Source: a virus (taxonomy: Duplodnaviria; Caudoviricetes). From it: DNA of 64,000 nt. The position numbers and the translations under genes were made by a program. The notes beneath the pieces were generated by a model. That model saw only the letters and a program-made list of their open reading frames with translations, was not told the DNA's origin and did no database searches. Shown here one piece after another: positions 1 to 64,000 of this stretch (positions are counted from its first letter, which is position 1; each line of letters starts with the position of its first letter). The stretch is taken from positions 32,001 through 96,000 of the IMG/VR virus record IMGVR_UViG_3300033073_001332; one strand, 5' to 3'.

Positions 1-3000
1 TCAAGTGGTTCTTCAGGTACTAGTGGGACAAATGGAACGTCTGGAACTAATGGAACAAGTGGTTCATCAGGTTCTTCAGGTTCCAGCGGAACAAGCGGAA
101 CAAACGGTACTTCAGGTACAAATGGTACAAATGGAACTAACGGTTCTAATGGTACTAGTGGTTCTTCAGGAACTAGTGGAACTAACGGAACAAGTGGTAC
201 AAATGGAACTTCAGGTACTAATGGTACAAGTGGTTCTTCAGGTATAAATGGTACATCAGGGTCAAGTGGCTCTTCAGGTATAAATGGTACAAGTGGTACT
301 AATGGTACTTCCGGTACTAACGGAACGTCAGGAACTAATGGTACTTCAGGTACGAATGGTACTAGCGGCTCTTCAGGTTTGAGTGGTACATCGGGTAGTT
401 CAGGAACTAGTGGTTCATCAGGTTCTTCAGGAGTTAATGGAACTGCAGGCTCTTCAGGAACAAGTGGTGTTGATGGTGTAACAGGAACAAGTGGGACATC
501 AGGTACTAACGGTACTTCAGGTACGAATGGTACTAATGGTTCATCAGGAAGTAGTGGTAGTTCAGGTTTATCCGGAACATCAGGAAGCAGTGGGTCTTCA
601 GGGTTGAATGGTACTTCAGGTACAAATGGTACTAGCGGTTCATCAGGTAGTTCAGGTTCAAGTGGATTGAATGGTACTTCAGGTACAAATGGCACTAGCG
701 GTTCATCAGGTAGTTCAGGTTCAAGTGGATTGAATGGTACTTCAGGTACAAATGGTACTAGTGGTTCGTCAGGAACTTCGGGTAGTTCAGGTTCGAGTGG
801 AACTAGTGGTTCTAGCGGGTCTTCAGGTACAAATGGGACATCAGGGTCTTCAGGTTCAAGTGGGTCTTCAGGTATAAATGGTACGTCAGGTACAAACGGA
901 ACAAGTGGAACTAACGGAACAAGTGGTACGTCAGGCTCAAGCGGGTCTTCAGGTATAAATGGAACGTCAGGTACTAACGGAACTAGTGGAACATCAGGTT
1001 CAAGTGGTTCTTCAGGTTCATCTGGTTTAAATGGTACATCAGGTACAAACGGAACATCAGGTACAAACGGAACATCAGGTTCTTCAGGTTCTTCAGGGAC
1101 AAGCGGAACAAATGGTACATCAGGGACAAACGGAACATCAGGAACTTCAGGTAGTTCAGGTTCAAGCGGATTGAATGGAACTTCAGGCACTAATGGTACG
1201 AGTGGAACTTCAGGTTCAAGTGGGTCTTCAGGTTCTTCAGGTACAAGTGGAACAAATGGAACTTCAGGTTCAAGCGGAAGTAGTGGTTCATCAGGTATTA
1301 GCGGCACTAGTGGAACAAATGGTACTAGTGGGTCATCAGGTACTTCTGGCTCATCAGGAACATCAGGAACGAATGGTACAAGTGGAACAAACGGAACATC
1401 AGGTTCAAGTGGTAGTAGCGGAACATCAGGTAGTAGTGGTAGTTCAGGGTTAAATGGAACTTCGGGAACTAACGGTACAAGTGGTTCTTCAGGTTCTAGC
1501 GGCTCTAGCGGTTCGTCAGGAACAAGTGGAACTAACGGAACTTCAGGTACAAATGGAACTAACGGAACTTCAGGTACGAATGGGACTTCAGGTTCAAGTG
1601 GGTCTTCAGGTATAAATGGTACTTCTGGAACAAACGGCACTAGCGGGACAAACGGAACATCAGGAACTTCAGGTTCAAGTGGCTCATCAGGTATAAATGG
1701 AACTAGTGGTACCAATGGTACTAATGGAACATCGGGCTCAAGTGGTACTAGCGGAACATCAGGTAGTAGTGGAACTTCAGGTACTAATGGTACTTCGGGA
1801 ACGAACGGTACATCGGGAACTTCAGGTTCTAGTGGTTCTTCAGGAACTAATGGAACAAGTGGTACAAACGGAACTTCAGGAAGTAGTGGTAGCTCAGGTA
1901 CAAGTGGTACAAATGGTACATCAGGGTCTTCAGGTTCAAGCGGTTCTTCAGGGACTTCAGGAACAAATGGCACTAGTGGAACCAATGGTACTAATGGAAC
2001 ATCGGGTTCTAGTGGAAGTAGTGGTACGAGTGGTTCATCAGGTAGTTCGGGAATAAATGGTACATCAGGTACTAATGGTACATCCGGTACTTCTGGTTCA
2101 AGTGGTAGTTCAGGTTCTAGTGGTACATCTGGAACAAATGGTACTTCCGGTACTAATGGAACAAGCGGTTCTTCGGGTAGTAGTGGTACTAGTGGTAGTT
2201 CAGGTTCAAGTGGATTGAATGGTACTAGCGGTACAAATGGTACTTCAGGGACAAGTGGTTCATCAGGCTCATCAGGTTCTAGTGGAACATCAGGTACGAA
2301 TGGAACTAGCGGAACTAACGGAACAAGTGGTACATCAGGGTCTTCAGGTATAAATGGAACTTCTGGTACATCAGGAAGTTCAGGTTCAAGCGGAACATCA
2401 GGAAGCAGTGGGTCTTCAGGTACAAGTGGTGTAAGTGGAGCATCAGGTACTTCAGGAACTAATGGTACAAATGGAACTTCAGGTTCTTCAGGTTCTTCAG
2501 GAAGTAGTGGTATTAACGGTACTTCAGGAACAAACGGTACATCAGGAACTAACGGAACAAATGGTACTTCGGGAACAAATGGAACTAGTGGTACTAGCGG
2601 AAGTAGTGGAAGTTCAGGAACTAGTGGTACCAATGGTACATCAGGAACTAACGGAACATCAGGTACTAACGGAACATCAGGAACCTCAGGTTCAAGTGGT
2701 TCGTCAGGATTAAATGGTACTAGCGGTACAAATGGCACTTCTGGAACAAATGGGACTAGCGGCACTTCAGGTTCAAGTGGTTCTTCAGGAATAAACGGTA
2801 CTTCAGGTACAAATGGTACTAGTGGTACTAACGGAACATCAGGTACTAGTGGTAGTTCAGGTTCTTCGGGAATCAATGGAACTTCAGGTACAAACGGAAC
2901 TAATGGGACATCAGGAACAAATGGAACATCAGGAACAAGTGGAAGTTCGGGTTCATCAGGAATAAATGGGACTTCAGGAACTAGTGGTTCATCTGGCTCA

Positions 3001-6000
3001 AGCGGAACGTCAGGTACAAATGGAACTAGCGGAACAAACGGTACAAATGGGACTAGTGGTACTTCGGGAAGTTCAGGTTCATCAGGATTGAATGGTACTA
3101 GTGGAACTAACGGGACTAGCGGCACATCGGGGTCTTCAGGTAGTAGTGGTTCGTCAGGTAGTTCAGGTACTAGTGGTACAAACGGTACTTCGGGCACAAA
3201 CGGTACCAATGGAACTAGCGGTACATCAGGAAGTTCAGGTTCATCAGGTATAAATGGTACTAGCGGTACAAATGGTACTTCTGGAACTAATGGTACGAGT
3301 GGGACTTCAGGTTCTTCAGGTAGTTCAGGTACTAGTGGAACAAACGGTACTTCAGGTACTAATGGTACAAACGGTACTAATGGAACTAGCGGTTCAAGTG
3401 GGTCTTCAGGATTGAATGGTACATCAGGTACTAACGGTACTAGCGGTGTTAATGGAACATCAGGAACGAGTGGAAGTTCAGGTTCATCAGGATTGAACGG
3501 TACTAGTGGTACAAATGGTACATCAGGTGCGAACGGAACATCTGGTACGAGTGGTTCATCCGGTAGTTCCGGATTGAATGGTACGTCAGGTACTAACGGA
3601 ACTTCAGGTACTAACGGCACTTCAGGAACTAATGGTACGAATGGTACAAGCGGAACAAATGGTACATCAGGTGCGAACGGAACATCTGGTACGAGTGGTA
3701 GTTCAGGTTCTTCAGGCACAAATGGAACATCAGGAACTAATGGAACAAGTGGTGTAAACGGTACATCGGGTACAAGCGGTTCTTCAGGTTCAAGTGGTAC
3801 GTCAGGTACTAATGGTACGAGTGGTACGAATGGAACATCAGGTGTTAACGGAACAAGTGGTACATCAGGCTCAAGTGGAAGTTCAGGTACTTCAGGAACT
3901 AACGGTACAAGCGGTACAAACGGGACTTCAGGTACTAGTGGTACAAATGGTACATCAGGAGTGAATGGAACTTCAGGTACTAGTGGTAGTTCGGGGTCAA
4001 GTGGAACTTCAGGTTCATCTGGTTCGAGTGGAACTTCTGGTACATCGGGTTCGAGTGGGACTTCAGGTACGAGTGGTAGTTCAGGTTCTAGTGGTTCTTC
4101 AGGTTCTAGTGGAACATCAGGTTCTAGTGGTAGAAACGGAACTAATGGTACTAACGGAACTTCAGGTACAAACGGTACTAATGGTACTAGCGGTACAAAC
4201 GGTACTTCAGGAACTAATGGTACCAATGGTACTAGCGGTACAAATGGTACTTCAGGTACTAACGGCACAAATGGGACATCAGGTACAAGTGGTTCATCAG
4301 GTTCAAGTGGTACTTCAGGAACAAACGGAACTAGTGGTGTAAATGGTACGTCAGGTACAAGTGGTTCATCAGGCTCAAGCGGAACATCAGGTACTAATGG
4401 TACTAGTGGCGTAAATGGAGCTAACGGTACATCAGGAACCAACGGAACTTCAGGTACAAACGGAACGAATGGAACTAGTGGTGTGAATGGAGCTAACGGT
4501 ACATCAGGAACAAATGGAACTAGTGGTTTGAATGGTGCTAACGGAACTTCAGGTACAAATGGAACTTCAGGGACAAACGGAACGAATGGTACTAGTGGTA
4601 CTAACGGAACATCAGGTACAAATGGCACTAGTGGTGTGAATGGAACAAGCGGTTCTTCGGGTTCAAGTGGTTCATCGGGTAGTTCAGGTTCATCGGGTAC
4701 TAGTGGAACAAATGGTACTTCAGGTTTATCAGGAGCTGCGGGTACTTCTGGAACTTCAGGTACTAATGGAACAAACGGAACTAGTGGTGCGAATGGTACT
4801 AATGGAACAAACGGAACTAGTGGTGTAAATGGGGCTAATGGTACAAACGGTACTAACGGAACTAGTGGTGTAAATGGAGCTAACGGGACTTCAGGTTCTA
4901 GCGGTTCTTCTGGTAGTTCAGGAACTAGCGGTGCTAACGGAGCTAATGGAACAAGCGGTTCTTCAGGTTCTTCAGGAACAAGTGGTGCCAACGGAGCTAA
5001 CGGAACTAATGGTACCAATGGAACATCAGGTTCAAGTGGTTCATCAGGTTCAAGTGGCTCATCAGGCACTAGCGGTGTAAATGGTGCTAACGGAACTAAT
5101 GGTACTAATGGAACAAGTGGTGTAAATGGAGCTAACGGAACAAATGGTACTAATGGAACAAGCGGTACAAATGGTACGAGCGGTGTGAATGGTGCTAATG
5201 GTACAAACGGTACGAGTGGTGTGAATGGGGCTAATGGTACATCAGGAACAAGCGGTTCTTCAGGTAGTTCAGGTTCTAGTGGTATTGATGGTCGAAGCGG
5301 TTCAAGTGGGGTAAGTGGTACAAATGGTACGAGTGGAACAAATGGAACGTCGGGAACTAATGGGACTTCAGGTACGAACGGAACGTCAGGTTCAAGTGGT
5401 AGTTCTGGAACTTCAGGTTTAGCAACACAAGTTGACGTACTTACTGGTACATCTGCAGGTCTTACATGGACTGAACCGGCAAATGCTAAAGCGGTATACG
5501 TAATGTGTATTGGTGGTGGTGCTGGTGGTGGTTCAGGAAGAAGAGGTTCTTCAGGGCTTGTTCGTGGAGGCGGCGGAGGCGGCGGAGGCGGAGGTATGAG
5601 TTTTGCAACCTTTAATGCGTCTGTTGTTTCTTCACCTGTTGCTTACACTTGTGGTACGGGCGGTGCTGGTGCTGGTTCAGTTGCTGTTGATAACACGAAT
5701 GGCTCAAACGGAGTTCAAGGGGGTCAAACAAACTTTGGAACGTTAATACTTGCTACAGGTGGCCTTGGTGGTGGGGGTGGTACTGCTTTAGGTAGTGGTG
5801 GAGCACCATCAGGCGCTAGTGGTTTAGGAATGATTTCAGCAGGAGGAACGGGACCTACGTCAAGTAGTACAGGAGCGGCAGGAACGATAGGAGGTTCTGC
5901 TAACTTTGCAGGTGGTTCTGGTGCTTCAGGAGGAGGAATTACAACAGGTAACGCGACAAGTGCAGGTGGTGTAGGTGGTACTGTTACATTTATCACGGGT

Positions 6001-6252
6001 GGTGCTGTTGGTGGAACTGCAGGTGCTGCTGGTGGTGGTGTCGGTGGTGCTGGAAACACAAATACACCTTCTTATATTGGTACTGGAGGTGGTGGTGGTG
6101 GTTCTAACACTGGAGGAAATGCAGGTGCTGGTGGAAACGGTGGTCTTTACGGTGGTGGAGGTGGAGGCGGTGGTGCTTCGACAAACGGTTTCGGAAGCGG
6201 CGGTGGAGGCGGCGGCGCTCAAGGTATGATTTTAGTTATCACATATTTTTAA
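1..6252 (+). CDS. Giant Gly-X-Y (GTS/GTN/GSS) repeat protein with C-terminal glycine-rich domain; putative virion fibre/decoration protein, 5'-truncated by the window
   Basis: Frame 1 is open from base 1 (tca agt ggt tct tca ggt = SSGSSG), so the 379 start is artificial. Gly occurs at every third residue until ~5420. A phage-type glycine-rich domain follows (WTEPANAKAVYVMCIGGGAGGGSG...GGGGAQGMILVITYF). Confidence 0.9.
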   Translation, partial: SSGSSGTSGTNGTSGTNGTSGSSGSSGSSGTSGTNGTSGTNGTNGTNGSNGTSGSSGTSGTNGTSGTNGTSGTNGTSGSSGINGTSGSSGSSGINGTSGTNGTSGTNGTSGTNGTSGTNGTSGSSGLSGTSGSSGTSGSSGSSGVNGTAGSSGTSGVDGVTGTSGTSGTNGTSGTNGTNGSSGSSGSSGLSGTSGSSGSSGLNGTSGTNGTSGSSGSSGSSGLNGTSGTNGTSGSSGSSGSSGLNGTSGTNGTSGSSGTSGSSGSSGTSGSSGSSGTNGTSGSSGSSGSSGINGTSGTNGTSGTNGTSGTSGSSGSSGINGTSGTNGTSGTSGSSGSSGSSGLNGTSGTNGTSGTNGTSGSSGSSGTSGTNGTSGTNGTSGTSGSSGSSGLNGTSGTNGTSGTSGSSGSSGSSGTSGTNGTSGSSGSSGSSGISGTSGTNGTSGSSGTSGSSGTSGTNGTSGTNGTSGSSGSSGTSGSSGSSGLNGTSGTNGTSGSSGSSGSSGSSGTSGTNGTSGTNGTNGTSGTNGTSGSSGSSGINGTSGTNGTSGTNGTSGTSGSSGSSGINGTSGTNGTNGTSGSSGTSGTSGSSGTSGTNGTSGTNGTSGTSGSSGSSGTNGTSGTNGTSGSSGSSGTSGTNGTSGSSGSSGSSGTSGTNGTSGTNGTNGTSGSSGSSGTSGSSGSSGINGTSGTNGTSGTSGSSGSSGSSGTSGTNGTSGTNGTSGSSGSSGTSGSSGSSGLNGTSGTNGTSGTSGSSGSSGSSGTSGTNGTSGTNGTSGTSGSSGINGTSGTSGSSGSSGTSGSSGSSGTSGVSGASGTSGTNGTNGTSGSSGSSGSSGINGTSGTNGTSGTNGTNGTSGTNGTSGTSGSSGSSGTSGTNGTSGTNGTSGTNGTSGTSGSSGSSGLNGTSGTNGTSGTNGTSGTSGSSGSSGINGTSGTNGTSGTNGTSGTSGSSGSSGINGTSGTNGTNGTSGTNGTSGTSGSSGSSGINGTSGTSGSSGSSGTSGTNGTSGTNGTNGTSGTSGSSGSSGLNGTSGTNGTSGTSGSSGSSGSSGSSGTSGTNGTSGTNGTNGTSGTSGSSGSSGINGTSGTNGTSGTNGTSGTSGSSGSSGTSGTNGTSGTNGTNGTNGTSGSSGSSGLNGTSGTNGTSGVNGTSGTSGSSGSSGLNGTSGTNGTSGANGTSGTSGSSGSSGLNGTSGTNGTSGTNGTSGTNGTNGTSGTNGTSGANGTSGTSGSSGSSGTNGTSGTNGTSGVNGTSGTSGSSGSSGTSGTNGTSGTNGTSGVNGTSGTSGSSGSSGTSGTNGTSGTNGTSGTSGTNGTSGVNGTSGTSGSSGSSGTSGSSGSSGTSGTSGSSGTSGTSGSSGSSGSSGSSGTSGSSGRNGTNGTNGTSGTNGTNGTSGTNGTSGTNGTNGTSGTNGTSGTNGTNGTSGTSGSSGSSGTSGTNGTSGVNGTSGTSGSSGSSGTSGTNGTSGVNGANGTSGTNGTSGTNGTNGTSGVNGANGTSGTNGTSGLNGANGTSGTNGTSGTNGTNGTSGTNGTSGTNGTSGVNGTSGSSGSSGSSGSSGSSGTSGTNGTSGLSGAAGTSGTSGTNGTNGTSGANGTNGTNGTSGVNGANGTNGTNGTSGVNGANGTSGSSGSSGSSGTSGANGANGTSGSSGSSGTSGANGANGTNGTNGTSGSSGSSGSSGSSGTSGVNGANGTNGTNGTSGVNGANGTNGTNGTSGTNGTSGVNGANGTNGTSGVNGANGTSGTSGSSGSSGSSGIDGRSGSSGVSGTNGTSGTNGTSGTNGTSGTNGTSGSSGSSGTSGLATQVDVLTGTSAGLTWTEPANAKAVYVMCIGGGAGGGSGRRGSSGLVRGGGGGGGGGGMSFATFNASVVSSPVAYTCGTGGAGAGSVAVDNTNGSNGVQGGQTNFGTLILATGGLGGGGGTALGSGGAPSGASGLGMISAGGTGPTSSSTGAAGTIGGSANFAGGSGASGGGITTGNATSAGGVGGTVTFITGGAVGGTAGAAGGGVGGAGNTNTPSYIGTGGGGGGSNTGGNAGAGGNGGLYGGGGGGGGASTNGFGSGGGGGGAQGMILVITYF
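604..767 (+). repeat. 63-bp near-perfect tandem repeat (~2.6 copies) inside the repeat gene
   Basis: ttgaatggtacttcaggtacaaatgg(t/c)actagcggttcatcaggtagttcaggttcaagtgga starts at 604 and 667, with a partial copy at 730. Confidence 0.85.
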
Positions 6253-8173
6253 TAGAGATATAAAAATCATAATATTTGCTACTAAAATCTTCATTGCAAG
6301 ACTTAATTTCATGGTTAGATTTATTGAATAAAGTGGTTTTAACTTGATTAATCATAACACCGACATTATCCGATAAAACACTTTCAAAATCATTATTTAG
6401 AATTTTAGGTGATGTCTTTAAAATGGATTTACCATATGTTATAAATTCGTATGGTAAACTATTAGTGTTGGTTGTAAAATCTAAAACTAAATCAGACATT
6501 AAAATAAAATCGTTATAATCCACACTTTCCAACCATAATCTACAATAAGTTGGTAATTTCATAATTACTTTTTTACTTTCTTCATCTTCATAATTTAAGT
6601 AATCAAAAAAATGAAATTCAACATTATTATTATATTGAAATGAATTGATTATTTTTTGTAAATTTTTAGGAATATCATATATATCATCAACAAAGCATAT
6701 TATATGTTTATGAGTATAATCTAATGAATATAATAAACAAGTTTTTATTTTTTCATGAAGTGGAATTTCATTTTTATTAAAATCATACCCCATATTTGGT
6801 ATATAAGATAATATGTTATTAGGCAATGGATAATCTATTTTTAAATCTTTATTAACATTAGAAAATAAATTAATCCCATCTTCTGATTTTATCACTTTCA
6901 AGTTTTGATTATTAAAAATTAAAGACATTAAATCATTAAATAATACATCATAGTTTGATGATTCATATTGACAGATATCAATATTATTTTTATTAATAAG
7001 ATTTAAAATTGATTCTATATTTTTATCAATTGTAATAAAATTTTTACTACCTATTATATTAATAATTTTATTAATCAAAGGTTGGTTATTTTTACCTTTA
7101 CCATTAAAATTTACTACGAAAAATTCAATACCCAAATCGGTATTATAAAGATATTGGATTCTTTTAAGTAAAATGTTGGTTTGACTATTTGTTATTATTT
7201 GAGGTATAAATAACATTACCTTGATTCTATCTTTATTGAATTTTTTAGTTGGTAAAATAATACCTGAGGTTTTTTCTATTAATTCTAAAACATCAGATAA
7301 ATCAAACTTATCTAAATCGTATTCTTTTGTTGTTATATATAACGTTTTAAAAATCTCCTCAAGTATATTACCATAACCAAAACTTTTTTTCAATCCCCAA
7401 ACATGTTTAATTTTATTAAAATTAAAATAATGATTTTCGTTCCACTCAGTTACAGGTGGACTCCATAAATTTGGGTGAAATACGTCATCAACAATGTATG
7501 AATTAAATTTTTGAGACATTAGAAGTCCGTAATCTTTTTGGTCTTTAGTTGATTTCATTGGCAACAACCATTGTTCTAAAAACGTAGTTTTTTGTGTGTT
7601 TGTTAATTCACACTCTTTGTTTTCGGATAAAATCTCATAAACAATTTCATACCAAGAGTCCAATAAGTTTTTATCATTCCAAAGTAGTAAAGCAACATTT
7701 GTTGGATTAACATTTAAGTCAAAATAATTAATATATTTTTCAGGAACAAAACTATCGAAATTAACATAAAAATTATATGGCTGAGACCAATCATAATTTT
7801 CTTCGTGGTATGCAACAAAAGATTTACTTAAGTCAAATTCTAACTCATCAGTTAACCACAAATCAGTATCAACCATAACAAAAGGTGGTTCTAACTTTGA
7901 GGAAATATATATCTTACAAAAACTCCAACAATTACTTCTATCTATATTTTTTGGGATGATATCAATTAACGAGGTATCAATTTTATCATATATTTTATCA
8001 ACTCCCCATTTTTTCAAACTTTCTAAATGTTCTTCATTACAATAAAGTTCAATCCTTCCATGATGTTTTTTCCATGTTAGTGCAGATATTGCTTGAATTG
8101 CAATTAATTCATCCTCCCATTCAATAGGACCTAATTTTTCAAAAACATGAACTCCTGTTAATTGTTGACCCAT
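6239..8173 (-). CDS. Glycosyltransferase-like protein: N-terminal GT-A/DUF6734-like domain plus degenerate GT4-like domain
   Basis: N-half has a DTD (DxD) motif and AISALTWKKHHGRIELYC. The C-half aligns by eye with the GT4 domain of the neighbouring 1527-aa protein. Confidence 0.65.
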   Translation of the reverse strand: MGQQLTGVHVFEKLGPIEWEDELIAIQAISALTWKKHHGRIELYCNEEHLESLKKWGVDKIYDKIDTSLIDIIPKNIDRSNCWSFCKIYISSKLEPPFVMVDTDLWLTDELEFDLSKSFVAYHEENYDWSQPYNFYVNFDSFVPEKYINYFDLNVNPTNVALLLWNDKNLLDSWYEIVYEILSENKECELTNTQKTTFLEQWLLPMKSTKDQKDYGLLMSQKFNSYIVDDVFHPNLWSPPVTEWNENHYFNFNKIKHVWGLKKSFGYGNILEEIFKTLYITTKEYDLDKFDLSDVLELIEKTSGIILPTKKFNKDRIKVMLFIPQIITNSQTNILLKRIQYLYNTDLGIEFFVVNFNGKGKNNQPLINKIINIIGSKNFITIDKNIESILNLINKNNIDICQYESSNYDVLFNDLMSLIFNNQNLKVIKSEDGINLFSNVNKDLKIDYPLPNNILSYIPNMGYDFNKNEIPLHEKIKTCLLYSLDYTHKHIICFVDDIYDIPKNLQKIINSFQYNNNVEFHFFDYLNYEDEESKKVIMKLPTYCRLWLESVDYNDFILMSDLVLDFTTNTNSLPYEFITYGKSILKTSPKILNNDFESVLSDNVGVMINQVKTTLFNKSNHEIKSCNEDFSSKYYDFYISIKNM

Positions 8174-8175
8174 AC

Positions 8176-11100
8176 TTAGTTTTTAATGTATAAAATAACT
8201 TCAAAATAGTATTCAATAAAATGCTCATTCCATAAATCCCATTTTATATCAACACCATCAACTGAATAAACTTCGTAGTTTTCAAATTGTGGTAAGATAT
8301 TATCTCTAAAATATCTAAATCTAACTTTATCTTTTTGACTTCTTAAATGCCATTCACCTGCAATTTTTTTAATGTTTTGTTTAATGAATGGTATATTTTC
8401 TTGTTTGAAAATTTCATATTCTCCACCTTCACAATCCGTCTTTAAAAAATCAATTTTTTGTAAACCATAAAGATTAACCAACTTATCAAATGTTATTGAT
8501 TCCATATGTGATTCACCTCCGAATAATTGGTCACATTCAACAATGCCATTGGTGTCAGATAAACCTTTGTTGATGTGAGTTACAGGGTGACCTATTGTGT
8601 TTTTAATAAGTGTTGTAAATTCACTTTCACTTGGTTCTACACAAAATACATGTTTTGGTTTTTTATGTAAAATTGAATATGTAAATGGTCCGATACTTGC
8701 TCCAACATCCAAAACAACATCACCTTTTTCGACCTCAAAGAATTTCTCATAAATGTTATTATTAAAAATTTCTTCTGTTATTGCACCTTTATGGAATTCT
8801 GCCAATTCTCTATCTGTGTCCATCCAACCCCAATCAAATTCAGATTTTGTAATAATTTCTTCTTTTGTTGGTTCTTCTTTGTTTATTATTTTTTCAATTC
8901 GTTCAATAACCATTTGGGAAGTTATTTCTTTTGTACACTCAAATTGTTTTTTAGTTCCTTTATGTTTTGGACACCAATTCCAATCACCAGCATCTAATCT
9001 ATTCCAATTAAAACATCCGTGACATACATTTTCATTAATCACTCTATATGTATCTAATGTTGTTTCTGCCCATTTTTCACTAAATCCTGAAATCAAAACA
9101 ACAGGTAATTCACACGCCCAAGCCAACCACGAAAGACCTGAACCTAAACCGATAAAGAACTCACAAGTTGATAAATCATTAATTACTTCTTGAACTGAAC
9201 CTCCTTTGAATTTTGTAACTCCTTTTGGATGTTTATTACCCATATACCCATCTTCTTCTCTTGAATATATCATAACTTCATATCCTAAGTTTTTTAAATA
9301 ATCAACAACTTCTTGCCATCCCGTTGGGTTGTTCCAATATTTTGCTTGTGCCGTTGAGTGAACTCCAATGCCGACTTTTTTCTTTTTTTCTACTTTTGGT
9401 AAATTAAGTTTCGGTCTAATTTCTTTATAATCTAATCCTAAAATATCCGATGCGCATTGTTGTAATGGAATTTGTTTGAAATCTGTTTTATGAACATTTC
9501 GGTCCCAATTCTCATCTGTACCCTCCTCTTCTGTGTAATACCAACCAATATTATATTGTGCTACAATATTGTTTACAACGGTTCCTGGCTCAACAAATTG
9601 AATTTCAGGGTATTGGTCTTTGAATAAGTCATTTAAGAATGTGCAAACAATTAATTCACATTGGTGTTTCTTTCTAAACTCCTCAACATATGGGAACCAA
9701 GATAAAGTATCACCTAACGATTTAGAACCAAATGAAATGAAAACCCTTTTATTTTTGTAATCATTTGTATTCGTATAAATTAATTCATCATTTTCTCTAA
9801 CCTCAACTCTCCAATTCGTATAATATTGTTTATTCATTTTAACCCAACTATTAATACCAATATCTTGATTATAAACAAGTTGGTTGTTGTCAAAAAATCT
9901 TATGTTTAGTTTATTGTCCGTCTTACCGTTGATTTCTAAATACGGATTAATTATGTAATGATTTAAAATACTATAATCATTTTTAATTTCTTCATTTTTC
10001 ATAAAATCTAATTCTAACACTTTTTTATAAAATTTAAGTAAATCACCACCCAAGTCAGATTTTTCTTTTAGTTGGTAGGTTTCTTTATTTTTAATCAATG
10101 ATAATAACTTATCTGATTTTAAATCAATTGTGTCAGAATCATTTATTTCTGTAATATAACCATCAAACATACCCATATATTGAGGTAAATTTCTAGCCAT
10201 TATTTTCATTCCATAACTTGCAGCTTCTCTAATAACCAATGGATTACACTCCCATGTTGAGTTAAACATTAAAACATCACAAGCCCTCATAAAATCATCC
10301 ACATCATTTCGTTCATACCATACCGTTACATTTGGTGGTAAGTTTTGCATGATAGGGGACCAATAATCTTCAAAGTTCGGTGCTTGGTTCCCTAAAAAAT
10401 GGAAATGAACATCTTTATTTTTTTCCCATAAATTTCTTGCGATTTCAACACCTTCACCTTGATTTTTACCTGATGTCCACAAACCAACATTCAACACATG
10501 AGTTTTGAAAAGGTCTAATCCTAATTTTTCTCTTTTGTTAATTTTTTCAATCATTGGGACTTTGAATTCATCGTTGTAGATTTGGTGACTTTCCTTTATT
10601 TCTGAAACAAAATCTTCAATCGGATAAAGGTGTAGTTCTTTATATGAAGGTTCGTTTTTAAATGTTTCTTTTAAATGAAATGGAGTTACAAGTGAATATG
10701 CATCTGGTCTAACTTTTCTATTTGCAGGATTAAACCAAATATTATGACACGACTCAACAATTTTCCAAGTCCTATCATTTGAAAAAATACCATTTAATAA
10801 AGTTTTTGAAACTCTGTTAAACTCTTCAAAGCCTTCACTTATTTCTTCAAAATGAACAATATCAATATTGTTATCTCTGATTATATCAATAAGTCTTTCT
10901 TTTTTCTCTTCTTCTTTTTCTTCGCCAATAACACTTAAATTGAAGAAATGATTTTCATCAAATAAATCTAATATTTGATTTCTTTGAACAATATACGTCC
11001 CGCTAAATAAACAAAACTCAACTAAAAATATTTCTAATTCATCTTTATGTTTTTGTAACTCCTGTATTCTTTTTAAAAGGAATTGTGGCATACCTCCTGT

Positions 11101-12756
11101 TGAAAGGTGTGGTGTAACATAAAGTAATTTAATTTTATTGTTTGATTTATTTTTATTTAAACTTTCCCAATAGGCTATTTCCATATCATCTTCATAATCT
11201 TGGTCTCTACCTTCTGAATCTGAAAAACTTGGTCCTTGTGTAAATAACATTGGTACGGTGATGCCAAAATCAAATTTCTTATGTCTATCATTATGAATAA
11301 ATCTGTAAGTGTCGGACGAACAATCATTTAAAAACATATCAACCGCACACATATAAAAAGGACTTGATGGTGTTAAATACTCGGTCATAATAGTCATCCA
11401 ATGTTCAACAAAATGTCTTTTGTAAAATAGCGATTGCGTACATAACATTTCTTCAAATGAACCATGTGTTTTACCTTTTAATTTAATCTCAGTTCTTGGT
11501 AATAATTTAACTCCTAAACCAACAACATCATAATTAGAAATGGTCTCATCCCAATTATCAAAAATCGCATCTATTTCACTTTTCGATACTCCATTCATTA
11601 ATTTAATATCATCTTCAAATACTATTACATTTTGAGCATCAGTTGATAAAAATTTAGAAAACAAATTAACGTATGCTGCATTACATCCCATTTTTCTATA
11701 TTCGGGATTATATAATATCACACCATCAATAAATTCATATCCCGTAATTTCTAATTCATTCAAAAGTTTAATAACACTTTCTTTTCTATCTGTTCGATGA
11801 GGTAAATTTATCACGTAACCCGCATCTGCAATTTTCTTATTTTTATAGTATAAACCTTTTAATTGTTCCATCATTTTATCTATTATGTTTAATCTTTTTT
11901 CTCCGTGAATGAAGAATAAATCTTCCCTTTTTGCTGGGACCATTAACCAATCCTTAATATATCTTGGTTCACCTGTAAATGTAGTTTTATTGTTTATTAA
12001 ATCAATTGTTTCTAAAGTCCCATTCACATAAACACTTGGGAGACCCTTATCAATTTTATATTTCCATAATAGACAATTAACAATAGTCTCTTCATGGTAT
12101 GCTGCATATTTTACCGTATTGTTTTTAATAATTGGATTATGACACATTTCCATCCATTCATTTATAAAATCTAATGAATTTTGACCTGCAAGATAATACC
12201 CTGTTTGTCTATATCCGGCTTGAAATCTAAATGATTGGTCTACATTATACAAATCACAGATTGGGTGTTCTAAAGTTTTTGTTAAATCGTCACCACCATT
12301 TCCAACACCATCCCACGACATAAAATCATATACTCCTTTTGTAAAATATGGAGTTGTTTCATCTTCAGGATATAAATCAAATATCTTTTCTAAGTTTGGT
12401 AAACAGACCGTATCTGCGTCTAAATAACATACCGTTTCTGAGTAATTTTCTAAAACATCTTTTGTGATAAAAGGTCTTTGAATTAAAGTATCATAAATTT
12501 CAATTTGGTTTCTATCAATATAAAAAGACCCGTCATTGTTTACCTCGTATAGGGTTTCACTTTTTCTAATATCACAAATTAGTTTTTTTACATAAACGTT
12601 TTCTTCGTTTATTTCTTCAAAATAATTTAACAAATAGACAAAGATTGGTAGATTAGAATAAGACCTTATACTTTTGATTGTTTTTTTTATTATTGGTAGA
12701 TAGTTCACATTCCCGTATAATAGAAATGATTTTTTGAATTTTTCTTTATTTTCCAT
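8176..12756 (-). CDS. Multidomain glycosyltransferase: GT-A (GT8-like) + GT25-like + GT4 + autotransporter O-heptosyltransferase (TibC/Aah-like) + FkbM methyltransferase
   Basis: YLDADT (GT-A); VINLPHRTDRK...VFEDD (GT25); TPHLSTGGMP...WECNPLVIREA (GT4); SLGDTLSWFPYVEEFRKKH, STAQAKYWNNPTGW, GLGSGLSWLAW and CHGC-x13-C-x11-C (TibC-type); LDVGASIG...LKTDCEGGE (FkbM). Confidence 0.85.
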   Translation of the reverse strand: MENKEKFKKSFLLYGNVNYLPIIKKTIKSIRSYSNLPIFVYLLNYFEEINEENVYVKKLICDIRKSETLYEVNNDGSFYIDRNQIEIYDTLIQRPFITKDVLENYSETVCYLDADTVCLPNLEKIFDLYPEDETTPYFTKGVYDFMSWDGVGNGGDDLTKTLEHPICDLYNVDQSFRFQAGYRQTGYYLAGQNSLDFINEWMEMCHNPIIKNNTVKYAAYHEETIVNCLLWKYKIDKGLPSVYVNGTLETIDLINNKTTFTGEPRYIKDWLMVPAKREDLFFIHGEKRLNIIDKMMEQLKGLYYKNKKIADAGYVINLPHRTDRKESVIKLLNELEITGYEFIDGVILYNPEYRKMGCNAAYVNLFSKFLSTDAQNVIVFEDDIKLMNGVSKSEIDAIFDNWDETISNYDVVGLGVKLLPRTEIKLKGKTHGSFEEMLCTQSLFYKRHFVEHWMTIMTEYLTPSSPFYMCAVDMFLNDCSSDTYRFIHNDRHKKFDFGITVPMLFTQGPSFSDSEGRDQDYEDDMEIAYWESLNKNKSNNKIKLLYVTPHLSTGGMPQFLLKRIQELQKHKDELEIFLVEFCLFSGTYIVQRNQILDLFDENHFFNLSVIGEEKEEEKKERLIDIIRDNNIDIVHFEEISEGFEEFNRVSKTLLNGIFSNDRTWKIVESCHNIWFNPANRKVRPDAYSLVTPFHLKETFKNEPSYKELHLYPIEDFVSEIKESHQIYNDEFKVPMIEKINKREKLGLDLFKTHVLNVGLWTSGKNQGEGVEIARNLWEKNKDVHFHFLGNQAPNFEDYWSPIMQNLPPNVTVWYERNDVDDFMRACDVLMFNSTWECNPLVIREAASYGMKIMARNLPQYMGMFDGYITEINDSDTIDLKSDKLLSLIKNKETYQLKEKSDLGGDLLKFYKKVLELDFMKNEEIKNDYSILNHYIINPYLEINGKTDNKLNIRFFDNNQLVYNQDIGINSWVKMNKQYYTNWRVEVRENDELIYTNTNDYKNKRVFISFGSKSLGDTLSWFPYVEEFRKKHQCELIVCTFLNDLFKDQYPEIQFVEPGTVVNNIVAQYNIGWYYTEEEGTDENWDRNVHKTDFKQIPLQQCASDILGLDYKEIRPKLNLPKVEKKKKVGIGVHSTAQAKYWNNPTGWQEVVDYLKNLGYEVMIYSREEDGYMGNKHPKGVTKFKGGSVQEVINDLSTCEFFIGLGSGLSWLAWACELPVVLISGFSEKWAETTLDTYRVINENVCHGCFNWNRLDAGDWNWCPKHKGTKKQFECTKEITSQMVIERIEKIINKEEPTKEEIITKSEFDWGWMDTDRELAEFHKGAITEEIFNNNIYEKFFEVEKGDVVLDVGASIGPFTYSILHKKPKHVFCVEPSESEFTTLIKNTIGHPVTHINKGLSDTNGIVECDQLFGGESHMESITFDKLVNLYGLQKIDFLKTDCEGGEYEIFKQENIPFIKQNIKKIAGEWHLRSQKDKVRFRYFRDNILPQFENYEVYSVDGVDIKWDLWNEHFIEYYFEVILYIKN

Positions 12757-12793
12757 CAATAAAAAGATAAGACTTACGAACGACTAAATGAAG

Positions 12794-12801
12794 TATTTAT
12801 A
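12794..12801 (+). promoter_or_regulatory. TATTTATA putative phage late promoter
   Basis: 7 nt upstream of ATG 12809; the same motif precedes 15 gene starts in the window. Confidence 0.6.
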
Positions 12802-12808
12802 AAATAAA

Positions 12809-13816
12809 ATGCCAACACCAAACAAAATAAAATTTACAACAACTCAATCTAATGGGACTATAAAGGTTGGTAATTATATTGTTGGTGTAAGTAGTGGGGT
12901 AACCTACGGACCAACATCGGTAACAGGATTTTATCAAAGTTTAGCTCCCGTAACGAGTGGTTTTACTATACATCAAAATAAAGCAACTTTAGGACCATCC
13001 ACTTTTAGACCTAATAATGATACTGAATTTATTAATTTAACAAAAAAATTAGGGGGTAATGTTACAGGAGTAACTGATAGTTTAGTATACCTGTCATCTC
13101 AATCCGATATAATCGTATTGAATCGAACATATGAGGAAATTGTAACCAGTGGTTTAACTTTTTGTGTGGATGCTGGATATACTCCATCATATTTAAGGTC
13201 AGGAACTACTTGGACTGATTTAAGTTTTAGTGGTAGTAATGGGACTTTAACTAATGGACCAACATTCGATATTAATAATGGTGGTTCTATAGTGTTTGAT
13301 GGTGTGAATGATTATGTAAATTTTGGTAATAAGAATTTAGGTTTAGATTTAGTAAATAAATCATTTTGTGCTTGGGTTTATCTTGGGTCGACACTTGCAA
13401 ATCCAACTGGTATTATTGATAAAGATTTTGATACAGGTCCTGGTGTTTACGGTGGTTGGGGATTTTGGGTAGGTTCTGACAGAAAGCTTTGGTGGTGGAA
13501 TACTGCAAACCAAGATATAAGAGATACGGGAACTGCAATTGGAACTAATGTTTGGACTCACGTTGCGGTAACATATAATGCCTCAACAAAAACAGCTACA
13601 TTCTATCTAAACGGAACCTTTAATTCAAGTGCTTCAAACTCAAGTGTAAGTGAACTATCCTCAAGTACCCAACCATTGGTAATAGGTTGTATAAGAAACG
13701 CCGTTGGAGCGTTTTTGAACGGTAGAATCGCAAATGTTTTAGCTTATAATCGAATTTTATCAGCATCTGAAGTTTCACAAAATTACAACGCTCAAAAATC
13801 AAGATTCGGTCTTTAA
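12809..13816 (+). CDS. LamG/concanavalin A-like jellyroll protein (putative virion lectin/decoration protein)
   Basis: GLTFCVDAG, FDGVNDYV, WTHVAVTY...FYLNG and YNRILSASEVSQNYNA LamG motifs. Confidence 0.85.
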   Translation: MPTPNKIKFTTTQSNGTIKVGNYIVGVSSGVTYGPTSVTGFYQSLAPVTSGFTIHQNKATLGPSTFRPNNDTEFINLTKKLGGNVTGVTDSLVYLSSQSDIIVLNRTYEEIVTSGLTFCVDAGYTPSYLRSGTTWTDLSFSGSNGTLTNGPTFDINNGGSIVFDGVNDYVNFGNKNLGLDLVNKSFCAWVYLGSTLANPTGIIDKDFDTGPGVYGGWGFWVGSDRKLWWWNTANQDIRDTGTAIGTNVWTHVAVTYNASTKTATFYLNGTFNSSASNSSVSELSSSTQPLVIGCIRNAVGAFLNGRIANVLAYNRILSASEVSQNYNAQKSRFGL

Positions 13817-13859
13817 TTAAATTCTTTTTTTTTATTATTACTTTCTTATCTTTCATAGT

Positions 13860-14792
13860 ATGAAAGACATTTGTTTAGATTTAACGGGATGTAGGGCTTT
13901 AGGTGATACTTTATGTGTTACACCAACAATTAGAAAATTATATAATTCATATAATAGAAAAATATCAGTTATTACAAATAATCCTGACCTATTTCAAACA
14001 AACAATTATATCAAAAACATTTATGATATTAATGTTGATAGGGACGTATTAAAAATGTCATACGATATATTTGATACTTTTGATTTATCATACAAAGATA
14101 ATGGTGTATGTAATAAACATAACGCCATGGATATTAGACAATTTCATGCGGTGTCATTAGGGTTTATGTTAAATAAAGAAGAAATGACTTTAGATTACAG
14201 ACCGAACACCAATTGTATGATACCTAACTTACCTAAAAAATATGTATTAATACATTCAGTTCAGAATTGGAATTCAAGAACTTGGTCGTTTGATAATTGG
14301 AGGTTATTAACAAAATTATTAAATGAGAAGGGTATTGCGGTTATATCGGTAGGGAAAGACTCATCAGAAACAGGAGGTTCAAATGTTGAAAAACCTGCCT
14401 TTGATTTCGATATTGAAAATGGTTTGAATTTAGTTAATAAAACTACTCTTGATGAAACATGGCATTTAATATCAAATTCTTTATGTTTTGTAACGATGGA
14501 TTCAGGTCTACTACATTTAGCAGGAACAACCGATGCTGAAATTATTCAACTTGGTAGTTCAATAAATCCTGAGTTTAGGTCACCATTTAGAAATGGTTCA
14601 CAAGAATACAAATATCATTATGTAAGAGGTGGTTGCGGATTAAATTGTGCGTCTGATGTAAAATATGGTGTTAGAGAGTGGGGTTCAATACATGGAGTTC
14701 CTCCTTTAGTTGATTGTTTAGAACGAAAATCAACATTCGAGTGTCACCCAACGGTAATGCAAGTCTATAATAAAATAATAGAACTGATTTAA
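13860..14792 (+). CDS. GT9/heptosyltransferase-like glycosyltransferase
   Basis: ALGDTLCVTP, SRTW...W, TMDSGLLHLAG; C-terminal Cys cluster (CGLNC...DC...FECHP). Confidence 0.75.
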   Translation: MKDICLDLTGCRALGDTLCVTPTIRKLYNSYNRKISVITNNPDLFQTNNYIKNIYDINVDRDVLKMSYDIFDTFDLSYKDNGVCNKHNAMDIRQFHAVSLGFMLNKEEMTLDYRPNTNCMIPNLPKKYVLIHSVQNWNSRTWSFDNWRLLTKLLNEKGIAVISVGKDSSETGGSNVEKPAFDFDIENGLNLVNKTTLDETWHLISNSLCFVTMDSGLLHLAGTTDAEIIQLGSSINPEFRSPFRNGSQEYKYHYVRGGCGLNCASDVKYGVREWGSIHGVPPLVDCLERKSTFECHPTVMQVYNKIIELI

Positions 14793-14817
14793 ATGGTATT
14801 TATCTAATAAAGATTAG

Positions 14818-16449
14818 ATGCCAAACGGAATTAAATATAATATAAGTGCAGAATCTTTAGCATTAAAAAAAGGTAATTTTTATATTGCAACAGGTGATGT
14901 AGGTAAAGGACCGACAAGTACTTCAGGATTTTATAACGGTATAACACCTCCTGCCAATGGATATACAATATATTTAAATAAGGGTAGTGGAGGGCCATCA
15001 ATTTATGTCGCGTCAAATGATTCAGAATTAATCTCAGTAACTAATAAAATTTCCGGGTCAAATTATAGTACAGTGGCTCAATGCCTATCCTACTTTGCTG
15101 AACAGACAGATAAGATGGTTTTGAATAATGATTACTCCCCAACCATCACAAATGGTTTAGTTTTGAATTTAGATGCTGGATTTACACCATCTTATCCAAG
15201 AAATGGTACAACTTGGTATGATATAAGTGTTTCTGGTCCCAATAACGTTACATTAACAAACGGTCCCACATATAATAGTATCGGTTACTTAACTTTTGAT
15301 GGGTCAGATGATTATGCTAATTTTTATGCTCCTAGTTTAGGAACAACAACAACTGTTGAGATGTTATGTAAGATGGGTTCGGCATATGATGGTAAAATGT
15401 TTTTTGGGTTTCTATATTATGACGTTTGGTGTGGAAATTCATGTTTAGGATATAATACATCTTTTGGTGATTTGTATGGTATATCGTCATCGTCAGTATC
15501 TTCACTAGGGTTGGTAGGTAATTGGAAACATTATGTATTTGAAATGAGAAGTGATGTTTCATATACAAATAATAAAATATTTATAAACGGCGTTTCACAA
15601 ACCCTGTCACAACAATTTGGGAGTGAAAACTCAAACGCAAGAAACTTCAATTCAGGTTCAGGTCGAATCTCATCTTGGTTAGCCGATTTGAATTATCCTA
15701 TGCCAATGGACACTATATATTTTAGGGTGTATAATAGAGCTTTAACTACATCAGAAATTACTCAAAATTATTATGGAGGTAATGTAGTGACAAATGGATT
15801 GATATTATTTTTAGACGGTGGGAATATTATATCGTACCCCGAAACAGGAACGGTATGGTATGATATGACAACAAGTAATTATTCTGTCACAGGAAGTAAT
15901 CTTCAACTAGGTAAAAATAGTAGATATTCATTATTTAGTGATGGTAATAATCCTGAAATTGCAACATCAGCTATCCTGAATAATGATTACCATACTATTG
16001 AAATGGTATTGATGTTTAAGGGTACAGGAGATTATCCAAACGGATGGACAGGAAGTTGGGAGCAGTTTTTTGGGTACTATAGTGGTGGTAGTGATAGGTC
16101 GCCAGGTGTATGGAGATGGCCTTCTGAGAGAAGAATACACTGGAGATATGACCCTGGAAATACTGGTGTAGATTTTGGAAAAAATTTAGCATATGATGAA
16201 TTTGATTTAAATACGTATTACCATATAACCGTTACAAAAAATGGTGGTATAGCAGAAGCATGGGTAAATGGTACATTTGTAAATTCTAATAGTGTTTCAT
16301 CACCAAAAACATCAGGTAACTCTGTATTAAGATTTTTTGACTACTATACTAGTGGTCTTATGGAAATACAGGTGTGTAAAATATATAACCGAGTTTTGAC
16401 AAACCAAGAAATATATCAAAACTATAACTCTTTGGCTAATAGATTTTAA
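14818..16449 (+). CDS. Tandem LamG-domain protein
   Basis: Two GL(V/I)L..D(A/G)G ... YNR.LT..EI.QNY units; N-terminal module shared with 12809 and 16550; TATTTATC at 14797. Confidence 0.85.
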   Translation: MPNGIKYNISAESLALKKGNFYIATGDVGKGPTSTSGFYNGITPPANGYTIYLNKGSGGPSIYVASNDSELISVTNKISGSNYSTVAQCLSYFAEQTDKMVLNNDYSPTITNGLVLNLDAGFTPSYPRNGTTWYDISVSGPNNVTLTNGPTYNSIGYLTFDGSDDYANFYAPSLGTTTTVEMLCKMGSAYDGKMFFGFLYYDVWCGNSCLGYNTSFGDLYGISSSSVSSLGLVGNWKHYVFEMRSDVSYTNNKIFINGVSQTLSQQFGSENSNARNFNSGSGRISSWLADLNYPMPMDTIYFRVYNRALTTSEITQNYYGGNVVTNGLILFLDGGNIISYPETGTVWYDMTTSNYSVTGSNLQLGKNSRYSLFSDGNNPEIATSAILNNDYHTIEMVLMFKGTGDYPNGWTGSWEQFFGYYSGGSDRSPGVWRWPSERRIHWRYDPGNTGVDFGKNLAYDEFDLNTYYHITVTKNGGIAEAWVNGTFVNSNSVSSPKTSGNSVLRFFDYYTSGLMEIQVCKIYNRVLTNQEIYQNYNSLANRF

Positions 16450-16451
16450 TT

Positions 16452-16550
16452 ATGGGGCAAATTCATGGAAATTGTGCGGAATGTGGTCAAAACGGACCAT
16501 TAGATAAAAACAACAAATGCTCTGTTTGTGGAACAAAAAATAATAGATAA
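16452..16550 (+). CDS. 32-aa zinc-ribbon microprotein (not in ORF track)
   Basis: MGQIHGNCAECGQNGPLDKNNKCSVCGTKNNR*: CxxC-x11-CxxC. Starts 2 nt after the upstream stop and its TAA overlaps the next ATG (TAATG). Confidence 0.65.
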   Translation: MGQIHGNCAECGQNGPLDKNNKCSVCGTKNNR

Positions 16551-17548
16551 TGGCAAACACTATAAAATATTCAACAACGGGAGACACTTTATCAATTAAA
16601 AAAGGTAATTGGTTTATTGGTACTGGAGATGTTGGTAAAGGTCCTTCATCCACCACAGGTCATTGGGCTGCAATAGCACCAAATACAGGAGGTTATACAA
16701 TTTATGAAAATAAAAATGCAAATGGACCATCCATTAGAGTTGCTCCAGATGGTGGTGAATTAGTAAAATGGACAGGAACTTTTTATAGTGGTGTTAATAT
16801 TACGGATGTATATAGTGCGATAACTCATTTAAATACAAACACAACAACGATGGTTGTAAATAAAGAGTACGAGTCAATTATTACAAATGGTTTAGTATTT
16901 TCTGTAGATGCGGGATTTGTAACTTCATATTATACAAGTGGTTCAGTATGGAGAGATATTAGTTTGAATGGTACCACAGGTACACTATTTAATTCCCCTA
17001 CCTATTCAGGAGTGTCAGGTGGATTTTTAAGATTTAGTAAATCTAGTTCACAATATGCAACATCAACAAATATTGGTAGTATATCTAATTGGACTGCAGA
17101 GGTATGGGTCAGATTCAACTCATCTTTGAATGGTCAAGTTGCTATGGTGATTGGTAATCAGTTTAACGGTACTAACGCAATAAACTTCACAATAGGTACA
17201 AATGGAGCTCCTGGCTCATATAACATTCAGGCAGGTTTTTTTGATGGTTCATGGAGAAATACAACGGGATTCGCACCTGCACTTAATACTTGGTATCATA
17301 TTGTAGGTACTTATGATGGTTCAACAATCCGACAATACGTAAACGGTGTTGCTTCAGGAGGAACTTTGAATTATGTCGGAACACCTACATCAGGAGGTGA
17401 AATAAGAATGATGAGAAGATGGGACGACATTGTAAGTTCATCAAATCTTATTGATGGAGATTTAGCAATTGCTAGAGTTTATAATAGAGCGTTATCCGCA
17501 ACTGAAGTTTCAACAAACTATAACGCACAACTAGCAAGATTCTCATAA
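16550..17548 (+). CDS. LamG-domain protein
   Basis: GLVFSVDAG, WYHIVGTYDG...YVNG, VYNRALSATEVSTNYNA. Confidence 0.85.
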   Translation: MANTIKYSTTGDTLSIKKGNWFIGTGDVGKGPSSTTGHWAAIAPNTGGYTIYENKNANGPSIRVAPDGGELVKWTGTFYSGVNITDVYSAITHLNTNTTTMVVNKEYESIITNGLVFSVDAGFVTSYYTSGSVWRDISLNGTTGTLFNSPTYSGVSGGFLRFSKSSSQYATSTNIGSISNWTAEVWVRFNSSLNGQVAMVIGNQFNGTNAINFTIGTNGAPGSYNIQAGFFDGSWRNTTGFAPALNTWYHIVGTYDGSTIRQYVNGVASGGTLNYVGTPTSGGEIRMMRRWDDIVSSSNLIDGDLAIARVYNRALSATEVSTNYNAQLARFS

Positions 17549-17566
17549 TAAATAAAAAATAATATA

Positions 17567-17833
17567 ATGGTGATTTTACAAGATTATGACGACAGAAAAT
17601 TCATGATTTTTAATGTAAGTGAATTAGGTCAAATAGATTTTACAACCGTATTAGAAACATCCGCAGAAACGGTAAGAAAATCAGTTGATGGTACAAAAAC
17701 ATTTGTTAAATGGGAGGGTGTAATACCATCCTGTGTAAATAATTTAACCACTAAACAAGGTCCATATACGTATGATGAAATGATAACAATTTTATCAACA
17801 CCTGAATGGACAACACCAATGACATTAATATAA
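17567..17833 (+). CDS. Hypothetical phage protein
   Basis: 88-aa ORF with A-rich upstream region, coupled to the next gene by TAATG. Confidence 0.7.
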   Translation: MVILQDYDDRKFMIFNVSELGQIDFTTVLETSAETVRKSVDGTKTFVKWEGVIPSCVNNLTTKQGPYTYDEMITILSTPEWTTPMTLI

Positions 17834-18624
17834 TGCCAACATCAAGACCATTCGCATATAATACAGGTTCTGCGATTGCGGGAACTCAACAATTTGGTAG
17901 TATTGCGGTAGGAACGCCAACATCAGGAGTTACTGGTAACCCAAGATGGTGGAATGGTCCCGATGAAGAGTTAGGTTATGTAATTGCTCAATCAGTTCCT
18001 GAAAACACTCAACCGGCACCTGATGGGTCAACATCATCGATTGGTTTTTTTAGGTCAACCGCACTTACGGAAAGTTCATTTATTCAAATCGCACAAAGGG
18101 TATCCGTAAATCAAACATTTGCCACGGGAAATGATGCGTACTTGTGGTTAACGGGGAATAGTTATTGGTCGTCTTGGGTATATAGTGCAACAAGTAGTGG
18201 TGTTACATTTGCCCAAACGTTTACGTCAGGAGCCGCTCCTGGAACAACAATAGAAAATGCTTGGACTACGTTTAGAGGTCAGTTAACAGGAACATATACT
18301 AAATTTGATTTTTATAGTTCAAACGGTCAAGGATATACTGGTATTACTGACGCAGTGAAAGTACAACAATTAGCAAATGCTCTACGTACAGGAACTACAG
18401 GTGTTTCCTTTACAACTTCAATTAGTGGTGTTACATGGTTAGTGACTTGTTGTGCTTGCAGGGCCGGTGGAGTTATAAATGGAGCGGTTGAGTTTTCAAA
18501 TGTTGCCGCATGTAGTGGTAGTAGTACTGCATCGTTAAGACCATTTATTAATAATGCGAACTGGGGAGGTATCGGGTCAACTGTAGGTGCAGCTACTCAA
18601 ACATTAACTCTTAAATTTTATTAG
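17833..18624 (+). CDS. Thr/Ser/Gly-rich putative virion protein
   Basis: Likely start ATG 17833 (TAATG overlap), MPTSRPFAYN...; many [ST]G-x-[ST] motifs. Confidence 0.7.
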   Translation: MPTSRPFAYNTGSAIAGTQQFGSIAVGTPTSGVTGNPRWWNGPDEELGYVIAQSVPENTQPAPDGSTSSIGFFRSTALTESSFIQIAQRVSVNQTFATGNDAYLWLTGNSYWSSWVYSATSSGVTFAQTFTSGAAPGTTIENAWTTFRGQLTGTYTKFDFYSSNGQGYTGITDAVKVQQLANALRTGTTGVSFTTSISGVTWLVTCCACRAGGVINGAVEFSNVAACSGSSTASLRPFINNANWGGIGSTVGAATQTLTLKFY

Positions 18625-18626
18625 AT

Positions 18627-18761
18627 ATGGTAACATACGACGTAATAGAAATAGAAACAGGAAACATTATCTTATCAGACACAACACAAGAGGAATGTTT
18701 ACAATGGATAGAAGATTATGGTAATATTATAGATTATACTATACAAGAACATCAATATTAA
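18627..18761 (+). CDS. 44-aa acidic hypothetical microprotein (not in ORF track)
   Basis: MVTYDVIEIETGNIILSDTTQEECLQWIEDYGNIIDYTIQEHQY*; ATG 2 nt after the upstream stop; fills the gap to the convergent gene. Confidence 0.5.
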   Translation: MVTYDVIEIETGNIILSDTTQEECLQWIEDYGNIIDYTIQEHQY

Positions 18762-19230
18762 AATACACTCGCTCTTTAGAACCAACCATTTGTTTATACC
18801 ATTTACCTTTGTCGTCCATCCACACATAAGGGTCATCAGGATTCTCAGTCCAACCGTGTTTAGTGTAATACTCAGAATCTTTACGTAAAAGATTCGCCCT
18901 ATGAGAAGAGTGAAATTCTTCAGTACCTAACCAATGAGGTAAAACAAATTCACCTTCAATAATTTCGTGTTCCATTGTATTTTTGAATCCACGAGATACC
19001 CATACATCGATTGAATCGTTGTAATATTGTTTGAGTGCGTTGACGTAGTCTCTCCACATAACAGAACATGGGTGATTTAACCAACCCTTATATGGTTTAC
19101 CATCTTTACGCGTACGACCTGTGATTGCAGATATAATTTGATATGCCTCAACACGTTGTTTTCCAAGACGTTTGTTGTCTAAACTTTCTAATGATTTTCT
19201 AAAATCTGTGTATGGAAGGAATGTCTGCAT
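18739..19230 (-). CDS. Pyrimidine-dimer DNA glycosylase/endonuclease V-like protein (MSMEG_6728 family)
   Basis: MQTFLPY..F..S...LD.KRLGKQRVEA.QI, NHP...MW, FHSSHRANLLRKD signature. Confidence 0.85.
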   Translation of the reverse strand: MQTFLPYTDFRKSLESLDNKRLGKQRVEAYQIISAITGRTRKDGKPYKGWLNHPCSVMWRDYVNALKQYYNDSIDVWVSRGFKNTMEHEIIEGEFVLPHWLGTEEFHSSHRANLLRKDSEYYTKHGWTENPDDPYVWMDDKGKWYKQMVGSKERVYFNIDVLV

Positions 19231-19300
19231 GAACTTTTTTGAATTACGATATATTTATAAAACAAAGATAATAAAAAAAATAAAATAATTAAAAAAAATT

Positions 19301-19798
19301 ATGAAAAGAATTGTTAGACTAACAGAAAATGATTTAGCTCGCATCGTTAAGAGAGTTATTTCTGAACAAGCAACTGGAATGGCAGCATTAGGTAAATTTG
19401 GTGACTTTTTAGTGAACGAAAATCATAGAAGTAACCAAACTTCAGCGGGCATCCCTGTTCAAGTATACGCATCTATGGGTTCAACGGCAACTCCAATGAT
19501 GTTGGCGGATGAAAGTGGAAATAAAGTACAAGGTGTTAAAATTGATGTTAACGCGGTTACTTATTCAGTTAACGGTCAAGAAGTTAAAAAAGTGGCATCA
19601 GGGAATATTCCTTTTTATCAAATTTGTGGAGCTCAAGCTAACTTCTTTGCTAAAGATACTATCAAAAGTGTAACTACTGGTGGTGCTGGATATAACTCAA
19701 AACCTAATGGACCTATCCAAACTAAAGCGACTGAAGCTTGTAAAGCTGCTGGGTTCAAAGGACAAATTCAAAAACCAGCAGGTGCTCAACTTGCGTAA
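19301..19798 (+). CDS. Hypothetical protein with MKRIVRLTENDL..IVKRVISE N-terminal leader (putative internal head protein)
   Basis: Leader with L/I-x-E motifs, of a type I recognise from large-phage proteins; TATTTATA at 19252. Confidence 0.6.
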   Translation: MKRIVRLTENDLARIVKRVISEQATGMAALGKFGDFLVNENHRSNQTSAGIPVQVYASMGSTATPMMLADESGNKVQGVKIDVNAVTYSVNGQEVKKVASGNIPFYQICGAQANFFAKDTIKSVTTGGAGYNSKPNGPIQTKATEACKAAGFKGQIQKPAGAQLA

Positions 19799-19822
19799 TT
19801 TATATAAAAACTTTATATAATT

Positions 19823-19849
19823 AAAAACCCCTCCGAAGAGGGGTTTTTT
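19823..19849. terminator. Bidirectional intrinsic terminator
   Basis: aaaaacccctc-cgaa-gaggggtttttt between convergent genes. Confidence 0.85.
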
Positions 19850-19853
19850 GTTT

Positions 19854-20390
19854 TTAGTCGTTAAAAATTTTACTTGGGTCAGGACCTTGAGTAAATAAAC
19901 CGTCAAATGGGTTTGTATCGATTGAGTAAGTAGAACTCATTTTGTTTTTATTCTTCCAAAACACGGTAATCATTGGGTATTTTGGGTTACTATTCAAATT
20001 CAAAATAACGTATTTTTCATTTGTTTTAGAGTATACGTGACTTTTGTCTTCGATTGTTAGGTATGCAAACTCACCATCAGACTCAATACTTTTGATTTTT
20101 GATTTCTTTTGTATGTCGATGACTTCATCACCTTTACCTTTAAGTAAGTAGTCGTGTGTTACAATGTTTGAATCAAAGTCAAAAGTGTAAAGTTGGAAAC
20201 CTTCGTAAATACTATCACTTACTCTATCCTTGAATGAATTTGGTGACATTTCAGTAGAGTTAACTACTTTGAAGCTGTTTACGAATACTTGAAAATTACC
20301 GTTAAGGTTATCTTCTTTAGTATTCATAAAGGTGAAAGCTAAACCGAAGATTGCTGTGAAAGCTAAGAGACCAAAGATTAATTTTTTCAT
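19854..20390 (-). CDS. Secreted/membrane-anchored hypothetical protein
   Basis: N-terminal MKK plus hydrophobic stretch (LIFGLLAFTAIFGLAFTF). Confidence 0.7.
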   Translation of the reverse strand: MKKLIFGLLAFTAIFGLAFTFMNTKEDNLNGNFQVFVNSFKVVNSTEMSPNSFKDRVSDSIYEGFQLYTFDFDSNIVTHDYLLKGKGDEVIDIQKKSKIKSIESDGEFAYLTIEDKSHVYSKTNEKYVILNLNSNPKYPMITVFWKNKNKMSSTYSIDTNPFDGLFTQGPDPSKIFND

Positions 20391-20428
20391 GACTTTTATT
20401 TTTTAGAGGTTAATTAATGATTACACTA

Positions 20429-20459
20429 CAAAGATAGGACCTTTTTTTGATTTGCCAAA
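20429..20459 (-). promoter_or_regulatory. Bacteroidota housekeeping-sigma promoter (-33 TTTG, -7 TATCTTTG)
   Basis: Minus strand reads TTTG-N19-TATCTTTG upstream of 20390, matching the TTTG/TAnnTTTG consensus. Confidence 0.75.
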
Positions 20460-20487
20460 AGATTTTGAAAATATTTTTATTTTTTTT

Positions 20488-20509
20488 ATCCCCACCGTTA
20501 AGTGGGGAT
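20488..20509. terminator. Hairpin just downstream of the tmRNA 3' end
   Basis: atccccac-cgttaa-gtggggat; the U-tail lies on the + strand, so its direction is uncertain. Confidence 0.45.
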
Positions 20510-20515
20510 TTTAAT

Positions 20516-20914
20516 TGGTGGAGGTGGAGGGACTCGAACCCTCGTCCAGCCTATCCTGTCAGATAAGGACTACACGTTTAGGTCAAGGTTTTTCATACCT
20601 TCCGAACTATCCGAGTTTTCACACCGCTCAGCGACGGTGATAGTTCTTTCGGGGAACCATACCCGTTTTGTTTTCTTTTAGAGTGAAAACCAACTCATCT
20701 ACGACTTCTGTTGCTAGGTTATATGTCTGACCGACCCCCCGTTTCCGTGCTTTACTTAAGCTACAGTAACTTGCTCAGTTGCAATTAAACCAACCACTGA
20801 AAGGTTATCAAGTACGTTGCCGTATATAATGTGAATCAGTTTTTAAAGAGATTAATTCAGTCCCTACGTGCCCTTATTCCTCAGCCAATACCTGTCAAAT
20901 CCAAAAACACCCCC
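20516..20914 (-). ncRNA. ssrA: tmRNA (SsrA)
   Basis: 5' GGGGGUGUUUUUGGAUUUGAC and 3' GGACGAGGGUUCGAGUCCCUCCACCUCCACCA; 7-bp acceptor stem with G3-U70; T-arm; encoded CCA; 399 nt; internal tag ORF 20821-20756 GNVLDNLSVVGLIATEQVTVA*. Confidence 0.93.
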
Positions 20915-20936
20915 ATATTTTCAAAGAACTATATTA

Positions 20937-20967
20937 CAAAGATAAGTATTTTCTTTTATCTTTTCAA
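20937..20967 (-). promoter_or_regulatory. Bacteroidota-type promoter of tmRNA
   Basis: Minus strand TTG-N20-TATCTTTG, ending 22 nt upstream of the mature 5' end. Confidence 0.6.
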
Positions 20968-20982
20968 TATATTTATAAATAC

Positions 20983-22152
20983 ATGCGAAAAATATTAGAT
21001 ATTTTTGAACAAGAGGAAGATGATGTAGAATTGACTGACTACGAAAAAATTCTTGCACTTAATAAAAGAAAGATTAGTCCATATGATGTAGAGTTTTATG
21101 ATTCTGAGGGTAAGGATTACAGTGATGTGATTGAGGTTACCCAAGATGGTCTTATTTTTACTTTTGATGGTCTTGATGAATATTTAAGATTTTTCTTTCC
21201 TGAGGAATTTGGTGATGAGGGTACAGATGCATGGTATGAAGCTGGATACTTAGATTCTATGTATCGAGGTAATTGGGATTGGGATTATTGGGATAGAAGT
21301 AATGATGATTGGGATGAAGGGTATGTTATTGACTCTATTAGAGGAGAATCTAGAAATGTATTATATCAAATATTACAAAAAACTTCACCATCTTTATCAA
21401 AAAACATTAAAGTGGACACAGAAGGTAATCTCAGATTTACCGATACATTAAATCAAGAAGTAAGTGATTTTATTGAAATATTAAGTGAGAAAACTAAAGA
21501 TGAGCTTATATCTGCATATGTTTATGCAAATGAAATTGCAAATAGAGAAGCCACTCCAAAATATTTAGAAGACCATTATTGTGACGGATTAAAAGATATT
21601 GGTATTGAAAGATACTCAAACAAATATTGTTTTTGGAAATATGAATTATCTTGGGGACCTGCAATTATGTTATTTGTAAGACATGGCTCTCCTGATGATA
21701 ACTTACTTGATTTAATGTTTGAGGCAATAAGAAAAGATTTTAGAAACCACACATCAGATTACTATGAAATTCAATATGAAGCGTGGGATAATGATGCATT
21801 TAAAGAATACTTTGGTAAAAAATCTTTATCAATACTTCAAAATCTACTTTCTGAACTTGAAGAAGAAGATGAAGATAACCCAAGCCAATTTAAAAAATAC
21901 CTTAAAATATTAGAAATAATAAATAATAAAATCGGGTTCAATACATGGAAAAAACTACCAACACCTAGTGAAAATGGCGGTTACCCATATCAATTATTAA
22001 TTGATGATGTTGATAAAGATACATTACTTATTCGTTACAATGTAAAAAATATTTTAAGTCATGGTGTTAAAGTCGGTAGAGTTCCTTTAGAAACTATATT
22101 TGATATGTTGAACTCCCCCCAACTATTTGACCCCACAGAATTTAGGTCCTAA
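20983..22152 (+). CDS. Acidic hypothetical protein
   Basis: 389-aa ORF; TATTTATA at 20970. Confidence 0.75.
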   Translation: MRKILDIFEQEEDDVELTDYEKILALNKRKISPYDVEFYDSEGKDYSDVIEVTQDGLIFTFDGLDEYLRFFFPEEFGDEGTDAWYEAGYLDSMYRGNWDWDYWDRSNDDWDEGYVIDSIRGESRNVLYQILQKTSPSLSKNIKVDTEGNLRFTDTLNQEVSDFIEILSEKTKDELISAYVYANEIANREATPKYLEDHYCDGLKDIGIERYSNKYCFWKYELSWGPAIMLFVRHGSPDDNLLDLMFEAIRKDFRNHTSDYYEIQYEAWDNDAFKEYFGKKSLSILQNLLSELEEEDEDNPSQFKKYLKILEIINNKIGFNTWKKLPTPSENGGYPYQLLIDDVDKDTLLIRYNVKNILSHGVKVGRVPLETIFDMLNSPQLFDPTEFRS

Positions 22153-23201
22153 TAATTTTTCATCAATCTATCTCTAATAATTTCATAAAGAGATACTAAG
22201 TCCTCATCAGGGATAAATAAAAATCCATCGTCGTAAGCATCACTTAATGTGATACCATCTTTTTCTTCATATACGTCTACAGAATCTAAACGATGAAAAG
22301 TTTCTTCGGGGACATCAAATACATCCGTATCTAAATTTTCTACAAGTGAGTTCATAATTAATTGTGGTGTGTATTTAATTGGTGAATATTGGTATGTATA
22401 TTTTTTAAGACCTAAAACCTCTACCATTTTCTTTCCAGCCTTGATTGCGTTTTCAACGTCTTCTAAGGATACAAACTCTTGTGCTGAGTGCATATTGTAA
22501 TAACCACAAGACATGTTGATACAAGAAACGTCAATCTTCTTTTTAAGTTGTGAAATATCGGTATAAGGGTGAGATTGAACTAACATCTCATTTCCAAAAG
22601 ATTCTGTAATAACTTCTAATGATTTTTGAAAAAATTCACTTTCACGTTCAAACAAACGAACTCCCGAGCAAATCTCGGTAATTAAGTGATTACCTGGTGC
22701 ATCATATTGAGTAATATACCCAACATCCTGTAGAAAGTTTTCATCACATTTTGATGACCCGTGACAACCAGTTTCTTCTGATACAAAAAAACCAACTTTC
22801 ACTTTATCCAATTGTTTTAACAATTCAAGACAAATAAAAATACCACACTTATCATCACCACCAATACCGGTTGGGTTATCGTTTGTGTCATAAGCCTTCA
22901 ATACGTCTACCGGTGTGTCGTCAAAGGATTTACCGAACGTATACGGACGAACAAGTTTTTCTTCTTTTACTACAATCTTTTCAATTTTGCTGTGTACCGT
23001 ATCGGTATGTGCAATAAACATAGGAAAATATTCACCTTCTTCTAACACACCTTTTGTTGCGTAGATGTTCATCATTATATCACGATAGAAAGTAACCCCT
23101 TCCATGACTCCCAATTCGTTACAAATAAACTCCACCATATCTTCTTCTTGATATGTTTTGCTTGGGACTGAAAGGAGTTCTTTAAATTTTTCTATGTTCA
23201 T
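22149..23201 (-). CDS. Zinc peptidase, M28/M20/M42 clan
   Basis: AHTDTVH, GGDDKCG, SEETGC, YDAPG, YYNMHS metal-ligand motifs; start probably MNIEK at 23201. Confidence 0.85.
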   Translation of the reverse strand: MNIEKFKELLSVPSKTYQEEDMVEFICNELGVMEGVTFYRDIMMNIYATKGVLEEGEYFPMFIAHTDTVHSKIEKIVVKEEKLVRPYTFGKSFDDTPVDVLKAYDTNDNPTGIGGDDKCGIFICLELLKQLDKVKVGFFVSEETGCHGSSKCDENFLQDVGYITQYDAPGNHLITEICSGVRLFERESEFFQKSLEVITESFGNEMLVQSHPYTDISQLKKKIDVSCINMSCGYYNMHSAQEFVSLEDVENAIKAGKKMVEVLGLKKYTYQYSPIKYTPQLIMNSLVENLDTDVFDVPEETFHRLDSVDVYEEKDGITLSDAYDDGFLFIPDEDLVSLYEIIRDRLMKNY

Positions 23202-23214
23202 CTCGATTTTTTTA

Positions 23215-23245
23215 CAAATGTACAAAAGTTTTTAACATTTGCAAA
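23215..23245 (-). promoter_or_regulatory. Bacteroidota housekeeping-sigma promoter
   Basis: Minus strand TTTG-N19-TACATTTG directly upstream of the peptidase. Confidence 0.75.
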
Positions 23246-23246
23246 A

Positions 23247-25286
23247 TTATTTCTTTCTTTTTGTGGGTTTTTTTATTTTAACGTCAGTTTTCTTTTCCTT
23301 CTCGTTGTAAGTTAGAACAAACTTGGAACCTTTTTCAGGGTTATCAGTTAATATCTTTTCTGTGATGGCATCATCCACCCATTTTTGTACTGTACGTTTT
23401 AGAATACGTGCTCCAAAACGAGTATCGGTACCAACTTCAATTAGGTGTTTTTTCAATACATCATCTACCTCAGCAGAAAACTCTAACTTCTCAATTCTTT
23501 CATAAAACTTATCAAGTTCCAAATCAACAATTTTTAATAAGTCATCTTGATTCAAATCTTTGAAGTAGATGATATCATCAAATCTGTTGATGAACTCAGG
23601 TGCAAATTTTTTGAATAATTCTTTTTCTAATAAAGATTTAATTTCTTCATCTTTTCTTTCGGTCTTTGCAGTTGTAGAGAACCCTACACCCGAACCAAAG
23701 TCTTGTACTACTTTTGTACCGACATTAGATGTCATTAAAATGATACAATTTTTGAAATTGATTTTTCTTCCATGTCCATCAGTCAACATACCTTCATCTA
23801 ACATCTGTAGAAACACATTAAAGATTTCAGGATGTGCTTTTTCAATCTCGTCTAAAAGGATAACTGAATATGGTTTGTTTTTAATTTTATTCAAAAACGG
23901 TGAACCTTCTTCATATCCAACATAACCTGGTGATGTTCCTGTTAGTTTTGACGTTGAGATTTTATCTGTGTATTCACTCATGTCCAATCGGATAAGAGCA
24001 TCTTCACTATTGAACATGTGTTTTGCTAATTGTTTCGCCAACTCAGTTTTACCAACACCTGAGTTACCAATTAACAATCCACTAAAGATTGGTTTTTTAG
24101 GGTCACTTAATCCAACTTTATTTCTTTGAATTGCTCTTGAAATTTTTGCGACAGCATCTTCCTGACCAATTACTCTTGTTGAAAGTGTGTCCTTAAGTGT
24201 AATCAACTGACTTGTTTCATCCGTACTAATTTTGTTGATTGGAATTTTTGTCATCAAAGATACCACGTCATAAACAACATCCTCAGTTACTTCACGACGA
24301 TACAAATCACGATTTTTCTCAAAGTTTTGTTTTTCAGCCTCAAGTTCTGCTAATACCTTTCTTTCTTTATCACGAAGATTTGCGGCTTCCTCATACTTTT
24401 GTTTATTGATTACGTCTAACTTTTCTTCTTTGATTTTCTGTGCTTCTTTTTTAAGTTGCTCAATAATTTCAGGTAGTTTGATTTCCACTTGTGAACGAGC
24501 TCCAACCTCATCAATAATATCAAATGCCTTATCAGGGAATTCACGGTCAGTAATATACCTATCTGCTAATTCAACACACAATTTCAAAATGTCATCACTA
24601 TATGTTACTTTGTGATGGTTTTCATAACGGTCTTTTGATTGTTGAAGAATCTGTAATGTTTCTTCTTTGGAAGATGGGTCAACTACCACTTTTTGAAAAC
24701 GTCTTTCTAACGCCCCATCCTTTTCAATATTTTTACGATATTCTTCTAATGTCGTAGCACCAATACATTGTAATTCACCACGAGATAATGCCGGTTTGAA
24801 GATGTTTGATGCATCCATTGAACCTGATGAGTTACCTGCACCAATCATAGTGTGGATTTCATCGATAAAAACAATAATGTCGGGGTGATTGTATAACTCC
24901 TCCATAATTACTTTCATACGCTCCTCAAATTGACCTCTATACTTTGTTCCTGCAACAACTGAAGTCATATCTAAAGAAACTATTCTTTTACCTTGTAAAT
25001 TTTGAGGACAATCACCTTCAAAAATTTTCTTGGCTAAACCTTCCACAATTGCAGTTTTACCACAACCTGGTTCACCAATAATAATCGGGTTATTTTTCTT
25101 TCTCCTTGAAAGAATTTGTGCGATACGATTAATTTCATTTTCCCTACCGACAACAGGGTCCAACTTACCTTCTTCCGCCGCTTTTATTAAATCACGTGAG
25201 AAGTTATCCAATACAGGAGTTTTACTTGAACCGTCTTGTTGTGTTTTGTTTTTTGGTTTTTCGTTTCCGTCTGCTGAGTCAATCAT
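23247..25286 (-). CDS. clpC: ClpC-type AAA+ unfoldase lacking the N-terminal Clp repeat domain
   Basis: GEPGCGKT/FIDEIH and GNSGVGKT/LLDEIEK; UVR middle domain (QKYEEAANLRDKE); VGF ClpP-docking loop. Confidence 0.92.
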   Translation of the reverse strand: MIDSADGNEKPKNKTQQDGSSKTPVLDNFSRDLIKAAEEGKLDPVVGRENEINRIAQILSRRKKNNPIIIGEPGCGKTAIVEGLAKKIFEGDCPQNLQGKRIVSLDMTSVVAGTKYRGQFEERMKVIMEELYNHPDIIVFIDEIHTMIGAGNSSGSMDASNIFKPALSRGELQCIGATTLEEYRKNIEKDGALERRFQKVVVDPSSKEETLQILQQSKDRYENHHKVTYSDDILKLCVELADRYITDREFPDKAFDIIDEVGARSQVEIKLPEIIEQLKKEAQKIKEEKLDVINKQKYEEAANLRDKERKVLAELEAEKQNFEKNRDLYRREVTEDVVYDVVSLMTKIPINKISTDETSQLITLKDTLSTRVIGQEDAVAKISRAIQRNKVGLSDPKKPIFSGLLIGNSGVGKTELAKQLAKHMFNSEDALIRLDMSEYTDKISTSKLTGTSPGYVGYEEGSPFLNKIKNKPYSVILLDEIEKAHPEIFNVFLQMLDEGMLTDGHGRKINFKNCIILMTSNVGTKVVQDFGSGVGFSTTAKTERKDEEIKSLLEKELFKKFAPEFINRFDDIIYFKDLNQDDLLKIVDLELDKFYERIEKLEFSAEVDDVLKKHLIEVGTDTRFGARILKRTVQKWVDDAITEKILTDNPEKGSKFVLTYNEKEKKTDVKIKKPTKRKK

Positions 25287-25348
25287 AGTTTTGTTTTTTT
25301 TGTAAAATTAACCTTTCTATTTAGAATAATCAATTATTTAATGAATTT

Positions 25349-25420
25349 TGACGAATTGTCAGTAGTAAATAATAATATACTGACATAATGTCATATTTTA
25401 TGTATTGGCACATATTTCGT
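25349..25420 (+). promoter_or_regulatory. Paired TGAC-N5-GTCA palindromes plus sigma54-like TGGCAC element
   Basis: tgacgaattgtca at 25349-25361, tgacataatgtca at 25381-25393, ttggcacatatttcgt at 25405-25420. Confidence 0.5.
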
Positions 25421-25460
25421 ACAAAGATACGAAAATAAACTTAATAAATGAAAAAATAAT

Positions 25461-25829
25461 ATGTTTAATTGGAATGAATTTGATAAAATGTTTGATGAGA
25501 TGTTTTCTATGAGGTCTAATTTTTTTAATGACAATAATTGGAACAAGAAAACTTATAAATCACCTGACGGTAGGTATTCATTTACCTATATGTCAAGGGG
25601 ATTTGATAACAAATCAACAGATGAGTTGGATGAAATGAAACGTAAATTAGAATTGGCAGTTGAAGAGCAAGATTTTGAAAAGGCGGTAGAATTAAGAGAC
25701 AAAATTAAAAGTTTAGAAAAAAACAAAGAAAAGATTTCAGAGTTAGAGAAAAAACTAAGTGAATGTGTTGAAAAACAAGATTATGAAAAGGCGATAGAAT
25801 ACCGTGACAAAATAAAAGCTCTCAAATAA
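25461..25829 (+). CDS. Tandem UVR (UvrB/UvrC) coiled-coil protein, candidate ClpC adaptor
   Basis: LELAVEEQDFEKAVELRDKI and LSECVEKQDYEKAIEYRDKI; divergent from clpC. Confidence 0.8.
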   Translation: MFNWNEFDKMFDEMFSMRSNFFNDNNWNKKTYKSPDGRYSFTYMSRGFDNKSTDELDEMKRKLELAVEEQDFEKAVELRDKIKSLEKNKEKISELEKKLSECVEKQDYEKAIEYRDKIKALK

Positions 25830-25834
25830 AAAAG

Positions 25835-25860
25835 TCCACCTTCGGGTGGATTTTTTTTTT
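25835..25860 (+). terminator. Intrinsic terminator
   Basis: tccacc-ttcg-ggtgga followed by T10. Confidence 0.9.
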
Positions 25861-25875
25861 CGTATATTTATAGTT

Positions 25876-26184
25876 ATGAAATCTTGGAAAAAATTTGCGG
25901 ACACCTTAGAACTAACAAAAGATTTAGAACAGAACTATTACGAGATGAGAAAAATCTTTCAAAGAGAAGGGTGGACAGAAGAAGAGTTATCAAGTCCAAG
26001 ATACTTTCCCCAAGATTTACTGAATTTACATTCTACGTTTATGCCTAGATTGTTGGGGATTATAAAAACAATTGGAGAATATGGTTTTGATGTTGACAGA
26101 GATGAGATTAATGGATATATTATGGATAAACTTCGTCACATAGATGACATAACTCCATTAAGAAAATCAGATGGCAATAACTAA
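25876..26184 (+). CDS. Hypothetical protein
   Basis: ATG 25876 lies 3 nt after TATTTATA; the longer GTG start falls inside the terminator. Confidence 0.7.
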   Translation: MKSWKKFADTLELTKDLEQNYYEMRKIFQREGWTEEELSSPRYFPQDLLNLHSTFMPRLLGIIKTIGEYGFDVDRDEINGYIMDKLRHIDDITPLRKSDGNN

Positions 26185-26425
26185 AACAGAAATACTTGGC
26201 ACAAAAATTATTTGTGAAATTGAATCGTCAAATTTAATAAAAACAGAATACGACTCTGAGACAAGTAAACTTATAGCAACATTCAAAAACGGTATGATGT
26301 ATGAATATGAGGAAGTCCCTCACAAAATTTATGCTCAATTTAGACTGGCAGAATCACAAGGAAAATATTTCAATACAGAAATAGCTAAGGCTTACAAATA
26401 CAAAAAATTGGAAGAATTAGAATAA
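26171..26425 (+). CDS. KTSC domain protein
   Basis: SSNL....YD.....L...FKNG..YEY..VP...Y..F..AES.GKYFN..I. Confidence 0.88.
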   Translation: MAITKTEILGTKIICEIESSNLIKTEYDSETSKLIATFKNGMMYEYEEVPHKIYAQFRLAESQGKYFNTEIAKAYKYKKLEELE

Positions 26426-26442
26426 CCTATGTATTTATAGGT

Positions 26443-27216
26443 ATGGAAAGTGATAGTAAAATCATTAATAGTTTTTATCTACAAGACGAATTAAACCCCG
26501 ACATTTGGTATCTACCAAAAGAAAAGTACATGGGGGACCCTGATGGTCAAGAAGAAAAATTAAAACCAGAAGTAAGAGCAAGGTTACTAAAAGTTGCTGA
26601 AATATTTTTGGATTATATAGACATCGACATTCATGTTCATGATATTATTTTAATTGGTTCATTAACAGGATATAATTGGTCTGAGTTTTCTGATTTTGAT
26701 GTACATATACTTTATGACTTCACCGATGCTGGTGAAAATTCAGAATTATACAAAGAACTTTTTCATCTTAAAAAAACCGTGTTCAATGCAAAACACGATA
26801 TAAAAATAAAAGGTTTTGAAGTGGAGGTTTTCGTACAAGATTTAAATGAAAAAGAAACTAGTGTAGGTTCATATTCCGTTTTATATGATAAGTGGATAAG
26901 ATATCCAGAAAAAGAAGAATTCAAGGTCGATAAAAAACAAATCAAAGAAAAGGCTCAACAATGGATGGACATTATTGATGGTGTTTTAGAAAACGCAGAA
27001 GATGAAGACCTTAATGATGCAATTAAATTAGTTGCGAAATATAGAGACAAGTTAAGAAAGTATAGAACTTGTGGTTTAAAAAAAGAGGGAGAATATTCCT
27101 ATGAAAATTTAGTTTTCAAATTCCTTAGAAGGAATGGTTATATTTCAAAATTAGAAGACTTCAAAAACAAAATTACTGACAAAAAATTATCGTTAGAACA
27201 AGAAAATGGCGAATAA
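26443..27216 (+). CDS. Pol-beta-superfamily nucleotidyltransferase
   Basis: IGSLTGYNWSEFSDFDVH (hGS...DhD) and EVEVFVQD. Confidence 0.75.
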   Translation: MESDSKIINSFYLQDELNPDIWYLPKEKYMGDPDGQEEKLKPEVRARLLKVAEIFLDYIDIDIHVHDIILIGSLTGYNWSEFSDFDVHILYDFTDAGENSELYKELFHLKKTVFNAKHDIKIKGFEVEVFVQDLNEKETSVGSYSVLYDKWIRYPEKEEFKVDKKQIKEKAQQWMDIIDGVLENAEDEDLNDAIKLVAKYRDKLRKYRTCGLKKEGEYSYENLVFKFLRRNGYISKLEDFKNKITDKKLSLEQENGE

Positions 27217-27259
27217 TTGAAAATTATCAATTAATGATATATTTATATAGAAAAATATT

Positions 27260-27445
27260 ATGCCAACAACAGCTTGCACATCGTATTATACTACCACAAT
27301 AACAGGTTACAATCCCGCTTCGGGTGATACTGTTGGTTCAATAGTTACATTTTACGCACCTAAACCTGTATGGGGAACGGAAACAAATGCGACTAATTTA
27401 CAATGTAATGCTGTGACGCTTGGCGGAAATGGATTAAACAATTAA
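27260..27445 (+). CDS. Small Thr-rich putative virion protein
   Basis: 61 aa; TATTTATA at 27240. Confidence 0.65.
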   Translation: MPTTACTSYYTTTITGYNPASGDTVGSIVTFYAPKPVWGTETNATNLQCNAVTLGGNGLNN

Positions 27446-27457
27446 AAAAAAATAGAA

Positions 27458-28780
27458 ATGGCCGATTTAAAACCAATTGGAAGTGAAAAACTTGAAGGTG
27501 TTGATAAATTAAGAAGGATAATGGAAATTGCCACTTATAGAGAAACTCCTAAAACAAATGTAGATAACCTGTCTACGGTAGATTATACTATACGTCTATC
27601 TGACGGAAATGTTTATGGAATTGTTAAAGAAAGACAAGGTTATATTCTAAAAAAAGGTATCAATGAATCTGAATTAGATTATTCAGAACCAATGAAAAAT
27701 AGAAAATACTATCGTTCATATTCTGAGGCTATGAAAAAATTGAATTTAATTGTAGCTGAAACAAATAGAATTACAGGTAATGAATATGAAATTCCTTTAA
27801 TCGGTGAACAACCTGAAGGAAAAAAAAAATTCGTTTTAAAAACCAATAAGAAAAAAACAGAACCTACAGATGTAGGGATGGAAACTCCTCCACCAGCACC
27901 TGAATTACCAGCAGCAGAAGCACCCGCACCTGAATTACCATCAGATGATATGGGTGGAGAAATGATGCCTGATATGGGCGGAGAAATGACACCTGAAACT
28001 GGTGATGAAATGGGTGCTGAAACAACACCTGATATGGGAGAAGAGGAACCTCCAATGGCTACCGCACCTGGTGATACTGATTTCGATACGGATGATGAAG
28101 AAGGTGGACCAAGTAACTTAAAATTAATTCAAAAACTTACAGGTAAATTAAGTCAAAAACTAAGAATGTTTGAAAAAGACAAAGGACTTGATTCACAAGA
28201 TATTAAATATGTTATGAATTCTATTATTTCTGCGATTGATTTAGGAAAATTAGATGATGATGATAGAGAAGATATCGTAAATAAACTTGAAGGTTTTGAT
28301 GAATACGGTAAAGAAGGTGAAGGCGAACTAGATTTTGGAGTTGAGGACGATTTCGATGCGGATAATGACATGGGAATGGGTGATGAAGAAATGGGTGACG
28401 AAGGAATTGGTGGTGAAGAAATGCCTGAAGAACCAATGGCACCTGAAGCAACTGAAGGTTATCAAAACGTAATGGATTCTATTTTTGGTGAATCGAAAGT
28501 AGAAAAGGTTTTATCAAATTATTTCAAAATTGAACCTGAAGAGGCTCCAATATTAGAAAACAAAAATAAATTAGATTATTTAAAAAGTAAAATCAATAAA
28601 ATAACACAAAAAGAAGAAGTGTTAAGACTTTCTATTAGTGAAAATCAAACTAAAAAGTCTTTAGTACTTTTGGAAGATTATTCAAATACTAGATTTATTG
28701 GTAAAACAAACAAAAATAATTTAATTTTTAATATTAACGGAAAAGAAGTAAAAGTCACACCAGAAGGACGAACTCTATGA
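27458..28780 (+). CDS. Acidic low-complexity protein, putative prohead core/internal protein
   Basis: D/E/G/M/P-rich tracts; located in the head module. Confidence 0.6.
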   Translation: MADLKPIGSEKLEGVDKLRRIMEIATYRETPKTNVDNLSTVDYTIRLSDGNVYGIVKERQGYILKKGINESELDYSEPMKNRKYYRSYSEAMKKLNLIVAETNRITGNEYEIPLIGEQPEGKKKFVLKTNKKKTEPTDVGMETPPPAPELPAAEAPAPELPSDDMGGEMMPDMGGEMTPETGDEMGAETTPDMGEEEPPMATAPGDTDFDTDDEEGGPSNLKLIQKLTGKLSQKLRMFEKDKGLDSQDIKYVMNSIISAIDLGKLDDDDREDIVNKLEGFDEYGKEGEGELDFGVEDDFDADNDMGMGDEEMGDEGIGGEEMPEEPMAPEATEGYQNVMDSIFGESKVEKVLSNYFKIEPEEAPILENKNKLDYLKSKINKITQKEEVLRLSISENQTKKSLVLLEDYSNTRFIGKTNKNNLIFNINGKEVKVTPEGRTL

Positions 28781-29181
28781 ATTTAGTTTTTATAAACGAA
28801 TTAGGTCCAAATTTTAGAGGAGATAATATATATGAATTTATCTTTTCAGATATTGATGACGTGCATGGTGATGAATGGGAAAGTGAGACCGCAAATGGTA
28901 AACCAACACCACCTTATGTTGAGTTTATAAAAAAAGTAGGTGTGTTAAAAAATTCAGAAATAGAATTAGAGTTAATACAAAACTCTGATTTTTTTGGAAT
29001 GTATGATGCTGTCGATGGAGTTATAGCATTAGGTTGGGAAAAACCTGATAACTACGACGGAAAAAGGTTAGTATTTCATTTTGGTGATGAATTAAAAAAT
29101 GTAGAAAATAAATTATACGAAAAAGATATCGTATTAAAATGGGAAAAAAATTTAATTAGTGATGAAAAATATGAATCCTAA
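28777..29181 (+). CDS. Hypothetical protein
   Basis: 134-aa ORF with ATGA overlap. Confidence 0.7.
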   Translation: MNLVFINELGPNFRGDNIYEFIFSDIDDVHGDEWESETANGKPTPPYVEFIKKVGVLKNSEIELELIQNSDFFGMYDAVDGVIALGWEKPDNYDGKRLVFHFGDELKNVENKLYEKDIVLKWEKNLISDEKYES

Positions 29182-29842
29182 ATTAGTTAGACTACTTCAC
29201 GAAGGGTTTTCAATTAATACATTAGAAAACTTATCAAACCAACAATTAAATGCGTTATATTCTAAACTTGTAAACGAACAACCAAAACCAGTTGAAAAAA
29301 CCGTGACTTCTAAAGTGGTAGAACTTCCTTCAGGTGCTCAAACGGTTATTGGAGGAGCTAAAGTAACTAATCAAGCAGGTAAAACGGTTATCACCACAAC
29401 ACCAAATGAAGGTGAATTAGAAGAAGATTTAGAAGACCCTATGGATTTTGAAATGGGTCAAAGAACGCAAAGACCAAAACAAGTAGGACCATCTACAGAT
29501 GATGGACAAGATAATTATGGTGATGGAATGCCTGCTGAGTCACTACAAGAAAAAGCGGTTTCAAAACAACAACAAAAAATTATGGGATTGGCTCTTTCAG
29601 TAAAAAGAGGAGATACTCCAAAATCAAAAGTTTCAAAGTCAGTCCAAAAAATGGCAAAAGAAATGTCAAAAAAAGAGCTTGAGGATTTCGCATCAACAAA
29701 ACATAAAGGATTACCAAAAACCGTAGATGAAAAAGAAGAGGTTGAGAAATTAGAAGAAAGTATTTTAAGAATTATTGAAAATCACTTACCTCCTCACACT
29801 ACAAAAGGTGAATTGTTAAACTACATTAGAAGAAACGCATAA
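29171..29842 (+). CDS. DUF3008-containing protein
   Basis: KAVSKQQQKIMGLALSVKRG...MSKKELEDFASTKHKGLP matches the DUF3008 pattern; start could also be 29162. Confidence 0.65.
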   Translation: MNPKLVRLLHEGFSINTLENLSNQQLNALYSKLVNEQPKPVEKTVTSKVVELPSGAQTVIGGAKVTNQAGKTVITTTPNEGELEEDLEDPMDFEMGQRTQRPKQVGPSTDDGQDNYGDGMPAESLQEKAVSKQQQKIMGLALSVKRGDTPKSKVSKSVQKMAKEMSKKELEDFASTKHKGLPKTVDEKEEVEKLEESILRIIENHLPPHTTKGELLNYIRRNA

Positions 29843-29845
29843 TGA

Positions 29846-31621
29846 ATGTCGTTATCAAAAGAACAAATATTATTAGAGTATGCTAAATGCGTAAACGATA
29901 CGCCTTACGCACTTAGAACTTATCTACAAACTTACGATAACACACAATCCAAATACGTACCGTTAGAATTATTTAATGACCAAGTAACGTTAGTAAAAGA
30001 CTACGATACTTGTGAAGAAAATATTGCACTTAAGTATCGTCAGGCTGGAGTATCTACCGTAACATCTGCTTGGGCATCAAAACGATTGGTATTTGCTAAA
30101 AAATCAAAACCAGAAAAAATCCTAATTATCGCTAACAAACTTGATACTGCCGTGGAAATGGCAAACAAAGTTCGTGCGTTTGTTGAACAATGGCCTTCGT
30201 GGTTAGGTGTAGGATTTTCTCCTGAAAAAAACGCAGCAAGACATTTTAAGTTAACTAATGGTTGTGAGGTAAAGGCCGTTGCAACATCAAAAGATGCCTT
30301 ACGTGGGTATACCCCGACCATTCTTATATTTGATGAGGCTGCATACATCGATGCCGATGAAGATTTCTGGTCTGCGTGTATGGCATCCCTTTCAACAGGA
30401 GGTAAAGTTATTGTAATTTCAACACCAAACGGATTTGACCCAATCTACTATTCAATTTATAGTCAAGCAATCAAGGGTATGAATGACTTCAAGATTACTG
30501 AGATGTATTGGTTCAGAGACCCTAGATATTCTAAAGATTTGAAGTTAGTGAAGTGCGAGGACATAATTCACTATATGTTAAATAGAGGTGATTACAGAGA
30601 TGAGGATATTACTTTAGATTATTCAGAAATCAAAGTATCAGACCGTGACTTTGAAGATATAAAACAAAAAATAGAAAAAGGATATAAACCATATTCGTCT
30701 TGGTTTGAAGCGATGTCAAAAAAATTAAAGTTTGACAAACGTAAGATTTCCCAAGAGTTGGAATGTAACTTTTTAGGTTCGGGGGATAATGTTGTTCCTG
30801 CTGAAACCATGAAGAAAATTAAAGAAAACCATATCCGTGAACCCGAAAACAAATTTATGGGGGGTGCCCTTTGGCAATGGAAAGAACCCGTATCAGGTCA
30901 TAGATATATTATGGGTGTGGATGTATCACGAGGTGATAGTGAAGATTTTAGTACTTTATGTATCATAGATTTTGACTCAAGAGAACAAGTTTTAGAATAT
31001 ATTGGAAAAGTTCCACCTGACGTATTAGCTGAAATTGCATATAAATGGGGTACCATGTATAACGCATTTATTGTGATAGATATCACAGGAGGTATGGGTG
31101 TTTCTACATCAAGAAAATTACAAGAATTAGGATATAAACATTTATATGTTGACGGGGTTAATCCTGCCGATAAATGGAAATGGGACCCTAAAGCTCAAGA
31201 TAAAATACCGGGGATTAACTTTAACGCGAAAAGAGTTTTAATTATACAAGCGTTTGAGGAAGCATTAAGATTTGATTTTGCATTACGTTCACAAAGGTTA
31301 TTTAATGAACTGAATACGTTTGTTTACGTAAACGGAAGACCTGACCACCAAAAAGGACAGCATGACGATTTAATCATGTCCATGGCGATGGCTATCTATG
31401 TTGGTGAGTCTTCTTTTGCTCAACTTGAGAAGGCAACTGAACAAGCTAAAGCAATGATAGAATCATGGACAACAGAAAAAAATGAATTTAGAGATTCCTC
31501 TCAAAATTTCAATCCAGGATTACCTGTTGATATGTATAACCAATATGGTATGAGTGGATATCAGGCAACAAGAAGTGATTATGAGAAGTATTTATGGTTA
31601 TTCGGTAATAGAAGAGTTTAA
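29846..31621 (+). CDS. gp17: Terminase large subunit (T4 gp17-like)
   Basis: KYRQAGVST Walker A, LIFDEAA Walker B, ISTPNG motif III, GVDVSRG and HDDL nuclease motifs. Confidence 0.95.
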   Translation: MSLSKEQILLEYAKCVNDTPYALRTYLQTYDNTQSKYVPLELFNDQVTLVKDYDTCEENIALKYRQAGVSTVTSAWASKRLVFAKKSKPEKILIIANKLDTAVEMANKVRAFVEQWPSWLGVGFSPEKNAARHFKLTNGCEVKAVATSKDALRGYTPTILIFDEAAYIDADEDFWSACMASLSTGGKVIVISTPNGFDPIYYSIYSQAIKGMNDFKITEMYWFRDPRYSKDLKLVKCEDIIHYMLNRGDYRDEDITLDYSEIKVSDRDFEDIKQKIEKGYKPYSSWFEAMSKKLKFDKRKISQELECNFLGSGDNVVPAETMKKIKENHIREPENKFMGGALWQWKEPVSGHRYIMGVDVSRGDSEDFSTLCIIDFDSREQVLEYIGKVPPDVLAEIAYKWGTMYNAFIVIDITGGMGVSTSRKLQELGYKHLYVDGVNPADKWKWDPKAQDKIPGINFNAKRVLIIQAFEEALRFDFALRSQRLFNELNTFVYVNGRPDHQKGQHDDLIMSMAMAIYVGESSFAQLEKATEQAKAMIESWTTEKNEFRDSSQNFNPGLPVDMYNQYGMSGYQATRSDYEKYLWLFGNRRV

Positions 31622-31659
31622 TTTATTACTGATGAACCTATTATTTATATAAAAAAACT

Positions 31660-33483
31660 ATGGCAGAACAAAAATATACCGTTTGGCAAAGATTGAGTAA
31701 AGTTTTCGGACCGAATGCTACTTTGGACCAACAATCGCCTGTTTTCAAATTTGATAAAAAAGAGTTACTTAAAACAACAAGTAAAAGTGAATTTGAAAAA
31801 GAAAAATTACAAGCTCAACAAACCATGTATATTGGTAAACAATGGCAAAAAGTTGAGAATAATTTATATACCCAAGCCGTTTATTACGAACCAACAAGAA
31901 TGGCGTCGTATTACGACTACGAATCAATGGAATATACACCAGAAATTTCAGCAGCGTTAGATATCTATGCTGAAGAATCTACAACACCGGATAAAGACGG
32001 GTATATGTTACAAATATACTCTGAATCAAAACGAATCAAATCAATTTTAACAGAATTATTTAACAATCGTTTGGATATTAATACAAACCTACCAATGTGG
32101 ACAAGAAACACATGTAAGTTTGGTGATAACTTTGTTTATTTAAAATTAGACCCAGAAAAAGGTATTGTTGGATGTCAACAATTACCTAACATACAAATTG
32201 AAAGGTTAGAAAAAGGAATGAGATTCCAACCTGACAAATATTCTCAAGAAATGGAAAACGACGCGTTGAAGTTTACGTGGAAAGAGAAAAACATGGAATT
32301 TAACGTTTGGGAGATAGCTCACTTTAGAATATTAGGTGATGATAGAAAATTACCTTACGGAACATCTATGTTAGAAAAGGCTCGTCGTATTTGGAAACAA
32401 CTTTTATTATCTGAAGACGCGATGTTAATCTATCGTGTATCAAGAGCACCTGAAAGAAGAGTATTTAAAGTTTTTGTTGGTAACATGGACGATAAAGATG
32501 TTGACCCATACGTACAAAGAGTTGCTAGTAAATTTAAAAGAGACCAAATTTCTGACCCAGCAACAGGGAATGTAGATATGAGATATAATCAATTGGCAGT
32601 TGACCAAGATTACTTTATCCCTGTTAGAGATGCTGCAGCAACAAACCCAATAGAAACTCTACCAGGTGGAACAAACTTAGCTGAAATTGCAGATATAGAA
32701 TATATCCAAAAGAAATTAGTTACAGCTCTTAGAATACCTAAAGCATATTTAGGATTTGAAGAAGCTGTTGGTGATGGTAAAAACTTATCATTATTAGATA
32801 TTCGTTTTGCTAGAACAATTAATAGAATTCAAAAATCTATGATTGCAGAATTAAATAAAATTGCAATTGTTCATTTATTCTTATTAGGGTATGAAGACGA
32901 ATTAACAAACTTTACATTAGCATTAACTAACCCATCTAAACAATCTGACTTATTAGGTATCGAAGTGTGGAAAGAGAAAATACTTCTTTACAAAGATGCG
33001 GTTGCGGAAATACCAAACGCTTTAGCCCCTGTATCATCTTCATGGGCTAAAAAACATATTTTAGGATTCTCTGATGAAGAAATTAGATTAGACATCCAAC
33101 AACAAAGAGTTGAAAGAGCAGTGGCGGCTGAACTTGGTAAAACTGCAGAAGTTATTACTAACACAGGTTTATTTGATAACATAGATAAGTTATATGGTAA
33201 AAAAGATGGTGCGGCACCTGCGGAAGGTGGAGAATCACCTGAAGATGGAGGGGCTCCTGATATGGGAGGAGGAGTACCACCTATGGGCGGTGAAATGCCA
33301 TCAGAACCACCAGCGCCTGAGGCAGGAGGTGCAGAATTAGCACCTGAAAGTTTTCTAAAAGATGATTTAAATTTATTATTAGAAAAGGGTCTTTTTGGAA
33401 ATGATGATTTTATGAACTTAGGTAAAGGTAGAAATTCCTTAGTTGAAATAGATGAAAGATTGAAAGATTTATTAAATGGGTAA
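31660..33483 (+). CDS. gp20: Portal protein (T4 gp20-like)
   Basis: PEISAALDIYAEE, EDAMLIYRVSRAPERRVF, IETLPGG, LRIPKAYL. Confidence 0.95.
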   Translation: MAEQKYTVWQRLSKVFGPNATLDQQSPVFKFDKKELLKTTSKSEFEKEKLQAQQTMYIGKQWQKVENNLYTQAVYYEPTRMASYYDYESMEYTPEISAALDIYAEESTTPDKDGYMLQIYSESKRIKSILTELFNNRLDINTNLPMWTRNTCKFGDNFVYLKLDPEKGIVGCQQLPNIQIERLEKGMRFQPDKYSQEMENDALKFTWKEKNMEFNVWEIAHFRILGDDRKLPYGTSMLEKARRIWKQLLLSEDAMLIYRVSRAPERRVFKVFVGNMDDKDVDPYVQRVASKFKRDQISDPATGNVDMRYNQLAVDQDYFIPVRDAAATNPIETLPGGTNLAEIADIEYIQKKLVTALRIPKAYLGFEEAVGDGKNLSLLDIRFARTINRIQKSMIAELNKIAIVHLFLLGYEDELTNFTLALTNPSKQSDLLGIEVWKEKILLYKDAVAEIPNALAPVSSSWAKKHILGFSDEEIRLDIQQQRVERAVAAELGKTAEVITNTGLFDNIDKLYGKKDGAAPAEGGESPEDGGAPDMGGGVPPMGGEMPSEPPAPEAGGAELAPESFLKDDLNLLLEKGLFGNDDFMNLGKGRNSLVEIDERLKDLLNG

Positions 33484-33504
33484 TATTTATATAAAAAACT
33501 TGAA

Positions 33505-34236
33505 ATGAATAACTTTGGAACGATTAAAAGTAAATTAGAAAGGGCGAGTGTAGACTTGTTTGGTAAAAAAGAGTTTTCATCCTTTATGAATAACTTCAAA
33601 AGGGACATTTTAGAAAACAAAGATATAAGTGAAATTTATTTTATATATGACGACCTATCTTCAAAAAAAGGTATCGCAAAAGATATTGCAACTGACTATG
33701 TAAACGAATCGATTGAATATTGCCAAATCTTAATTGAAGGTAATAGAACAAAAATTAACCAAATCGATAAATGGATTTCTGATATTATTTCTGAAGTAGA
33801 TAACTCATATAATGTAATTGATACTTTAATTTACCAAAACTCTATAAAAAATTTAGAAAGCGTTTTAGAGTGTAAGAGAAAAGTTATCTCAACAATCATA
33901 TCTGAAGAAAACAAAAAACAAGTAAAAGAATCCATTCAACTACCTATTAAAACTATGGTTAAAGTTGCTGAAGATAATATTAAAAACCAACTTGAGTCTT
34001 TAACTGAATCCGAAAGAAAAGAAATAATCTCAATAGTATCCCTATCTAATGAAGAATTAAATAAGGAATTTAATGAGTTAAAAGAAAGTGTGATTTCAAA
34101 TTTAAAAACGTCTTTAAATGAATCTAAAGAAGATGATATGAAAAGTGTTATTGATAAAACAATATCAAAAATTTCAGATTCTAAATGCACACCATACGAC
34201 GTTTACAAACTTAGAAAGTTAAATTCAGGATTATGA
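33505..34236 (+). CDS. Hypothetical head-module protein
   Basis: 243 aa; follows portal; late motif at 33484. Confidence 0.7.
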   Translation: MNNFGTIKSKLERASVDLFGKKEFSSFMNNFKRDILENKDISEIYFIYDDLSSKKGIAKDIATDYVNESIEYCQILIEGNRTKINQIDKWISDIISEVDNSYNVIDTLIYQNSIKNLESVLECKRKVISTIISEENKKQVKESIQLPIKTMVKVAEDNIKNQLESLTESERKEIISIVSLSNEELNKEFNELKESVISNLKTSLNESKEDDMKSVIDKTISKISDSKCTPYDVYKLRKLNSGL

Positions 34237-34532
34237 GTTCAAAAAAATATTTCTTCGGGTGGGGTAATATTAAAAAAGGACTAACTGAATTAATAAGAAT
34301 ATATTCACACAAACCTTCATTTTTCTCCAAAAAAAGAATTGAGTCTGGAATAGCATTTATTATTGCGCAATGGGGGATGGTTTTTTATCTTTTAAAGAAA
34401 TACCCTGATTTATCTATGACAGATATAATTATGTGGGCATCCATAGAATTTGGGATATCAGGTTATATCCTACATCAAATCCAAAAAGAAAAAAAGGTTG
34501 AGGAGCCGACCGACAAAAATCAAGAAAGTTGA
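34233..34532 (+). CDS. Small two-helix membrane protein (holin-like candidate)
   Basis: Two hydrophobic segments with charged termini. Confidence 0.5.
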   Translation: MSSKKYFFGWGNIKKGLTELIRIYSHKPSFFSKKRIESGIAFIIAQWGMVFYLLKKYPDLSMTDIIMWASIEFGISGYILHQIQKEKKVEEPTDKNQES

Positions 34533-34711
34533 TTTCTTTTTTTCTGTAAGTAAATTGCCTTATTAACCTGACTTCTTTTTTTAACCGACTTCTTTGTAAA
34601 TTCTTGTCTATCACGCAATTGCTCTGATTGTTTTGTTTTATAAACTTTGAATTTATATTGTTTCAAAGCTTGTTCAATAGACGAGGCATTTTTTACTTTA
34701 ATAATAATCAT
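34520..34711 (-). CDS. rpsU: 30S ribosomal protein bS21
   Basis: MIIIKVK...IEQALKQYKFKV....LRDRQEFTKKSVKKR...KAIYLQ, Bacteroidota-type bS21 pattern. Confidence 0.92.
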   Translation of the reverse strand: MIIIKVKNASSIEQALKQYKFKVYKTKQSEQLRDRQEFTKKSVKKRSQVNKAIYLQKKRNQLS

Positions 34712-34730
34712 ATTTTTTTTACTTTATTAA

Positions 34731-34738
34731 TATAAATA
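34731..34738 (-). promoter_or_regulatory. TATTTATA putative late promoter of bS21
   Basis: Minus-strand motif 19 nt upstream of the bS21 ATG. Confidence 0.6.
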
Positions 34739-34816
34739 TACCAAAAAAATCCATTTTTGACAATTATCTTTTTTACAACTACATTTAATAAAAAATAAAC
34801 TTGTAAGTTATGATTA

Positions 34817-35260
34817 ATGAAAAAAGGAAAAACATCAAAATTAAACATTTTTGATGATGCGAAATGTTTCTACGGAACGGTAGATTCAAAAAATATGAAA
34901 TCAATTTATGTAGTATTACAGACTTGGATAGAACCCATAACCATAGACGAAAATTGGAACAGATTAGTTGGTGAAATAAAAAGACAAATCCAACACACAC
35001 TTTTAGAAGTTATAGATACCCACACATTTGAAAGAAAACAAATAGTAGATTTAGATTTAAGGACAAGTGGAATTCAAAAGAACAAAAAAAGTTTTATGAA
35101 TTTAGAAATTACACTATTTGTTCATAATAAAACATTAGATTTCAAATCCCACATTTTAAGAGATAAAATTAAAAAAATGTTATCATCAATATATGTCGAT
35201 GATTTGAAAAACAATAAACATTTTACACTAAGTAAGACAAAAGTTGTAGAATTCAAATAA
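34817..35260 (+). CDS. Hypothetical protein
   Basis: 147-aa ORF; near-consensus TTTG-N20-TACATTTA upstream (34756-34787). Confidence 0.7.
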   Translation: MKKGKTSKLNIFDDAKCFYGTVDSKNMKSIYVVLQTWIEPITIDENWNRLVGEIKRQIQHTLLEVIDTHTFERKQIVDLDLRTSGIQKNKKSFMNLEITLFVHNKTLDFKSHILRDKIKKMLSSIYVDDLKNNKHFTLSKTKVVEFK

Positions 35261-35287
35261 CCCTAATATTTATTCATAAAAGAACTT

Positions 35288-35998
35288 ATGAGAATTTTAG
35301 GACCTAGTGATACAGGTAAAGGAATATTAGTCGAGTGGGATGCGGGGATTATTAACCCTAACGAAGCACGTAACCAAAGCGTTATTCAAGAATCTTATGG
35401 ACAATTAGAACATTCAAAACCATTTGTGTTTTATGCAACTCTACAGAAGTGGGGTGTTCCAAATAGAAACGGAAGGGTTTACCCTGAAAAAATATTAAGA
35501 AGAGAAGCTGAAAAATACCAAGATACCATTAAACGTGGTATGGCTATTTCGGAACTAAACCACCCTGAATCATCACTGATAGATTTAGATAGAGTTTCTC
35601 ACCTTATTACTGATATGTGGTGGGAAGGTAATGTTTTGATGGGTAAAATTAAATTACTTACAACACCAGGTTTCCATGAGAGAGGGGTTGTTTCATCAAA
35701 AGGTGATGTTGCAGCTAACTTAATGAGACAAGGTGTTACTATGGGTGTTTCATCTCGTGGGGTTGGTTCCTTAGTTAAAAATGGAGATAAGAATGAAGTT
35801 CAAGATGATTTTGAATTAATATGCTTTGACCTTGTATCTTCACCATCAACACCAGGTGCATATCTTTATTTGAATAAAGAAGATAGACCTAAATATGAAG
35901 AGAAGCTTGCAGAACATGACGCAACTAACTTCTCAGGTGGTGGGATGGAAAAATCTGTTGACTTAATGAAAAGATTAACCGATTATTTAGGAAGATAA
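35288..35998 (+). CDS. gp21: Prohead core protease (T4 gp21-like)
   Basis: NRNGRVYP, ELNHP, VSH, GVSSRGVGS, FDLVSSPSTPGA. Confidence 0.95.
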   Translation: MRILGPSDTGKGILVEWDAGIINPNEARNQSVIQESYGQLEHSKPFVFYATLQKWGVPNRNGRVYPEKILRREAEKYQDTIKRGMAISELNHPESSLIDLDRVSHLITDMWWEGNVLMGKIKLLTTPGFHERGVVSSKGDVAANLMRQGVTMGVSSRGVGSLVKNGDKNEVQDDFELICFDLVSSPSTPGAYLYLNKEDRPKYEEKLAEHDATNFSGGGMEKSVDLMKRLTDYLGR

Positions 35999-36008
35999 AA
36001 ATTTATAT

Positions 36009-36218
36009 ATGGACGAAAAATATTTTGTAGCAAAAATCACAACTGATATGGTTGATGATAACACAGGAAAAATTAAAAAAATTAGAGAAGAAAAACTTGT
36101 AAGAGGATTTTCACCTACAGATGTGGAAGCTAAAGTCACTAAGGCTTACGAAAGTTACTCAATGGATTGGAGAATTACTGCAATTGTTGAGAGCAAAATT
36201 GATGAGGTGATTGAATAA
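36009..36218 (+). CDS. DUF4494-like small protein
   Basis: YFVAKI...GKIKKIREEKLV...DVEAKV...ITAIVESKIDEV. Confidence 0.6.
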   Translation: MDEKYFVAKITTDMVDDNTGKIKKIREEKLVRGFSPTDVEAKVTKAYESYSMDWRITAIVESKIDEVIE

Positions 36219-36239
36219 TTTTTTTTGTTATTTTCTAAG

Positions 36240-36263
36240 AGGGAACTTCGGTTCCCTTTTTTT
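36240..36263 (+). terminator. Intrinsic terminator
   Basis: agggaac-ttcg-gttccct followed by a T run. Confidence 0.88.
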
Positions 36264-36368
36264 ATGCCTTAATTTTTTTGGGATAAAAAACCTATTATAC
36301 GAATTTTTTTGAAAGAAGGATATATTTATTTAGTAAAAATAAACGCGTAACGCATTGCATACAAAAAA

Positions 36369-37904
36369 ATGAGTTTAGAAAAAAACGAAAATTTAGTAGA
36401 GAAAGCTTTATTACAAATGAAGTCTATCGAGGAAGCTATAAGCGAAAATGCAAAAGGAATACTTGCTTCTACAATGAAGGAAGAAATCAGTGAACTAGTA
36501 AAAGAGTCATTATTTGGCTCAAAATCTAAAACATCTTTACACGAACAAGAAGAAGAAGGTTCTGAGGTCGAAATCGACACAGACGACGAAACAAACGATG
36601 GTGTAGAGGTAGACGACGCAGAAATTGAAGTGTCCCCTGAAGGAGATGAAGACATCTCTATGATGATGGGCATTGAAGGACCTGCCGATAACGAAGACGA
36701 ATTACCTCCTCTCGATATGACAGGTGCAAAACCTGACGAAGTGTTGAAAGTATTTAAGGCTATGGGTGATGAAGATGGGATTATTGTTGTTAAAGACGGT
36801 AATAACATTCACTTAACTGATAATAACACAGACACTGAATATTTTATCGATTTAGGTGACGATTCAGATATATCTATGGATGAACCTATGGAAGATATGA
36901 ATGAGAGTGTAATTTATGAATTAGTCTTCGAAGAAAAAGAAGGTGACGAAGAAATGGATGAATCATATGAAGATATGGACGAATCTTATGACGAAATGGA
37001 TGAATCATATGAAGATATGGACGAATCTTATGACGAAATGGATGAATCATATGAAGATATGGATGAGACTATTTATGAGTTGGAAGTTAACGAAACTATG
37101 AAACCTAAAGGTATGGGATTCGGAAAAATGAAGAATGGTTTACCTAAATCATCAGTTAATAACAAAGGGTTTGATGAAGATATGAAAGACGGGACAAAAT
37201 CTGAGAAAAAAGGTAAAGGTCCTAAATTTTCTTTCGGTAAAATCAAACATGGAGTTACTGAATCTGAAATGGACGAAGAGTTCATGGAAGGATGGATGGA
37301 TGAAGAAATGGTTGACGATTACAAAATGGAATCTGATTACATGGAAGGTGACTACATGGAAGGTGACTACATGGAAGGTGACTACATGGAGTCTGAACAC
37401 ATGGATGACAATACAGGTGAAACTACAGAAGCTTCAAGAACTATGACTTATAAAAGAAGAGCAGAAAGAGACAGAGTTGCGGCACCAAGTCAATTAAGAA
37501 AAGAATCATACAACAAAGAATTAAGTTTATTAAAAGAAAAGAACGAAGAGTACAAAAAGGCTTTAGACTTTTTCAGAAATAAATTAAATGAAGTTGCAGT
37601 ATTCAATTCTAATTTGGCATATTCTACAAGATTGTTCACTGAACACTCAACAACAAAACAAGAAAAAATAAACATACTTAGAAGATTTGATAACGTTGAG
37701 TCTATCAAAGAATCTAAATCTCTTTACAAGACAATTAAATCTGAACTTGATGGTAACAAATCAACTGACGTTGTTACGGAATCCATCCAAAGACAAGTTG
37801 TTAAAACACCTTCAAATGGTTCAGCATCTAATTTGATTGAAAGTAAAACTTATGAAAATCCTCAATTCTTAAGAATGAGAGATTTGATGTCAAAAATTAA
37901 ATAA
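36369..37904 (+). CDS. Prohead scaffold/core protein (T4 gp22 positional equivalent)
   Basis: Very acidic, coiled-coil C-terminus, located between protease and major capsid gene. Confidence 0.8.
   Translation: MSLEKNENLVEKALLQMKSIEEAISENAKGILASTMKEEISELVKESLFGSKSKTSLHEQEEEGSEVEIDTDDETNDGVEVDDAEIEVSPEGDEDISMMMGIEGPADNEDELPPLDMTGAKPDEVLKVFKAMGDEDGIIVVKDGNNIHLTDNNTDTEYFIDLGDDSDISMDEPMEDMNESVIYELVFEEKEGDEEMDESYEDMDESYDEMDESYEDMDESYDEMDESYEDMDETIYELEVNETMKPKGMGFGKMKNGLPKSSVNNKGFDEDMKDGTKSEKKGKGPKFSFGKIKHGVTESEMDEEFMEGWMDEEMVDDYKMESDYMEGDYMEGDYMEGDYMESEHMDDNTGETTEASRTMTYKRRAERDRVAAPSQLRKESYNKELSLLKEKNEEYKKALDFFRNKLNEVAVFNSNLAYSTRLFTEHSTTKQEKINILRRFDNVESIKESKSLYKTIKSELDGNKSTDVVTESIQRQVVKTPSNGSASNLIESKTYENPQFLRMRDLMSKIK
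36951..37063 (+). repeat. 42-bp exact tandem repeat (2.7 copies; EMDESYEDMDESYD)
   Basis: gaaatggatgaatcatatgaagatatggacgaatcttatgac at 36951 and 36993, partial at 37035. Confidence 0.9.
37338..37390 (+). repeat. 15-bp exact tandem repeat (3.5 copies; YMEGD)
   Basis: tacatggaaggtgac x3 followed by tacatgga. Confidence 0.9.
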
Positions 37905-37937
37905 ACAAATAAATAAACTCAAATTAAAAAAAATAAA

Positions 37938-39776
37938 ATGGGAGCATTATTAGAATCAGGTCTTGTTGGTAACATTGGTTTGAAACACCTTAAAGTTATC
38001 AAAGAAGATACAATTAACAAATGGGATAAATTAGGATTCCTAGATGGTCTTAAAGGACACATTAAAGAGAACATGGCTCAATTATATGAGAACCAAGCAT
38101 CTCACCTTATTAACGAAGCAGCGTCTACAGATAGCTCAGGTTCTTTCGAAACTGTAGTTTTCCCTATCGTAAGACGTGTATTCTCTAAATTGTTGGCTAA
38201 TGATTTAGTATCTGTACAGGCTATGAACTTACCAATCGGTAAATTGTTCTACTTTGTACCTAAGATTCAAAATTACAACACTGCAACTGCATATGACAAT
38301 CCTCACTTTGCACCAATCGGAGCACAAAACGGACCAACACCTGCAGAATCACAAGCGGCATATCCAGCATCATCTAAAAACCTTTATGATAGATTTTATG
38401 AAGGTACTGAGCCGGATTTAGACCCAGCAGGTTTGTGGGATTATTCTAAAGGTGCTTACACAGCTATCACTAAAGCGGCTGTTACTTATGTATGGTCAAG
38501 TGGACAATTAGTTGAAGGTGCTTACACTACAACTAATGGTGGTACTGTTAACGGAGCTACTACAGGTGGTCCTGTTCACAGAAAAGTAATTATCGCTCTT
38601 TCTGGTTTCACATCAGGTGGTGCTGGTAAATTAATCGGACCTGATGGTCAAGTTATGGATAACGAAGCATTCTTATCTGACTTACAAGTTAAGGCTTATG
38701 CTAACACTGTAGCTCAAGCGGCGTTCTCAGGTTTAGGTGTAAATACACCATTACTTTTCAGAGTTGTTACTCAAAAATATGGTAAAGGTATTGTTCAATA
38801 TGGTACTCAAACGACTACTACATGGCCAGGTACTGGTAACGGTGGTTCTTATGATAACCTTTGTGACGCAGCTGGTATCATCTACTTAGAAGTTGATACT
38901 CAAGTTCCTGCAGCAATCGGAGCAGCATCTTTAGATGGTTACTCAGGATTTACTTTAGGTGCTTCTGCAACACAAACTGACGGACAATTCTACTGTACTT
39001 ACAGAATCTACCAAGAATTGGAATTCGAAGACAGAATTGGTGAAGTTTCTTTTGACCTTGAGTCAGTTACTGTATCTGTTACAGAAAGAAAACTAAGAGC
39101 ACAATGGTCTCCTGAATTAGCTCAAGACGTTGCGGCGTTCCATAACATCGATGCTGAGGCTGAGTTAACTGCATTGTTATCTGAGCAAGTAGCTGCTGAG
39201 ATTGACCGTGAAATTTTACGTGACTTACGTAAAGGAGCGGCTTGGAATTTACGTTGGGATTACAACGGATGGAGAAGAATCAACGCAACTACTGCGTATA
39301 CACAAAAAGACTGGAACCAAACATTGATTACTGCTATCAACCAATTGTCAGCACAAATCCACAAGTCAACACTTCGTGGTGGAGCTAACTGGATTGTTGT
39401 ATCTTCTGAGGTTTCTGCGATTTTTGATGATTTAGAATACTTCCACGTATCTAACGCGTCTCCTGAGCAAGACCAATACAACATGGGTATTGAAAGAGTT
39501 GGTACATTAGCTGGTCGTTACCAAGTTTACCGTGACCCTTATTTCCCACCAAACACAGTATTGTTGGGTCACAAAGGTACGTCATTGTTAGACACTGGTT
39601 ACGTTTACGCACCATATGTTCCTCTACAATTAACACCTACAATGTATAACCCATTCAACTTTACACCAATCAAAGGTATCATGACAAGATACGCTAAGAA
39701 AATGGTTAACAACCGTTTCTATGGTAAAATCACAGTTGATGGAGTTAGAACATTTGACTTAAGAGAATTGAGATAA
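37938..39776 (+). CDS. gp23: Major capsid protein (T4 gp23-like)
   Basis: VSVQAMNLPIG, RKLRAQWSPELAQD, DAEAELTALLSEQVAAEIDREI, YAPYVPL, GIMTRY. Confidence 0.96.
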   Translation: MGALLESGLVGNIGLKHLKVIKEDTINKWDKLGFLDGLKGHIKENMAQLYENQASHLINEAASTDSSGSFETVVFPIVRRVFSKLLANDLVSVQAMNLPIGKLFYFVPKIQNYNTATAYDNPHFAPIGAQNGPTPAESQAAYPASSKNLYDRFYEGTEPDLDPAGLWDYSKGAYTAITKAAVTYVWSSGQLVEGAYTTTNGGTVNGATTGGPVHRKVIIALSGFTSGGAGKLIGPDGQVMDNEAFLSDLQVKAYANTVAQAAFSGLGVNTPLLFRVVTQKYGKGIVQYGTQTTTTWPGTGNGGSYDNLCDAAGIIYLEVDTQVPAAIGAASLDGYSGFTLGASATQTDGQFYCTYRIYQELEFEDRIGEVSFDLESVTVSVTERKLRAQWSPELAQDVAAFHNIDAEAELTALLSEQVAAEIDREILRDLRKGAAWNLRWDYNGWRRINATTAYTQKDWNQTLITAINQLSAQIHKSTLRGGANWIVVSSEVSAIFDDLEYFHVSNASPEQDQYNMGIERVGTLAGRYQVYRDPYFPPNTVLLGHKGTSLLDTGYVYAPYVPLQLTPTMYNPFNFTPIKGIMTRYAKKMVNNRFYGKITVDGVRTFDLRELR

Positions 39777-39794
39777 TCAATTAAATTGAATAAG

Positions 39795-39825
39795 AAAAAG
39801 GTCGGTTTATCCGACCTTTTTTTTT
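39795..39825 (+). terminator. Intrinsic terminator after major capsid gene
   Basis: aaaaaggtcgg-tttat-ccgacc followed by a T run. Confidence 0.9.
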
Positions 39826-39844
39826 GTCTAAGATATTTATTAAT

Positions 39845-40783
39845 ATGAAAAGAAAAATAAATGAGGCTACAGTAACAGGTGGTTCTAGAGGTTCATACAT
39901 CGCCCCATTATTACCTGGTGAAAGATATTTTAAAAAAAATATATTAGCTCCGTTTACAATACAAGATTCAAAGTATAAAAGCCCTGATTTGCAATATGAT
40001 TCATATGACGGTAAAATGGAAAGAAGTAAAAAACAAATAGGTAAAGAAGAAAAGATAGCTAATAAAATATATAATTTTATTAAGTATCATCCTGATGCCA
40101 CTTATAGTGACACTGAGGGTAATCCTATAAATCAGTATCCTGGTAAAAACAAAAATATTGTTCCAATTAAAGAATGGGTAGAATTAGATAGTATTAATTT
40201 GAACGAGACATCAACTTCAACAAGTGCTGGTATATATAATGGACCTGTTGCTATCGGTTTAAAAAAATGGAAAAAAAATGAATTAGACCCATATACTGAA
40301 TTTGTCGACACCACATTTAATCATAGTAAAAAACAAAAAACACTTAAAAACAATAAAAAAGGGTATGTTGGTCATTGGGAACCTAATAAAGATGGTTCTT
40401 ATAGATTAGACAATCATGAAGCGTATGCAATAAATGAAGATTTGGCGGTTTGGTTTGGAAAAAAGAAAAAACCAAAGGGGTCAAAACAACCAAAAGGGCC
40501 ATGGGTGAACATATGTAGAAAAGTGGATGGAAAACATCCACCTTGTGGTAGACCTGACACTTCTAAAGGTGCATATCCTAAATGTAGGGCTGCAGGTGTT
40601 GCTGGTAAAATGAGTGATTCTGCTAAAAGAGCTGCGTGTGCACAAAAAAGAAAGGCTGAAAAAAATGACCCACAATCGGGTAAAGGTCAAAAACCTGTGA
40701 TGACTTCATACAAACCAAAAAAGAAAAGGACCCAAAATGAGTCCTTAGAAAAAATTATTAGAAATATATTAAGTTCACTTTAA
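39845..40783 (+). CDS. Basic protein with WF...W...CGR...YPKC domain (DUF5872-like), putative internal head/DNA-binding protein
   Basis: ATG 39845 follows TATTTATT; EDLAVWFG...WVNICR...CGRP...YPKCR; several I/L-N-E motifs. Confidence 0.6.
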   Translation: MKRKINEATVTGGSRGSYIAPLLPGERYFKKNILAPFTIQDSKYKSPDLQYDSYDGKMERSKKQIGKEEKIANKIYNFIKYHPDATYSDTEGNPINQYPGKNKNIVPIKEWVELDSINLNETSTSTSAGIYNGPVAIGLKKWKKNELDPYTEFVDTTFNHSKKQKTLKNNKKGYVGHWEPNKDGSYRLDNHEAYAINEDLAVWFGKKKKPKGSKQPKGPWVNICRKVDGKHPPCGRPDTSKGAYPKCRAAGVAGKMSDSAKRAACAQKRKAEKNDPQSGKGQKPVMTSYKPKKKRTQNESLEKIIRNILSSL

Positions 40784-41247
40784 CAATAAGTTCCTGAACA
40801 TCTTTTTTTACCATCTAATCCTGGCATTCGACCTTTACATACTTGGACTGCATAACCATTGGCGTATGCACTTGGGTAAACATCGAACTTAGATTTAGCA
40901 GCCGCTTTACCACGAGCACATAATTTAGTACCTGTTTTCTTACGACCTTCAGACATAACCATATCTTTATCGTCTATGTTCATAGAAAGTTCCATACCAT
41001 CTCTTTTTGATTCATTCATTATAAAATCAAATACTTGGTCCATATTATTTTTTGCTTCAGCAATGTGGTCTTGAGCCCAATCATGACCATTATCTAAAAT
41101 ACCCTCTACCATTGATTGGTCTAAGTCTAATAACAAATCACATTGTCTTCTCATTTGTTCTAAATTAGAAAAGAACATATATCTATTAGACCTCATATCG
41201 TGGTCTTCTTTCAACACTTTTTTAATGATTGAATCTAAATTTTTCAT
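40780..41247 (-). CDS. Hypothetical protein with YPSAYANG motif
   Basis: CARGKAAAKSKFDVYPSAYANGYAVQVCKG; also WAQDHIAEAK motif. Confidence 0.65.
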   Translation of the reverse strand: MKNLDSIIKKVLKEDHDMRSNRYMFFSNLEQMRRQCDLLLDLDQSMVEGILDNGHDWAQDHIAEAKNNMDQVFDFIMNESKRDGMELSMNIDDKDMVMSEGRKKTGTKLCARGKAAAKSKFDVYPSAYANGYAVQVCKGRMPGLDGKKRCSGTYC

Positions 41248-41249
41248 AA

Positions 41250-42728
41250 TTATTTTTTATTAACGATTTGGAACTGAAGTTCCCTTTTATAAGTATCTAC
41301 ATTTCTATCTGAAACGACCTTTAAATCAATGAAATATTCATTTGGTATTTTGTCTGTGGTATCAAATATAAAATAGTATGAATCAGGTGTTTTATTTATC
41401 CTTGTCCAATCTTGAACTTGAACTTCGGTATTACCACCTTCTTTAACGTATACTCTATAATACGCCTCAATATTATTTAATACTTTATTTGGTGAATATG
41501 CTTGTTTTATTGTGACGTCAACTTTTCTTATGTCGGTATTTAAAATCTGTTCATTTTGTTTTATACCCCCAAAAGAAAACCCGTATATCTTAGGTGTGTT
41601 TGTTGTTGAACCGATAGTATAATTTCCATTTTTAGCTAACATTACAAATTCATTTTGTACGTTTGCAATAGATGTTGAACCAATTGATAATCCTTTCCAT
41701 AAATCATAATACAAACATGGAATGGTTGTTCCCGTCAATCCACTAACAACCACTTTATATACCCCTTTTGTGACCTGACACGTTGTTAAACCTGTGAAGC
41801 CTTGTATTGGGGTTTCATTACTATCTAAAATGTCTACAGTGGGGTTAGAATTCAAATTAACCGCATTACCATTCTCATAAACATATAGGTATAAGTTATT
41901 TACGTTTCCAGCATAAAAAGAATTTCTATCATCATCGATAAAATCATTATAGTTTGTTTCTAAAAATGGTTCATAGAATGTTTGTGTATGTGGGGAAAAG
42001 AACCCAACCGAATAATTTTCAGTTAGACCTGAAATATTCTCAACTGACGGAAGATAAGAAATAATCCATCCTGCTGGTGCCGGTGTATTTCCTGTTAATA
42101 TTGAATTAATTTCGTTAGTCATATCAAACTCAATATCTTCATTACCGAATTCAAAATGTTGTGTGTCGATAACCGTAAGTGCTGAGTAATTTAATCCTGT
42201 TAAACCTGTTAAGGAATTTGTGTTGTTGTAGATACCAGGAGTTGACCAACCTGATATAGTTGTTGCTTGAAACCAATTCGATGGTCTATTAGAAAATGAC
42301 CTATCATTGAAGTTTGTTACACCAAAGTCATAATAGTCATACCCAACACCACTATCCCAACTTTGAGTGGTTCCTGTTGAACCTGAATATCTTGGTATTC
42401 TTAATAATTGTAAATCAAAAGATGTTGCTCTTCTTCTACCTTGACTTGTTTTATCATTCAATAATTCGTTATCAAAAAATGAAGTGTTTGTCATCCTTAA
42501 AGTATGTGTTGGGTTAACACTGCAACCCGTTACAATTACTTTATTATTATAGTTTGCAGTTAACCCCGATAAATCAATATTAAAAATATATCTACTAAAT
42601 CCTGTAGGGTTTGCAGAATTACTTAAGTTACCATAAAATAACTCAACAATTGGGTTTCTACCCGTATTAGTATATGAGTTAAATAATATTGTATTTGACT
42701 TACTGAAATAAGACCTATAAATTGACAT
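41250..42728 (-). CDS. Putative virion structural protein rich in [ST]G-x-[ST]
   Basis: 492 aa, beta-rich N/T/S/G composition; late motif at 42741-42748. Confidence 0.65.
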   Translation of the reverse strand: MSIYRSYFSKSNTILFNSYTNTGRNPIVELFYGNLSNSANPTGFSRYIFNIDLSGLTANYNNKVIVTGCSVNPTHTLRMTNTSFFDNELLNDKTSQGRRRATSFDLQLLRIPRYSGSTGTTQSWDSGVGYDYYDFGVTNFNDRSFSNRPSNWFQATTISGWSTPGIYNNTNSLTGLTGLNYSALTVIDTQHFEFGNEDIEFDMTNEINSILTGNTPAPAGWIISYLPSVENISGLTENYSVGFFSPHTQTFYEPFLETNYNDFIDDDRNSFYAGNVNNLYLYVYENGNAVNLNSNPTVDILDSNETPIQGFTGLTTCQVTKGVYKVVVSGLTGTTIPCLYYDLWKGLSIGSTSIANVQNEFVMLAKNGNYTIGSTTNTPKIYGFSFGGIKQNEQILNTDIRKVDVTIKQAYSPNKVLNNIEAYYRVYVKEGGNTEVQVQDWTRINKTPDSYYFIFDTTDKIPNEYFIDLKVVSDRNVDTYKRELQFQIVNKK

Positions 42729-42749
42729 GTTTGTTTTATCTATAAATAC

Positions 42750-44318
42750 TTAGTTAAGTCGAATATTACTATTCAAAACTTTTTGATAAGCATTTAACAT
42801 ATTTGATAATAAATCATCGACCGTAGTTCCGTCAACCGTAGTTGGTGTTGGAGGTAATCCTGGATATGGGTGAACGTGAGTTATACAAAATTTAACAATT
42901 AGTTGGAGTAGTTCTAATAATTCCTCACCTCTAACCATTGATGATGTATTTGGTTCTATGTCATTTGTTATTCTATCTTGGTCGATACCATAGATTGAGT
43001 CATCAAAATTAATTCTTGTTTTACCAGGAATTTCACTTTCATTTGATAACAAATACAATTTAGTCCCACCTAAAAGTGCTACGGTGTTTTCAGAAAGGTT
43101 TGATGTTGATGGTGCGTATGCAGAACTTTGTAATTCAAATGGTATGTTTGGTGAAAGTTTACTATCTAACACTAACCCATAACCCGGTATTTTCTGAGAT
43201 GAGGATATTTTGACCATTGATGAAAGTTTAATCATATTAGCCGATGAGGTTAATTGATTTGTAACTGGTTTTGTAATTAGGTCAAATATTTTTTTGGAGG
43301 GTCTATAATAGAATGGGTATTGTTGATTTTTTTGTACGGTAGGTGAAAGTAATGCTGACGACGGGTCAGTTATAATACTTCTTAATCTTTGATTAATTTG
43401 TGTTGAAAGGTCATCTAAATTTAAACCTAATGGGAAATTAATCATTCTGATAAGTTGGACACCGTCAGTTGTTCCTGTTAAATCTAAATTTGTTGTAACA
43501 TTAAAATTACCTGTTAATGTTTTTTCAGCTTGCCTTTCAGTACGTAATTGGTAAATGTATAAAACCCCTGTGAATGCTGAAAATTGGTTTTCAGGATTTA
43601 AAACATCATATTCAACAAGGTATTTTATAGGTTTTTTATTCTGTACTAACTTTGTCCTACTTTCAGCATTACCAAAAGTAATATTTGTGTCATATTTTGA
43701 AAGTTGTAAAAAGGCTCTTTTACTATCTGCCTCAGGGATTTGTCCTGTTGAGAAATTTTTGTGTTTTCCTGCTCTTATTAAAACTTCTTTTTCTTTTACA
43801 ATAACGTCTGCAGAATCCCTACCATTTAATGAAATATCTACAGGTTCAGGAAATACCCCTTTATTTTTATTATTCTTGTAAGTGCCGTCTTGATTCTTGA
43901 TAGGAGGAATCTTTTTTGTGGAGTTCCCATAACCTGAATTCAATCTTGTTTGTGACGAAGATGAATCTTCAAATTTTATAGTTGTTGGAGATGAGAAGGT
44001 ACTAATCATGTAGAATTTATTTCTACCTGTTTTTGTATTTGTATTATAATAAAACAACATCACCTTTTCTCCTTTTTTTGGTACTTGATTTACAAAGTAA
44101 GGTAGAAGAGGTAGATAAATAAATGGGTCAACATCAGACCAAGGACCATTTTTATTTGGGTCTGTTGAATTTGCATCAAATTTTGAATTTGAATTTTGTA
44201 ACGCGGTGATATTCATAGTTTCAGGTTCAACCCTAACTCTACCCAACATAAGTGGGTCATCACTATCAATACAGGTCCCAAAAAATATTTGTTGTCCGTC
44301 TATATATTTTTCAGCCAT
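42750..44318 (-). CDS. Baseplate hub/central spike (gp5-like)
   Basis: N-terminal OB-fold signature DDPLMLGRVRV...PLLP...PKKGEKV; C-terminal HVHPYPG (HxH). Confidence 0.7.
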   Translation of the reverse strand: MAEKYIDGQQIFFGTCIDSDDPLMLGRVRVEPETMNITALQNSNSKFDANSTDPNKNGPWSDVDPFIYLPLLPYFVNQVPKKGEKVMLFYYNTNTKTGRNKFYMISTFSSPTTIKFEDSSSSQTRLNSGYGNSTKKIPPIKNQDGTYKNNKNKGVFPEPVDISLNGRDSADVIVKEKEVLIRAGKHKNFSTGQIPEADSKRAFLQLSKYDTNITFGNAESRTKLVQNKKPIKYLVEYDVLNPENQFSAFTGVLYIYQLRTERQAEKTLTGNFNVTTNLDLTGTTDGVQLIRMINFPLGLNLDDLSTQINQRLRSIITDPSSALLSPTVQKNQQYPFYYRPSKKIFDLITKPVTNQLTSSANMIKLSSMVKISSSQKIPGYGLVLDSKLSPNIPFELQSSAYAPSTSNLSENTVALLGGTKLYLLSNESEIPGKTRINFDDSIYGIDQDRITNDIEPNTSSMVRGEELLELLQLIVKFCITHVHPYPGLPPTPTTVDGTTVDDLLSNMLNAYQKVLNSNIRLN

Positions 44319-44511
44319 TTATTCTTTTTTTATATTCTTCGTATATTTTATTATATTCTTTTTCTGCCATATCCATGTGGTAGGTCAGTTTGATAATTAA
44401 TTCTTTTGTTTTCTCAAAATCGTCTTTCAAAAAATCCATTACATCTGCCAAACTTTTATTTGGTTTACTTTTGTAATTTGCTAGTATGTCTTTTATTTCT
44501 TCAGGTTCCAT
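44311..44511 (-). CDS. Small hypothetical coiled-coil protein
   Basis: 66-aa ORF tightly packed in the operon. Confidence 0.65.
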   Translation of the reverse strand: MEPEEIKDILANYKSKPNKSLADVMDFLKDDFEKTKELIIKLTYHMDMAEKEYNKIYEEYKKRING

Positions 44512-44512
44512 A

Positions 44513-46510
44513 TTAAAACGATTTTCCGTATCCTTTTGTTGGTTTAGTTATGCCAGGTCCTGCTAAACCTGGTACAACAACTTTTAATGGTGGTATATAA
44601 ACTTCAGTTTTACCATTTTCAGCTTGTTCTTTATTCATTCCATCAATAATACCCTTGAATGCGTTGTTCATAAAATTTGGACTACCGTCAGGTAAGTCAC
44701 CTGTAGGTAAACCTGATTTTTGAAGGTTTTCAACAACGTTTGCAAATGCTCTGGTATCTGAAACACCGCCAAGTAATTTAGAAGAAGCTAACGCAAATAA
44801 AGGTAATCCAAGATTAAGTTGACTTAATCCTAAATTCAATAGTTTCAATATTTCATCAATAACACTTTTACAATTTCTAAAATCAATGAATGCCTCACCT
44901 AATATTAGTAACGCGTAAAGTATTGATGAATACATTTGTAATTGTTTTGTTTTTGCTTCTTTTATAATGTCTTGTAATAATTGCTCAACTAATTTTTTAA
45001 TGTCTCTTTTAATTATCTTAAAAAGTTCTTCAACATAGATTGCAAAAATTCTTTGTATCATGTTAATGTTGAACTTTCTAAATGTTTTCATAAAATCATT
45101 CAAATTGTCATATGCACTATCTAAATTCTGTGACAAATTATTATTTAATGCTTTTACCATTATTAGAAACCCTAACATTACTTTAGGTGATAGTACCGTT
45201 CTATAAATTACTTTAGCCATTTGACTAATCACATTGAAATCGACATCTGCCTTTATATTCAAATCAATTCCAATTTTTGGTACTAAATTGGCAAAGTTGG
45301 GGTCTTGGGATAAATCATCAAGTGTGTTCTCTATAGTTGTTATTTTACCAGGTACACTATTCTCACTTATTACTTGGTCTAAAGAACTAAACATCCCTTG
45401 TGGATTAATTGGTAATTTTACGTCTCCACAAGATTCAAATTCCACCAAACCTGAAACAATATTATTTATATCGTTTTCAATCCCTCTTAACTCTTGGTTG
45501 GATATTTCAAAAAACGAATCGTCTATTAAATCTAAATCGTTAAGTTTTGCAGTTCCAGCCACATCAATTTTTTTGGTGGGGTCTGAACATATACCCATTA
45601 TTCTTTTAATTATTAAATCAAATTTTTTCTCTTCTCTTAATTTGTCGGTTGATAAACCTAAACTGAAATCAAAACCTCCAAAAAGTTGGTTTAACATTTC
45701 TGTATAAATTGTATCTAAACCTAAAATTTCTATACTACCATAATAATCTTCCAAGAAATCAACAACCGTAGTCGTACTATTAGGTTGTTGTGCTAAAACA
45801 ATTTTATAATAATCACCGAAGTTTGTAGGGTTATTAGAAGGGTAATTTTGAACATATTCAATATCAAATAATTGGTTACCTGATGCTCCAAAATACTTAC
45901 TACCATATTCTGTGTCGTAAGACTGACCTAAGTTCTGTAATCTATTGTATAATTCCCTATTCATACTATAAGGAACCGCACCAACAGATGTATTTTTAGT
46001 TTCGTAGTAATATTTGGCAACGTCATCGTTTGGAGAATATACAAGTCTTTTAAATAAATCGATTTGACTTACCTTAATGTATATTTCTTGACCTACTTTA
46101 TCTTGGTACGATTGTTCTTCCGAACAACCTAATGTAGATACTATTTCATCAACTAAAATTGATTTCACTTGTCCTTTTGTTGTTTCAGCTGCCTCTAAAA
46201 AAACTCTTCTAACTGAGTTAAGAGATTTGTTTTCTGAAGGTGGAAAAGTTTGTTTAAGTAAATCGAGTAGTTGTTCTAATTGATTTTTTATTTGACTCTT
46301 TATTTCATTTTTTTGACCACTTAAAAATTGCTTGGTTTTGTTTTCAATTTCACTAATTTGTTTTACTACATCACTTTTTTTATTATCGAGAGATGTTGTT
46401 GCCTTTTCTTTTTTGTCAAGCACTTTTGTTTTTTTAGTCTCTACTGTTGTTTTGTAGGCACTAACTTTACTTTTAGCTTTTTCGTAGTCGTTTTGAAGGT
46501 CAAGTCCCAT
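44513..46510 (-). CDS. Hypothetical protein (probably virion-associated)
   Basis: 665-aa ORF in the operon with the gp5-like gene. Confidence 0.7.
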   Translation of the reverse strand: MGLDLQNDYEKAKSKVSAYKTTVETKKTKVLDKKEKATTSLDNKKSDVVKQISEIENKTKQFLSGQKNEIKSQIKNQLEQLLDLLKQTFPPSENKSLNSVRRVFLEAAETTKGQVKSILVDEIVSTLGCSEEQSYQDKVGQEIYIKVSQIDLFKRLVYSPNDDVAKYYYETKNTSVGAVPYSMNRELYNRLQNLGQSYDTEYGSKYFGASGNQLFDIEYVQNYPSNNPTNFGDYYKIVLAQQPNSTTTVVDFLEDYYGSIEILGLDTIYTEMLNQLFGGFDFSLGLSTDKLREEKKFDLIIKRIMGICSDPTKKIDVAGTAKLNDLDLIDDSFFEISNQELRGIENDINNIVSGLVEFESCGDVKLPINPQGMFSSLDQVISENSVPGKITTIENTLDDLSQDPNFANLVPKIGIDLNIKADVDFNVISQMAKVIYRTVLSPKVMLGFLIMVKALNNNLSQNLDSAYDNLNDFMKTFRKFNINMIQRIFAIYVEELFKIIKRDIKKLVEQLLQDIIKEAKTKQLQMYSSILYALLILGEAFIDFRNCKSVIDEILKLLNLGLSQLNLGLPLFALASSKLLGGVSDTRAFANVVENLQKSGLPTGDLPDGSPNFMNNAFKGIIDGMNKEQAENGKTEVYIPPLKVVVPGLAGPGITKPTKGYGKSF

Positions 46511-46878
46511 TATAATTTATAATTTTCACCTTTGTTATTATCTACGTCTTTTTTGATTAAAGATTGTAAAGTATCTTCATCCATATCTGACAAACTAAAA
46601 GACTCCTCTTTATTGTTGTTAGATTTTTCCCATATGGTTGATTGTAATTTAGAGAGAGTTAACTTCTTTTCAATTGTGTCGTTAATTATTTTTTGCTGCT
46701 CTTTAATCACAGGACCTATTAAGGTCATGTCTTCAGGGTCTTTTAATAAAGCCAACATTTTGTTTTGGATTCTAATTGCAGTTGCTCTTTGTTCAACTAA
46801 CTCATTGTAGATTTCCTGCATAAGACCTAATACAGAATCTTTATTAAGATTAATTTCCTTTTTTCTTGTTCTATTCAT
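46510..46878 (-). CDS. Hypothetical coiled-coil protein
   Basis: 122 aa; TATTTATT 3 nt upstream. Confidence 0.7.
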   Translation of the reverse strand: MNRTRKKEINLNKDSVLGLMQEIYNELVEQRATAIRIQNKMLALLKDPEDMTLIGPVIKEQQKIINDTIEKKLTLSKLQSTIWEKSNNNKEESFSLSDMDEDTLQSLIKKDVDNNKGENYKL

Positions 46879-46894
46879 ATCAATAAATATTTTA

Positions 46895-47647
46895 TTATTG
46901 ATTATGTATTTTTCTTAAAGTATCTAAATATAATGTTTTATATTTTTTTAGATATGACCTTATTTCTTTTGTGTTAAGGTTAGTCATTTCTCTTAAGGTT
47001 AGTAATACAATATTTTTATTGAATTTATTATTGTCGTTACCTATAAAAATATTCCCATAATCCTCAAAAAGTTCAATTAAAGCGTACCCTAACTTACTTT
47101 CATTATCTTGTAGGTCTGTATCGTTTACATATTTTTTCAAATCGTTTAAAAAAACGTCTATAATCTTTTCAGCATCTATTTTTTCAAACTCTAAATAATA
47201 GACCATATCCGGTCTATTTTCTAATGTACCGGATATGTCCTCATATGAAATTTTTCTATTAGTTTCTTTTTGGTCTTTCAGAATTTGACCCATCAAGTAA
47301 TTTTTACAGATGGTACCAAAATAAGAATATGCTTTTTTATTTTTGGCAGGTTTAAACTTATCGACTTTAGTCATTAGGAAAGAATGGGTATCACTATGAA
47401 TATCATTATAATTCATATCCTTCCTATAAAGTTTATACCTTCTTATGATTGATTCAATCATCTTATCAAGAGGTTCTCTTAAAAATTGGTTATATATAAC
47501 TTCTTTTTCTTGTTTGGTGTCGGCTATTATATAAGCCTTTACCGCCTCTTCTTCACGTACATCGAAGTAATTATTTTTTTTTACTTTCTTTTCCGTCTTA
47601 TTCTCTTCGTAAGTAACTTCTAAAACAGTTCCTGACGATACAAACAT
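46895..47647 (-). CDS. Late-transcription sigma factor (T4 gp55-like)
   Basis: KVDKFKPAKNKKAYSYFGTICKNYLMGQI resembles sigma region 2 of gp55-type factors. Confidence 0.7.
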   Translation of the reverse strand: MFVSSGTVLEVTYEENKTEKKVKKNNYFDVREEEAVKAYIIADTKQEKEVIYNQFLREPLDKMIESIIRRYKLYRKDMNYNDIHSDTHSFLMTKVDKFKPAKNKKAYSYFGTICKNYLMGQILKDQKETNRKISYEDISGTLENRPDMVYYLEFEKIDAEKIIDVFLNDLKKYVNDTDLQDNESKLGYALIELFEDYGNIFIGNDNNKFNKNIVLLTLREMTNLNTKEIRSYLKKYKTLYLDTLRKIHNQ

Positions 47648-48453
47648 TATATTTCCTGTGGTTCATATTTTATATTTCTATCTGATGTGAAAAAATGTTC
47701 TTTTTTCGCGGCTTCAATCCAAAAAGTAACCTCATCATCTGAAATTTTATTCTGACCATTTTTGTAATTCCAGAATATTGAACCTTCTCTTAGGTTCATG
47801 TGTTTGTAACCTATTCTAGGAATAGTCATGATTTGTGCTGAGTTATAAGTCAATCTTAATAAAAATTCATATACAAACGTAAGTTTGAATGATGGTTTAA
47901 ATCCTCCATTATCTTGGTATGTTGATTTTTTCACAACCATTCCACTTGTTTGGAAGTTTTGATAATTCATCAAAACGTCATTAGTTAAATAACCAATTTC
48001 AGAATTTAAACTGGCTGCAAATGTTGCTTCATTTGTAAATCCAACAAACATACCTTTTTCGTCAGTATCGACAACTAATGGTAAGAATGCATCTACTTCA
48101 GGATAAGCGTTAATAAATCTTTTTACATTTTTAAACCAAATTGTAGAGTACTCATCATCAAATTCTAAAACACTAATCCATTCCTCTTTTGAGTTTTCAA
48201 CACCAAGATTGACTTGTGAACAAAAATCAACTTTACCTTTATTTTCCACAAAGTTCATAGTAAGACCACTATAATCGAATGCCTCTAACAAAGTTTTTAG
48301 ACCATCTTCATCTGAATGTACCACAATAACTTCTGAAGGTTTTGTATCCTGAATTTGTAAGGATTTAATTGCTCTTTCATAAAACAAATCGAAATCTTTT
48401 TGTTTCGATGAGTTAATCGGGATAATTACCGATACGTTTAAATTATTTTCCAT
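47647..48453 (-). CDS. GT2-family glycosyltransferase
   Basis: VSVIIP, NLGV, LEFDDEY, EFLLR. Confidence 0.8.
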   Translation of the reverse strand: MENNLNVSVIIPINSSKQKDFDLFYERAIKSLQIQDTKPSEVIVVHSDEDGLKTLLEAFDYSGLTMNFVENKGKVDFCSQVNLGVENSKEEWISVLEFDDEYSTIWFKNVKRFINAYPEVDAFLPLVVDTDEKGMFVGFTNEATFAASLNSEIGYLTNDVLMNYQNFQTSGMVVKKSTYQDNGGFKPSFKLTFVYEFLLRLTYNSAQIMTIPRIGYKHMNLREGSIFWNYKNGQNKISDDEVTFWIEAAKKEHFFTSDRNIKYEPQEI

Positions 48454-48457
48454 AATA

Positions 48458-49525
48458 TTATCTTGTTTCTTCTGTTACGTTTAGTTTATTTAGTTGTTCT
48501 TTAAATACCTCTTTTCGTGTTGTAAAATATTCATTGAATAATTCTAAAACTGAAGATTCAAATTTAGATTTATCTGAGTAAGATGATGACGTTTTTTCCA
48601 TCCCTTCGTATAAACTTTCAGAAATATTATCCTCTAACCAATTTTGAATGAAATTTGCAATAACATCTACAATATCATTAAATTGATTTAACCAAATACC
48701 ATTTTCTTCTGTTATCCATTCTGGTACCATGTTAGGAATTTTACCTAAAACAGGAGTACCGACTAACATAGATTCTAATGGGTATGTACCAAATGATGAT
48801 TCATTATCAACCCACACACTCAAAAATGATTCTTTTAAGAATTTAGAAAAATCATTCATGTTAATACCTCTCATATCTCTAAAGGTAATCCATCTATATT
48901 GTGGATACTTTAGATAAAAAGTTTTAATAATTTTAGCTGTATCTCTTTGGTCGCGAGTATGAATAGAAATAATTGGTTTTGAAGGTTTATCTTTTTTAGA
49001 AAAAACTTCAGAAATGTAAGGTGTTAATACATCAACACTAACATTTTTCATTACTTCTGAAATATATTTTTTCTGATTTTCAGACGTTGTAATACATTTG
49101 AAAAATCCAAGTTGTGTCCATGTAACACCAGGTGCTAATGTTTCTAACATATGGTCATATGCTTGACACAATACTATTTTACCACATGGTAAGTTTTTAA
49201 TTTGTTCCATAACATGACCATAAAGTTCAGGTAATACGATTATATCTTCAGGTGAAATTGCTAAATTTTGACCATCGATACATTGATGAGGTAATTCCAT
49301 ATAACTTTCGTTTAACCAAGATGAAACACCTTCATACTCTTTTGTTTCGTGGATAATGATTGGGTTATAACCTGAATTTTTCAAGGTTAATGCCATATCA
49401 TAAATGTATTTTATGGATGCTTTTGGGTTACCTTTAGTATCCTGTACTAAAAAATAAATTCTTGCAGTTTTTTCTTCTAAGTTTTTAATCGAACCTTCAA
49501 TTTTTGTAATTTTATCTAATTCCAT
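48458..49525 (-). CDS. GT4-like glycosyltransferase
   Basis: DIIVLPE; SSFGTYPLESMLVGTPV. Confidence 0.75.
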   Translation of the reverse strand: MELDKITKIEGSIKNLEEKTARIYFLVQDTKGNPKASIKYIYDMALTLKNSGYNPIIIHETKEYEGVSSWLNESYMELPHQCIDGQNLAISPEDIIVLPELYGHVMEQIKNLPCGKIVLCQAYDHMLETLAPGVTWTQLGFFKCITTSENQKKYISEVMKNVSVDVLTPYISEVFSKKDKPSKPIISIHTRDQRDTAKIIKTFYLKYPQYRWITFRDMRGINMNDFSKFLKESFLSVWVDNESSFGTYPLESMLVGTPVLGKIPNMVPEWITEENGIWLNQFNDIVDVIANFIQNWLEDNISESLYEGMEKTSSSYSDKSKFESSVLELFNEYFTTRKEVFKEQLNKLNVTEETR

Positions 49526-49528
49526 TTT

Positions 49529-49810
49529 TTATAGTTTTTTGATTATTTTATTTAATAATAGAGTATTAAAAGAAATTTTGAATGGTATTGATAAATCTTT
49601 TGCGGAGTGCATACCAAGTGATTCATCAACACCTTCTCTTTCAGTTAATACAACATCCAATAATAACTTAAATGTTTCATATCTAGTAACACTTATTTGT
49701 TCGTTTTCAGTTTCCCCCGATGGGACAACAATTTTAGATTTTAATAGACTTACTTGAGTCTCTAACTCATCTACATCTATGTAGTAATTTTCATTTAAAA
49801 AAGGAATCAT
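49529..49810 (-). CDS. Hypothetical protein
   Basis: 93-aa ORF in operon. Confidence 0.65.
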   Translation of the reverse strand: MIPFLNENYYIDVDELETQVSLLKSKIVVPSGETENEQISVTRYETFKLLLDVVLTEREGVDESLGMHSAKDLSIPFKISFNTLLLNKIIKKL

Positions 49811-50460
49811 AATATAATATCATTTATTAATTTATCTAACTCACCCAATTGTGTTATTTTGTAATTATGATTCATAGTATCATTATATGGTGTAACATAT
49901 TGAACTACAATTTTTTCAGATGGATGTTCGTTTATTAGGTTTGGGTTTGCTGTTAATAAAATATCAACACTATCCCACATATCGTTTATAGTTGCATTAG
50001 AGTAAAACTTTATATTTTCAATTAAACAACCAAATTTAGAAAGGAAAAATAATGTAGCTGGTTTTGACCTACCTATCTCGTCTGATATAATATAAATCTC
50101 AAACTTTTCTCTGTTAGATATGTAAAACTCATTCAACTCATTAAATGAATAAGTTTCTGTTGAACCAGCGTGTCCAAACAATTGCATTGGGAAATCTTCA
50201 AACATGAAGTCATATAGTTCGTCATCGGATTTGAATGTAAAATGGTTTTTTAAATCAAAACTATTAATTGGTTCTATAATTTCATATTTAAAATCCTCCA
50301 CTTTTTCCTCCAAACTGGTATTACCTGAAATGTCAATTTTGAAAGTTTGGTTTGAGTTTTCTGATTCGTAATTTTCAATCATATGTTTTTCATATAATTG
50401 TTTAAATTTACCAAACGTATCCCTTAAGACCCCATTAACTTCAATCCCTATTCTCTTCAT
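49807..50460 (-). CDS. HAD/5'(3')-deoxyribonucleotidase-like protein with degenerate catalytic motif
   Basis: RIGIEVNGVLRD in place of RIxIDxDGVLxD; TPYN near the C-terminus. Confidence 0.55.
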   Translation of the reverse strand: MKRIGIEVNGVLRDTFGKFKQLYEKHMIENYESENSNQTFKIDISGNTSLEEKVEDFKYEIIEPINSFDLKNHFTFKSDDELYDFMFEDFPMQLFGHAGSTETYSFNELNEFYISNREKFEIYIISDEIGRSKPATLFFLSKFGCLIENIKFYSNATINDMWDSVDILLTANPNLINEHPSEKIVVQYVTPYNDTMNHNYKITQLGELDKLINDIIL

Positions 50461-51178
50461 CGTATTTTTGTAAAATTTTACTAATTAATGGATTTCTTAC
50501 GTTTTTAGCATTTCTGAAATCATATATACCAACATCAGGAATATTATTAAACCTTTGTAAGGCATCATATAATCCTGATTGTTTTTTATCTTTATATCTG
50601 TCAGTTTGCTCTAAGTCTCCTGATATGAAGAATTTACTATTGAATCCGATTCTTGTCAATAGTAATTTCATTTGGTTTGGAGTTGCGTTTTGACCCTCCT
50701 CAAATATTAATATCGAGTTGTCAATATTCATACCCCTCATATAAGCCAATGCAAATACCTCAATAATTTCAGCTTCTTTTAATTTTTCTCTAGCCTCTTT
50801 ACCTATAATTTTATTTAATAGATAATAAGACGGGAAAATATATGGGTCTAATTTTTCTTCTAAATTCCCTGGTAAAGAACCAAGTTTTTCTTCAGCTTCA
50901 ACTGCTGGTCTAACAATAATTAATTTTTCATAAGCATTATTAGGGTCCATTAATAAATCAACCGCAGCCTTCATTGAAATATAACTTTTACCAACACCTG
51001 CGGGACCCGAACATATTGTTATCTGATTAGAAACTAAAGTATCGTAATACTCTTTTTGATTATCAGATAAAAACTTGCTTTTTTGTTTTCTTTTAATTAC
51101 CGAATTAATAAAATCTTTTCTCGATATTGTCTTCGGTATTACCGGCTCCTCCGATTGTGCTACTTTCCTTCTTGTCAT
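50441..51178 (-). CDS. phoH: PhoH-family ATPase
   Basis: GPAGVGKS, RPAVEA, LGSLPG, YMRG, EEGQN, SGDLEQTD. Confidence 0.93.
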   Translation of the reverse strand: MTRRKVAQSEEPVIPKTISRKDFINSVIKRKQKSKFLSDNQKEYYDTLVSNQITICSGPAGVGKSYISMKAAVDLLMDPNNAYEKLIIVRPAVEAEEKLGSLPGNLEEKLDPYIFPSYYLLNKIIGKEAREKLKEAEIIEVFALAYMRGMNIDNSILIFEEGQNATPNQMKLLLTRIGFNSKFFISGDLEQTDRYKDKKQSGLYDALQRFNNIPDVGIYDFRNAKNVRNPLISKILQKYDEENRD

Positions 51179-51186
51179 TTAATGAA

Positions 51187-52164
51187 TTATTTATTTTTAT
51201 AGAAATCCAACCAATATTCAATCATTTCATCTAACATAGATTCAAACGTATATTTAGGTTCCCATCCTAAGTTATATTTTAGTTTTGAAGAATCACCTTT
51301 TAAGTCATGTAACTCTTCAGGTCTAAAATGTTTTTCATCTATTATAATATAATCATAATAGTTTAAACCTAATTTTGAAAATGTGTATTCACATAAATCT
51401 TTTACTGAGTGTGATATTCCAGTTGCACATACATAATCATCTGGTGTGTCTGTTTGTAACATTAACCACATGGCTTCAACATAATCTTTTGCGTGTCCCC
51501 AATCTCTTGTTGCATCTAAATTACCGATATGTAATTTATCTTGTAATCCCAAACTAATTCTAACCGCCGCCTTTACAACCTTATTGGTTACGAAATTTGT
51601 TCCTCGTCTTGGTGATTCATGGTTAAATAAAATACCATTCCATATTTTCATTCCATATGAGTTACGATAGTTTCTACAAATGTTATATGAAAAAACTTTA
51701 GCACATCCATATGGTGATACAGGATTCATTGGGGTGGATTCTCTTTGAAATCCATCCTCATCAATTGTATTACCAAACATCTCAGAAGATGATGCTTGAT
51801 ATATTTTAATGTCTTTATTTAGTAACTTAACCGCTTCTAATAAATTTAAAGTTCCTAAACCTGTAACATTTGCTGTGTAAATAGGTTGGTCAAATGAAAT
51901 TCTAACATGGGATTGTGCTGCTAAATTATAAATTTCAATAGGTTCAATTTCTTGTATTACTCGAGTTAATGATGATAAATCTGTTAAATCTGCGTAATGC
52001 AATTTTAATTTATCAAAAACAGAATCAATTCTACTTGTTTGATTTTCAGACACTGAGTTTCTTTTCAAAGTTCCATGAACTTCATAACCTTTTTCTAAAA
52101 GGAATTCTGCGAGATATGAACCATCTTGTCCATTAATCCCTGTTATAAGTGCTACTTTCTTCAT
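51187..52164 (-). CDS. gmd: GDP-mannose 4,6-dehydratase
   Basis: ALITGINGQDGSYLAE, NLAAQSHV, YQASSSE, SPYGCAK, LFNHESPRRG. Confidence 0.96.
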   Translation of the reverse strand: MKKVALITGINGQDGSYLAEFLLEKGYEVHGTLKRNSVSENQTSRIDSVFDKLKLHYADLTDLSSLTRVIQEIEPIEIYNLAAQSHVRISFDQPIYTANVTGLGTLNLLEAVKLLNKDIKIYQASSSEMFGNTIDEDGFQRESTPMNPVSPYGCAKVFSYNICRNYRNSYGMKIWNGILFNHESPRRGTNFVTNKVVKAAVRISLGLQDKLHIGNLDATRDWGHAKDYVEAMWLMLQTDTPDDYVCATGISHSVKDLCEYTFSKLGLNYYDYIIIDEKHFRPEELHDLKGDSSKLKYNLGWEPKYTFESMLDEMIEYWLDFYKNK

Positions 52165-53309
52165 TCGTTAATTATTGATACAATAGTTTGAATTTCATCT
52201 AAAGTCAATCCTTGATGATTAGGGATATAAAATCCATATTGGTTAATTAATTCGCAGTTTTTTAATGATACTTCCCCGTATTTTTTTACCCACATCGGTT
52301 TTTTAGACATATCACCAGCAATGAGAGGTCTGACTTCTATATTTTTAGACATCAATTTATTAACAATCATGTCCCTGTTTTCGTCAACTATCGGATATGC
52401 GAAATTTGAAACAAAATCACCTTCTTTTTGGTTAACATTAATTTTGTTATTTTTGATTAGGTTTTTATAATGATTAAAGTTTAGGTTTCTTTTTTCACCA
52501 TAACCATCAAGTTTATCTATTGCCATTAGTCCAATAAAGGCTTGTAAATCAGTTGCTCTCAAATTAAAACCAGGTAAATAGAAGGTATATAATGAATCAA
52601 ACTCACTTACTTTATTTTCATTTCTAAGTTTATTTTGAATGTGTTTTGGTAAGTCTCTATCCCACCCATGACTTCTCATCATCAAAAGTGAGTAATAGAA
52701 ATCTTTATCATTAGTATTAATGAATCCACCTTCAATTGTACTTAAATGATGACCAAAATACATTGAGAAAAATGATGCAAACCCAAAAGAGCCGAGATAT
52801 TGTTCTTGGTATTTTGACCCCATACTTTCACAAACATCTTCTAATAATATTACATTATACTTTTCACAAAGTTCAACAACTTTTTCCATGTTGGGAACTA
52901 ACCCTAATGGTGAAACAAGTATCATACATGATGGGTCATGATTTTTAAATAACTCCTCTAAATGATTTAAATCACATGACAAATCTTCTAAATTACAATC
53001 ACAGAGAATTGGTTCCATACCTAACAACATAGGTGAGCTAACATCAGTTGCCCAACTTAATCCTGGTACAACAATTTTATTATTTCTTAATTTGTCAGTG
53101 TGAAGTAAAGCCGCAAGTGCAAGTAAAATTGCTGAAGACCCTGAGTTTACGTAAACAGAATATTTTGTTCCAATCTTTTCAGCCCATTTTGATTCTAACT
53201 CCCAAGTTAAATTCCCTTTTGTTAATCTAGGAATTTCATCTTGTCCTAACCATTCGATTAATTTATTAATGTCGTTTTTATCTATTGTGTCTTTAACTAA
53301 CTTTATCAT
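52161..53309 (-). CDS. colD: DegT/DnrJ PLP enzyme, ColD-like GDP-4-keto-6-deoxymannose 3-dehydratase
   Basis: VNSGSSA, LEDVCES, FGHHLSTIEGG (His at the usual Schiff-base Lys position), RSHGWDR. Confidence 0.78.
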   Translation of the reverse strand: MIKLVKDTIDKNDINKLIEWLGQDEIPRLTKGNLTWELESKWAEKIGTKYSVYVNSGSSAILLALAALLHTDKLRNNKIVVPGLSWATDVSSPMLLGMEPILCDCNLEDLSCDLNHLEELFKNHDPSCMILVSPLGLVPNMEKVVELCEKYNVILLEDVCESMGSKYQEQYLGSFGFASFFSMYFGHHLSTIEGGFINTNDKDFYYSLLMMRSHGWDRDLPKHIQNKLRNENKVSEFDSLYTFYLPGFNLRATDLQAFIGLMAIDKLDGYGEKRNLNFNHYKNLIKNNKINVNQKEGDFVSNFAYPIVDENRDMIVNKLMSKNIEVRPLIAGDMSKKPMWVKKYGEVSLKNCELINQYGFYIPNHQGLTLDEIQTIVSIINE

Positions 53310-54210
53310 AATACGTTTCGTAAACTATTTTTATACCATCACTAAGTGGTGTGAATTTAAAATCCGGAAATAAACCCTTGAACTTATCTATTGATACATC
53401 TTTTCTGAACTGACCATTAGGTTTTTCTTTGTCCCATAAAATCTTTATGTTTTTATTATCTGTAACATCAAGTGCGATTTCTGCCATTTGTCTAATTGAA
53501 AGATTTTCTTCCGTAGCTACATTAAAACTATCTGTAATATTATTTTCAATAGTTTGTTTTATTATTTCTGCAAAATCACCAGCATACATAAATTGTCTTA
53601 ATGGTGTGCCATCACCATATAATGTAATATTATCTAATCCATTTTTCTTTGATTCATGTATCTTTTTAATCAAAGATGTTAAAAAATGACTTTTATTCTC
53701 ATCGTCTTTATCTTCAATACCATAAAGATTACATGGTATTAAATACTGGTAGTCTAATTTATATTGTTGGTTATAAGCATCAATCTGTGCTCCCATTGAA
53801 CGTTTTGAATACCCATATGAAAAATTTGTTATGGTTGGGGGTCCTTCGTGTAACATCGACTCATCCATTGGGTAATGTTTAGCAACATCAGGGTAAATAC
53901 AAGTACTTAAAATACCTATAAATTTTTTAACTTTAAAAACCCTCGAATATTCCACCATTAAAGTGTTCATCAATACATTTTGAGTAAAGTATTCTGCGGG
54001 GTGGTTGAGGTTATCGATTATACCTCCAACTCTTGCTGCTAGATGTACAACAACTTCTGGTTTATGTTTTAAAAACATTCTTTTTACACCATCTTCACTA
54101 GTTAAATCATAATCTTTTGATGATATATAGATAGCGTCAGGTAATATCTTTTTAAGATACTTACCAACTAATCCTGACCCACCCGTCACTAATATTTTTT
54201 TATTTTCCAT
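53293..54210 (-). CDS. fcl: GDP-L-fucose/GDP-L-colitose synthase (Fcl/ColC)
   Basis: TGGSGLVG, HLAARVGGI, STCIYP, YGYSKR, PCNLYG, GTPLRQF. Confidence 0.88.
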   Translation of the reverse strand: MENKKILVTGGSGLVGKYLKKILPDAIYISSKDYDLTSEDGVKRMFLKHKPEVVVHLAARVGGIIDNLNHPAEYFTQNVLMNTLMVEYSRVFKVKKFIGILSTCIYPDVAKHYPMDESMLHEGPPTITNFSYGYSKRSMGAQIDAYNQQYKLDYQYLIPCNLYGIEDKDDENKSHFLTSLIKKIHESKKNGLDNITLYGDGTPLRQFMYAGDFAEIIKQTIENNITDSFNVATEENLSIRQMAEIALDVTDNKNIKILWDKEKPNGQFRKDVSIDKFKGLFPDFKFTPLSDGIKIVYETYYDKVS

Positions 54211-54212
54211 TG

Positions 54213-55076
54213 TTACAAAAATGAATTTGCGGAGTTTATTATTTCTTCAAATGTATTATCATGAATAAAATTTGCCTTTAAATGAACTTTTGTGGTTTCT
54301 TTAGGTAACCAATCAACAATCGACATTTTATTTCGACAGCTAGTCATATTTGTTAAAACCATATTTTTTTTCATACCACCAACCATTGGCCAAATACCAC
54401 TATCGGTTGATATGAAAACTTTACATTTGGATAATAAGTATAAATCATCATTTATTGTTTTATTTTCCACTTTGGTAAAATCAACTATATTTTCATGTAT
54501 AGGCATGGGAGTTTGATTTTTATCACCAATCCTATAAACTTTGTATCCTAAATTTGCATAATGTAACGCAATATTAAAAAACGTATTAATATCCACAAAC
54601 CTTGATGGTTCAGAATCGTTACCATCAATTCTTTTCCAAAATGTGTTTTTTTCTCTGAATTGTAGAACTATCGTATCACTTGGTATGTTGTGAACGTTAG
54701 AATAATTTTCTTCGTTAAATATTAATCTTGTTTCAGGTGATAATTTAAGGTCTTCCCACATACCGTTATATGTCAAACCGTGATGTGCATATGCGGATGG
54801 CATGTATATATCTTTAAATTCTTCCGTACCGTATAAATTATTATTTAATATATCACCGATATTTTGAATATTTAATCCATCAAAAATTTTTGGGAAGAAT
54901 TTAATATTATTTTCATTAATGTTTGGTATACATAACGCAAAATATTTTTGGAATTCGTGTTCCACATAAATTGTAGGATTATCGTCAGGATTTACATCCA
55001 AGTATTGAGCTAAACCATATACATGTTCGGCGGAATTTCCTAATGCGTCGTCATGTCTCCATATTCCATATTTCAT
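54213..55076 (-). CDS. Putative glycosyltransferase (TIGR04372-like, GT-B)
   Basis: ALGN, LQFRE, YRIGD, FISTDSG, TN motifs. Confidence 0.6.
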   Translation of the reverse strand: MKYGIWRHDDALGNSAEHVYGLAQYLDVNPDDNPTIYVEHEFQKYFALCIPNINENNIKFFPKIFDGLNIQNIGDILNNNLYGTEEFKDIYMPSAYAHHGLTYNGMWEDLKLSPETRLIFNEENYSNVHNIPSDTIVLQFREKNTFWKRIDGNDSEPSRFVDINTFFNIALHYANLGYKVYRIGDKNQTPMPIHENIVDFTKVENKTINDDLYLLSKCKVFISTDSGIWPMVGGMKKNMVLTNMTSCRNKMSIVDWLPKETTKVHLKANFIHDNTFEEIINSANSFL

Positions 55077-55714
55077 TGAGGCCAGTTTTTATAATGTTTA
55101 TAATTCATAGGGTCTGAATTTATTTTTTTGTTAACTAACAAAGAAATATACTTATCAATTCCGTGAACCAACATAGGTCTCTTTTCTTTAAACAGAGACT
55201 CTGATTTTTTTCTCAATGTCAATAACTCGTTATCATTATCAGTAGATGCCATAGCGTCTTCTAAATACCAATAACGAATATGTACTATACATAATTTGTC
55301 AATTAATTCAGAAAAAGTATCAGTAATGATATTATCATAATTTGGGAATTTATTCTTATTAAGTAGTAAGTTAACTTTATTTTCGATGTATGTATCTATG
55401 ATATTACCGATTGATTCCTCGTTAAAAAAATCCTTATCGTTCATTGCTTTGTCATCAACTACAATATCGTAATTAAGTTTTTTACCAACCCTTACTTCAT
55501 TATATTTAACTCCCCATTTTTCAAGTTGGGAAATGGTTAATTCTTGCCAATCTATTCCGGTGGTTGCACCTCTAGCGGTATCAATTATAATGTGATGACC
55601 CTCACTAAAAAGTTTATTTACCTTTTCAATTCTTTTCTCGTATGGTTTTGCTATTTCATAATTACCCTCTGTGTTTGTACATAAGGTACCATCTAAATCA
55701 AAGCAATATATCAT
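55073..55714 (-). CDS. HAD phosphatase (capsule-biosynthesis type) fused to DUF4254-like domain
   Basis: FDLDGTLC, TARG, GK...VDDKA; C-terminal LIDKLCIVHIRYWYLED. Confidence 0.75.
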   Translation of the reverse strand: MIYCFDLDGTLCTNTEGNYEIAKPYEKRIEKVNKLFSEGHHIIIDTARGATTGIDWQELTISQLEKWGVKYNEVRVGKKLNYDIVVDDKAMNDKDFFNEESIGNIIDTYIENKVNLLLNKNKFPNYDNIITDTFSELIDKLCIVHIRYWYLEDAMASTDNDNELLTLRKKSESLFKEKRPMLVHGIDKYISLLVNKKINSDPMNYKHYKNWPQ

Positions 55715-56534
55715 TTGTTTTTCTTAGTTTTTTAGCTATTGGTTTTTCTGTTTCATAAACCACCTTTATACCATCACCTAAGACGGTTTCCATTTTACGA
55801 ATACCTGAAACTAACTCAGAAACATGTTCGATAGATGCTGCTTGGTCTGAACCATACATTGTTCTATCTTTAGTAATATGAAATTCAACACACTCAGAAC
55901 CAAGAGCAACCGCACCATAACAAGGGATAAGCCCACTTGCGTGGTTTGAAAATCCAATTTTGTATTGTGGGTATTTTTGTTTTAATGTGGTGATATAATT
56001 TAAATTAATTTCTTCGTCTTTTGTTGGGTATGTACTGGTACATGCTAAAACATAATCAACATTATTTAATATATTTAAAGCTCCATCAATTTCCTCTTCT
56101 GTTGACATACCAGTTGAGACAATAATACGTTTACCCGTTTCGTTAAGTCTTTGTAAAAAAGATTTGTCAGTCAAAAGTGCTGACGCAACTTTATGATATT
56201 TTACATTTAAATTAGATTCAATTAAATCCACACTATTTAAATCCCAACAAGATACAATAAAGTCCAAGCCTAAATCATTTGAGAATGACTCTAGTTCTTT
56301 ATATTGTTCAATACTGAACTCAAGACCCATTTTTTGTTCACGGTTTGTTGTGCCCCACGGCGATTCTCTGTATGCGTCTAATTCTTCTTTAGTATAAACT
56401 AAATCAATATCACGTTTTTGAAATTTAACGGCATCACAACCACTTGATTTGGCGGTAACAATTAATTCTTTCGCCAAATTAAGGTCACCATTGTGGTTAA
56501 TACCGATTTCTGCAATTACATAAGTTTTTTTCAT
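55698..56534 (-). CDS. neuB: Nonulosonate (NeuB-family) synthase without C-terminal SAF domain
   Basis: IAEIGINHNGD, DAVKFQKR, STGMS, CTSTYP, GFSNH, EFHIT, GSDQ. Confidence 0.92.
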   Translation of the reverse strand: MKKTYVIAEIGINHNGDLNLAKELIVTAKSSGCDAVKFQKRDIDLVYTKEELDAYRESPWGTTNREQKMGLEFSIEQYKELESFSNDLGLDFIVSCWDLNSVDLIESNLNVKYHKVASALLTDKSFLQRLNETGKRIIVSTGMSTEEEIDGALNILNNVDYVLACTSTYPTKDEEINLNYITTLKQKYPQYKIGFSNHASGLIPCYGAVALGSECVEFHITKDRTMYGSDQAASIEHVSELVSGIRKMETVLGDGIKVVYETEKPIAKKLRKTNDILL

Positions 56535-56538
56535 TTTT

Positions 56539-57117
56539 TTATTTTTTAAACATTTTATTTTCTACGATTTCTAATATTGTGTGTCCAAGTAGAGTATGAC
56601 ATTCTTGTATTCTTGCCGTGTTATTTGATGGTATTATTAAACTAACATCTGAAATATCTTTCATTTCACCACCATCATTTCCTATAAATGAAATTACATA
56701 TGAGCCTTTAGATTTTGCAACATCAATCGCTTTAATAACATTTTTAGATTTACCTGATGTTGAAAAACAAATTAAAATATCACCTTCTTTAACTGATGAT
56801 TTTATTTCACGATAAAAGATGTCTGAGTAAGAATAGTCATTTCCTACTGCAGTCAAATAAGAAACGTTGGAGGCCAATAAAACAACCTCTAACGGTTCCC
56901 TATCAAAGTAAAAACGACCACTTAATTCTGCTGATAAATGTTGAGCATCTGCAAAACTACCACCATTACCACAAAAGAATACTTTATTACCTCTATTATA
57001 ACATTCTATAATTTTTTCAGCAATTATATTTGAGTTATTTATAATAACCTCATCATTCAAAAGTTTAGTTTTTAATTCAATAGACTCTTGAATGTTTTTT
57101 ATAATCATTTCTACCAT
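56539..57117 (-). CDS. gmhA: Sedoheptulose-7-phosphate isomerase
   Basis: CGNGGSFADAQH, GNDY, STSGKS.N, TARIQECH; start probably MVEM at 57117. Confidence 0.9.
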   Translation of the reverse strand: MVEMIIKNIQESIELKTKLLNDEVIINNSNIIAEKIIECYNRGNKVFFCGNGGSFADAQHLSAELSGRFYFDREPLEVVLLASNVSYLTAVGNDYSYSDIFYREIKSSVKEGDILICFSTSGKSKNVIKAIDVAKSKGSYVISFIGNDGGEMKDISDVSLIIPSNNTARIQECHTLLGHTILEIVENKMFKK

Positions 57118-57929
57118 ACTGTTTTCCCTCCGTCGATTACCACATTTGAACCTGTCATATATGAACTTGCGTCTGAACACATAAAAACAATTGCTCCTTT
57201 ATATTCATCAATATGAGCCATTCTACCCATTGGTATAATATTAGATAACTTGGTAACAAAATCAACAGGATGGTCATTATAAACTCCCGTTGGACTTAAA
57301 CAATTTACTCTAATATTATTTTTAGCAAAATATGTAGAAAGATATTTTGTCATACCGATAACCGCCCATTTAGCTGCAGAATATGTAATTGGTTTTACAT
57401 TTTGTTCATCTTCGGATTTTGTTTCATCTCGATATATTCTTTGGTCGGGAGCAATTACACCTAAATCTGATGATATATTTAATACAACACCACCACCCGT
57501 TTGCAACATCTTATTACAGATTATTTGTGATGTAAGAAAAGTACCATTAATAATTGCATCAATACCCTCTTTAAAATAAGATTCAGTCATTACCTCAAAT
57601 CTAGTTTCAGGTGTTAAACTTTTATCATCTTTTGTTACTTTTGGGTCTTTAGCCGCGTTGTTTATTAAAATATCAATCCTATCATATTTTTCTGAGACCT
57701 GTAAGATTGTTTCTTTTTTTGTGACATCCATATATTCCCAAAAAACATTCTCTTCACCATAGATTGATGAAAGTTTTTGATGTTTTTCGGATAACGATTT
57801 TGTATCAACATCTGTAAGAATAACTTTAGCACCGTACTCTAAAAGTGCTTCGGCATGTTTAGGACCTAATAATCCACCCGCACCTGTCACTAAAGCTACC
57901 TTACCATCTAAATCAAATAAATTTCTCAT
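57111..57929 (-). CDS. SDR oxidoreductase (PtmA-like)
   Basis: TGAGGLLG, NNAA, YSAAK, IRVNCLSP.G, DGG. Confidence 0.88.
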   Translation of the reverse strand: MRNLFDLDGKVALVTGAGGLLGPKHAEALLEYGAKVILTDVDTKSLSEKHQKLSSIYGEENVFWEYMDVTKKETILQVSEKYDRIDILINNAAKDPKVTKDDKSLTPETRFEVMTESYFKEGIDAIINGTFLTSQIICNKMLQTGGGVVLNISSDLGVIAPDQRIYRDETKSEDEQNVKPITYSAAKWAVIGMTKYLSTYFAKNNIRVNCLSPTGVYNDHPVDFVTKLSNIIPMGRMAHIDEYKGAIVFMCSDASSYMTGSNVVIDGGKTVW

Positions 57930-58696
57930 AATAGTTCTTTGATTTTATTGTATGTGTTTTTTATGTAGTTTATCTCATCACCATCAACATCCCTTGCTAA
58001 TTGTAAGATGATGTTATCATGGTAGTTATTTTTTTTTAATGTATCAATTATTGTTTTGAAATCGGTTTGACCTAACCCAAAATGTTTTGTTTGTCCATCA
58101 TAAGTTCTATCTTTAAAGTGGACATTTTTAATTTTATAACCAAAAAAGTTTATTAATTCTTCATGGTTTATTTTTTCTTTATATGTTGATGTAAAATTAC
58201 CAGTGTCGTAGGTGATATAAAAATTATCTCTTTTACTAACCACATCCATAACAATTTCCTTATCACATTCAAACTCAAAACAAAAATTTATATTAGGGTA
58301 GTTTTCAGAAATAGGGACAAAGTTTTTTAAAAATTCATGTCTGATGTATTCATTTTCAACTGAACTATCTTCGAGTAATGGGATAACTATTTTATTTAAA
58401 CCTAACTCCATCATTCGATTCAAAACAGGTACTAAATTTTCATTCATAAACTCTAGTTTATAAAATGAATTACAAACCATAGTATCAACACAAACGGAAA
58501 GAATGTTTGATGGTAGGGATTGCTCAACAAAAAAGGGATTAGTTAAATTATCTTTTGGCGTAATTAACCATTCTATACCTGATAGGTTTATTTGATTAAG
58601 ATTTTGAAATTCATATTCCCAATCATTTGTTGGGAATTCTTGCATTTTTCCATTTACAGGTTTACTTAATCTACCTTGTAATATTCCAAAAATCAT
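57926..58696 (-). CDS. TIM-barrel sugar-phosphate isomerase/epimerase
   Basis: GILQGRLS, YDTGN, VHFKDR, GQTDF. Confidence 0.8.
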   Translation of the reverse strand: MIFGILQGRLSKPVNGKMQEFPTNDWEYEFQNLNQINLSGIEWLITPKDNLTNPFFVEQSLPSNILSVCVDTMVCNSFYKLEFMNENLVPVLNRMMELGLNKIVIPLLEDSSVENEYIRHEFLKNFVPISENYPNINFCFEFECDKEIVMDVVSKRDNFYITYDTGNFTSTYKEKINHEELINFFGYKIKNVHFKDRTYDGQTKHFGLGQTDFKTIIDTLKKNNYHDNIILQLARDVDGDEINYIKNTYNKIKELL

Positions 58697-59661
58697 TTCT
58701 TACCGAAATTATAAGGTGTTGGTGCGGTTGGGGAAAGTTGGAACTCGTTATTAAAATCTTTAATCTGTTTTTCAATATCTAATCCCACATTTTCACTCCA
58801 TTTGTTTAGTAATTTTCTTGTAATATCACCCATACCTGAAGTTATCTCAATATAGTTAATTGATGTCATGGGTAGTATACAGAATGGGGTGGCAGTCATA
58901 AAACATTCATCGGAGGTGTATGCGTCATAAGGGGTTAAATCAGATTCAATACATTCAATACCTAATTCATTACATAGGTCAAAAATATAATCTCGACTAA
59001 TACCACGTAATATATTGTGTCCTTTTGGTGTTAAAACTTTTCCGTCTTTAACAAAGAATATATTATCACCACTACCTTCAGCAATGAAACCATTTTCATC
59101 TAATAATACCGCCCAATTGTTTTCACCTTTATAAAAAGATGCTTCAATATTTGCCATTTGGTAATGTAGTCGACTTCTATTTTTAATTCTCGGGTCTAAA
59201 AGGTTGTTACTGATTGCTTTTTGTTGTGTGATAACCCCATTTACTCCACCATCAAATAATTTACCCATACCATTTACGGTCCACTTTAAAGGGAAGTCGG
59301 CAATAATAACGGTAGGTTGGGGGTTTTCAAAAAGGTGTGAGTATAAACCTAAAGGGCCTCGACTCACATTAATCATCAATCGATGCTCATCTGTAGGTAG
59401 AAAATTAGGTTCGTTTATTTCAACTACTTGATTACAAAATTCAATCATTTGTTCTTTTGAATATTGTATAGGTATTCTTAGTATTTTCAAACCATTAAAT
59501 AACCTATCGATATGTTCTTCTAATTTAAATTGTTTTTTATTAAATGACCTAGTCATTTCAAAAACCATATCTCCAAACATCAAAGCTGAATCGTAAATTG
59601 AAATTTTAGCATCCATTTCATCTACAAACTCACCATTATAAAAAACTTTTCTATTACTCAT
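58693..59661 (-). CDS. Class IV PLP aminotransferase (BCAT/D-amino-acid type)
   Basis: FGDMVFE, H.DRL, RIKNRSRL, AEGSGDNIF, LRGISR. Confidence 0.9.
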   Translation of the reverse strand: MSNRKVFYNGEFVDEMDAKISIYDSALMFGDMVFEMTRSFNKKQFKLEEHIDRLFNGLKILRIPIQYSKEQMIEFCNQVVEINEPNFLPTDEHRLMINVSRGPLGLYSHLFENPQPTVIIADFPLKWTVNGMGKLFDGGVNGVITQQKAISNNLLDPRIKNRSRLHYQMANIEASFYKGENNWAVLLDENGFIAEGSGDNIFFVKDGKVLTPKGHNILRGISRDYIFDLCNELGIECIESDLTPYDAYTSDECFMTATPFCILPMTSINYIEITSGMGDITRKLLNKWSENVGLDIEKQIKDFNNEFQLSPTAPTPYNFGKK

Positions 59662-60329
59662 TTTAATTTATTTTTAAAAATCAGTTCGCAAAGTTCTAAA
59701 TCCTCTAAACTATCAATCTCGAACATTTTCCAACCGTCCATTAATGATAAACCAATTTTACCAAATAATCTATTATTATTTTCAATAAACCCTTCTTTTT
59801 TGAAGACATATATTGAACCATTTTCGACATATTGTATTTCAGAATCCTGTCTCCTTTTTCTATTTTTATAATCATAATTGACACTCTCAAGGGAATCATT
59901 ATTAGATTTCCAAATTAACATATCCTCTAATATGCTGGCAGAAAAAACACTATCTAAATTATTGTTTATTAGTGACTCTATGCTGTTGTCTATATCTTTA
60001 GTTGTTCTTAATGGTGAAGTTGCTTGTAAAAAAACAATATAATCGTAATCTTTGTTTAATGTTTTAATCGTATGGATTAAAGCACTTTCACTTGACGATG
60101 TGTCGGTTGATAATTCTTCAGGTCTTTTTAATGTGGTTGCCCCATATAATTTAGATACTTCTAATATTTCATCAGAATCACTACTAACCACAACATCGGT
60201 AATGTATTTTGAATTTAATGCTTGATTAATTGAGTGACTAATTAATGGTTTACCCGCAAACTCAATTATATTTTTTTTAGGTATTCCTTTACTACCTCCT
60301 CTTGCGGGGATTATACATAGAATTTTCAT
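59658..60329 (-). CDS. neuA: CMP-nonulosonate synthetase (acylneuraminate cytidylyltransferase)
   Basis: IIPARGGSKGIPKKN, LQATSPLR, ENGSIY, EIDSLED. Confidence 0.93.
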   Translation of the reverse strand: MKILCIIPARGGSKGIPKKNIIEFAGKPLISHSINQALNSKYITDVVVSSDSDEILEVSKLYGATTLKRPEELSTDTSSSESALIHTIKTLNKDYDYIVFLQATSPLRTTKDIDNSIESLINNNLDSVFSASILEDMLIWKSNNDSLESVNYDYKNRKRRQDSEIQYVENGSIYVFKKEGFIENNNRLFGKIGLSLMDGWKMFEIDSLEDLELCELIFKNKLK

Positions 60330-61054
60330 AAACTTTCAGTTTTTAACACTTTCGTTAAATGTGAAGATTGATTTAGGTTGATTATTTCTACTCCTATTTT
60401 TTTAGCACTTTCATTAATTATATTAAAGTCATTTAAAATATTATTTAAAAATGGGTCAAATTCCGTAACTAAAGTAGGTTGTCTATAAGAACCAAAATAA
60501 CCTTTTTTATAATCTAAATCTACCCCTGTAATATATATTTTTTTACAACCCAATAAAATAGACAAAGCAACCATATGTACAGCAACAGTATCCCCTGCAC
60601 TATATTTTTCGTTATGACCTGTAAATTTTTGTAATTCTTCTTGTATTGTTAATCTATCACTTATGAAGTTATCACACGTGTTTGGACAATTATTACATTT
60701 TTTGTTATTGAAATGTCTTTGGTCATATCCGATATAATTAAAATTTTTCATCCATTCCTCAATCCACCATCTTGGGGTTACATCGACAGAGTCTGAATGG
60801 ACAATCGTAGTGTTAGGAAATTTTTTGAACCTATTAAACATGAAATGTGCTGTCTGATGAGAGTTGGCAAAAACCCAATAGTCGGGTTGTAAATCAGTTA
60901 ATAAGTCAATATCATTACAAGAGACTAAAACTATGTCGTCTCTTTTTGTTTTTATGTAATCGATATTTTCAGAAAACGAAGGACCAAGACCACACACAAA
61001 TGCAATCTTATCTGAATGTTTATTTTTTACTTGGTCAAAATTATATTGTATCAT
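60326..61054 (-). CDS. Maf/Cst-like (DUF115) nonulosonate transferase candidate
   Basis: GLGPS, SCND, PDYWV, LGCKKIYITGVD. Confidence 0.7.
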   Translation of the reverse strand: MIQYNFDQVKNKHSDKIAFVCGLGPSFSENIDYIKTKRDDIVLVSCNDIDLLTDLQPDYWVFANSHQTAHFMFNRFKKFPNTTIVHSDSVDVTPRWWIEEWMKNFNYIGYDQRHFNNKKCNNCPNTCDNFISDRLTIQEELQKFTGHNEKYSAGDTVAVHMVALSILLGCKKIYITGVDLDYKKGYFGSYRQPTLVTEFDPFLNNILNDFNIINESAKKIGVEIINLNQSSHLTKVLKTESL

Positions 61055-62024
61055 TATTCAATAATTTTTTTATATCGTATATCCAGTTATTTAGATTTGT
61101 TATTTCATAGTCTTCTACAATATTATTTTCATATAATTTTTCATATACTTTTAATAAATCGTCTTCTATTGATTTATTTTCTAACTTAATTTTTTCTAGT
61201 ATATCTATAAGTTTTGGAACATTTTTATACATTGATATTTCATCAATAAAGTCCACATAAAAATCATGGTAGTTTCTAACTTGATACGTATTTGGTCCAT
61301 GAAACCCAACATGGTAGTTATAATCCCACATAATTCTTTGTGTTACATATCCTTTTAATATATCAGAAAATCTAAAATCAACTGATATTGGGACATACAA
61401 TAAAATAAAAAATAGATTATTCCACAAGGTACTTTGTGTGTTAAAAGGGGCGTAACAATTTTTTTCTAACGATATATCTTCAGATTGATTAAATTTAATA
61501 TGTTTATTAATTGTTAATCTATATATTGCGTCAAAATCGGAGTCATCATTAATAACCCCTTGCCATACACCTATGTTTGTATTTTTTTTATCTTTGGTGT
61601 ATTTGGGTTCATTGTTAATATGTCGTATGTCCATCCCTCTCGGCCAACACTTTTCATCGGTAAAAAAAGTATAAGGATTAACTATTTTTGGTGATGTTAT
61701 TATATTTTCACAATTAAAATTCTTAATACCCCAATTGTCGTAAGGTATTGTATCATCGTCGGTGTCATAAATTAATGATGCACCTTTATTAATTGCGTAT
61801 AAATACCCTATGTTTTTTCTGGAGTAATGGTTATAGGGTGTCGTGTCTGTAATTTTATAACCTAAACTTTTTTGTTGTTCAACATCTAAAAAAGTAACAT
61901 TTGTATGGTTGTATTTTTTACTCTTTAAATCACCAACAACAATGACGTGCCAATCTTTTTTTTCTGAAAATTTAATTACAGATTCTGTTAAATCATTAAT
62001 TGATGTTATTACTACATAATTCAT
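61041..62024 (-). CDS. STELLO/DUF288-like glycosyltransferase
   Basis: VVVGDLKS, YSRKNIGYLYAI, YDTDDD, WPRG, DFDAIYRL, PFNTQST, RFSDI. Confidence 0.82.
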   Translation of the reverse strand: MNYVVITSINDLTESVIKFSEKKDWHVIVVGDLKSKKYNHTNVTFLDVEQQKSLGYKITDTTPYNHYSRKNIGYLYAINKGASLIYDTDDDTIPYDNWGIKNFNCENIITSPKIVNPYTFFTDEKCWPRGMDIRHINNEPKYTKDKKNTNIGVWQGVINDDSDFDAIYRLTINKHIKFNQSEDISLEKNCYAPFNTQSTLWNNLFFILLYVPISVDFRFSDILKGYVTQRIMWDYNYHVGFHGPNTYQVRNYHDFYVDFIDEISMYKNVPKLIDILEKIKLENKSIEDDLLKVYEKLYENNIVEDYEITNLNNWIYDIKKLLNNDTI

Positions 62025-62859
62025 TGTATATCTCGTCCGTATTAGGTATGTGATTTATGAAATTAAATTTTACTCGTGAAAAATTAATACAATTATTATA
62101 AAAAGAAGGGTCTCCACCATGTTGTTTCATAAGACCCGTGTTATCGATAATTGTCATGTTTATGTTTTCATGACCAAATATCAAACATGGGTAAACCCCA
62201 CCGGTCATTGTGCTCATAACTTTTTTACAATTTTCATTCTTAACAATAGTACACCAATCCCTATAATTTTTAATAAAAGTTATATTATGGTTGTCACACC
62301 ATTTTTCAGTTTCTTTACCAAAAACAAATGTTTTAACATTGTTCGTTTTTAATTTTTCAATAAGGTTATCCCAAAACTCATCGCTCATATTTTTTTCAGA
62401 CCAAGCTGCTCTTTTTCTTATTACAAGACATATAAAAGGAGAACTTAAATCATATTCCTCTAAATCACTCCAATCTACGTTGGTAATAATGTGTTTGTCT
62501 CTCTCCCAATTTTGATAAAATGTTGAGTATGGGATTAATCTTTGGTCCAAAGGGCCTGAAGACATTTGTAAAAAAATACCTCTTTCTAATAAATCTATAG
62601 TTTCGTTATTTGAGAGTTCCATCGATTGATATTCTTGGTAACTTATCACGTTGTCAAATATTTTAGTATAAAGACACTTTCGTTCTTCTATGGTTACAAC
62701 ACAATCTGTCTTATCTATTTTACCCTCTTGTAAAAGCATAATTAAATATAGTCTAGTAATAACTAATTCTGTTGCAATCTCTGTGATACTCAACGGGTCT
62801 TTACCATCACTCACGGAATCTCCTTTGTATTTATCTTTTGCAACTATTATGTATTTCAT
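61996..62859 (-). CDS. Hypothetical protein (possibly GT-B fold)
   Basis: 287-aa ORF in the glycan operon; CLVIRKR...KNMS...W pattern. Confidence 0.55.
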   Translation of the reverse strand: MKYIIVAKDKYKGDSVSDGKDPLSITEIATELVITRLYLIMLLQEGKIDKTDCVVTIEERKCLYTKIFDNVISYQEYQSMELSNNETIDLLERGIFLQMSSGPLDQRLIPYSTFYQNWERDKHIITNVDWSDLEEYDLSSPFICLVIRKRAAWSEKNMSDEFWDNLIEKLKTNNVKTFVFGKETEKWCDNHNITFIKNYRDWCTIVKNENCKKVMSTMTGGVYPCLIFGHENINMTIIDNTGLMKQHGGDPSFYNNCINFSRVKFNFINHIPNTDEIYNELCSNNIN

Positions 62860-64000
62860 TTTTTTCTAAAAATTTTATTTTTAATGACTAAAAAGTCTAA
62901 CTCAGTGTTATCCAAAACATAAAATGCGTCCTCATATCTTGTTAGGATTGGTAACCCTTTAATGTTAAATGAAGTATTCAATATGATTGGGATATGGTTT
63001 AATTCCTCAAGTTTATCTAAAATATCATTAAATAACTTATGAGTTTTATTAGTTGTTGTTTGTAATCTTGTTGTTTTGTCCTCATGCACTATTGATTTTA
63101 CTTTATCGATATATTCGTCTTTAATCATCGGCGCGTAACTCATGTAATTAGATACTTTAGGGTTTTCAAAATACTTTTCCATATCTTGAACTCGACAAAC
63201 AGGTGCGAACGGTCTAAACCATTCCCTAAATTTTACTTTAGCGTTTAATATGTCTTTCATATTAGGAAACGATGGGTCACAAATAATACTTCTATTACCT
63301 AACGCTCTTGGGCCAACTTCAGAATAACCATCAATCAACCCCATTATTTTACCATCTTTTAAATAACCTACAATTTTTTCAATAGTTAAATCCTCGTTAG
63401 GGTAATCATTTAAAAATTTATCATATAACTCTTCATCTAATATTTCAATACCGCTATAACAAATTTCTTGTTTACCTAAATTTGGAAACTTAGTTAAAAA
63501 CATACCATATGATTCTCCACAATCATTTGGGTTTGACGGAACATGTAAATCTAAATTAATGGTTTTTAGATATTCTTGTAATTTTTGATTGTAGAGTACG
63601 TTTAGAGCACAACCACCAACCAATACAACATTAGTTTTATGTTCCTCAACAAAAGGTAATATTAATTCATCCATTTTTTTTTCAAAAACATATTGTGATG
63701 TTGCTGCGGCGTCATACGAGTCTTGACCACTAAGTATATCTTTATCACACGGGATACCAATTGATGAACATAATGACTCTAAACTTTTGTCGTTATAATA
63801 TTGTTCAAAATATTGAACCCATTCCTGTCTAACTTTACCGTACGCACATAAGCCCATAACTTTACCCGCATTGGTTAAAGAGTGTTTTGTTTTGTGTACA
63901 GAACTAATTTCTGAAATTAGCCAACCTATTGCGGAATAAGGATTACCAAAGTCATAATTATGACAATTTAATTGCATAATATCATCACCGTTACCTAAAT
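62856..64000 (-). CDS. NodU/CmcH-family O-carbamoyltransferase, N-terminus outside the window
   Basis: GKVMGL, GGCALNV, EVGPRALGNRSI, KFREWFRPFAP, LNTSFN; frame is open past 63977 to the window edge. Confidence 0.92.
   Translation of the reverse strand, partial: LGNGDDIMQLNCHNYDFGNPYSAIGWLISEISSVHKTKHSLTNAGKVMGLCAYGKVRQEWVQYFEQYYNDKSLESLCSSIGIPCDKDILSGQDSYDAAATSQYVFEKKMDELILPFVEEHKTNVVLVGGCALNVLYNQKLQEYLKTINLDLHVPSNPNDCGESYGMFLTKFPNLGKQEICYSGIEILDEELYDKFLNDYPNEDLTIEKIVGYLKDGKIMGLIDGYSEVGPRALGNRSIICDPSFPNMKDILNAKVKFREWFRPFAPVCRVQDMEKYFENPKVSNYMSYAPMIKDEYIDKVKSIVHEDKTTRLQTTTNKTHKLFNDILDKLEELNHIPIILNTSFNIKGLPILTRYEDAFYVLDNTELDFLVIKNKIFRKK

Follow-up and report, generated by a model that had tools for sequence, protein, structure and literature searches.

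The window analysed here is a 64,000-nt stretch of a 219.5-kb record of a T4-like phage. The record is 75% complete, and its terminase, portal, and gp23-like capsid genes confirm the phage origin of the DNA. The sequence observations of an earlier note on this DNA were confirmed, with three corrections. The window begins inside a giant fibre gene, whose 3' two thirds occupy positions 1..6252 on the plus strand and were assigned from the translation, the triplet count, and matches to PF01391, PF21722, and PHROG families. The whole gene encodes 3196 aa, starting at genome position 28662 (L003:16662), 3339 bases before the window, and ending at window position 6252; the Ser/Thr-Gly array of more than 2000 aa noticed earlier is thus real and belongs to a gene that runs beyond the window. 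The protein consists of a 122-aa N-terminal non-repeat part, a tract of Gly-X-Y triplets, and a 275-aa C-terminal glycine-rich domain (about 5425-6249, plus strand; PF21722 Gly_rich_2, 25.7 bits), and its PHROG matches are to collagen-like tail and tail-fibre families. Residues 123-2921 form one unbroken run of 933 Gly-X-Y triplets, in which the X position is occupied mainly by T (520), S (312), and L/I/V/A (99), and the Y position by S (672) and N (250). This is the periodicity of collagen, and a 401-aa sample of the protein scores 202 bits against Pfam Collagen PF01391. The tract of 2799 residues, with 0 Pro and 8 charged residues, does not have the helix-stabilising Pro/Hyp or charged X/Y residues of known bacterial collagens. 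Ser is encoded by codons of both families, and at the DNA level the repeats are only ~62-85% alike, indicating that the constraint acts on the protein and not on a simple DNA repeat. The 219-kb record contains only two Gly-X-Y ORFs, of which the giant one is separated by 1.9 kb from the enzyme gene described below.

The fibre gene converges with a gene on the minus strand (8176..12759) that encodes a 1527-aa five-domain enzyme, starting either with TTG at 12759 or, more likely, with ATG at 12756. All five domains score above curated cut-offs. The N-terminal GT8 domain (residues 16-232; 12064..12714, minus strand; PF01501, 28.0 bits, cut-off 24.3) is followed by a GT25-like domain (about residues 310-560; 11080..11832, minus strand; PF01755, 31.9 bits, cut-off 24), for which the PDB matches to procollagen galactosyltransferase 1 are weak and non-significant (E about 0.1); both domains are rare, with each found in 1-2 of 37 related phage lineages. 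The third domain is a GT4 (GT-B) domain (about residues 560-900; 10060..11082, minus strand; PF00534, 35.4 bits, cut-off 26.4), and the fourth is a TibC/Aah-type (BAHT) domain (residues 950-1291; 8887..9912, minus strand; TIGR04414, 293.9 bits, cut-off 200). GT4 is the constant fusion partner of the TibC-like domain, with a homologous stretch in 35/37 phage lineages and also in the cultured phage Mel-JY01 and a 735-kb phage. The C-terminal FkbM-family methyltransferase domain (residues 1348-1479; 8323..8718, minus strand; TIGR01444, 51.2 bits; PF05050, 33.6 bits, cut-off 22.7) occurs in about 22 of the 37 lineages.

The giant repeat gene had been described as adjoining this enzyme gene; the two are close and converging, but they are not directly adjacent, because a gene for a predicted two-domain glycosyltransferase of 644 aa (6239..8173, minus strand) lies between them. 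This is the final gene of the minus-strand glycosyltransferase operon and overlaps the end of the fibre gene by 14 bp. Its product consists of an N-terminal DUF6734/GT-A-like part (PF20508, 35.2 bits) and a C-terminal GT-B-like part; the AlphaFold model (pLDDT 84) is matched by Foldseek to GlyE (PDB 5gvv) and LARGE1 (GT-A), to GT-B enzymes, and to UDP-GlcNAc 2-epimerases. The protein thus folds as GT-A plus GT-B; no homologue of it was found in the 37 related loci, and it is not conserved beside the TibC-like enzyme in other phages. Upstream of the enzyme gene, a virion-type ConA-like lectin of 335 aa (Laminin_G_3; 12809..13816, plus strand; PF13385, 79.4 bits; phrog_8510, virion structural protein) marks the block as a fibre/host-recognition module. 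It is followed by a 310-aa second GT9-like glycosyltransferase (13860..14792, plus strand) with homologues in 16/37 related loci. The earlier assignment of this gene stands as far as the family is concerned (Pfam GT9, PF01075, 52.5 bits), but the protein is generic, without an iron finger, and matches LPS heptosyltransferases and TIGR04414 only weakly. Two more Laminin_G_3 virion-type proteins, identified by Pfam and PHROG, are encoded at 14818-16449 and 16550-17548, both on the plus strand.

The fourth domain of the large enzyme is a genuine relative of the TibC/Aah family and a putative protein O-glycosyltransferase. The HMM and structure searches proposed for the region ~8880-9960 gave 293.9 bits against TIGR04414 hepto_Aah_TibC, above the curated equivalog cut-off of 200, and a match to PDB 4rb4/4rap with E = 1.8e-68 over TibC residues 49-385. 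A structural model of the domain (pLDDT 90.9) superimposes on 4rap/4rb4 with a TM of 0.88 and an rmsd of 2.5 A at 38% identity, and contains the N-terminal beta-barrel, GT-B core, beta-hairpin thumb, and iron-finger insertion of TibC. The TM to the LPS GT9 enzymes WaaC/WaaF is 0.43-0.54, which, together with the intact iron finger, rules out an LPS-core GT9 identity. The LGD, AKYW, and C-x-x-C...C...C motifs pointed out from the letters alone align residue for residue with TibC D110, K230, and C339/C342/C358/C370. The catalytic Asp110 of TibC corresponds to Asp1017, and the donor-site motifs STAQAKYW and GLSWLAW keep the equivalents of T226, K230, and W305. We surveyed these residues in 105 sequences (39 phage, 20 bacterial repeat-adjacent, and 46 other bacterial enzymes). 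The catalytic base, three of the four donor-binding residues, and the four iron-finger Cys are invariant in all of them. TibC assembles through its thumb and iron finger into a dodecameric ring, and the hydrophobic Tyr-Met pair at the thumb tip is kept in 38 of the 39 phage enzymes. TibC Pro-300 is replaced by Gly in the phage enzyme.

We found 373 IMG/VR contigs that encode the TibC-like domain. In 28 of 38 non-redundant phage lineages, a Ser/Thr/Asn-rich Gly-X-Y ORF lies 0-5 kb from the enzyme gene, either convergent with it or upstream on the same strand. Most of the remaining loci, in which no array is nearby, are cut by contig ends, and three of five such records checked have a Gly-X-Y array elsewhere or at the contig edge; one 85%-complete enzyme-bearing record (G061) has no such array. 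A reverse test was performed on 49 viral contigs, mostly fragments, picked solely by a DNA pattern encoding GTSGTNGTSG[ST][ST]G, and 20 of them carry TIGR04414 above the cut-off, compared with a base rate of 373 contigs in 2.9 million. The enzyme is absent from several large repeat-bearing contigs, such as G004 (84% complete). The pairing is also present in the cultured Microcystis phage Mel-JY01 (enzyme 51% identical, Gly-X-Y ORF 1.7 kb upstream) and in the 735-kb phage (43% identical, Gly-X-Y ORF 3.6 kb away). Because much of the co-occurrence comes from related phages, the phage synteny is partly inherited, and the bacterial and distant-phage pairings are the independent cases.

The bacterial pairings occur in Methylococcales and Burkholderiales. 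Standalone enzymes of the phage-enzyme clade are encoded in the chromosomes of Methylobacter, Methylomicrobium, Polaromonas, and Burkholderiaceae, and their partner genes, 4-180 bp away, encode small proteins in which a signal peptide or lipobox is directly followed by (Gly-Thr-Ser/Ala)n runs of 15-114 aa. The repeat is the sole feature common to the bacterial partners and the phage fibres, and the N- and C-terminal domains of the fibres are not conserved even between phages. The family tree splits, with 100% SH-aLRT support, into two groups. The first contains 39 phage enzymes together with 25 bacterial enzymes that lie beside repeats and 5 further bacterial ones, and the second unites 36 bacterial enzymes that have no repeats nearby with the E. 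coli Aah-like and Salmonella AIDA-I partners. The phage enzyme thus sits in a clade sister to TibC/Aah and does not branch with them. Control loci with Aah-like enzymes do adjoin autotransporters, whereas the partner at the phage locus is a Gly-X-Y protein and not an autotransporter with a beta-helical passenger. The co-occurrence with Gly-[ST]-[SN] repeat genes predicted by the earlier note is therefore strong in phages and found independently in bacteria. Because the fold is truly that of TibC/Aah and the co-occurrence is strong, neither of the two computational outcomes named as grounds for abandoning the idea, a grouping with iron-finger-less LPS-core GT9s or a lack of co-occurrence, was obtained. 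We found no paper on this enzyme-repeat pairing in a literature search.

The identity of the donor sugar is less clear-cut. In TibC, Arg-286 reads the adenine of ADP-heptose through a contact with N1, which is the stated basis of the ADP-sugar specificity (PMC4358343). The equivalent residue is Val in this phage enzyme, and among the 39 phage enzymes it is V in 31, L in 4, I in 2, T in 1, A in 1, and Arg in 0. It is non-Arg in 17/20 bacterial repeat-adjacent enzymes and Arg in 37/46 other bacterial enzymes. No HldE (rfaE domain I or II), GmhB, or true HldD was found in the 75%-complete record. The gmhA that had been placed in the distal operon is indeed represented there by a gene for a GmhA-like SIS isomerase (56539..57180, minus strand), but this scores 178.4 bits against TIGR00441, below the 209.45 cut-off, is not accompanied by HldE/GmhB or HddA/HddC, and lies inside a NeuB/cytidylyltransferase (CMP-sugar) cluster with NeuB-, PseF-, and PtmA-like neighbours; a 16-kb sugar-pathway and glycosyltransferase locus is found within the same window. 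Of 25 phage records that carry a BAHT domain, just 4 have a gmhA-like gene; for the 7 near-complete ones the number is 2. A link between the distal gmhA-like gene and the TibC-like enzyme is not supported, and the substitution of Arg-286 by Val, the missing HldE/GmhB, and the low frequency of gmhA-like genes likewise leave the proposed heptose priming of the fibre unsupported. The indirect signs are thus mixed, with a mostly conserved donor site but a lost adenine contact and no accompanying heptose-nucleotide pathway. ADP-heptose is suggested by analogy to TibC, and we give it about an even chance of being the donor.

Taken together, the block is probably a phage protein O-glycosylation module, with the Gly-[Thr/Ser]-[Ser/Asn] tract of the giant fibre as its candidate acceptor. 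The case for fibre glycosylation is built entirely on gene linkage: enzyme and repeat are found together again and again, in many phages and also in ordinary bacteria, which makes the fibre the probable sugar acceptor of the enzyme. The TibC-like domain, an inverting GT-B enzyme with Asp1017 as the putative catalytic base, would transfer a nucleotide-activated sugar to the hydroxyls of Ser, and perhaps also Thr, in the 933-triplet tract in the cytoplasm of the infected cell. TibC modifies Ser residues of its repetitive acceptor in the cytoplasm (PMC4358343), the compartment in which virion proteins are also made, so that the two would fit together. The fused GT4 domain most likely adds a second sugar, and glycan methylation is the most likely task of the FkbM domain. 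In this phage, further building of the glycan may involve GT8, GT25, the GT-A/GT-B protein encoded downstream, and the second GT9-like enzyme. A contribution of the GT8/GT25 domains and of the colitose/nonulosonate pathways to one and the same glycan, as supposed in the earlier note, is speculative, given the rarity of GT8 and GT25 in related lineages. Once coated, the fibre would be assembled into the virion within the tail-fibre/host-recognition module. We infer the tract as acceptor, the order in which the domains act, and the presence of the fibre on the virion.

The TibC-like domain might instead glycosylate other virion proteins, such as the ConA-like lectins or proteins rich in [ST]-G-x-[ST], with the tract as a mere neighbour in the fibre module. 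Outside the giant gene, [ST]-G-x-[ST] is observed 255 times against 103 expected from composition and clusters in roughly a dozen large proteins (z = 4-9.5), although this enrichment could merely reflect turns in beta-rich fibre proteins. The three Laminin_G_3 virion-type genes that flank the enzyme gene have homologues in 7-11 of 37 related loci, and are thus far less conserved beside the enzyme than the repeat gene is. We consider these other acceptors unlikely, since the bacterial loci have no lectin-domain partner but only a small (GTS)n protein, and the repeat is all that the partners share.

Alternatively, the multidomain enzyme might alter a glycan of the host envelope (LPS core, O-chain, or capsule) during infection, such as for the exclusion of superinfecting phages, and lie near the fibre gene only through a shared hypervariable host-recognition region. 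GT8, GT25, GT4, and GT9 are classic LPS-core families, and the 16-kb sugar locus lies in the same window. In the prevailing published reading for pelagimyophages (PMC7029224), glycosyltransferases encoded near the tail fibres likewise modify the host O-chain. However, the fourth domain groups with protein O-glycosyltransferases and not with LPS heptosyltransferases, the standalone homologues in bacteria lie among chromosomal housekeeping genes, where their partner is a small repeat protein, and not in LPS loci, and 20/49 in the reverse test is not expected of a chance neighbour. No flippase, polymerase, or lipid-carrier enzyme was seen among the ORFs scanned, and we judge envelope remodelling improbable. 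The linkage could also reflect folding, if the main role of the TibC-like ring were to assist the assembly of long Gly-X-Y fibres, or to chaperone them, without catalysis. The ring of TibC encloses its substrate (PMC4358343), and the near-universal Tyr-Met pair at the thumb tip would suit such a role. The invariance of the catalytic base and donor-binding residues across the 105 sequences nevertheless indicates selection for catalysis, and the domain almost always shares its polypeptide with another glycosyltransferase, making a chaperone role highly improbable.

With a protein O-glycosylation module as the preferred reading, the closest known systems are TibC-TibA and Aah-AIDA-I of E. coli (BAHT; TIGR04414; 4RAP/4RB4; PMC4358343), whose enzymes share family and fold with the phage domain. 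The catalytic Asp, beta-phosphate-binding Thr/Lys, sugar-binding Trp, four iron-finger Cys, and hydrophobic thumb tip are conserved; in both cases the enzyme gene adjoins that of a highly repetitive Ser-rich acceptor (putative in the phage), and the action is cytoplasmic (proposed for the phage). They differ in that the phage enzyme belongs to the separate clade, carries the Arg-286 to Val and Pro-300 to Gly replacements, is phage-encoded, and is part of a multi-enzyme fusion. The acceptor also differs in kind: TibC recognises the beta-helix of an autotransporter passenger, whereas the phage partner is a collagen-like or disordered Gly-X-Y tract. BclA of the Bacillus anthracis exosporium is a collagen-like, Thr-rich Gly-X-Y protein that is heavily O-glycosylated and forms surface filaments; its Gly-Pro-Thr repeats are short, and its glycosyltransferases are unrelated to BAHT. 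It resembles the phage fibre as a prokaryotic Thr-rich Gly-X-Y protein, but is a spore protein and not a putative virion protein. The Ser-rich repeat adhesins with GtfA/GtfB (PsrP plus GlyE in Streptococcus pneumoniae) likewise have a very long Ser-rich repeat protein, cytoplasmic glycosylation, and a priming GT-B enzyme followed by extension enzymes, including GT8 types, encoded beside the repeat gene. Unlike these, the phage system has a BAHT-like priming enzyme in place of GtfA/GtfB, no accessory Sec system, and a strictly Gly-X-Y repeat. Mycobacteriophage virions and giant-virus fibrils are also glycosylated, and virus-encoded glycosyltransferases modify their own structural proteins, but they do so with other families of enzymes and on other acceptors (capsid and tail-tube proteins; eukaryotic-virus fibrils), and we know of none with a BAHT enzyme or a collagen-like acceptor. 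The phage case is mentioned in two papers (PMC11256854; PMC12363180).

The present data point to a second, larger BAHT branch with a putative acceptor of a different class, widespread among phages of the environment (at least 373 viral contigs) and also present in free-living bacteria. To our knowledge, the BAHT enzymes described so far all partner virulence autotransporters, and come from a few proteobacteria. Should the fibre prove to be glycosylated, phage virion protein glycosylation would reach well beyond mycobacteriophages, and there would be an alternative explanation for the many "LPS-type" glycosyltransferases encoded near the tail fibres of aquatic myophages, which are generally taken to modify the host surface. 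The cytoplasmic enzyme and a (GTS)n tag could then also serve as a pair for glycoengineering. The pairing is directly testable because the cultured phage Mel-JY01 and culturable methanotrophs carry it.

A glycosylated fibre would further be a natural system in which to ask whether a collagen helix that lacks proline can be stabilised by glycans. In this respect we tentatively propose, as a rather doubtful extension of the glycosylation module, that the fibre represents a new type of collagen, a proline-free, nearly uncharged Gly-Thr/Ser-Ser/Asn triple helix stabilised by dense O-glycans, which a processive TibC-like ring would add as the chain threads through it, possibly from a donor other than ADP-heptose. 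The short secreted (GTS)n stalks of environmental bacteria would use the same solution, with glycan taking the place of hydroxyproline. At the canonical rise of 0.286 nm, the 2799 residues of the tract would give a triple helix up to about 0.8 micrometres long.

Frame +1 is open from window base 1 to 6252, and with a start in the upstream DNA (L003:16662, genome position 28662) the gene encodes a collagen-like fibre protein of 3196 aa. The protein consists of a 122-aa N-terminal part, 933 Gly-X-Y triplets without a break, and a 275-aa glycine-rich C-terminal domain (PF21722). The X position holds Thr (520), Ser (312), and aliphatic residues (99), and the Y position holds Ser (672) and Asn (250). 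Proline is absent from the tract and 8 of its residues are charged; the hydroxyl groups of Ser or Thr number 1505, and there are 239 sequons of the Asn-Gly-Ser/Thr type. Samples of the fibre score 101-202 bits on Pfam Collagen, and its PHROG matches are collagen-like tail and tail-fibre families. Ser codons of both the TCN and AGY families are in use, and the DNA repeats of the gene, with periods that are multiples of 9, are alike to only ~62-85%, indicating that selection holds Gly at each third residue. From its sequence, the repeat is evidently not a recent DNA expansion. An assembly collapse at the repeat is unlikely. Arrays of comparable size are found on related contigs from other samples. 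We also considered the Gly-X-Y frame as a by-product of an ORF on the opposite strand and rejected this reading, because the plus frame alone links N- and C-terminal non-repeat domains with Pfam and PHROG matches, both Ser codon families are used, and the frame is kept in relatives.

A minus-strand operon runs convergently toward the fibre gene. Its last gene (6239-8173, minus strand) overlaps the fibre gene end by 14 bp and encodes a 644-aa DUF6734 protein, whose predicted fold (model pLDDT 84) is a GT-A plus a GT-B domain and matches GlyE, LARGE1, and GT-B enzymes. Upstream of it in the operon lies the gene of a 1527-aa enzyme (8176-12759, minus strand), in which scans per domain detect GT8, GT25, GT4, TibC/Aah-type, and FkbM domains, all above curated cut-offs. 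These results confirm the earlier note in placing a repeat fibre (933 triplets) and a multidomain glycosyltransferase with a TibC-type domain (five domains over cut-off) in one block. The GT8 and GT25 parts give nothing significant against the PDB by sequence, and the best match, procollagen galactosyltransferase 1 (E ~0.1), is not counted as evidence. The other flank of the 1527-aa gene carries three ConA-like lectin virion-type genes and a generic GT9-like gene. Among 37 related phage lineages, 35 have the pair of GT4 and TibC-like domains, ~22 have FkbM, 16 have a second GT9-like gene, and 7-11 have lectin genes, whereas GT8 and GT25 are confined to 1-2 and the DUF6734 gene is absent from all of them. 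Measured against these lineages, the window has a GT4-BAHT(-FkbM) core that is elaborated to an unusual degree, where BAHT denotes the bacterial autotransporter heptosyltransferase family.

The fourth domain of the enzyme (residues 950-1291; window 8887-9912, minus strand) scores 293.9 bits on the BAHT profile TIGR04414 (cut-off 200), and its PDB match is TibC (E = 1.8e-68, TibC residues 49-385). Its AlphaFold model (pLDDT 90.9) gives a TM score of 0.88 on the TibC structures 4rap and 4rb4, while the TM scores against the LPS heptosyltransferases WaaF and WaaC are only 0.43-0.54, so that by fold the domain does not group with LPS GT9 enzymes. The profile, the structure, and the iron-finger Cys residues all agree with the TibC/Aah-type assignment made in the earlier note, and sequence and model together indicate that the domain is a true BAHT relative. 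We placed the functional residues from the TibC structure paper (PMC4358343) on the alignment. In TibC, Asp-110 is the catalytic base, Thr-226 and Lys-230 bind the beta-phosphate, Trp-305 binds heptose O4, Arg-286 contacts adenine N1, which is the authors' stated basis for an ADP-activated donor, and Pro-300 is the selector between D,D- and L,D-heptose (PMC4358343). Asp-110, Thr-226, Lys-230, Trp-305, and the four iron-finger Cys residues are kept in the fourth domain and in all relatives examined, and the thumb tip of the domain carries two hydrophobic residues (Tyr-Met). The domain departs from TibC at Pro-300, replaced by Gly, and at Arg-286, replaced by Val.

Relatives of the TibC-like domain are found on 373 viral contigs. 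The best 80 of the 373 loci, clustered at 90% identity, form 38 lineages, and a Ser/Thr/Asn-rich Gly-X-Y ORF lies 0-5 kb from the enzyme gene in 28 of them, mostly convergent and at times upstream on the same strand. In most of the exceptions, the locus is truncated because the contig ends there. When five exception records were searched whole, a giant array was found ~36 kb away in one (a complete genome), far off in another, and at the contig edge in a third, and two have no Gly-X-Y array. For the reverse test, viral contigs were chosen solely by a degenerate DNA pattern encoding GTSGTNGTSG[ST][ST]G; TIGR04414 scores above cut-off on 20 of the 49 that were searched, although most are 3-60% fragments, and the base rate for the enzyme is 373 in 2.9 million contigs. 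The proposed co-occurrence of the TibC-like domain with Gly-Ser/Thr repeat genes is therefore borne out in both directions. A share of the co-occurrence is inherited synteny, since many of the phages are relatives of one another, and Mel-JY01 and a 735-kb phage bear on this caveat because they are distant phages. In Mel-JY01, a cultured Microcystis phage (host Microcystis elabens), the enzyme is 51% identical and forms the end of a protein of 1226 aa labelled "methyltransferase FkbM", and 1.7 kb upstream there is a Gly-X-Y ORF; in the 735-kb phage it is 43% identical and part of a GT4-enzyme fusion, with a Gly-X-Y ORF 3.6 kb away. The collagen-like ORF of Mel-JY01 (record L085, PP395634.1; 2-3049, plus strand; 528 aa of Gly-X-Y, PF01391 220 bits) is unannotated; it is cut by the arbitrary start of the record, and over its DNA two minus-strand 'hypothetical' CDS (1-651 and 739-2298) are annotated.

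A bacterial scan of one genome per species yielded 317 relatives, and the loci of the best 80 of these were surveyed. The bacterial enzymes closest to the phage ones (45-49% identity) are standalone genes of 370-440 aa in Methylobacter, Methylomicrobium, Polaromonas, Burkholderiaceae, and other proteobacteria, where they are chromosomal and lie amid housekeeping genes. At 4-180 bp from these enzymes is a small ORF with a Sec signal peptide or lipobox followed directly by (Gly-Thr-Ser/Ala/Asn)n runs of 15-114 aa, as in the secreted-type partner on a Methylobacter chromosome, SGTNGTSGTSGLSGTNGTSGTNG. These partners have nothing in common with the phage fibres but the repeat, and the N- and C-terminal domains of the fibre are not conserved even between phages. 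The bacterial loci are independent evidence for the pairing of enzyme and repeat.

A tree of 107 domains of the TibC-like family resolves two groups split by a branch with 100% SH-aLRT support. The first contains 36 bacterial enzymes without a repeat nearby, from Negativicutes, Lentisphaeria, Desulfovibrionaceae, and Oxalobacter, often paired in tandem next to ORFs of >1000 aa, together with the controls (E. coli Aah-like enzymes and Salmonella AIDA-I partner enzymes). The second contains 39 phage, 25 repeat-adjacent bacterial, and 5 other bacterial enzymes. The state of residue 286 tracks this split: 37 of 46 bacterial enzymes that have no long repeat close by carry Arg there, as do 3 of 20 bacterial enzymes next to a repeat and 0 of 39 phage enzymes. 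In essence, the difference at residue 286 is a single change at the level of the clade rather than a series of independent changes. At three loci from Arenicellales and Gammaproteobacteria MAGs (L119-L121), a standalone enzyme retains Arg-286 and has repeat proteins on both flanks, namely a lipoprotein whose (GTS)n ends in an acidic tail and a larger protein that has (GSS)n and an Asp run at its end; this type may stand between the two clades as an intermediate. In Negativicutes MAGs and genomes (L122, L128, L138, L141, L142, L149, and L153), BAHT genes of the classical clade form tandem pairs whose members are diverged paralogues, and at L122 and L153, where the flanking DNA is long enough, the pair adjoins an ORF of 1000-2200 aa. 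The tandem paralogues suggest that gut and rumen anaerobes have heptosylation systems with two enzymes.

The proposal that the fibre carries heptose, with gmhA supplying the precursor, is not supported. HldE (either domain) and GmhB have no match in the record, HldD has only a weak SDR match, and the gmhA-like gene is below the equivalog cut-off. Its neighbours are NeuB-like, PseF-like cytidylyltransferase, PtmA-like SDR, class IV aminotransferase, and MptE-like genes. Only 4 of 25 enzyme-bearing phage records (2 of 7 near-complete ones) have gmhA-like genes, and 8 of 25 have small cytidylyltransferase-like genes, none over cut-off. Given the lack of a heptose pathway and the lost adenine contact (Arg-286 to Val), the enzyme may draw on ADP-heptose of the host, recognised in another manner, or on a different nucleotide sugar. 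By annotation, the long glycan locus at window 47647-63977 (minus strand) contains GT2-like, GT4-like, PhoH, Gmd (over the equivalog cut-off), RfbH-like, GDP-fucose-synthase-like, TIGR04372 GT, phosphatase, NeuB-like, GmhA-like, PtmA-like SDR, TIM-barrel, class IV aminotransferase, PseF-like cytidylyltransferase, MptE-like (Maf-type), STELLO-like GT, and carbamoyltransferase genes. The trio of Gmd, RfbH-like, and fucose-synthase-like genes fits, but does not prove, a GDP-deoxyhexose such as colitose. The idea that these distal sugar pathways feed the fibre glycan is not supported.

A proposed phage protein O-glycosylation module around the TibC-type enzyme, with the Gly-Thr/Ser-Ser/Asn fibre as its putative acceptor, has good comparative support. 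For aquatic myophages, the literature reads such glycosyltransferases as modifying the O-chain of the host (PMC7029224). N-glycosylation of the fibre at its 239 Asn-Gly-[Ser/Thr] sequons is unsupported, as the ORFs scanned show no GT41/HMW1C-type or oligosaccharyltransferase match. Our literature search for a link between BAHT enzymes and either phages or collagen-like proteins or repeats turned up only coincidental papers. The window contributes the largest fibre and the five-domain enzyme variant; also contributed here are a tree that sets out the two clades explicitly and has autotransporter partners as controls, the finding on Arg-286, and the negative result on heptose-pathway co-occurrence.

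The IMG/VR record (219,553 bp, of which the window covers bases 32001-96000; CheckV completeness estimate 75%) is that of a distant T4-like myophage. Large terminase, portal, and gp23-like major head protein genes lie in the window, and by capsid Microcystis phage Mel-JY01 and Flavobacterium phages are the closest relatives in culture (~42% identity). GC is ~30% in general and ~46% in the repeat gene. The window has no tRNA genes, promoter and terminator scans of window 5900-15000 gave sites no more numerous than in shuffles, and the sole match in a near-identity DNA search of the phage collection is 389 bp and chance-like. The 219 kb hold two Gly-X-Y ORFs only; the one besides the fibre gene (genome 169108-172566, plus strand, outside the window) encodes a protein of 1153 aa in which four short Gly-X-Y runs, rich in Ser/Thr, total 177 aa. 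Outside the giant gene, 255 copies of [ST]-G-x-[ST] are observed against 103 expected from within-protein shuffles. This excess is truly real and is concentrated in about a dozen large proteins (z = 4-9.5); regions rich in the motif lie at window 41253-42728 (minus strand) and, outside the window, at genome 105646-107793, 165482-168505, 169108-172566, and 178041-180245. It may mark a sequon for glycosylation, or may be no more than a motif of turns in fibre proteins. In the 612-aa major head protein (window 37938-39776, plus strand), the gp23-like match is limited to about residues 360-590 and leaves a large N-terminal part outside it. A 679-aa Lon-like ATP-dependent protease (phrog_4871, E = 1.5e-224) is encoded at window 23247-25286 (minus strand), adjoined by a peptidase gene.

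Follow-up and report, generated by a model that had tools for sequence, protein, structure and literature searches.

Is the tetrapeptide [ST]-G-x-[ST], which recurs twelve times in a 492-aa protein of a giant phage, a site at which virion proteins are modified, and which enzyme would then act on it? The protein is encoded in the window analysed here, i.e. a stretch of 64,000 nt from an uncultured giant freshwater phage. The earlier note on this DNA had proposed a proteome-wide glycosylation sequon, the acceptor of a TibC-like transferase of the phage. The gp23-type major capsid protein, which carries a large insertion, places the phage: the group is most likely that of giant freshwater Bacteroidota phages, with the motif multiplied in one sub-lineage. 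The features that bear on the question are listed below.

41250..42728, minus strand: 492-aa virion-module protein with 12 [ST]G.[ST] sites (the plus-strand reading is ruled out by its many stops)
17806..18624, plus strand: 272-aa protein without family assignment, 8 motifs versus 1.9 expected (SGVT three times, TGIT, TGTT and others)
12809..13816, plus strand: 335-aa LamG/ConA-like protein, 5 motifs, all within the N-terminal 135 residues (weak alone, p about 0.04)
37938..39776, plus strand: gp23-type major capsid protein, SGFT at residues 222 and 336 (not significant)
1..6252, plus strand: 3' part of the gene for a 3,196-aa giant protein (genome positions 28662-38252), a collagen-like Gly-X-Y array
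8176..12759, minus strand: 1,527-aa multi-enzyme protein with GT25-like, GT1/GT4, Aah/TibC-type O-heptosyltransferase and FkbM methyltransferase domains
13860..14792, plus strand: stand-alone GT9-family glycosyltransferase (GT9_310), a generic GT9 (PF01075)
47647..63977, minus strand: glycan locus, extending beyond the window end

The tetrapeptide in the 492-aa protein and over the proteome

A count by eye had found x-[ST] after 12 of the 15 SG/TG dipeptides of the 492-aa protein; the recount is exact and the tetrapeptides listed with it are present. The sites are at residues 42, 54, 67, 115, 118, 159, 174, 212, 233, 312, 329 and 332, the first corresponding to window positions 42594-42605 and the final one to 41724-41735. 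Three pairs of sites (SGSTGTT, TGLTGLN and SGLTGTT) are mini-runs of two triplets. The codons vary between instances, thus the motif is not a DNA-level feature.

Whole-protein shuffles predict 1.34 copies for the 12 observed (z 9.45, p<5e-4), and the binomial probability conditional on [ST]G is 7e-7. Shuffling inside windows of 15 or 30 residues brings the expectation to just 1.6-1.8, so that the enrichment, which the earlier note had wished to see corrected for composition, persists under both global and local shuffles. The same residues in other arrangements show no enrichment (z<=3.3), and N-x-[ST] is at chance here (9 versus 10.4). Local patches rich in S, T and G are ruled out as the cause by the permuted arrangements and the window shuffles. 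It is true that the pattern was first picked by eye, and that collagen-like and SprB-repeat proteins inflate its apparent ubiquity. Chance, compositional bias or post-hoc pattern picking is nevertheless scarcely credible: besides surviving these controls, [ST]G.[ST] comes first when 55,296 three-position patterns are scanned in the protein without bias (Poisson 2e-8), it is replicated in orthologues from independent genomes, and the background proteome is exactly at expectation. The motif is confirmed as a real and unusual feature of virion proteins.

The copies reported elsewhere in the window were also recovered: eight in 17806-18624, five in 12809-13816 (all in its N-terminal half), two copies of SGFT in the insertion of the capsid protein (2 versus 1.1 expected, not significant alone), TGTT in the spike (42750-44318) and SGDT in the 61-aa ORF at 27260. 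In its form with Thr at the end, [ST]-G-x-T, the motif is 5 to 10 times as frequent as chance predicts on variable loops of some ten outer virion proteins that are unrelated to one another. All the genome-wide enrichment is held by 19 ORFs (sheath insertions, fibres and CBM/Ig-type proteins), and the remaining 177 contain 48 motifs versus 46.3 expected. Similarly, [ST]G is followed by x-[ST] in 100/172 cases in ten globular virion proteins versus 48/360 in the 177 other ORFs. The same split between enriched proteins and background appears in four relatives (G002, G003, G004 and G037). The predicted enrichment in virion proteins is thus borne out, and “proteome-wide” holds for these outer virion proteins but not for the rest of the proteome, which is at chance. 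That the whole particle would be glycosylated was overstated, since motif counts match expectation in the capsid core and in portal-like and hub proteins.

The ten globular virion proteins allow the motif to be refined. [ST]G.T occurs 82 times versus 11.5 expected (z 21), [ST]A.T is enriched less strongly (z 5.6), and N, D or P at +1 is at chance level. Thr is favoured at +3 (82/100) and not at position 0 (46/100). The refined motif therefore reads hydrophobic-[ST]-[G>A]-x-T, at variable positions. A shared domain behind the enriched proteins is ruled out, as they show no homology except for the SprB repeats; given this and the differing motif contexts, the origin of the motif is convergent.

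The giant protein had been described as largely a tandem array of the same tetrapeptide. Taken literally this holds, but it follows trivially from a Gly-X-Y period-3 repeat: one uninterrupted run of 2,799 residues, of the form G-[ST]-[SN], contains 467/480 of its motifs, and Gly autocorrelation is 2.8-fold at lags 3, 6, 9 and 12. The array is collagen-like and is not independent evidence for a sequon.

Across 17 genomes the motif counts of two unrelated families covary (Spearman 0.84, all cross-genome correlations being confounded by shared ancestry), which suggests a graded, genome-level trait.

Structural context of the sites

The 492-aa protein has more than 2,860 homologues. Profile searches found no Pfam, PHROG or NCBIfam family for it, and neither this protein nor the stand-alone GT9 has a match among GenBank phages. 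Foldseek against the PDB gave generic Ig tandems only, and a search of BFVD gave uncharacterised homologues only. Its model (pLDDT 88.8) comprises a CBM-like beta-jelly-roll (residues 1-261) and two Ig/macroglobulin-like beta-sandwiches (266-370 and 380-492). The jelly roll aligns by VIA-align to 8wab_B with Z 15.5 (rmsd 2.9 over 170 residues) and to 7vbo_A with Z 13.6; as modelled, the N-terminal domain is carbohydrate-binding-module-like by fold only.

Motif sites fall on variable columns (61% versus 81% identity, p 2e-7). In the 492-aa protein the C-terminal Ig domain, which is conserved, has zero sites, and in the sheath protein 12/13 sites are in the insertion and not in the sheath core. 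Joint variation of the three motif positions did not exceed that of a control pattern. Within the model of the 492-aa protein the contexts are mixed. Only some sites (115 and 329) fit the acceptor geometry of Aah-type enzymes, i.e. the start of a short loop between two strands; others lie before strands (42 and 312), at helix N- and C-caps (54 and 212) or in long loops. This mixture of secondary structures argues against a single structural role.

We considered in this light that the tetrapeptide is a structural or physicochemical loop motif, forming tight turns or capping strands and helices on beta-rich surface domains, and spread in one sub-lineage by drift or by selection (e.g. for solubility, hydration or loop rigidity in fresh water) with no enzyme involved. 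Several observations agree with it. Homologues may have A, N or D instead of the G at +1, as happens at turn positions, and this G lies in coil or at element boundaries in 8/12 sites; some sites are positionally kept down to about 30% identity, TibC-negative genomes included (p716 columns 77, 147, 178 and 300; sheath columns 141 and 1196); the motif-rich homologues are also higher in S, T and G overall; and no transferase tracks the motif. But besides the heterogeneous contexts, [ST]N.[ST] and [ST]D.[ST] show no enrichment, even though turns form just as readily with N and D, and a 39-member clade of the family has 0-1 copies throughout, so the fold does not need the motif. For the virion proteins of genome G027 and for those of immuto, a cultured Flavobacterium phage, counts match chance expectation, including proteins rich in S, T and G such as the fibres and spikes of immuto. 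Finally, turn propensity does not predict the preference for Thr at +3 or the restriction to outer virion proteins. We regard this structural explanation as unlikely, though as one to be weighed seriously.

Candidate enzymes

The glycan toolkit of the phage is exceptionally large, with roughly 30 genes, and this makes a glycosylation reading plausible. A GT2-like (47647) and a GT1-like gene (48458), with PhoH next to them, are conserved across the phage group. After PhoH the locus encodes a GDP-Man dehydratase, a DegT aminotransferase, an epimerase, NeuB, a SIS isomerase, an SDR and a TIM-barrel protein, then a class-IV aminotransferase, a CMP-cytidylyltransferase, a MptE/Maf-like protein (60326-61054), a STELLO-like GT and a carbamoyltransferase. 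Beyond the window it continues with GT11, GT2, a GT2+GT4 protein (“GT545”) and “GT404”. Only this genome (G000) has the NeuB/Maf part.

The “TibC-like transferase” of the earlier note was probably the stand-alone GT9 (13860-14792). This protein turned out to be a generic GT9 and not of the TibC type: it scores 27.2 bits against the equivalog model TIGR04414 (curated cutoff 200), and its matches to the LPS heptosyltransferases RfaC, RfaF and RfaQ are equally weak. The true TibC domain lies in the 1,527-aa protein, at residues 950-1291 (window 8887-9912), where TIGR04414 scores 293.9 bits over model positions 30-374 of 374. It is about 40% identical to plasmid Aah. TibC has a 1Fe-0S iron finger formed by C339, C342, C358 and C370 (PMC4358343); across six domains from phages and two Aah enzymes from plasmids, four iron-finger Cys are invariant, with spacing 3/16/12. 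Judged by its sequence, the domain in 8176-12759 is a genuine member of the Aah/TibC-type family of bacterial autotransporter heptosyltransferases (BAHT), which includes the pairs TibC-TibA and Aah-AIDA-I (TIGR04414; PMC4358343, PMC3835316).

This domain could be the enzyme, heptosylating both the S-G-x-S units of the collagen array and the globular tetrapeptides. Like other BAHTs, it would be a cytoplasmic enzyme with many Ser/Thr targets at loop starts of a beta-rich or repetitive surface protein; Aah and TibC glycosylate Ser/Thr at the start of loops with loose specificity, i.e. without a strict sequence consensus (PMC3835316). The domain adjoins the giant array made of the same tetrapeptide, a GmhA-like SIS gene is present in the glycan locus, and the strongest enrichments (G000, G002, G037, G058, G043 and G051) are all in TibC-positive genomes. 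S-G is also over-represented in the AIDA-I-type substrate. However, the signature that dominates in this natural substrate is S-G-G with a periodicity of 19 residues, and it does not show the S/T-G-x-T motif of the phage. It is an autotransporter beta-helix, and the plasmid homologue adjoins the AIDA-I gene, whereas the neighbour of the phage enzyme is the collagen-like giant protein.

The comparison of genomes speaks against the TibC-type enzyme. In three complete TibC-negative genomes (G022, G023 and G029), where no TibC/GT9-like gene was found even at E<=10, the p716-like, p735-like and sheath proteins are still enriched. Conversely, three TibC-positive genomes of other lineages (G046, G049 and G050) show no enrichment outside collagen arrays. 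The homologue of the 492-aa protein is motif-poor in 8/12 further TibC-positive relatives; the TibC-positive G042, G052, G053 and G060 have 1 motif in this homologue and 2-6 in p716. The expectation that the motif would separate phages with and without TibC is thus contradicted: the enzyme does not co-occur with the motif of globular proteins, being neither necessary (G022, G023, G029) nor sufficient (G042, G046, G049, G050). Across genomes it appears instead to follow the collagen-like arrays. We consider it quite improbable that the motif is the acceptor of this O-heptosyltransferase. The apparent tie of the TibC-type enzyme to collagen-like fibres implies that assignments of phage glycosyltransferases to substrates by adjacency need to be checked by co-occurrence.

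The other candidates fare no better. The stand-alone GT9 is absent from syntenic motif-rich relatives (e.g. G002) and present in the weakly enriched G044/45 and G046. The Maf-like/NeuB pathway is confined to G000, a DUF6734 protein is absent from relatives, and the GT2/GT1 pair is universal, in both rich and poor clades. GT404 and GT545 give the best whole-proteome correlation (8/8 versus 0/5) but are carried by the motif-poor G042. The GT404 gene adjoins dUTPase-like and exonuclease genes, which suggests that GT404 may be DNA-modifying (Pyle 2024, as cited in PMC12619734). Overall, none of TibC, GT9_310, Maf/NeuB, GT2/GT1, GT404 and GT545 tracks the motif cleanly by co-occurrence. As all six fail as markers that would be both necessary and sufficient, the enzyme could even be host-encoded.

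The lack of a tracking glycosyltransferase would also agree with a linear motif that carries no glycan, i.e. a site of phosphorylation, acylation or ADP-ribosylation, or a dock for an assembly factor, a chaperone or a decoration protein. Its statistical properties would be the same as for a sequon, and hydroxyl-Gly-x-hydroxyl would also suit kinases. But no kinase or other candidate modifying enzyme was identified in the window; beside the structural genes, the phage invests by far the most in its glycan enzymes, and docking motifs rarely reach 10-17 copies per protein. A role of this kind seems improbable to us.

Proposed reading and known systems

A sequon remains a reasonable reading of a motif that is real, arrangement-specific, confined to the outer virion and accompanied by a large toolkit; the link to TibC is the part of the earlier proposal that fails. 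The data establish the enrichment, its specific arrangement, the restriction to virion proteins, the variable positions, the convergent origin in unrelated proteins and the covariation between genomes; the modification of these sites, its glycan nature and the acting enzyme are what we infer. Our tentative proposal, somewhat short of probable and drawn from sequence comparison, is that the motif would be a selected linear tag of outer virion proteins, read by a modifying enzyme that would most probably be an O-glycosyltransferase. Selection would have multiplied hydrophobic-[ST]-[G>A]-x-T on loops that are exposed and evolve fast, in the insertion domains of the sheath, in proteins of the baseplate and fibres, and in decoration proteins of the CBM/Ig type such as the 492-aa protein. 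The tag would be recognised by a trans-acting enzyme in the cytoplasm of the host, either ahead of particle assembly or in its course; the candidate O-glycosyltransferase would put a sugar on the Ser/Thr beside the Gly (or on the +3 Thr), and the outcome would be a glycan coat on the particle. A fuller version is possible, though doubtful: the sub-lineage would run a cytoplasmic, sequon-directed general O-glycosylation with dozens of sites on sheath, baseplate and fibres, their number per genome tuned as a unit, to build a glycan shield; the transferase would belong to a family in which protein glycosylation has yet to be recognised.

Sequon-directed glycosylation is known at N-x-[ST] for PglB and HMW1C, and at D-[ST]-[ALVIMT] for Bacteroidota O-glycosylation. 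As with these sequons, the phage motif is short, has a hydroxyl at a fixed offset, occurs in many unrelated surface proteins and is gained and lost on variable loops. The Bacteroidota system nevertheless uses another motif and is periplasmic, whereas phage particles assemble in the cytoplasm. The G-x-T repeats of Bacillus BclA and the collagen-like fibrils of Mimivirus are Thr/Ser-rich Gly-X-Y arrays with O-glycans. In arrays of this type T-G-x-T arises where two G-x-T triplets meet; unlike these triple-helical repeats, most sites in the phage proteins stand alone as tetrapeptides within globular domains.

To our knowledge, protein glycosylation of phage particles has been shown so far only on the C-terminal tails of mycobacteriophage proteins. 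This precedent for O-glycosylation of virions involves phage-encoded glycosyltransferases and, reportedly, glycans on the C-terminal tails of capsid and tail-tube subunits (Freeman 2023, PMC10527164, cited in PMC12619734). Here, in contrast, the sites are known from sequence alone, they are internal tetrapeptides over the loops of about ten outer proteins, and the capsid core is not enriched. Flavobacteriia have large freshwater phages too, the moraphages among them, which are aquatic, have predicted Bacteroidota hosts and carry several core glycosyltransferase families of unknown target; the paper that presents them describes no motif or sequon (PMC12619734).

Being statistically solid, the motif is directly testable. 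If the proposal is true, phage surfaces would follow a new rule, an internal sequon spread across many proteins of the virion, and this would be the first defined phage sequon. It would allow glycosylated phages to be predicted in metagenomes from sequence only, and it would bear on host recognition, on the evasion of defences and grazers, and on the stability of the particle in fresh water.

Motif recurrence in the 492-aa protein

41250-42728, minus strand: ORF of 492 aa carrying the motif [ST]-G-x-[ST] ([ST]G.[ST])
37938-39776: gp23-type major capsid protein (Pfam Gp23, 1.7e-73)

The gene of the 492-aa protein lies in the structural module, between the major capsid gene and a 522-aa hub-like protein; plus-strand translation of its interval gives stops throughout. 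The source genome (219,553 bp, low GC) belongs to an uncultured phage. Its capsid protein shares only ~42% identity with the capsid proteins of Microcystis phage Mel-JY01 and Flavobacterium "immuto" phages. The fibres contain SprB repeats, which suggests that the host is one of the Bacteroidota.

The count in the earlier note was exact: 12 of the 15 SG/TG dipeptides are followed by x-[ST], with the tetrapeptides it had listed. Protein shuffles give 1.34 expected motifs (z 9.45), shuffles in windows of 15 or 30 residues fewer than 2, and the binomial p is 7e-7 given the 15 [ST]G dipeptides. Among 55,296 three-position patterns scanned without bias, [ST]G.[ST] came out on top (Poisson 2e-8). When two hydroxyl residues and one Gly are arranged in six other ways, z never exceeds 3.3 in this protein; N-x-[ST] is at chance level, and codons differ among the motif instances. 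The observation is confirmed and a post-hoc artefact is ruled out; the motif is specific and unusual as well as real.

The protein's family is large (>2,860 matches) and uncharacterised. The structure predicted with confidence from a deep alignment (pLDDT 88.8) has a CBM-like jelly roll at residues 1-261, similar to a chondroitin-sulfate-binding (Z 15.5) and an alginate-binding module (Z 13.6), and after it two Ig/macroglobulin-like sandwiches. Given this fold, the protein may itself bind host polysaccharide through its N-terminal domain. Of the 12 motif sites, nine lie in the CBM-like domain and three in the first Ig domain; the conserved last domain has none. Sequence is more variable at motif positions (61% identity) than elsewhere in the protein (81%; p 2e-7), and among homologues sites are gained and lost, frequently alternating with S-A-x-T. 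The family tree contains a well-supported 39-member clade that is nearly all motif-poor, with a motif-rich sister clade; the fold thus does not require the motif.

Distribution among virion proteins and related phages

Over the complete genome the whole motif excess sits in 19 of 196 ORFs, the other 177 holding 48 motifs vs 46.3 expected. The enrichment in virion proteins proposed by the earlier note was borne out: x-[ST] follows 100 of 172 [ST]G in the ten globular members of the enriched set, vs 48 of 360 elsewhere. The enriched set as a whole includes the tail sheath, where 12 of 13 sites fall in an insertion and not in the conserved core, as well as collagen-like and SprB-repeat fibres, a PKD protein and, beyond the window, several large proteins with no assignment. 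In the ten globular members [ST]G.T is observed 82 times vs 11.5 expected (z 21) and [ST]A.T 20 times vs 6.2. Thr is strongly preferred at position +3 (82 of 100 sites), with no such preference at position 0, and a hydrophobic residue precedes 57% of sites vs 34% in the background. No homology was found among the enriched proteins, so the motif arose in them convergently. The SGDT cited earlier lies in a putative 61-aa Thr-rich ORF (27260-27442, plus strand), just upstream of 27458-28780.

1-6252, plus strand: giant protein of 3,196 aa (whole gene, genome positions 28662-38252)

The giant protein had been described as an array of the motif, and 467 of its 480 motifs do lie inside one unbroken, proline-free Gly-X-Y run of 2,799 residues (G-[ST]-[SN]). 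But this repeat is collagen-like, and its motifs, like those of the collagen-like fibre, which behave in the same way, are trivial and give no independent backing for a sequon. If triple-helical, the array would measure ~0.8 micrometre; related phages G002 and G049 have two to five such giants.

Motif counts in the 492-aa protein and in p716, an unrelated virion protein family, covary (Spearman 0.84, p 3e-5; 17 genomes, uncorrected for phylogeny). Motif density is set by some factor at the genome or lineage level. Outside controls agree that the fold can do without the motif: the complete genome G027 displays no enrichment at all (98 motifs vs 94.9 expected), and in the cultured Flavobacterium phage immuto the spikes, fibres and sheath are rich in S/T/G yet carry the motif at chance level. 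The main rival to an enzyme-read motif, a purely structural loop motif expanded in one lineage, appears somewhat less likely; the predicted secondary-structure contexts of the sites in the 492-aa protein are heterogeneous, which speaks against a single structural role.

TibC-type and other candidate enzymes

The "TibC-like transferase" proposed as the enzyme, if taken as the stand-alone GT9 (13860-14792), did not hold up: this is a generic GT9 (27 bits with the Aah/TibC model vs a cutoff of 200), absent from 21 related contigs, syntenic G002 included. It is flanked by three paralogous LamG/ConA-like proteins (12809, 14818 and 16550; 12809-17548, plus strand), whose number and order vary between related phages, as expected of a variable receptor-binding cassette.

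A TibC-type domain proper is found in the 1527-aa protein at 8176-12759 (TIGR04414, 293.9 bits; ~40% identity to plasmid Aah), with the four iron-finger Cys kept (PMC4358343). That the motif is the acceptor of this enzyme is nevertheless improbable. TibC does occur in the motif-rich source genome, G002, G006 and G037, five complete genomes of the poor clade lack it, and the Aah acceptor, a Ser/Thr at a loop start without consensus (PMC3835316), is compatible with the motif yet not specific to it. However, comparing phages with and without TibC did not uphold the claim: whole-proteome analysis of TibC-negative G022, G023 and G029 reveals strongly enriched p716-like, p735-like (another virion family) and sheath proteins, which breaks the link, and no GT9-like gene was detected in these three genomes even at E<=10. 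TibC-positive G049, G046 and G050, from other lineages, show no enrichment beyond collagen arrays, and the homologue of the 492-aa protein holds just 1-3 motifs in 8 of 12 further TibC-positive relatives. In a natural AIDA-I-type substrate S-G-G predominates and [ST]G.[ST] reaches a z of only 2.8. A related 94.8-kb record, IMGVR_UViG_3300027728_001610 (L226 and L266; IMG/VR class provirus), carries two TibC-type domains ~70 kb apart.

A large glycan locus also lies in the window. It encodes GDP-sugar and CMP-nonulosonate pathways and a Maf-like protein, together with transferases of the GT2, GT1 and STELLO-like kinds; past the window edge it goes on with GT11, GT2, the GT2+GT4 fusion GT545 and the conserved RfaG-like GT404.

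55698-61054, minus strand: nonulosonic-acid-type pathway (NeuB, SIS isomerase, SDR, TIM-barrel, class-IV aminotransferase, CMP-cytidylyltransferase, MptE/Maf-like)
69782-70996 (L354:5782-6996), minus strand, just past the window: GT404, a virus-specific RfaG-like GT-B

The pathway, for which the ten related genomes compared contain no homologue, thus appears to be a glycan module private to the strain and acquired recently. As motif enzymes, NeuB/Maf were rejected as private to the source genome and the GT2/GT1 pair as universal; the stand-alone GT9 and a DUF6734 protein also fail. The best whole-proteome correlation was that of GT404 and GT545: all 8 positive genomes, and none of the 5 negative ones, have one or more ORFs at p<1e-4. 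But both occur in G042, where the homologue of the 492-aa protein has 1 motif and p716 has 2. GT404 is very conserved (82% identical in G002). Since it adjoins dUTPase/dCTP-deaminase-like and PolB-exonuclease-like genes, it may be a DNA- rather than protein-directed glycosyltransferase. In its G029 homologue (C1:200334-202802), ~1.2 kb separates two matching halves that share a single 831-aa open frame; this suggests that an element, e.g. an intein, was inserted in frame.

The reading we tentatively favour takes [ST]G.[ST] as a short linear motif on which a modifying enzyme would act in trans; an O-glycosyltransferase is the most plausible kind.
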